DNA of 32,542 nucleotides. Source: Diploschistes diacapsis (lineage: Eukaryota). The notes beneath the pieces were generated by a model, which saw nothing but the letters and a program-made list of their open reading frames with translations, ran no database searches and was not told where the DNA came from. This document shows positions 1-32,542 of the stretch, piece by piece (position 1 is the first letter of the stretch; every line of letters starts with the position of its first letter). The DNA lies in assembly GCA_023645945.1 (NCBI GenBank), contig JALAIB010000100.1:1-32542 (forward strand), written 5' to 3'. The position numbers and the translations under genes are program-made.

Positions 1-1200
1 CTTCCGTAGTGTTCGTTATGGGAATATTAGTTTCATTCGATGGCGTTATTGTTTTAAGTACGCGAAATGCGGATTTAATTATCGGTAACGATCGTTCGAT
101 TATATTATTAATAATATTTATTCTTAAAAATATTTAAATATTATAATCTTTATTTATACAAGATATACACGAGTAAAATCAAAATAGGTTTGGTCTCTGT
201 TAGAAAAGAAATATAATAGAAAAAAAATATGAAATAATTATAAATCTTAGACTATCTTTAGAAAAAAAATTCTTTAATAATAAAAATAACGAATATAAAT
301 TAATCCCGAATAATAATTAAAAATATTTATAAAAATGAATATATCTTTTTTTATAAAAATAAAATCGTGTTTATATATAATTAGCTCGCTCGCCGTTTAT
401 CGTAAATTTAACGAGCGGTACCTTCGAGGCTCGTCGCTTATAAGAATAAACGCGACCGTCGAGCGGTAGCGAAAGCTTGCTCGCCGCTCGCGAGAATAAG
501 CGCGAGCAGTAAGCGCATCACGTGACCCCTGGTCCCGTGACTGACCTATATATAAAGCTAGGACGTGCCAAGTCTGGTACTTGGATCGTAACATAACGAA
601 ATCTTACGTTTAATTAAAAAACGGGATAACGCAAACAAAAATCGAAAAGAAAGAAAGAACGTAAAAGCTCTTAAGAATCTAAATAAACGACGTACGGACG
701 ACGAGAATTCTGTTTTATACGCTAAAACAGACATGATTTATTAAAATAATTTTAATATAGACTATAATAAAAGTAATCCTCTACTATCAAAAGACGGCTA
801 TATATAAACATAAAAGAAAATTTTTATCGAATCCATAGACCTAAATATTATAAACCATTAAATACTACGACAGACACGAGCGATTACTGTCTTATTAAAA
901 AGACGCGTGAAAAAAGACCACAAGAACACACAATCGTAAAACAGTTGGTAATTCGTAGAGCGCTAGAAGTTGTGTTATTTCTATTAAAGAAAGCGTAGCG
1001 AGCATGTATGAGTAGGTAGATGAAAATGATCAAGACGTGATCAGAAAGCAGTCACAGAATAAATATGGGTCGCAAAACCCCTGCGTTCCAAACAAGATGT
1101 ATTACCTATCTTCTCGTTTACACTATACTAAATTAAGTAAGTTATTGCGACGTCTAATTGGACAAGGAAGGAACTTCCACTAGAAAGAAATTTAAATGCA
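1..1200. mobile_element. AT-rich, RIP-degraded repeat/transposon relic, with a possible LTR terminus at ~593
   Basis: Very AT-rich with many TpA and few CpA/TpG, while CpG survives. No credible ORF. The minus strand reads TGTTACGATCC... from 593, resembling fungal Gypsy LTR ends (TG...CA). The family cannot be identified. Confidence 0.55.
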
Positions 1201-1561
1201 TTTTCCGGTTCCATTTATTCGTTCGACGTCCTTCTCACCTCAAAAATCTTATATGAAAGCATAGGAATTTTTGTGTATTTCAGCCCCACGTGGAAGGTTT
1301 GGAGAAGACCATAAAAGGGAATCTAAAGGCGCTTCGTGGTTTGAGGTAAGACTTCCAAAATGGGCACTGGCATAAATATAGCTATGCATAACAAGTCGAC
1401 ATGGTTGATCGGTTGGTGCACAACCTCGGAGAACTCCAAGGCCGATGCACAAGCGCAAAGTAGCAAGACCGGCAAACAGCCCGAGGCTTCTCCACCACAA
1501 AGGTCAAAGATGTTGGGCAATTTCTATATATCTAATCTATGTGCGCCGCTCGACATTACAA

Positions 1562-2312
1562 TCAATCGGTTCTCGCTGGTATCAAGCTCCCGACAGGAAC
1601 AGTGAACCTCGTGATCCCTCCTCCCCAGAGCCCTGCAGTAGCGGCCCAGTAGACCAAGAAGGCCGTTATGAAACCCAGGCCTCTGCTGGCCAAGATGACT
1701 TGGTCGTTGCCAACCATCAGGCCAGATGCGAGAAGAAGGAACTCGAGGCTGACGCACGCGAGTGCAAGCAACAGAACCCAGGAGGAGCGGGTTGCGGCCA
1801 CGGTGAAGATGACGGCCAGGATGAAGAAGGGCCAGATGAAGAGAGCGAGGGCCTGGTCAAAGTCCGGCGTTGGCAGGTGCGTCGTGGGATCCGCGTAGGC
1901 GGCCAGGATGCCGGTGCCAGGGATGAATATCATGGCGTAGGCGACGTTGAAGGAGCCAAATGTAAGGAAGACTGTGTAACCAAACTAGGGATGTGGTCAG
2001 TGATGGACGGACAGCGAGCGCGGGCGGCCCCAAAGCTTCAGAACTCACCGTGTTCCCGCTGATGTACTCCATGATGCCGGAGATGTACTGGCAGATGCCG
2101 CCGAAGAAGATCAGGGGACCGAGCGCGACATTCGAGACCGAGACTCCTCTGGCGCCAACTCCGAACAGGGAGATCAGCATCAGACTCGTCGCAAAGGCAA
2201 AGAGACCCAGCGGGGCGGGATTCGCGAAGCGACGATGCACGGCTGGAAGCGCCGGCTGAGATTCGGTGCGGTCGAGCGCATGCTTCTCGTGTATGGAAGC
2301 AGAGGAGGACAT
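1562..2312 (-). CDS. GPR1/FUN34/YaaH (Ady2/AcpA-like) acetate transporter family protein, ~228 aa, 2 exons (2312-2049, 1984-1562)
   Basis: Signature FANPAPLGLFAFA, then GGICQYISGIMEYISGNT|FGYTVFLTFGSF across a 64-nt GTGAGT...CTGAC...CTAG intron (2048-1985). About 6 hydrophobic helices. Confidence 0.92.
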
Positions 2313-2925
2313 GATGCTGCAGATCTGCTGTGAATTACAAAAGGAAATCGGTACTTCCGGTCAGGGAAACATCGGTCGAGCCAACACAGACTTCAACAAA
2401 GGTACAAAGTCAGGAAGACTGCCTGGGGGAGTGACGAGGACTTAAGAAGACGTGGAAATGGAGCGCGTTCCAGATGTATTCCGGTTTGTGGTTTTCTGGA
2501 GGAGGGGGGGGAAAACATTGGACCAGCTCCACTTTGGGAAAGTCAATATTCTCGGCTTTGATTGGAGTATAAAGCGTCCAATACCGCAGGAGTACCCCGG
2601 ATGAGGACAGCTGATTGCTATCGCAAGCCGTGCGCAATGCATAGAGTAAGGAGTAAGTCGAGTTGAAACCAAAGTTCGGCAGGTCAAAGGAATGGACCTA
2701 GGCAAGCGAGGCACGGCACGGCTTGTGCTAGCGGCAGTAGCGTGTGATGTCGGCGTCGCGACGTCTATAACTACGTTGGATAAGGTCAAGCTTCCCAATA
2801 GTAACTGTTGGACATCTTTTCGGCTCGTTAGCACAGGACCCGGAGCCAGCTTTCCTGTTGCTGGCGCGGGCTGGGGGGTGGGGGGCTAGCAGTCGACGTT
2901 TCATTCGTTTCTATTCAAGCTAATT

Positions 2926-4288
2926 CTAATTTGTTGGACCCGCAACACTTGTTGTAATGGCTACGCTTCGCGTCTTTGAGCGCTCCTCGCAATCTCTGTC
3001 CAACGAGTTAGGTGCTCGAGATTCCGTTTGCTCGAGTTGTGTCTCGACCATGATCGACCGGAGTGGAATGGCGTTCGCACGGTTTTCGAAGGAGTCACCG
3101 GCCGTTGTAAGCGCAGTGCCCGGCATGGTTCCGTCCAATGCCGCCTTGGTCTCAAGAATCCGCTCGAAGCCATCCGGATCCATTTTCATCATGTGTGAGC
3201 GATGACGGGGCCCGAAGGCAGCAGAGCCTCCACTGGGTGGATTGGACTGTGACCGCACGCGGCCGGGGAAGAAGAGTCGGAGGAAAATCGGGCGACACTG
3301 AGGGAGATTGGCGCAGATGAGGCCGACTTCGACCTCGACGGTGCTCCAAACTCCTGCTTTGACGTTGGTCCCTGCACCGCGTTAGCGTTAGACCCGTCGT
3401 ACAATAAAAAATCCCGTACATGTGAAGTCGGTGGGTACGATCAGTTTGATGGCCAGCAACCTGAAAATGCTCGTGATGCATACACTACCCTCGTGAGCAG
3501 AGTGCAGCGAAGCGTAGTGGAAAGAAAAACCCACAAGCTACCCAGAAGGAAGAGGAAAGAAACCGCGAGCTTCTGGCTCCGGGATGTCTGGAGCTTCCAA
3601 ATCATGTGCATTGGAAGGGCAAGAACCAAGACGTCCCCGACGATGTTGAGGGAGCCTCCACTCATGTAGAAGGCGGACTGGTCGAAGCATCCGCCGGCCT
3701 GAGCAGGGTTCCAGAAGTAGCTCACCGGAGTGCACTGGAAGATGAAGGAGAAGACGAGCGCGGTGTGTGTTGCAATGACGAAGGCTCCGACGACGAAGAC
3801 CAAGCGCCGGAACTGCCGGTCGTTGTTGAATATTCGCCAGTACAGTAACAGAATCCCAATCTTCACGAGTGCGGTGTTGATGGCCCAAGAAAACATGAAC
3901 ACGAAGAGGTTCTGATCAACGGATCAGCGACAGGCGGCATCAAGGAACGTACACGCATACCAGGAGGAAGCTATGAAGCATGGCTGGGGGCACATCGGAC
4001 TGATGTTGCCCTGATCCGAAGCTCACGCCAAGGTAGTTGAGGATGCTCATTTCCACGCAAGCAAGCTGCAAGCGTAAGCTTCAGAATATGCAACTTTGTC
4101 GGCAGATATACCAAGACAAAGGCCATCCAGTAATCGTCGAGCCAGAGGCCCGACTTCATGACTTTCCGCGACACTATTCGAACCACGTAGGAGATGATGC
4201 ATAATGTAAGGAGAGTCGTGGTCACGCCGATGGTCATGTCCTGATTGATCTGAGCCTCGGGCGAATTTTGCAAGCCAGAAGAACTCAT
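2926..4288 (-). CDS. PTH11-like integral membrane protein (fungal rhodopsin domain, no CFEM), 5 exons
   Basis: Spliced product contains RIVSRKVMKSGLWLDDYW, GSGQH, LVKIGILLLYWRIF, IFQCTPVSYFW, DVLVLALPMHMIWKLQ..SQK, FVCITSIFRL and WSTVEVEVGLICANLP. Four canonical GT-AG introns were read by eye. Confidence 0.9.
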
Positions 4289-4510
4289 GATGCACGTAAC
4301 GAATGACGATTGAGAAGCATAGGATACACAGGGGCGCACACAAGGGAAAGTAAGTGCCCAGCAGAAATACGATCCTTTGTAGAAGAAATCAATGGCCGTG
4401 CTGGACGATTATGTTATATAACATAGAGCGAGATCAACCTTGTGCCGTGGAGAAGGACTAAGGAGTAATGTTTTTGGGGGACTGAGTGCAGACGGCCGTA
4501 GTAGTAGTAG

Positions 4511-4565
4511 CCCCATGAGCCCATGAGCCCCATGAGCCCCCATGAGTCCAATGAGCATCCCCATG
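4511..4565. repeat. Imperfect ~9-bp tandem repeat (CCCCATGAG)n, about 5-6 units
   Basis: Directly visible: ccccatgag cccatgag ccccatgag cccccatgag tccaatgag. Confidence 0.8.
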
Positions 4566-4693
4566 TTTTTGCCAATCAACGGTTTTCTGTCCGGCTCTTC
4601 CCGCATCCAGGAGCGATTTATTCAGACTACGGAACAAAGCCCCTCAGCTTCCCGCACGAGAAAACTTGGATATTGAATCTGGAAAAGCGCGTC

Positions 4694-4769
4694 ATACTGG
4701 AGCGATACTAGAGCGATACTAGAACGATACTAAAGTGATATTAAAACGACACTAGAGCGATACTAGAAG
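4694..4769. repeat. 11-bp minisatellite (ATACTAGAGCG)x~7
   Basis: Units: atactggagcg, atactagagcg, atactagaacg, atactaaagtg, atattaaaacg, acactagagcg, atactagaag. Confidence 0.85.
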
Positions 4770-5186
4770 GTGATTTTGTGGATTTTGCAAGGATATTTTA
4801 GGGGCAGGAAGACCTTCCTTCGGGTAAGCGTAGAGGGAAAAAATACCAAGGAAAAGAATCAAAGGGGAAGCAAGTCGAAACAGATGAAACACCAAAGACA
4901 AAAAGTCCACGTGGTTGGGTGGGGGCTGGGTGGGGGGTCGTCGTTGTGTGCGCGGGATTATTATTATCCACCACCTCCGTCATTCATTATTATTGTGTAC
5001 GACAGTCAGTCAGTGTGCGCAGGATTAACCAACGCTGGTAAATTAGGCCCTGTTTAGTGGTCAGCGTAGAGCATGTATAAAGCTTTTACGTAGATTGTAC
5101 GAGGTCATATAACAATCTACGCTTTTATTAAACGTTTTTTCCCGTAAAGCTCTTCCGTAAACATCGTAAAAACTTTACGACCTTTA

Positions 5187-5351
5187 ACGTGTTTCACCAC
5201 ACAACGGCCCACCCCACAAAGCGGCTCACAATCCCTGCACCTTCATAAAATGGTTATGGGGCTCAAAAGCTCGCTTAAAACTATCTAGCGCAATTACATT
5301 ATAATGTCGTGAGCCGCTTTGTGGTGTGATCCGTTATGTGGTGAAACACGT
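5187..5351. mobile_element. 165-bp MITE, Tc1/mariner-pogo (Fot1/Pot2/Tan1-like), non-autonomous
   Basis: 43-bp terminal inverted repeats starting ACGTGTTTCACCACA (39/43 identical). TA on both sides (5185-5186, 5352-5353). No coding capacity. Confidence 0.85.
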
Positions 5352-5569
5352 TATAGAACGCCCCTACAGGAAAGGATACTACACAACCAGGGGCCAAGCC
5401 TAATCTGGAAGGATCACGTGTAGCTTGGCATCTGTAGGCTGAATGGTTCAGATTCGAAAAGGTGCAGAACTAACTAGATAGGAAGTAGCGAGGTATAAAT
5501 ACTTCCCCAGGTCAGCCCTACAGCCATACGTGGTTCAACCCTTTAACCCACAAACGTTCAGGATGTTCC

Positions 5570-5800
5570 ACTTTACGATTATTAAAATCTACGTAAAGCT
5601 TATCGAAATCTCGAAAAGTATTAATAAATTTTTATATATTAATTTAAAATAAATCGAAATCTTACCGCCGCCGTTTTTATCGTTTATTTCCCTCTTTTAT
5701 TTAATTTTAATGGACGATTTTTAATTTAAATATCAAGAAAATAAAAATAAAATAATCGTTATTTCACTCGCTAATATTACGATAAATATTACGCCTGCGA
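5570..5800. mobile_element. Short AT-rich RIP-like relic
   Basis: Abrupt AT-rich patch, TpA-rich with residual C mostly in CpG. Same signature as 1-1200. Confidence 0.4.
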
Positions 5801-6076
5801 GGGCATCGTAAAGATGCCATCACGTATACGCAGAGAAGGCTGGAAAGGCTAGAAGGCTAGGCCGAGATTGGATTATTAAACCGAGGATGGTAAGCGCCAG
5901 CGTGATAGGGCTGGCTGCCAAACGCGCCACGTAGATGCGCTCTACCGTAGAGCAGCCTCCTTACAATAAAAACCCTTATAATCACCTCTCAGGAACTGGC
6001 ACTTGAAACCCCAACGCTCTCTCTCGCAGCTAGCCCAGGGTATACCCAAAAATCCCCGAAACCAGAGAAAATACAA

Positions 6077-6125
6077 GAATACGGAATACGGAATACGGAA
6101 TACTGAATACTGAATACTGAATACT
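6077..6125. repeat. 7-bp tandem repeat (GAATACG)3(GAATACT)4, just 3' of the reductase stop
   Basis: Directly visible. Confidence 0.9.
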
Positions 6126-6170
6126 GAAAAACCCTCCGCCCAAACGCTTGCCTCGCCAGCCTCACCAGCC

Positions 6171-8198
6171 TCACCATCCGTACTCCTCCGTCCACAGGTA
6201 GATGCCCTGCGCTCCGCTGCCTTTGTGAACTGCTCTTTCGTCCGATAGCCTCGTCACATAGGACCGAACATCTGCAGTGAGGTCCCTGCCTCCACAGGAT
6301 ATCACGGCAGTTTCGCCCCTCGCATTTTCCACCGCAGGTAAGATGACGCTGTCGAGAGAAGGGCGTGCCCCACACGAAATGTTGGCACAACCGCAGCTCC
6401 TTAGGGCGCACAGGCATTCCTTATTCTCCACCACCACCGACTGTACAACGCGAGGCCTTTCTGGGTCATAGTCCAAAGTCACAGAGTCGATCTTCTCGTT
6501 TGCATCGCCCTGTTGGCAGCACGATGCTGGAGCCTCCCAGATGGAGCTGTCGTCTACCTTGCAGCACTTGTCTGTGTCTGTGTCCGTGTCTGTGCCCGAG
6601 ACTGATATCTCGGTGACCAGGGGCTGACTTCCTTTGCCGCATGATTCTGGCGCAGAGATTTTCTGCTCTCGAGCACAGCAGCACGAGCACAACTCTGTTG
6701 CCCCGTCAGTGACTGCAACCTGAATGCACACCTTTGCGCCGTTGGCGGCAATCTCTTCGCTGGCCAAGATGAGTTGCTTCTGGAACCAAGTGACTTGATT
6801 TGGCTCGCGGCACACCCAGCAAAAAACCACGTTCTTTGCGCAGTATCTATTCTTGGCCATCTCTTGGAAGAGAGGGAGCGTGAAAGTCGCACCCGTTGAG
6901 TTGCAGATGAAGATGACCGTTTCGAACGACGACAGATTGGGAGGAATTCCCCACGGCCCACTGACGAAAGAGCGGTAGGGGCCCTTGTGAGCTGACTGGT
7001 ACAGTCGCCGCGAGAAGCCAGAGTGTGCTTTGATGTAGAGCGTCACGGTCATGTTGTCGTCGGGGGCATTGGCTATTGTGAAAGGATGCGCTTCTATGAG
7101 GCCGAGACGCGGGACCGTTAGGTAGAGGTGTTGCCCTGCCTTCCAACGGAAGCCGACGCGAGGGATGATGACCCTTGTGAAACTACCTGGCATGGCTTCG
7201 AGCGATGCCGAGTATCCAAACGTCCTGCCTCTCAAATTCTGGAATGCGTTCCATACGAACCTTCCAATTTGGTCAAACGCGACGAAAGCGACCGCCATCC
7301 AAATGTTGTAGGTTGCATACGCCGGCACATGCAGATACAGAAGCCACAGGAAGACACCGGCCGCCGCGAGATGCTGAAGGACCCAGAGTTCGTACCACAG
7401 GCTCCTAAAGAAGCCGAAACTGGACAGCACCATCCACCCGAGAACGCCCCAGGCGGCGAAGCCATATGTCACCATCGGCATCATCTGAATCTCCACGTTG
7501 ACGAAATCAGCAAGCGTCCATTCCGTAAAGAAGAAGGACCAGTGCACGATGACGGTCAGGAATATGGTCCTTGACGCCCAGCGATGGAACCAGTTCAGCC
7601 TTTCGTAAGAGATGCCGCTGAGCAGGGAAACGACGTTGAGCTTGCAGGCGAGGCAGAAGAGAAATGGAACCTGGGTGACGCTGACCCAAGCAGCCCGGAA
7701 GGCTACCTTCTCCCACTTGTATCCGTACAGGGGGTCGTCGGGCTGCAGCATGACGTTGGACCACAGCATCGATAGGATTATCAGCCAATAAGCCGCAATG
7801 ACGAGACAGCGACCGGCGGAAGGAGGCGTAAAGTGTCTGAATCGTCCTTTTAGCATCCAGGGCTGGCCATACGACATCTCGCGCAAGACCGCCGTCGCCG
7901 TGGCATGGGCCTGCGTGAGGTAGTTGTCTGGTTTTGAGGGAGTAGCATCTGGGCGGAGTCGAATCCTTCGGACACTGTACCGATCAGTTACCTTCACTGT
8001 TGTGGAAGTCCGAACGTACCTCCACCGCGCGACGAAGATTCTCAGGACTCTCAGGAGAGCAAGAAAGCCAACGAATGCTGCGACAATATACCATAAAGTT
8101 TGGGCTATCCCCATATTCTCAGGCGTGAAGAGTCCCGCTCCGTCGCTGTCCATACCGCTCATGCCCAGCCCACTCATATCCATGCCGTTCATGTCCAT
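6171..8198 (-). CDS. Ferric/cupric chelate reductase (FRE family, NOX-like flavocytochrome), ~660 aa, one probable 45-nt intron (8019-7975)
   Basis: Heme His pairs (NWFHRW...IVHW; LQHL...YLHV), GQH, FAD motif HPFTI, GPWG, STGATF and C-terminal EEYGW. The start is placed at MDMNGMDM rather than the upstream ATG at 8318. Confidence 0.93.
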   Translation of the reverse strand: MDMNGMDMSGLGMSGMDSDGAGLFTPENMGIAQTLWYIVAAFVGFLALLRVLRIFVARWRYVRTSTTVKVTDRYSVRRIRLRPDATPSKPDNYLTQAHATATAVLREMSYGQPWMLKGRFRHFTPPSAGRCLVIAAYWLIILSMLWSNVMLQPDDPLYGYKWEKVAFRAAWVSVTQVPFLFCLACKLNVVSLLSGISYERLNWFHRWASRTIFLTVIVHWSFFFTEWTLADFVNVEIQMMPMVTYGFAAWGVLGWMVLSSFGFFRSLWYELWVLQHLAAAGVFLWLLYLHVPAYATYNIWMAVAFVAFDQIGRFVWNAFQNLRGRTFGYSASLEAMPGSFTRVIIPRVGFRWKAGQHLYLTVPRLGLIEAHPFTIANAPDDNMTVTLYIKAHSGFSRRLYQSAHKGPYRSFVSGPWGIPPNLSSFETVIFICNSTGATFTLPLFQEMAKNRYCAKNVVFCWVCREPNQVTWFQKQLILASEEIAANGAKVCIQVAVTDGATELCSCCCAREQKISAPESCGKGSQPLVTEISVSGTDTDTDTDKCCKVDDSSIWEAPASCCQQGDANEKIDSVTLDYDPERPRVVQSVVVENKECLCALRSCGCANISCGARPSLDSVILPAVENARGETAVISCGGRDLTADVRSYVTRLSDERAVHKGSGAQGIYLWTEEYGW

Positions 8199-8343
8199 GG
8201 TTACAACAGAGAGGCCCAGCCTGATTGAAAAGATGAAGATACCGAGAAAGCGCAAGGGAGATAGCAAGACGGTTAGGAAGAGGTTGAAAGAAAATGAGCC
8301 AGAGGCGAGACCTACCATGCAGGAGCAGGATAAGGATTTACGT

Positions 8344-8690
8344 TGAGCACATATTTCCTGACTAATAGCTGCGACAGCTGATTTTGAGTCGTTGTTGCTG
8401 CGCAGATTTCAGCGATCGTGCATTCAATTACAACGTTGCCTAAGAAAACGAGTAGATGATACATGATGCACATATGTAGAGTTGGATGAGAGCGATTGCT
8501 GGTGTTTGAGCAAGTTTCAATTGGTCAGTGACAGTTCCAGTTCCTTTGACATGGGCGACCGAGACAAAGGCCTTTTTTCAATACACGCTATACCATATCC
8601 GGACAGTTTCTAGGGGCCGGAAGGAACTACTCTTCTCTCCTCGACATTCACTCATTTACCCAGCAAAACATGCTCGTTTTTGAGCATGTT
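8344..8690. promoter_or_regulatory. Putative copper-response (Mac1/Cuf1-type) elements in a divergent promoter
   Basis: TGTGCTCA on the minus strand (8344-8351), TTGCTCA on minus (8507-8513), TTTGCTG on minus (8661-8667), and the perfect inverted pair AACATGCTC-N6-GAGCATGTT (8667-8690). Confidence 0.5.
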
Positions 8691-8876
8691 AATCATCGAA
8701 GTTCCCCAGCCCCCATGTGTCGTTAACCCCTACCAAGCTCACCGTCGGAACGGTTACTTTAACTCTTGGTTTCCTCGACAAGTCTAACTAACTCCCCCCT
8801 CTTCTGCAACCAGGTTCACTAGGTACTTACATTATCCACCGCCAGTTACCTGAGACCCCCAACACAGCCTGCAAGC

Positions 8877-9549
8877 ATGTATCTCTCAACCGTCATAACC
8901 AGCCTGGCACTGGTCTGCCTGGGCTCCGCACACTTCCTGCTCAACTACCCGCCGACTCTCGGCTTCGACGACAGCACGGAAGGCAGTTCTCCCTGTGGCA
9001 ACGCGGCGATCAAATTCGGTGACAACGACACGGCCATCACCGTCGGTGGATTCCCTATTGCACTCCAGTCCACCCATCCGCAGGCACAGTGGTTATACCG
9101 TGCAACGCTGAGCCAACAGCAACCTTTCAACTGGACAAACATCGTCCCTGTCGTGCAGCAAAGCGGCCTGGGAGACTTTTGCCTGCCCGCCCTCTCACTA
9201 CCGAGCTCCTTTGCCAACCATTCGGGCCTTGTACAGGTTATCCAGAGTGCCGTTGATGGCCTACTCTACCAGGTAAGGTCCTGTTCTGCAGCTACCGTAC
9301 CTCTGCTGACCCAGCCAGTGCTCCGCTGTCAAGTTCGTTTCCGGGCCGAACAGCTCCGTCTCCGAAACCAGCTGTACGAATGCGACGGGGGTAACGGCCT
9401 CGCTGACGACCCAGTCAAACTTCACGAGCAGCGTTTCCGGATCCCCGTCTTCTGCGACCAGTAAGGCATTGGCAGCTCAAGCCACGGGAGGGAGCATTCT
9501 TGTAGCAGGTCTGGGTGCTGCTGCGTTGGCCGGATTAGCAGCTCTCTGA
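8877..9549 (+). CDS. GPI-anchored copper acquisition factor BIM1-like / X325 (LPMO-like His-brace) protein, 208 aa, 2 exons (8877-9272, 9319-9549)
   Basis: 18-aa signal peptide ending GSA, then mature N-terminal His (HFLLNYPPTLGFDD..GSSPCG), STHP, GLGDFCLP, and DGLLYQ|CSAVKF across a 46-nt intron. Followed by a Ser/Thr linker and a hydrophobic GPI-type tail (ILVAGLGAAALAGLAAL*). Confidence 0.88.
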
Positions 9550-10331
9550 GCGGTTGGCAGAATTCGATCCATGTGTAGAAGCAAATTGTGCAAATGACAA
9601 ATACAATGCTTTGCACCATCAATATCCATGGCGTCATGACCAAAATCTCCCATTATTTTGAATGTCCGTTATATGACAGCTGCCATGGCAGTTGCGGTCG
9701 TTGGAACAGCGTGCGTGACCAGAGGAAACATGCTCGTTCTGGCCCAAGGGTCGATAACCGAGGCAAAAACTTTGCTCTTGGCTGAGTCGGACCGGACACC
9801 GGAAAGTCCCCAGACAGGCACAGGCTATGTGGCAGCACCAATTGCCCAATCAATCGGAGCGGAATCTCGCCCTGCAAGTTCCTCTTTTCGAAAACCCCCT
9901 CCCAGCACAGCCGTCGCTACCCCACGAGAATTTACCGATGCTCGGCACTCTGGCGGGTTTCGCTCAGCAGCAAAGTGGAGTTTGTCGCACCTTGCTGTAG
10001 TAGCTTTTTTCGGGGCCCGGGATTCGCATACGGGTGGACTGCTCGTATCTACAGCCAAACCAAATCCTCGAATTGTCCCAGCCTGTTGCTCCCGCAGTGT
10101 TCTGTCTCGGAGAGAGCACGGTGGCCGGCCCCTCGGCCACAGGCTCGACTTGACGGCTCGAGTATCGGAATGAAAAATAAGCCTCCATCGTCAGACTCGG
10201 GAGGTGGGAAACGGCATCATCGGCCCGGGAGACTTGTGAGAATCACGGTTTTGATGCTCATTTGTAGGAATGTCTTGGTATTAAAAAATAATGTACTAGA
10301 AGTTACTATCGCAAGGTGCAAGCCATAAGTT

Positions 10332-11915
10332 TCACTTGTTCCACGCCTTGCCACCTTCCCTCTTCTTGTTCCAAGGATCCTTGGGGAATGTCCAGCCCCG
10401 GATTCTCTTGGCGTCCCTCCTCTCCGTGGCATTAGGTTCCGGAATCCACGTGTCCTTCTCGGCCAGGACATGCTGGCGTGTCATTGCTGCCGGAGCACCG
10501 ACGTTTATCCTCCAGCTGCACTGTCCCGGCAACGGTTCCTCCTTGGCCAGCATATGAAGGAACCACAGGGCAAGGTTGGCCGTCAGGCCCTCCTGGCAGC
10601 GAGTCTCGATGACCGGAGCCAGCTCCAGATGCCCGAAATACGGCATGTCGCCCGTCCCGGCACGGGCACAAACAAGTTCCGTTTCTGTCATGATGTACCC
10701 GTACCGGCACTGATGCTGTCGCATATAGAAATGAAGGGCTGCCAGGCCCTCCAGATACAAGATTCTGCTCCATCCCTGTTCGTTTCGCATCCCCGAGTTC
10801 CAGCGCTCGTAGGGACGTACAATGCCAACGATCCTGCCCCTTCCGTTGCCCGTGATGGTCTTCTCGTAGTCGTCCTGGTAGTTCGAGAGGAATGCAGGCC
10901 CATCTCGGTCCTTGTTGAGACGCATGGATGTGTACCGCGACCCTTGAGTGACTTTCATGGTCGCGTTGAGCTTGGCCATGTAAAAGTCTTTGATGATATC
11001 TACCAGAGCAGCCTCGGACTCGGGGAAGAGCCTGGCCGAAGAGATTTGTGGCTTCGGGAACGCAGAGTCGTTCACCGGGATAGAAAGAAGCTTCTCGAAA
11101 CCTGGAACGGCCATGATGGTCTCCAGGGTGAAGTCGTCCCAAGAGTCGATGTTGCGAACGTCCCACCAGAAGTGGGAATTCAGACGGTTGATGGTCCGGT
11201 TCACTTGACGTACGAGGTTGACGGCCGGATTCGCTGCTCGCATGTACTCCAAGGAAGTCATTGTCACCTCGTCGGCTTGTTCGCAGCGCTGCTCCTCTGG
11301 CAGGTCGTAGTAAAGAGCTTGACGGGGAGTCGCAGCTTGTGCAGTGAAGATTGCCGAGCCAGGAATGACCGAAGGACTCCAATATGCTCCCGAGATGTAG
11401 GCAGGCTGGCGACGGTAAGGATATCCGAATCTGTTTAGGGTGACGCTATCGACACTCGATGCAGACACGGAGCGGGAGTGTCCTGCACCGACAGGCGAAG
11501 CAACGTTTGAAAGGACGCCAAAAGAAAAGTTTGTGCTCGTCGAGGTTGCGGAGAAGGGAGAGAGGAGGTTGTTGTACTCTGGAGGGACGGTAGTGCTTCG
11601 CTGGAATGGCGGTCTGGCTTGGGTCGGTGGAGGGACATAGCTTTGCGAAACGGCTCGTCGATGGCCTTTGGTGGAGGTATTATGTGACTGGTCCTGCGTC
11701 CTAATCTTTGGGAGAAGCGCGGGGCCATGCTGACGAATGGGAGAACGGTCAAAGGGCGTGGTCTCGACGTGAACCTCGACAAGGTTCGGTGACGAGTGGG
11801 TAGTCCATGCCGAAGACTCGGAGAAATTAGGACTTAGGCCTTCCTCGATCAACTCAGGCACTGCAGCAGCGGTGGGAGGGGTGATGGGCCGGTATTGGTA
11901 GGGGGTGAGAGGCAT
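10332..11915 (-). CDS. Conserved fungal protein of unknown function, 527 aa: low-complexity S/P/T N-half and globular C-half (a family I recall being loosely labelled 'sialidase')
   Basis: Long intronless ORF with coding-like codon bias. ATG at 11915 (MPLTPYQY...). Motifs HFWWDVRN, YMRQHQCRYGYIMTETELVCAR and LALWFLHMLA. Confidence 0.8.
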   Translation of the reverse strand: MPLTPYQYRPITPPTAAAVPELIEEGLSPNFSESSAWTTHSSPNLVEVHVETTPFDRSPIRQHGPALLPKIRTQDQSHNTSTKGHRRAVSQSYVPPPTQARPPFQRSTTVPPEYNNLLSPFSATSTSTNFSFGVLSNVASPVGAGHSRSVSASSVDSVTLNRFGYPYRRQPAYISGAYWSPSVIPGSAIFTAQAATPRQALYYDLPEEQRCEQADEVTMTSLEYMRAANPAVNLVRQVNRTINRLNSHFWWDVRNIDSWDDFTLETIMAVPGFEKLLSIPVNDSAFPKPQISSARLFPESEAALVDIIKDFYMAKLNATMKVTQGSRYTSMRLNKDRDGPAFLSNYQDDYEKTITGNGRGRIVGIVRPYERWNSGMRNEQGWSRILYLEGLAALHFYMRQHQCRYGYIMTETELVCARAGTGDMPYFGHLELAPVIETRCQEGLTANLALWFLHMLAKEEPLPGQCSWRINVGAPAAMTRQHVLAEKDTWIPEPNATERRDAKRIRGWTFPKDPWNKKREGGKAWNK

Positions 11916-12930
11916 ATTGAATCGCTTGGATATTAGACAGCGGAGGCCGGCTCCAGAAGAAAGAAAATAGAACGACAAACACGCTTTGTTGGGTATCTTG
12001 GATGAAGAAAAGGAACAGGAAAAGGCAGCGCAAAGAGAAGAGTACTTATCTTCCACCGGTTGACCCCAGATGGATCTCTATCTGAAACAGAGTAGCGTCG
12101 TCTAGAATGAAAGCCGAACGCGATGCATAGCTGAAACAAAGCATTCAGAGCTCGGGGTATGAGCTCGATGCTGGATTAGGAAGAGCGAGGTTGTTGGGAA
12201 TAGGGAAGGTGAGCAGCGCGCGTTAACGCGGAGAAGTCTATTTGGAGGGACATAGTATGAGGTTGTAAGGCTACACAGTCCAAAGTCGACATTTGTAAAT
12301 AGAGGGCGGTTGTATCAGGCCAGGATGCGGGTAGCGTGCAGTGCTAGAGCTTTGAAGGTCCCAAGTTTGGGGAGAAAGGCGGCGAGTGGGCGTCTGTTTC
12401 GAGATGATGAAGCCTGGTGATGCTACGCGTTCGGATGAATATGGGACGTGTATAAAAATATCGTCTGGCCCGGCGCGTAGAGACTTTCAATTGAAGAACG
12501 ATTGGGCATGAGTAAGCGCCAAGAGGTGTAGTGGGCGATTCAGGCTCGAGGGCTTCGTGTCATGCTCGTGGCCAGAATTCAGCCAGTTTTCGCGACGCTG
12601 AAACACTAAAAATAAAGCCTCGTTCTTTTGCTGCACTCGGGATTGGCTAACTTGAGAAAACATGTTTCGATCGGTGGCTGGGATCTTGCTACAAAAGTAC
12701 TGAGTGAGGGACACACGCTACCCTCCACCCGAGGAGCATTGACGGCAATAATGATATCGCTGGCCACGTTTGAGGGCCGTGTACCAGACGTGTCAGAGCT
12801 CGCGCGCAATGCTTCGAGCAACTTTTCACTCTCGCAAAGACATCATGGCCAGGTTTGCTCGGATAGCGTATAGCGTAATAGCGAGAGAAATCAGCGGACA
12901 AGGAACATGCTGACAAAGTCATCTTCAGCT

Positions 12931-14472
12931 TCATCGACCCGTTTGGTATCTCTCCATTATGTCTCGCACATTGCGCTTCCACCATTCTTGCCAGTCTACA
13001 ACGATCTTCTTCCTTCTCGCTTCTTCCGCCGCAAACACCATGGCGTGGCTTCGGATGACATCTTCGAGCGTGCAGCCAATGTGCTGCATTTGTGCTTCGC
13101 TCGCGGATCGGCCGTTCTTCACATCACCAACCGCTGCTACAAAAGACCCAGCTAGCCCAGCGTCTCCTCCCCCATGGCCACCACCCGGTTGGTGTGGATG
13201 GTAAGTCTTCGTATGCTGGTCTGCAAAGGTGTGAACTCGCACCGCCTTGCTATCATACTCGATCTCTCCTTTCGTTCCGTATATTCTCCCCCTTCTTTCG
13301 CATTGCTTTTCGGTAAAGGCGACCATGTGGAAGGTAGCAGTCTTAGCGCCAAGACCGTTCCCATCGTCTTCCCAGTTCAGTGTGACCGTTTGGTCATCGC
13401 AGACATCGTTGTCCGACTCCCACACGCACCGCCCGAACCACGGTCGCTCATCAATTTCCTGCTGGCTTTTCGTGGTGTAGTCGTCCTCCAGAGCCGAAAG
13501 AAGTTTTTCCGTTGCTTCTTCTTTCTTTCCTGCAAGCCAGAGATCTTCCATTTCCGGCACCACAACATTGACGGGCCAACCAGGGTTGCCTTGCAACAGT
13601 TGGCGCTCCAGGTATACCTTCTTGGCGCTATACATGCAGTCCTTTTCGAACTCACACGATATGCAGTTGGTTGCTGTGCCAGCCTGTATTGGCTTGCGTG
13701 ACTTTTTGAAGAAGGTGAGCGAGCCAAAGGAGCTTACGTGACTCGGTAGATGCATTCCGTACCCCAATATCCATAGGATAAAATCTATATCGTGACAGGA
13801 CTTCGTAAGGAGCGAAGGCGCCGTGGCCGATTCCTTTCTCCAGTTGCCGCGCACATAGCTGTGGGAGAAATGCCACCATCCTACGGGCTCTGTATGCTCC
13901 ATCGAGACTATCTCTCCGATGACGGAGTTCTCGAGCAGGAGCTTTCGGAGGAGCATGTTGTGAGGACTGTATCGAAGGACATGTCCTATTGAGAATATGG
14001 TTTTAGGCACTTCTCCCCTAAGAGGCTCGATCGCCTTGTAGATCCGGATGCAGTCCTCCAGAGTCGTTGCCAGAGGCTTTTCGCACATCATATGCAAGTT
14101 CAATGGGGCCAGGTTCGTAATGACATCCACGTGCGTGTGGTCAAGCGTGCAAATAAAGACGCCGTCGAATCCAGACAACACTCGCTCGCCGGCAACCTCT
14201 CTCTTCCGACGGTGAGTCTCGTAGTGTAGGAAGTCTTGCCATGTGTCGAATTCTTGGTCTTCCTGTCTTTTATTATCGTACCATATATATTTCTCTCCTA
14301 GGCGGCGTCGATTCTGGGGAATGGGATCAGCAACTGAGGCGACGATGCCAACGTTTGACTCAAAAACAGCCTTGGCATAGGCATTCCCTCTTGATCCAGC
14401 TCCAATGATTAAAAATCTTGGTGTTGAGCAATTTGTGCCATTCATATTGTCTGTTGATTCATTGCCGGCCAT
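12931..14472 (-). CDS. Gfo/Idh/MocA family NAD(P)-dependent oxidoreductase (StrI-like), 513 aa
   Basis: IIGAGSRG Rossmann motif, MMCEKPLA, IGHVLRYSP, HSYVRGNWR, KSCHDID and GGHGGGD. Confidence 0.92.
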   Translation of the reverse strand: MAGNESTDNMNGTNCSTPRFLIIGAGSRGNAYAKAVFESNVGIVASVADPIPQNRRRLGEKYIWYDNKRQEDQEFDTWQDFLHYETHRRKREVAGERVLSGFDGVFICTLDHTHVDVITNLAPLNLHMMCEKPLATTLEDCIRIYKAIEPLRGEVPKTIFSIGHVLRYSPHNMLLRKLLLENSVIGEIVSMEHTEPVGWWHFSHSYVRGNWRKESATAPSLLTKSCHDIDFILWILGYGMHLPSHVSSFGSLTFFKKSRKPIQAGTATNCISCEFEKDCMYSAKKVYLERQLLQGNPGWPVNVVVPEMEDLWLAGKKEEATEKLLSALEDDYTTKSQQEIDERPWFGRCVWESDNDVCDDQTVTLNWEDDGNGLGAKTATFHMVAFTEKQCERRGRIYGTKGEIEYDSKAVRVHTFADQHTKTYHPHQPGGGHGGGDAGLAGSFVAAVGDVKNGRSASEAQMQHIGCTLEDVIRSHAMVFAAEEARRKKIVVDWQEWWKRNVRDIMERYQTGR

Positions 14473-14725
14473 TGCGTGAGGTTGGACGTTGTGGGGGAAG
14501 GCTAAAATGTCCCGAAGCAGAGATCACGGACGACGTTTGATGCAAGAAAGTGTGGTCTATTGTGGCATATTATAGTCAACACCATCTTTTCTACTCTTGA
14601 TTCCGAAGCCCCGAACCTTTCCCGTACGTGGTGGACAAAGCTTTCAAAGTTCAATCGACCTCTACTACGTGTGGTATGAGCAAGATTTCAATTAGCGAAC
14701 CTTTTCACTTGCATTGTTGAAGAAA

Positions 14726-15354
14726 ATGGTAACTAGATCAAACGCACCTCTTACGTGGATAGATTGTGAAGTAGCTCTCGAGCTCGCGTACATGAAGGTT
14801 GCTAAAAGAAGTAGATGACCGGGCTTGATAGGCAAAACGATCAAATCATGTCTGTCTGCTGCTTCGTGACAGATGCAAACCTGAACCTGTACGACCAGAC
14901 AGGGTTTGAGGCCGTCATTCATCACGACCAGGCCACGCTCGACCGGATGAACGACTGGTGCACTGCTACTCACGGCAAAAATGGGCTCACAGAAGCCTGT
15001 CTGAACTCTGCTACATCCGCCGAAGAAGCGGCGACTGGGCTACTGGCCTACATTCAACGATACGTTCCTGAAGAACGGAAGGCGCTGCTTGCGGGAAATA
15101 GCGTCCATGCAGACAAGGATTTCCTCAGCAGGAGACCCTACGACGCTGTGATCCGGCACCTCCATTATCGCATACTGGACGTCAGCAGCCTAAAGGAAGC
15201 GGCACTTCGGTGGGCACCGGACCAACAGCTGGAGCTAATGCCAAAGAAAAAGAACTTGCATCAAGCCAGGGACGATATACTTGAGAGCATCCAGGAAGCG
15301 AAGTACTATCGGGACATTTTCTTCCAGCAAAAGGCCAGAAAAAATGGGGAATGA
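14726..15354 (+). CDS. REX2: Oligoribonuclease (DEDDh exonuclease), ~194 aa, 2 exons (14726-14770, 14815-15354)
   Basis: PLTWIDCE|MTGLD joined across a 44-nt intron. Also THGKNGL, LAGNSVHADKDFL, LHYRILDVSS and HQARDDILESI. Confidence 0.93.
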
Positions 15355-15645
15355 GCTATTCGAGTCTTGTATTTGGCCCTAAATGCTCCAGCATTAGACA
15401 CAACTTCAAGTTGATCGAGGAAAGAAATTTTGCCTTCGTCGCTTTCTAGACCCTGAACATTCACCCAACCCACTCTCAACCCCCCACCATATTCACCCCT
15501 CCAAAACTTTAACCGTTCCGTCACTGTTAATGGATAAGATCATAAAACTTGTTCAGAGCTCCTTCTTCAACGTTCAAATAACTACTCATTGATTGACCAA
15601 CGCTTGAGCCTTCAAGTTCACAGTTCTGGATCTATCAAACTCACC

Positions 15646-17417
<1,772 letters not shown>

Positions 17418-17706
17418 AAGAAATGTGGACTTGAAGGAGTAGCGAGCGTACTTGCGGTACAAACACGGAAAAGTTGACATGTTTAACGGAGTTTGCGTCA
17501 CCATAGCAATAACCGTAACGAACAATATGGAAATTTCATAACCAATGATCGTGGCACTCGGTGGATGTAATGCAAACCCTAATAAAGATACACAAGTTCT
17601 AGTAACGCCCAATCAAGTCCTTACCTCGAGTCTCATGTGGCCGCTAGTCTACTCGTTCAGGCCAACACCGGGTTTCGCTGGCAGCCCAGCATCCGAATGC
17701 CCACCA

Positions 17707-19056
17707 TCATTGTTGAAAGTCGAATGGTCGTTGTGCGTTCTTGGCTTTGGACGCATCGTACCTCCAGATGCCATTGGTCTTGTCCCCTTCCACCTTCTCT
17801 CCGACGGGCTTGGCCAACTTGTCGAATATTGGATCCTGCTTGAGCCGGGAGAAGAAGGTCCGCTGCCACTCTTTTCCCTCCGCCTGCTCCTTCTTTCGCA
17901 TCTCACGCTGCTGGTTCTCAATCTTGGATTTTTCGTAACTCGTAGTGTCCATGTCGCCCTTCAAGATAGCATTGGCCACCTTATTCCAGGCCTTTTTGCT
18001 TTCGCGTGGGCTCTGCTCCTCCAACGGAGGGATCTTCAGCTTCGTTGTGGGGTTCTGACTCGCGCTGTAGGTCTCTATGACTCGGCCATGCTTCGAACTG
18101 CCTTCCTTGATGGTGAAGCTGTCGTTCCACTGCCCGTCAACGCTGTACAGCACATCCTTTTCTTTGCCCTCCTTCACTAGGGTCGCACTGAAGGTGTTCT
18201 TCTTCCCAGATACCCATCCCTTGCCAGAGTAATCAATCTTTGAAATGTAGCCTGTAGAAGATGTGATGGTGGTCGACTTGTTCAGCTCGACGAAGGGAGA
18301 TCCATATATGAGATTTTCAATGTGGATCGACGGTAGCGTGATCAAGTAGTCTTCGTTCAAGGCGTCGAGGTGATAGATGGCGTGGCCAATCTGCTTAACG
18401 TGGATGGTACGTGAGAAGGAGGCCTTTTGACCGTTGTACCCTTGGAGCTACATGAAGGTTAGGAACGGAATATACCCGGTTTTCCAGAGGTGCTCACTCG
18501 GACGCCGTGCTTCTCGTTTGCGATGCAGTACGCCGTAACTGGTGGATGATGACTGTAGCGGTCAACAAGGACTTTTAACCTTGACAAATGTCCTTACCTG
18601 ACTTGCTCCGAGACCAGCGTCGTTGTACCCGCCGTGTCTTCCCACTCCCCCAAAAACAACTCGCCCAGAAACGGATTCAGGGGCTTCTTCTCCGAGCCAA
18701 GTGTATCACTGCGACTGCAATATTGCTGCTTAAGTGTGCTTAAGAACCACCTGAGGACCAGAAGTGCGCGCTTGGCGGGGTCCTTCTCCGACGCAGGAGC
18801 GACAAAAATCGATGGGTGCTCGGCCCAGTACGAGGAAAACTCAGTCAGCGAGATGGTGCCGAGAATGAAGGGTGGGGCAGTCAGGGACGATAGATCGCCG
18901 TTGAAAGAGGCTATGGACTAGAGGATGTTTCAGCATTAATAGACAAGGAACTGCTTAGACAAAGCCCACCTTCAGAAAACTGCCCCAGGAGCCACGTTGT
19001 GCAGGTGCGACTCCACCCCCTTCAGTGCTGGAGTCCTGAGTCGGTGATGACGGCAT
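17707..19056 (-). CDS. KES1: Oxysterol-binding protein, Kes1/Osh4 type, 4 exons
   Basis: [39 protein letters not shown], the OSBP signature EQVS|HHPP across an intron, and [13 protein letters not shown]. Confidence 0.93.
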
Positions 19057-19713
19057 TGAGAGGAAAAGGACAGGAAAAATAGAGTAGAGAAAGGGCGGGG
19101 TGGTGATAGTATAAAAGTCAGAACAAGAAGAGAGTCTAAGAAAAAGAATGAGGTAGAGCCAAATCAGTTGAAGCCTTCATGGGGATGACGATGCTTGTGG
19201 TTCTGGTCTTGGGATCGACGTTTTACTGCTTGCTCCTGGCTGGGTGGGTTACCTGCTGCATCTCTCGTGAGGTGGCTTTCGAAGGGACTATTATTATGCA
19301 GAGGATTATTATTATACCTCGGTGGCTGGAAATTTGTGGCGGTGCGCTGTCATGTGGGGATGCCATCATCATTCCAATTACATACCTACGTACGTACAGA
19401 AGAGCAACACCAGAACTTTGGCAAATAAAGCATCTCAAGACTGTTATGGATACAGCATGCTCCAGAGATTTCCTATATGGCAATTCTGAAGTTGCTAGCA
19501 ATGCATGTCATGGTTATTCTCTGCAACGTTGTTTGTCTGTACCCGTGGACTGTATAGAATACGGTCCACATCCAGCTAGCGCTAATAATTTTTTTCTAAA
19601 AAGTAATAGCATCTCTTGCATCGTGCCTATCCCATACAAATTCTTCAAGGTTATCTACAAACGACTTCGGTTGATTCTTTCCCTCACGTCTTTACCACTC
19701 CCTTTTGCTGCCG

Positions 19714-21807
19714 ATGTATAGTCTCGGTAGAAGAGGTCATGCCTCTGTAGCTCAAGCCCTCCGCATCTCCTTTCTACCGACATCTGCCCCTCCCAGGTTA
19801 TTGTCCTTGCCTCCTTCATTGCTTAAGAGGAGCCTCTTGCGGCCGATTCAACCCTTCTCCTCATGTTTTCCGCGAAGCAACCCAGCAGCAGCAGCTGCGG
19901 CAGCAACGGTCGCTCCCGAAGATGGGCCAGTCGGGGCCAATGAACCTATTACAAGATTCGAAGATCTGGCCAAGAGACAACTGGTTTGCCGCACAGTTGT
20001 CGATACCTTAATGCACGGGATGCTGTTGGAGACTATGACTGCCGTTCAATCTCAAACTATCCATGAAGCATTGAAAGGAGACGACATGTAAGTTTCCCCC
20101 CACCCCAAACTCCTATCACTGAAGTAAAGTAGCCTTGCTCGAGCACGAACAGGAACGGGAAAAACTTTGGCATTCCTCATCCCGGTCCTGCAGAGAATAA
20201 TAGGCCAGGACCCTACCCTCGAGCGACCGGCTCCCCGAGCGTTTCCCATCAAGCCTTCAGAAACTGGAAGATATCGGCGACCATCCACCAATACGCGCAA
20301 CTCAGATATCAGAGCGATCATCATATCGCCCACTCGCGAGCTTGCTGAACAAATAGCGGTAGAAGCTCGAAGAATTACACAGGGTACCGGCGTGGTGGTA
20401 CAGACAGCCGTGGGTGGTACCGGCAAACAAGCGGGGCTCTGGAGGATCCGGAATCAAGGATGCCATATTCTGGTCGGCACTCCCGGACGTCTCAACGATA
20501 TACTATCGGATCCGACCAGCGGTGTGGCCGTCCCGAATCTGGATGCCCTTGTTCTGGACGAGGCGGACCGCTTGCTTGACCAAGGATTCGCGGCAGAGAT
20601 TGAGAGCATCAGGCAGTTACTCCCATCGGCATCTACGAGAGACAGGCAGACGCTCATGTTTTCTGCTACTGTTCCCAAGGAGGTCATGCAGATGGTGGGG
20701 ACGTTCATGAAACGCGGTTATCGGTTCGTCCAAACTGTGCAGCCTGGTGAGCAACAGACCCACGAGCGCGTGGTGCAAAAAGCGGTATATGTCAACGGTC
20801 TTGAAAACATGCTCCCGTCTCTCCTGGAGTTGATACGCCGCGAAGAAGGCCGTCAAGATTCCGGGTCTCCGTTCAAGGCTATTGTTTTCTTCAATGCTAA
20901 TACGGAGGCCCAGCTGTCCAGAGCCATTTTCCAAAACCTTAGGAGCCACGATGCTCGAAAAGTGCCCATCATCGAAATGCACGCCAAGTTGACGCAAATC
21001 AACCGTACCCGAGCTTCTGATATGTTTCGCCGAGCCAAGAGCGCGGTCATGTTCTCCTCCGATGTATCGGCCCGCGGAATGGATTTCCCAAATGTGACGC
21101 ATGTGATTCAGATGAATCTGCCTCGGGATCAGGAAACATATATCCATCGCCTTGGTCGTACGGCGCGAGGAGACAAGAGAGGAGAAGGCTGGATCTTCAT
21201 GACGCCAATGGAGCAGAGGGTGGCAAGACAGCGCCTCAAGGGTTTGCCCCTTGTCGAAGATTCTTCGCTCGAGGTGCCCCGGATCGACATGACCAAGGAC
21301 TCACAGCTCCCTGCGAGTGTGGCACAGTGTTTGACGGAGACCATCGATGCGGCAAGACAAACGGATCTCAAGCTAAAAGCTGCCGCATATACGGCTACCC
21401 TAGGGACATTCCAATGGGCGAGCAAGGGACCATTGGTAGAGATGATGAACCGCCGGGCGATACACGGTTGGGGGATGACAGAACCACCGAGCATTTCAGC
21501 GCCTCTGGCCCAAAAATTGAACCTCCGTGGCTTGCCAGGCCTAAGAATAGCAGCCTCAAATACAACGTCAAGGGACTCTGCCGATCTAGGTTCCTCGAGC
21601 TACAGGGGAGGTGGAAGCCGGATGAGCGATAGAGGTAGGACGCAGTTTAAACCGAGGGAACAGCGACGCTTCGAACCGAGGGAACAACGACGCTTCGAAC
21701 CGAGGGAACAGCGACGTGAGCCATTTCAGCAACGCGGCGATACGGGAATGATGGCCAGGTCCCAGGGCTTCAGAAGCAGGTCAAGAGACGCCAGTTACAA
21801 TTATTAA
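19714..21807 (+). CDS. MSS116: Mitochondrial DEAD-box RNA helicase Mss116/CYT-19-like, 2 exons (19714-20087, 20133-21807)
   Basis: Basic/Ser-rich presequence, Q motif MTAVQSQT, ARTGTGKT, PTRELA, TPGRL, DEAD, SAT, ARGMDFP, HRLGRTAR and a basic C-tail. Confidence 0.88.
21650..21717 (+). repeat. 24-bp coding tandem repeat x~3 (PREQRRFE) in the helicase C-tail
   Basis: aaccgagggaacagcgacgcttcg repeated nearly three times. Confidence 0.9.
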
Positions 21808-23041
21808 CCCCAGGTAGCGAGCCGTTTTCAATCCAGCTATTAGTAGTTCAGTTCTTTTACATAGTTCCCCTACCCTTTTCTGCTATCCCACATCACTTCT
21901 AGGGTGTTCCTTGATTCTTGTACGAGTGGCATGGTCGCCGCTCGTAACGGCACACCTTGCATAGGCATAGAACAGGCGCTGGATTAGGTGGGATCACTGG
22001 GTCTACTTTTAATACGATAATCTCCAATATATCACGCTCTCAAGCCTTGACAATTGAGAATTTGGGGACAAAATACCAACTGAGAATGAAGAGTCAAAGA
22101 TGAGAGGATAATTGCATTAATCGTGAGGATCCTTGGATTTAGCTTTCAACCTGCCCCCTGGGCGCCTCTACAACACCATCGTAGGGCTTCCTTCCTGGTC
22201 AACGTATCACTATTTATTGACCTTGAACCACAAATTTGCAGAACCTCGACCAGGGAAGGTGCTCGGTATCCACGATAATTCCTCAAGGAAAATGTTGGGC
22301 TATAATCCAGATATTACTAGTCTGAGAGTGTGCGCAACTCTTAGCCCAGCGATTTCTACAAAAGACCCAGACTGAGACACCGATGCTTATGCAAGCAGCG
22401 ACTGTGGAATAGTAATCGGTACGTTGCTAGGTTTGCTCCGCAGGCGATGCAGGCAGCCAAGTGGCACGGACGTCCAACGCAAAGCTGTAACTGGATAGAC
22501 CTAGTTTCTAATGGTGAGGTTTCGTTATAATTGAGGTTTGACAATGGTAACACAGACAAAATTCAAAGAAATCCTGGATAGCGCGACAATTGTCAGGCTG
22601 GCAGAGTGGTACAAACTGTGGCGTTTTGCAGCAACACGCATTACCGGCAAAGGGTTGTGGAGCCATTCCATCAGAGCTAAAGCGGATCGGGGACAATAGA
22701 AACGGTGCAGTGCAAGTCAAGAGTTGGAAGGCACGGAGAGCCCTAGCAACTAGGAGATACTGGCCTCAAGCTGGCGGCTGAACTGGAATGTAAACCCATT
22801 CCGGCTAAATAGATGACAAGGTTACTAGTTGTTCACAACATACAGGTAGATGTTTTATACACAGCGGCACGCTTACCACGAGATAGTCTCCAGAAGCTCG
22901 TAAATTTATTCATGTTGAAAAGGTGGCTTCAGCGCTCGTCTTGGCTCTGGCCTGATTCGAGGATATTTTCTTTTGGGGAGTATGGTAGTAGTCGAAATAG
23001 TAGTCGAAATAGTAGCAATCGTCTGGATCTTAGGCATTTTC

Positions 23042-24149
23042 TCAAACTTGCACATCAGCGCCTTTCGAGAAGATTGTCTCGCGGGCACCCTGTAGTAACT
23101 CATCTTTAGTGTCAAGGAAATGAATCTAGGATAGCAGTGAGCAAGGCCTCGGTCACCGTCACGCTTGATATGGCTTACTATGTCATCTCCATCGACACTT
23201 CCATAAAGCATTTGATCCGACAAACTTGTCGTCACTCCTCGCTTTACCCGTTCCACCCATACACCATCCCAATTCCAATGCCCAGAAGACTTCGCTCTTG
23301 AGGGGCTATTACTAACAGATCTTTCGTGTTCCTCCAGATTGTCTAGCTGCGACTTTGGCTGCCTAGTCTTCCGTCTGTGAGCACGCCAAGCATGCCATGC
23401 CCCTGGGTTGGCCGCAGCCTCTAGAGGCAGGTCGTCAAGCAGTCCCTCATCCTCGAAAACACGCTTTAGATAGTAGAGCACTTCGATTATGCTGGGTGCA
23501 ACATCATTGGGAGAGAATCCATCTTCCTTGGGAGGGGGAATGTGAAAAGACAATGCTTTTCGGCTATGACCTTTCGAAGAGGATACATGTGCACTATCAT
23601 CTAATCCAATTATTCCTTTTGGTGAAGAATTGACTTCCAAAGCTGCCGGCGAAGTAGGATTCGTACTGTACCACCTCGGAAATCCATGGCGGAGACTCAA
23701 TCCTCCAGGGAGTAATCTTTCGTGATCCGTAGCGCTGACCGTATCTGTCGAAGATGATCCAGCAGTATAAGTGTATGTTGTCAACGGTGTGACCAGTGGG
23801 TGGAAAACTTCACTTGTGAAAAGAACCAAGGGAGGAACGTCTGGATACTGCTGTGGAAGAGCCACCTGGAAACGAAGTACAGCTGGAGAGTATGGCCCTG
23901 ATGCTAAGTTTAAACGCTTTTGCTTGGTTGTAGGACCAATTATACCTTTGCGAACAAATATCACTCCACTCCAGAGTGAAAAGTTGCCTGGTGTCAGACT
24001 TAAGTAGACGCCTTCCGGACATGCATGTTTGAGCAACCCACTTGGGAATTCAGCATTACATTTAGACGGCTTTTTAATTGGACTTACTATTCAAGCAGGG
24101 CTTGATGCTGATTTTGCGAGCGCCATTGACGCTGTCTACCGAAGAACAT
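23042..24149 (-). CDS. Inactive E2/UBC-fold protein, FTS/AKTIP (crossbronx)-like, 4 exons (introns 24087-24041, 23945-23898, 23178-23126)
   Basis: LLEY|GLLKHACPEGVY, WSGVIFVRK|GPYSPAVLRFQV..P.QYPDVPPLVLF.SEVFHPLV and GGLSLRHGFPRW. No Cys at the catalytic position. Confidence 0.8.
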
Positions 24150-24333
24150 GATGCTGTGGACCAAGTGCTTTAACTAAGCAGGTCGTATAAGACAATTGAG
24201 CACTCCTCCGCGGATTTTAGCGAAGGAAAGTAAATAACGGAAACTCTTACATATAAAATATTGAAATAGTCTACCTACTACTAGAAAATACATCACAGGT
24301 TGAAAGTCAAACCCAATATTCCTTTACAAGAAA

Positions 24334-25816
24334 ATGTCTACCTTTGGCCATGTATTCCGTGTCACTACGTTTGTTTCCTCCCAACTGCCAAGTATTCATG
24401 CTGACGCCCGGTCTAGGGCTGGGGAATCCCACTGCCGATCTGTAACAGTCATCGTTGATAACTGTCCTCCAGGACTCCGCCTAAGTGAAGAGGACATTCA
24501 GCCGCAGCTTACGCGTCGAAGGCCAGGACAATCAGCTATTTCAACTCCTCGTAATGAATCAGATCAAGTTGAAATTCAGAGCGGAACGGAGTTCGGTATC
24601 ACTCTCGGCACGCCTATTGCAATGCGCATCCCGAACAACGATCAACGGCCGCATGACTACAAGGGAGGTGTCGACCTATTTCCTCGGCCCTCGCACGCCG
24701 ATTTCACCTACCTGGAGAAATATGGCGTCAAAGCGTCATCCGGCGGTGGTCGTTCCTCAGCTAGGGAGACGATCGCGAGAGTCGCCGCAGGAGCAATTGC
24801 AGAGAAAGTCTTACGCGAAAGTTATGGGATCGAGATAGTTGCTTTTGTAACTAGTGTCGGGAATGAATTTCTCTTCCCGCCAGCCCTGCCGGATCATCCC
24901 ACCGCTACCACGCAGCCCGGCTTTTTGAAACTAATCGATGGCATCACCCGACAACAGGTGGACGGGTTCCATCCTACCCGCTGCCCCAACGCGGATGTCA
25001 ATGCTCGCATGGTTCAATTGATTGAGCGGGTGAAGGACGCAAAGGATAGTATAGGCGGAGTGGTAACGTGCGTGGTCCGTAACCTGCCGGCGGGATTGGG
25101 CGAGCCATGCTTCGATAAGCTAGAGGCGGTGCTGGCGCATGCAATGATGAGCATTCCGGCGACGGTAATATTCCCCGAGCAAGAATTGCGCGGTAGCTGA
25201 AACGTTTGGCAGAAGGCGTTTAGTATCGGTAGCGGATTCGGCGGGTGTCAGGTGCCGGGGAGTCGCCATAATGATGCTTTTGTGAAGGCGACCAGCAACG
25301 AAGAGGGCAAGCCGCGGCTGATCACGAAGACGAATAACAGCGGTGGCGTGCAAGGTGGAATCAGCAACGGCGCGCACGTCTATTTCGATGTTGGTTTCAA
25401 GCCACCGGCGACCATTGGTTAGTCCATTCTTCTTCTCTTGGATAGGCGATCCTTGTCTCGGTGACCTTATTTCCTGCCGCTTGTCCAATCTTCATGTCAA
25501 GAGAAGCTGACCGAATGTTTTGTAGGTCAGGTACAAACAACAGCCGGCTATGATGGGGTTGATAACGAACTGGAAAACAAAGGCCGTCATGACCCGTGTG
25601 TGGTGCCCAGGTACGTATCCACTGTTCCTATACTGTGCCCATGTCGGCTGACACACTCGACTCAACATTACGGATCTACATGTTTACTTTCTTCAAAGGG
25701 CCATTCCTATAATCGAATCAATGTCCGCTCTGACAATACTCGATGCTTTATTACTCCAGCGCAGCAGAACAGCTATTGGGACCGATCTACTAAGATTCGC
25801 AGAGGCCAAAGGGTGA
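24334..25816 (+). CDS. ARO2: Chorismate synthase, 5 exons
   Basis: [108 protein letters not shown]. Stop TGA at 25814-25816. Confidence 0.95.
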
Positions 25817-26121
25817 CGGTAGCTCTTTAGATGAGCCAAATGCTAACATCAGAGCTGAAAATAGAAATACATGTAAATACGGTTCTTCTTTCCGTTTGGT
25901 ACTCTCTCCCCTTACCAATTTTAAGGTCGGGTTTCTAATCCCTCGAAAGCCAATACATGCGGTGCAAAAGCAAGGTAATTTCTGAGCAGGTACGCAAGAG
26001 AAGCATGATGCGAAAGGTATACATACTTTTTGTATTGCACAGACTCTTGCTTATGTTGTTGGCGAACAAACGAAGGTCGGGTTTAGTAAAGCGCTGGCAC
26101 CGATTCCCTGCCATGGCTGCT

Positions 26122-26415
26122 GATTCAGGAGCACCAGCTGCTCCGCACCCAGTCCATACAAATCTCGTAGGGCTGACAATAAATCTGCATACACGCTAAG
26201 TTAGGTCCCATACAAATCTGTATGTGCATTTTCCTTAAGCTTTTTCTCAAGTCATTTTTCTCCGTACACTTTAAAGCTCATTCTTAGAGCTTAACCTTTT
26301 TGCAACAGTGCATATGTAATGCATACTAATTACTATGGGAACTAGATATGAGCTAAACGGCTTGGCAGGCACACTATATGTGGACAGGGTCGGGAGCCGG
26401 TGGTGCTCCTGAATC
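26122..26415. repeat. 294-bp element bounded by 39-bp imperfect inverted repeats (degenerate MITE-like)
   Basis: Left arm GATTCAGGAGCACCAGCTGCTCCGCACCCAGTCCATACA versus reverse complement of the right arm GATTCAGGAGCACCACCGGCTCCCGACCCTGTCCACATA: 32/39 identical, first 15 perfect. No obvious target-site duplication. Confidence 0.65.
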
Positions 26416-26900
26416 CTCTCCAACAACATAGCAAACGCGAGTTTACTGTGTGGGCTGAATCTTCGAATATTCGTTATTTGGTCTCTGTTTTACGATACCA
26501 CCGTGACTGATTCCATATAGAGTCGCTACCCCAAATTGCCCTCGGCCTGTGAAAAGCCTCCTTAGCCGTCAAAGCATTGAGACAATTGAAAAGGGGCGCT
26601 TCGTAGTAGTTGATTTTTGGTGACCCTTTCCTCTGTGACAAGAACGAACTTCTGGTTATTGCTGAAATCAAACCCTTAGCCTCCCTGCAAGAGCCTAAAG
26701 AACCTGTATCAATGGTCCGATTCTCGTCCGCTTTCCGTCCGATTTATGCAGTGGAGTTGAAGGTCATGAGGTATAAGAATATCGAGAATACCTGCTTCTT
26801 TGAAATTTTGTCTTCAGAATTTGGAGTACTTCTTAGGAAAGGGTTGAGATTTACAAAGTGAACCTCTCAAAAGAGACTTTCGCTCAAATCAGCCTAGAAT

Positions 26901-27833
26901 ATGTCCAAATTCCTTGCCGTCTTCGGCGCTACTGGCAAACAAGGCGGTTCAATTGTCAACTATGTTCTGAATGACCCGGAGCTCTCCCAAAAATACAAGA
27001 TCCGTGCCATCACCCGTGATGTCAACTCGGAGAAGGCCAAGCAGCTCAAGGAAAAGGTCGAAGTCGTCCAGGGTGACACACTCAACCGTGCCTCTCTCGA
27101 GATAGCCTTGAACGGCGCACACGCCGTCTTCGCCATGTCAATGCCTTCCTTCGGCCCGGACGGCCTTGAGGCCGAGTATAACAGCGGCAAGACGATTGCC
27201 GACGTCGCCGTCGAGAAAGGTGCCGAGTACATCATTTTCAGCACTCTGCCGGCAGTTAAAGAGATCTCTGGCGGCAAGTACGCCAATGTCACCCCCTTCG
27301 ACGCCAAGGCAAAAGTTGAGCAGTACATTCGAGGCCTTCACATCAAAAGCGCGTTTTTCTCACCAGGATCATTCATGGAGAATTTCCAGCCCCAGAGCTT
27401 CATGGCTCCACAACAAGCACCCGATGGCACCTGGGTTATGGCCCGCCACGTCTCTCCTAAGTCTCAGTTACCTTTGATCGACGCTGTCGGGGACACAGGC
27501 AAATTCGTTGGTGCCATCCTCGCCGAGCCCGACAAGTACGAAAGCAAGACGTTCTGTGCCGCCACGGCATTATACAGCTTGGAGGAAATAGCCGCCACCA
27601 TGTCCGCGGCCACAGGCAAGACCGTCATCTACAAGCAGATTCCGCTTGATGACTTCACAAAGAGCCTGTCCTTCGCGGTTGACATCTTCGTTGAAGGGGC
27701 CAGCTTCTCAGATGAGTTCGGCTACTATGGCCCAGATTCTAAGAAGTTAATTACTTGGGCTGCTGAGAACGCCCGAGGCAGACTCTCTACTTTTGAAGAG
27801 TACTTGAAGGCTCATCCTCTTCAGCTCGCATGA
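26901..27833 (+). CDS. NmrA-like (HSCARG-type) atypical SDR, 310 aa, intronless
   Basis: VFGATGKQGGS, IRAITRD, IIFSTL, FDAKAKVEQYIR, GSFMENF and DTGKFVGAIL. Confidence 0.92.
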   Translation: MSKFLAVFGATGKQGGSIVNYVLNDPELSQKYKIRAITRDVNSEKAKQLKEKVEVVQGDTLNRASLEIALNGAHAVFAMSMPSFGPDGLEAEYNSGKTIADVAVEKGAEYIIFSTLPAVKEISGGKYANVTPFDAKAKVEQYIRGLHIKSAFFSPGSFMENFQPQSFMAPQQAPDGTWVMARHVSPKSQLPLIDAVGDTGKFVGAILAEPDKYESKTFCAATALYSLEEIAATMSAATGKTVIYKQIPLDDFTKSLSFAVDIFVEGASFSDEFGYYGPDSKKLITWAAENARGRLSTFEEYLKAHPLQLA

Positions 27834-28596
27834 ACGGACACTATGAAACCACGCAGGCAAGGAGACAAGGGGAAATGTTGCAATCGGTTTTGGTACTCCC
27901 AGATGGACCAGCGTAGGTATTGAGCAAAGCTAGGGAGATTGATTGTATTGAGATTGAAAGAGATAGTAATCGTGAAAACGTGGCATGTCAAGAGTCTCTC
28001 TCCCTTTAACCACCTTTTGCAAGTGGTTTGTTGTAGATAGGTCGCATCCGGCCAGTTGACAATATACGATGGTGGAGTCGATAGAATTAAGCTTCTGGAA
28101 GATTTCCAGCGCATCTGCGGCGGATATTCTAGCCGGTGTGGAAATCGCTTTCGTTATCCCCGTTCCTGACGTACGTTGGGTCTGTGCGCGAGTGAGAAAA
28201 CGGGCATATAAGAGACTGTAAGAATTTGCGGTGTTGAGATTAAGAGACATTAAACAAGGACAAAGAACAAGAAGGGAGGAAACATGAGAATGGACGAAAG
28301 CGGAAATAACAGAAAAATACAACTTAAAGGCTGATACAGAAAAAAAAGTCTCTGCAATACCTTCGCGGCAAGAGCTCGGAAGACGCTTCAGATCGATCCA
28401 AAAATAGATCAAGTATCTCAGATTAGTTTTACAGTTGATCCAAAGTGGTCCAAAAGGTATTCTACTTATCATTCGTATTGCCCGAGCACATAGCTTTTGG
28501 CTCTATCAAGCCGTTAGCACTCAGCCATTGTGGGTAAATCTGTAGGCAAACGGAATGATTTTAATTTTTCCGCCAAGCTGCTCCAATCTTCGTTTT

Positions 28597-30102
28597 ATGA
28601 TGAATCCAAGTCAGAACCGAATACCGATTCTACTCCGCCAATTTCCAATTCGATGTAGATATCATCTACAGAGAAGACATTTCAAGACAACAAGACACGC
28701 CAATACCTCTACCGCTACTTATGATCGCCTAAACCCATCGCCTGAAGACTATAGCCGGTCAATTTTCGCCGATAATTGCAATGTCGTTGTTCAAGCTGGA
28801 TCTGGAGGTCATGGCTGCGTTTCCTTCCTTCGAGAAAAGTTCATTCCCGAAGGTCCACCCAATGGAGGAGATGGAGGCACGGGAGGCAACATTTACATCC
28901 AAGCCGTAGCGGGGGAGACGAGTCTGCACAAGATTGCGCGTAGAGGCGTAGTACGAGCTGGTCGAGGTAAAAATGGCCAAGGGAAATCGAAAGGGGGACA
29001 ACGCGGCGAAGACATCCTTATACAGGTTCCAGTTGGCACGATAGTGAGGGAGATCTCCAGATTTGATCCCGTTGCGATAGAAGAGCAGGAAGCGGACTCG
29101 GAAGAGGAGGGTCGGAATACCATGGTCTGGCAAAAAAACAAATGGCTGTTAGCTCCCTCAGCTATGCCTTCCGAGTTCACAGACACGTCCTTCCCAGCAC
29201 TTCCCAGGCCACGTCGATCAACTACAGCTTCTATGCAACCTCGTGCGCCTATCAGCCTCGACCTTTCAAAATCGATGAACGAGCCCATCCTTCTCGCCGC
29301 AGGCGCTGTCGGCGGACTCGGAAATCCTCGTTTTGCCACCAAGTCCATCCCGCGGCCAAAGTTTGCAACCAAGGGAGATCGGGGCATGAGACTGGAGTTG
29401 GCGTTTGAGTTGAAGCTCCTAGCGGACTTGGGTTTCGTCGGCCTCCCAAACGCCGGCAAGAGTACACTGCTCCGTGCACTCAGTGGTAGCAGACCAAGGG
29501 TAGGCGATTGGGCCTTTACAACGCTGCAACCCAACATAGGGACAGTCATCCTCGACAACAACAAAGGCCGTCCCGTAATTGAATCATTCAACTCTGACGG
29601 TACTCGCCGAACCAACTTTACTATTGCAGATATTCCAGGGCTAGTCCCTGATGCTCATCTTGACCGAGGACTTGGTCTCGACTTTCTCCGGCATATCGAA
29701 CGCGCAAGAGTACTGGCATTCGTAGTTGACCTCAGCAAAGGGGACGCGGTTGAGACTCTCAACACTTTGAAATTCGAACTGCATGAATTTGAGAAGCTCA
29801 AGGAAATAGAGCTCAATGAATTTAGCGAGCAAAGACTGGTGAACTGGCGTGCAGGCGGCACACCCGTTCGCGATAGTGCTAATGATGCAAGCCCGCTAGA
29901 ACCTCTAAGCACGAATCCTATTTCTTCCAAGCCCTGGTTCGTTATTGCAAACAAAGCCGACATGGATGGTACCGAAAACAACTTCAGCAAGCTAAAGAAT
30001 TACGTTGACGAGGAATGGGGAGCGACTACCATTCCTGTGAGCGCAATTCGCGCGGAAGGCACAAATCGAATCCCCCAGCATACAGCATCTCTTCTCAACT
30101 GA
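28597..30102 (+). CDS. MTG2: Obg/CgtA family mitochondrial ribosome-associated GTPase
   Basis: Gly-rich Obg fold (GSGGHG..FLREKFIPEGPPNGGDGGTGG), G1 GLPNAGKST, AFTTL.P, DIPG and NKAD, with a presequence-like N-terminus. The start could be 28555, 28597 or 28600. Confidence 0.92.
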   Translation: MMNPSQNRIPILLRQFPIRCRYHLQRRHFKTTRHANTSTATYDRLNPSPEDYSRSIFADNCNVVVQAGSGGHGCVSFLREKFIPEGPPNGGDGGTGGNIYIQAVAGETSLHKIARRGVVRAGRGKNGQGKSKGGQRGEDILIQVPVGTIVREISRFDPVAIEEQEADSEEEGRNTMVWQKNKWLLAPSAMPSEFTDTSFPALPRPRRSTTASMQPRAPISLDLSKSMNEPILLAAGAVGGLGNPRFATKSIPRPKFATKGDRGMRLELAFELKLLADLGFVGLPNAGKSTLLRALSGSRPRVGDWAFTTLQPNIGTVILDNNKGRPVIESFNSDGTRRTNFTIADIPGLVPDAHLDRGLGLDFLRHIERARVLAFVVDLSKGDAVETLNTLKFELHEFEKLKEIELNEFSEQRLVNWRAGGTPVRDSANDASPLEPLSTNPISSKPWFVIANKADMDGTENNFSKLKNYVDEEWGATTIPVSAIRAEGTNRIPQHTASLLN

Positions 30103-30186
30103 GAGCCCCAGAAAACAATTCAATAAAACCATTCACACATCATAGCTGTAACACAACTATCAGCACGTCTTGTAAAGCTGGTACTC

Positions 30187-30438
30187 ATGAGTACAGAAGC
30201 GAATCCCAGTCTAACAGGTTTACTCATCCTCGTTCCAATCATCCTTACCATAGCCATAGCAATTGGAGTTGTCAAGTGTACAGATTTTCAGTTATCCAAA
30301 GCACTGGAGCTTCTTGGGAAACATCATCGACGCAGTCAGTGCAGCTCAGATAGCACGGAAGCGACTCCTGTCGATATTGAGCTTGGTAATAAGGAATGTT
30401 CAGCACCAGCCAAGGCAGACCATGCCATTCGCGACTAG
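30187..30438 (+). CDS. Possible small single-pass membrane protein (83 aa) or uORF
   Basis: ATG-initiated, with a clean ~20-aa hydrophobic stretch (LTGLLILVPIILTIAIAIGVV) and a polar tail containing DIELG. No recognised family. Confidence 0.4.
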   Translation: MSTEANPSLTGLLILVPIILTIAIAIGVVKCTDFQLSKALELLGKHHRRSQCSSDSTEATPVDIELGNKECSAPAKADHAIRD

Positions 30439-32534
30439 ACAGCGGCTTCTCTGCTCAGGGACAGAGGCTCTCGCCTTTGCCTATGAGCCCTGTTGTCACG
30501 GTTCGTAAGAAAAGATCTAGGCTTCGGAATGTGGACTCAATCCTCCCCCACACCACTCAGACGTCGACATGGACCTTAATGCCTCCACCTATATCTAGGC
30601 ACTCCTCAACCTCACTCACCCCTCGCCTGTCTACATCATCAGAGGGCTACCGGCGTACTGTTAGCGCAAGGCCCATTTCCATTTCCAGCCGCACAACAGA
30701 GGCTCGTCTAAATATAATGAGACAGTCGTCGCTTAAGCACAGAATGCTGAATCGGCTGGCCAGTGGACTGCTACCCTTGGAAAGCACTGCCGTGAACAGA
30801 CATCCAAGCTCCTTACCGAGCGATTTACCGACTGTTCTCCGACCGTCACGCCCCAAAGTTGCAAAGGCGGTCATGAACATACACCAAGCCGAGATAAGCA
30901 GTAATAACTCTGTTCTGTTTTCCGTTGACGTCGGATGCTGTGTTGACTCTGATGGAGATTGGCCATTACTTGCCGCGGTGTTGATAGACAACTCCCTTTA
31001 CTCTTCTCCTACATCTTTATTAGCTAGCTGCGAGACAACAATGTCAATAGCTTCTCGGTTGAATCTACCTCAAGACAGATTTTCACTTTACTGCAGCTGC
31101 CCGCGCCCATCGAGGCCTCTTCTTGCTTATGTCGGAAATCACCAACTTCGGGACTTGCAAGCTGTACTAGACTCGGTCGAAGTCGAGCCCACAAGGCCCC
31201 CAGCAAACTATCTCAGACGAGCCTCGGAGGCTGCAGCGGCGGGCTGGACACCGACTACTGAAACTCACGCAGATCTCCCTCCAGCTTCGCAATGTAGCGG
31301 GCACTTATTTGTACTTACTCCAAATCCTTTCGCTTTGGACCGACTCCCACCCATCAATAACTTCCAAGTCCATGTCATATGTTCGGGATCCATTCCGTGG
31401 TCTCTGCCCCAAAAGCATGAGAATAATGGTTGGTTTATCATCAACCGGTGCTTACCGACGCCAATGCTCCCCTCCAGATCCACAGGACAAGAGCTTGATT
31501 TGGATGTGCAGATCCAGTCGCTGATGGACAACGTAAGGAGTGGACGTATACCGGATCAGTTGCAGAACGTTTGCGTTTCCCTCCATCCAAGTCCGCAGAC
31601 CACAATCGAGAGGGTAATAGGCTTGACGCGTTTTCGCTCTCTTAGTGCTGGCGAATTCAAGACAATCATTGTCAAGGTCCGCCTAGCGGATGCCGCTACG
31701 GCGCCAGCACTACTATCTGGCTTTCCTCGAGGGTTACGTACGCCGTCAGGGAATGTGGACGTCGAGGGGGAGTTAGCTGCAGCTTTGAGCGAGAAGATAA
31801 TACAAGCGTTTGACGTCCAATTAAACTACGAGCATACTGCCTTGCCACCCGGGACAGCATGTACGATAGGCCGCGAGGTCCGTCTACGGCAAGCTGAAGA
31901 TGGCAGAAGCGTGTCAAATATCTCCGACGTTGCCAGCGTTCAACATGAATCCCAGATCGTCCAGGCACGCCTAGCTTTCCATATCGCCTTGAGCCAAAAT
32001 GCTCGGCAAGGCTTGAATTCGATGAAGGCACAATTTCCTGCGAAGGCTACGCACGGCCTCCTCTCCGACTACGTTCAAGCCATCACGCAGGAACTGAAGT
32101 ATCAAGCTCGAATACTCGAGCGCTTCGACTCGGTCCCCGCTCGGTCGGCAAGGAGTTCGATCTCGCCAGAGCAGAGGCCCTCGTCTCGCAGCCCATGTGG
32201 CAGCGTTTTGAGAAGGCCTGTGAACGCGCAGCGCTCGGTGGAAGCCGGCTTAAATCTGCAAGCCTTCCCGCATCCGCCCCTCCCTCTCCGTCTCAGACGG
32301 AATGGTGCTCGTGACAGCAGCGACGAAGCCCGGCGCATCTGGGCGGCTCTGCGCGTTCGGAAGGGCCACGTTGGGAATTCCGCGAACGACCAGGAGCTCC
32401 GACAGGCATGGTCTTCGGACACGCTGCGGCAGATCAAGCAAACGGCGGAAAACAACAGGCGAAGTATTGGCTCGGATACGCTCAAGAGCTTGCGCTACGA
32501 GACCTTGCAGGAGAATGTGGCTCCGTGGCTATAG
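30396..32534 (+). CDS. Uncharacterised fungal protein with a probable degenerate vWA-like domain, up to 712 aa (true start may be 30483 or later)
   Basis: Long uninterrupted ORF. Disordered S/R/P N-terminus, AAVLIDNSLYSS (vWA beta1/MIDAS-like), GHLFVLT, a beta-rich region after it, and a C-terminal DEARRIW...NRRSIGSDTLKS motif. Confidence 0.7.
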   Translation: MFSTSQGRPCHSRLDSGFSAQGQRLSPLPMSPVVTVRKKRSRLRNVDSILPHTTQTSTWTLMPPPISRHSSTSLTPRLSTSSEGYRRTVSARPISISSRTTEARLNIMRQSSLKHRMLNRLASGLLPLESTAVNRHPSSLPSDLPTVLRPSRPKVAKAVMNIHQAEISSNNSVLFSVDVGCCVDSDGDWPLLAAVLIDNSLYSSPTSLLASCETTMSIASRLNLPQDRFSLYCSCPRPSRPLLAYVGNHQLRDLQAVLDSVEVEPTRPPANYLRRASEAAAAGWTPTTETHADLPPASQCSGHLFVLTPNPFALDRLPPINNFQVHVICSGSIPWSLPQKHENNGWFIINRCLPTPMLPSRSTGQELDLDVQIQSLMDNVRSGRIPDQLQNVCVSLHPSPQTTIERVIGLTRFRSLSAGEFKTIIVKVRLADAATAPALLSGFPRGLRTPSGNVDVEGELAAALSEKIIQAFDVQLNYEHTALPPGTACTIGREVRLRQAEDGRSVSNISDVASVQHESQIVQARLAFHIALSQNARQGLNSMKAQFPAKATHGLLSDYVQAITQELKYQARILERFDSVPARSARSSISPEQRPSSRSPCGSVLRRPVNAQRSVEAGLNLQAFPHPPLPLRLRRNGARDSSDEARRIWAALRVRKGHVGNSANDQELRQAWSSDTLRQIKQTAENNRRSIGSDTLKSLRYETLQENVAPWL

Positions 32535-32542
32535 GCTGTTTG

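What the first reader, a model, noticed from the sequence alone, without database searches (positions are those of the whole stretch)
6171..9549. Divergent reductase + His-brace BIM1/X325 gene pair: putative two-gene copper-acquisition module
Seen: a FRE-family reductase (minus) and a GPI-anchored His1 protein (plus) sit head-to-head 678 bp apart, with several GCTC-core motifs between them. Established: Cryptococcus Bim1 is a Cuf1-induced surface Cu(II)-binding protein that aids Ctr1 uptake, and Ctr transporters need Cu(I) made by FRE reductases. Inference: the anchored protein captures Cu(II) and hands it to a co-regulated cupric reductase. Alternatively, the reductase is the membrane electron donor for an LPMO-like copper centre. 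I do not know of this physical linkage being characterised. No Ctr gene is present in the window.
Basis: partly seen in the sequence, partly recalled or inferred. Interest (0 to 1): 0.8.

Follow-up and report, generated by a model that had tools for sequence, protein, structure and literature searches.

The report
Conserved fungal copper-scavenging gene pair
A likely lichen-forming fungus carries a metal-reductase gene back to back with a gene for a predicted copper-binding surface protein; related genes are neighbours in several fungal classes and are switched on by copper starvation in two other fungi, so the pair likely feeds copper uptake, but the linkage itself was already in print with the surface protein unrecognised.

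Summary
A 660-aa FRE reductase (6171-8198, minus, one in-frame intron) and a 208-aa BIM1/X325 protein (8877-9549, plus) diverge across exactly 678 bp. Bare GCTC is not enriched there, but the published Fusarium Mac1 site DHNTGCTCA occurs 3 times (0.28 expected, P=0.003). Related genes are neighbours in Agyrium, three Fonsecaea species, Exophiala sideris, Pseudogymnoascus, Fusarium and, with a Ctr between them, Aspergillus fumigatus. In F. oxysporum the pair fre10/FOXG_02393 is published as divergent, Mac1-bound and induced by copper limitation, with FOXG_02393 called 'uncharacterized'. It is BIM1-like and 44% identical to the window protein. In P. destructans the neighbouring genes move together with copper (r=0.98). 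Best reading: a Mac1-driven pair in which the surface protein holds Cu(II), the reductase makes Cu(I) and an unlinked Ctr imports it. Direct hand-off is untested. The linkage is known; what this adds is the naming of the partner and the fact that reductase and BIM1-like gene stay together where the Ctr is elsewhere.

The parts
8020..8198 (-). FRE-family metalloreductase, exon 1: Met-rich N-terminus (6 Met in the first 16 residues) and first predicted membrane helix
7975..8019 (-). 45-nt in-frame GT-AG intron of the reductase gene
   Evidence: one contig of run X4 skips it; GT..AG ends printed; the annotated Agyrium relative lacks the 15 residues
6171..7974 (-). FRE-family metalloreductase, exon 2: ferric-reductase membrane domain with four invariant His, FAD- and NADPH-binding domains, Cys-rich insert; 660 aa in all
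8199..8876 (.). 678-bp shared divergent upstream region
8344..8352 (-). Mac1-type site DHNTGCTCA; also the only TGTGCTCA in the window
8507..8515 (-). Mac1-type site DHNTGCTCA; the same 11-mer lies about 490 bp upstream of the Met-rich Ctr on contig C4211
8667..8690 (.). Inverted repeat with 9-bp arms and 6-bp spacer; the right arm is the third DHNTGCTCA site (8681-8689, minus), the left arm a TGCTCG variant
8877..9272 (+). BIM1/X325-like gene, exon 1: predicted signal peptide, His19 (8931-8933, predicted mature His1), His67 (9075-9077), Asp127 (9255-9257)
9273..9318 (+). 46-nt GT-AG intron; full-length relatives continue with Cys after the same Tyr/Phe-Gln
   Evidence: no RNA evidence
9319..9549 (+). 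BIM1/X325-like gene, exon 2: end of the domain, Ser/Thr-rich linker, hydrophobic GPI-signal-like tail

Best explanation
The two genes sit head to head around three Mac1-type sites and likely form a copper-starvation pair, in which the anchored His-His-Asp protein would hold Cu(II) at the cell surface, the reductase would turn it into Cu(I) with cytosolic NADPH, and a Ctr encoded elsewhere in the genome would import it. Shown here: anatomy, families, conserved ligand residues, motif enrichment, conserved neighbourhood, unlinked Ctr genes. Shown in relatives by others: Mac1 binding and copper-dependent co-expression. Inferred: copper binding by this protein, cupric reductase activity of this FRE, and the order of steps. 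Whether Cu(II) passes by direct contact or through the wall and solution is open.
For: F. oxysporum fre10/FOXG_02393: divergent, shared promoter with multiple Mac1 sites by ChIP-seq, both Mac1-dependently induced in -Cu (PMC11563359). FOXG_02393 is PF20238, 44% identical to the window protein (E 4e-48) against 23% (E 8e-4) to the other paralog of this genome. P. destructans VC83_03095 (BLP2) and VC83_03096 (FRE): log2FC +1.91/+1.52 in BCS and -1.88/-1.70 in Cu, r=0.98 over 21 samples, flanking genes low in all conditions, proteins +3.57/+3.59. Consecutive locus tags in Agyrium rufum, Fonsecaea pedrosoi, F. monophora, F. nubica and Exophiala sideris. A. fumigatus Afu6g02800/02810/02820 are adjacent and co-induced. 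Motif 3 against 0.28. Four heme His invariant in 55 of 55; His/His/Asp invariant in 65 of 65. Fold of the Agyrium relative matches LaX325 (E 1.5e-8). Three Ctr genes on other contigs. In F. oxysporum, ctr3 rescued mac1 loss only together with a reductase (fre9).
Against: No expression or binding data for this organism. Orthology of this FRE to fre10 was not tested (sequence not obtained). Gene orientation is known only here and in F. oxysporum; in Exophiala xenobiotica the neighbour is a more distant X325 (27% identity) in tandem orientation. The P. destructans correlation is driven by the three conditions and does not show a shared promoter; BLP3, which is not numbered next to any of the three copper-responsive reductases, is induced far more. 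The A. fumigatus triple deletion was menadione-sensitive but was not reported on low copper in the passages I saw. Afu6g02820 was listed as higher in wild type than in the aceA mutant under high copper. Only 1 of the 3 Ctr genes here has such sites clearly upstream.
Confidence: 0.75

Rival explanations
1. The pair answers copper starvation, but its main job is wall or redox homeostasis: the X325 protein mobilises or buffers wall-bound copper, and the link to the reductase is only a shared promoter.
For: Cbi1 loss alters chitin/chitosan and has Ctr1-independent phenotypes (PMC9258870). The A. fumigatus triple deletion is menadione-sensitive. Bim1 releases copper on H2O2 exposure.
Against: The same paper places Cbi1 in copper delivery to Ctr1. 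In A. fumigatus a Ctr lies between the two genes. Menadione sensitivity would also follow from copper shortage in Cu/Zn-SOD (inference).
Confidence: 0.12
2. The reductase is the membrane electron donor for a catalytic, LPMO-like copper site.
For: LPMO-like fold (LPMO hits follow LaX325 at E 4e-4); a membrane electron source is next door.
Against: The Asp that fills the site left free in LPMOs is invariant. Bim1 is reported as not redox-active, and several X325 proteins showed no polysaccharide activity. Induction by copper shortage in relatives fits acquisition better than a copper-consuming enzyme (inference).
Confidence: 0.05
3. The reductase serves iron uptake under SreA/HapX, and the neighbour is incidental.
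For: FRE enzymes often reduce both metals (PMC10382037); one HGATAR and one CCAAT box lie in the 678 bp.
Against: No ATCWGATAA site (motif recalled) in the region. The A. fumigatus triple deletion grew normally on iron-limited medium. Relatives respond to copper in both directions.
Confidence: 0.05
4. The adjacency is inherited synteny without function.
For: Only species where both partners surfaced could be scored; misses could not be counted.
Against: The link spans Lecanoromycetes, Eurotiomycetes, Leotiomycetes and Sordariomycetes (class names recalled); ChIP and expression data in Fusarium; enriched sites here.
Confidence: 0.03

Closest known systems
Fusarium oxysporum fre10 (FOXG_18310) / FOXG_02393 divergent Mac1-bound pair (PMC11563359)
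   Same: Two genes, divergent, shared promoter with several TGCTCA sites, no Ctr in the pair; FOXG_02393 falls in the same X325 group as the window protein.
   Different: The paper calls FOXG_02393 uncharacterized and has no mention of Bim1 or X325. FRE orthology not tested. Different class of fungus.
Aspergillus fumigatus Afu6g02800 (GPI protein) - Afu6g02810 (ctrA2) - Afu6g02820 (metalloreductase) (PMC2481287)
   Same: Adjacent, co-induced GPI protein and reductase. PMC13208438 lists XP_747797 and XP_747795 as homologues of BLP2 and its neighbouring FRE; that these are Afu6g02800 and Afu6g02820 is my inference from the numbering.
   Different: A Ctr lies between the two genes; here there is none and the Met-rich Ctr is on contig C4211.
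Pseudogymnoascus destructans BLP2 (VC83_03095) and reductase VC83_03096 (PMC12113139, PMC13208438)
   Same: BIM1-like protein and FRE with consecutive tags, both copper-regulated at RNA and protein level.
   Different: 'adjacent' has 0 hits in either main text; orientation unknown to me; sequences not compared here.
Cryptococcus neoformans Bim1/Cbi1 and Laetisaria LaX325 (PDB 6IBH/6IBI/6IBJ)
   Same: PF20238, His-His-Asp site, fold, GPI-type tail.
   Different: About 20% identity of the Agyrium relative to LaX325. Bim1's described partner is Ctr1; I saw no reductase partner in the passages read.
Divergent Ctr-FRE pairs: A. nidulans ctrA-freC, F. oxysporum ctr3/fre9 and ctr1b/fre12
   Same: Reductase sharing a Mac1-type promoter with a copper-uptake gene; 110 of 127 species in PMC7705104.
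   Different: The partner here is a surface binding protein, not a transporter.

Membership tests
X325/BIM1-like (PF20238) | Profile match above the curated cut-off | tested here: met
   82.2 bits against 27
X325/BIM1-like (PF20238) | His directly after the signal peptide | tested here: met
   His19 after a hydrophobic leader, invariant in 65 of 65, aligns to LaX325 residue 1; cleavage site inferred, no predictor run
X325/BIM1-like (PF20238) | Second His and Asp ligand on a Gly-containing loop | tested here: met
   His67 and Asp127-Gly invariant in 65 of 65; aligned to a His and the Asp-Gly of LaX325; ligand description from PMC7529816
X325/BIM1-like (PF20238) | LaX325 beta-sandwich fold | tested here: met
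   Model of the Agyrium relative (58% identical to the window protein), best Foldseek hits 6IBI/6IBH, E 1.5e-8; the window protein itself was only an alignment row
X325/BIM1-like (PF20238) | GPI anchor | tested here: inconclusive
   Ser/Thr 44% in residues 150-190 and hydrophobic tail (hydropathy 2.05); no GPI predictor available
X325/BIM1-like (PF20238) | Binds Cu(II); no polysaccharide oxidation | not testable with these tools
   needs purified protein
FRE metalloreductase | Ferric-reductase, FAD- and NADPH-binding domains | tested here: met
FRE metalloreductase | Four heme-ligating His and the HPFT motif | tested here: met
   His205/219/276/290 (unspliced numbering) and His371 invariant in 55 of 55; their roles are recalled
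FRE metalloreductase | Cupric reductase activity | not testable with these tools
   needs assay
F. oxysporum fre10/FOXG_02393-type Mac1 pair | X325 partner of the same subgroup | tested here: met
   E 4e-48 against E 8e-4 for the paralog; the paralog branches apart with FastTree support 0.989
F. oxysporum fre10/FOXG_02393-type Mac1 pair | Divergent genes with several DHNTGCTCA sites | tested here: met
   3 sites, P=0.003
F. oxysporum fre10/FOXG_02393-type Mac1 pair | Reductase orthologous to Fre10 | not tested
   FOXG_18310 was not among the named hits
F. oxysporum fre10/FOXG_02393-type Mac1 pair | Mac1 present and binding | tested here: inconclusive
   2 copper-fist loci in the genome, not assigned to Mac1 or Ace1; binding not testable
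A. fumigatus three-gene cluster | Ctr gene between the GPI protein and the reductase | tested here: not met
   none of the Ctr matches is on contig C3; no remnant, best tblastn E 0.24 elsewhere in the window
Catalytic LPMO | Free copper position where X325 has Asp | tested here: not met
   Asp127 retained

The most novel reading that the evidence does not exclude
This FRE subfamily is the dedicated release factor for X325/BIM1 proteins: it reduces Cu(II) while it sits in the histidine brace, its Met-rich N-terminus catches the Cu(I), and a Ctr imports it. That would answer how a Cu(II)-binding, redox-inert protein feeds a Cu(I) transporter, and why reductase and X325 genes stay together where the Ctr is elsewhere, and why Exophiala xenobiotica pairs the reductase with a different X325 subgroup.
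Probability: 0.3. Interest if true: 0.65.

Novelty: new member of a known kind. Interest (0 to 1): 0.38.

Why it matters
The mechanism of Bim1/Cbi1 is described as unknown (PMC9258870). This locus joins three published but unconnected observations: the A. fumigatus cluster of 2008, the F. oxysporum Mac1 pair of 2024 and the P. destructans data of 2025-26. It names the 'uncharacterized' partner as an X325 protein and points to one specific reductase as the candidate for releasing its copper, which can be tested in yeast or in vitro. It also separates a copper-linked X325 subgroup from the distant paralog in this genome. As a single locus it is ordinary.

Tried and rejected
Metagenome scan with the reductase: 3 loci, all short matches to the N-terminal stretch (E about 1e-4); not used. 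Sequencing runs: no RNA holder listed. In one search, runs X2, X3 and X5 cover parts of both genes, but no listed piece spans the whole stretch; the 6 substitutions of the X2 contig over 8417-8846 miss the TGCTCA cores, but most gap letters were not shown, so motif conservation is not claimed; X2 and X5 have the inverted-repeat spacer one base shorter, so fixed spacing is not claimed. Bare GCTC as a signal: rejected. TTGAGCAWGTT: 51 matches in the genome against 31 for the control, twice only on this contig; the pattern was drawn from these sites, so it is not an independent test. FRE-X325 fusion: 1 of 273 proteins over 450 aa carries both (P0306); it lacks the signal peptide and His1, while the E. 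xenobiotica records listed beside it have separate proteins, so I read it as a merged gene model. First tree had the paralog in the wrong frame; redone. The last cluster look-up named Pestalotiopsis, Phaeoacremonium, Lignoscripta and a Dothideomycete reductase but no further pair. For most named species only one partner surfaced in the top-120 lists, so absence could not be scored. PMC3364853, PMC9550227 and PMC11509074 added nothing on linkage. Earlier-findings look-ups returned nothing.
Full report
Observation. The region holds two genes that diverge across 678 bp (8199-8876). On the minus strand, 8198-6171 encodes a FRE-family reductase with all three Pfam domains. One contig of run X4 (kind uncertain, flagged 'RNA? 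probably DNA') skips 7975-8019, a 45-nt GT-AG stretch, and the annotated Agyrium relative lacks those 15 residues; the protein is therefore 660 aa. Four His of the membrane domain and the HPFT motif are invariant in 55 of 55 aligned relatives (55 chosen from the 120 listed). On the plus strand, 8877-9272 plus 9319-9549 encodes 208 aa: leader, His19, PF20238 domain (E 6e-23), Ser/Thr linker, hydrophobic tail. His19, His67 and Asp127 are invariant in 65 of 65 relatives chosen and align with LaX325 (E 1.5e-6). A model of the Agyrium relative finds LaX325 first (E 1.5e-8), LPMOs only at E 4e-4. The best DNA holder is a lichen metagenome and the nearest named proteins are from Agyrium rufum, so the organism is likely a lichen-forming ascomycete.

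Promoter. GCTC alone is not enriched (8 against 5.9, P=0.22). The Mac1 consensus published for F. oxysporum, DHNTGCTCA, occurs three times, against 0.28 in 3000 dinucleotide shuffles (P=0.003); 1 of 156 tiles from the window and 11 own-genome stretches reaches three. Two such sites lie about 490 and 1510 bp upstream of the Met-rich Ctr on contig C4211; the other two Ctr genes show no clear upstream cluster in the stretches fetched. The genome has three Ctr genes, eight FRE-domain loci, two X325 genes and two copper-fist genes (lower bounds). The second X325 gene (C2002) is only 26% identical, and no FRE match lies on its contig; its N-terminal motif resembles Neurospora HAM-7 by my recall only.

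Conservation. Consecutive locus tags for reductase and BIM1-like gene: A. rufum MMC25_004618/004617; Fonsecaea pedrosoi Z517_04609/04610, F. monophora AYO21_07259/07260, F. nubica AYO20_00885/00886; Exophiala sideris PV11_03777/03776. In E. xenobiotica the consecutive accession is a more distant X325 in tandem orientation, once merged into an 841-aa model. Of the 6 reductase hits at 62% identity or more, 5 share a contig length with a BIM1-like hit; distance and orientation are not given. These are the cases in which both partners surfaced; of the 30 look-ups most had only one partner on hand, so no fraction of genomes can be given.

What is in print. PMC11563359 (passages and a partial supplement search; files 13-17 not searched): fre10 and FOXG_02393 are divergent, share a promoter with multiple Mac1 sites by ChIP-seq and are induced in -Cu in a Mac1-dependent way; FOXG_02393 is 'uncharacterized', and Bim1 and X325 have 0 hits in the main text. 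My search returned FOXG_02393 as a BIM1-like relative, 44% identical to the window protein. The paper says Fre10 is not a direct orthologue of yeast Fre7, so I do not call the window gene FRE7. PMC2481287 (passages): Afu6g02800, 02810 and 02820 are adjacent and co-induced by neutrophils; the triple deletion is menadione-sensitive and normal on low iron. PMC12113139 (passages and supplement rows, file cut when stored) and PMC13208438 (passages and tables): BLP2 VC83_03095 and reductase VC83_03096 rise in BCS and, as RNA, fall in copper; neither main text uses 'adjacent'. PMC7705104 (passages): Ctr-FRE pairs are conserved in 110 of 127 species. PMC7529816, PMC7924993 and PMC9258870 (passages): Bim1 is not redox-active, releases copper with H2O2, interacts with Ctr1, and its mechanism is open. 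PMC8425704, PMC5810475, PMC10382037, PMC11509074, PMC9550227 and PMC3364853 were seen as passages. Searches listed no paper whose title, abstract start or read passages name a BIM1/X325-reductase gene pair; the library lacks most subscription papers, and I did not read the two 2020 papers that defined X325 and Bim1 or their supplements, which may bear on this.

Mechanism. Most likely (0.75) the pair is switched on by Mac1 when copper is scarce; the anchored protein would bind Cu(II) through His-His-Asp, the reductase would pass electrons from NADPH through FAD and two hemes, and an unlinked Ctr would import Cu(I). The anatomy and motifs are shown here, regulation is shown in relatives, and the chemistry is inferred. 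The reductase begins with a Met-rich stretch (4 or more Met in the first 25 residues in 37 of 55 relatives), like the Met motifs of Ctr proteins; a role in catching Cu(I) is inference. Against a tight two-part machine: BLP3 is induced more strongly and is not numbered next to a copper-responsive reductase, orientation varies, and no low-copper deletion phenotype was seen in the passages read. Rivals: wall or redox role with shared regulation only (0.12), LPMO-like catalysis (0.05), iron (0.05), neutral synteny (0.03).

Verdict. Real, conserved and already reported as a linkage, so a new member of a known kind. The added value is the identification of the partner across three literatures and the testable idea that this reductase releases copper from the brace (probability 0.3). 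Two earlier reports of this scan describe the three-gene form in other genomes; I had reached the 2008 paper before seeing them. Interest 0.38.

Noticed in passing
window 6380-6690 (minus), within the reductase NADPH domain: Cys-rich insert (CSCCC, KCCK, SCCQ, CLCALRSCGC) with a short Thr-Asp repeat. Similar Cys clusters in the close relatives P0003 and Agyrium P0009, not in Fonsecaea, Exophiala or Oidiodendron. Could bind cytosolic metal; untested.
   Followed up: partly
window 9726-9738: The 13-mer at 8666-8678 (TGCTCG variant of the site) recurs exactly about 180 bp downstream of the BIM1-like stop.
   Followed up: no
P0306 / KAK5252132.1, Exophiala xenobiotica: 841-aa FRE plus X325 record, likely a merged model; it shows a second X325 subgroup lying in tandem behind the reductase in this species.
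   Followed up: partly
L023 4211-5042 (G000 C2002): Second X325 gene, 238 aa, two introns; His1 kept, but His rather than Asp near the Gly-containing loop; resembles HAM-7 by recall.
   Followed up: partly
window 1-1000 and 5500-6150: AT-rich stretches with dinucleotide ratios like RIP-mutated repeats; 5800-5950 has very high contig depth in run X2, so it is likely multi-copy; a 7-base tandem repeat lies at about 6078-6128.
   Followed up: partly
window 10332-12077 (minus) and 30393-32534 (plus): Long open frames of 581 and 713 codons without any Pfam match.
   Followed up: no
window 1857-4408 (minus) and 12931-30102: Neighbours are unrelated to copper: Gpr1/Fun34 transporter, fungal rhodopsin-domain receptor, GFO oxidoreductase, exonuclease, phosphoglucomutase, oxysterol-binding protein, DEAD helicase, UBC-like protein, chorismate synthase, NmrA-like protein, Obg GTPase.
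   Followed up: no
L021 3049-5048 (G000 C4197): One of the unlinked Ctr genes lies beside a CVNH-domain gene.
   Followed up: no
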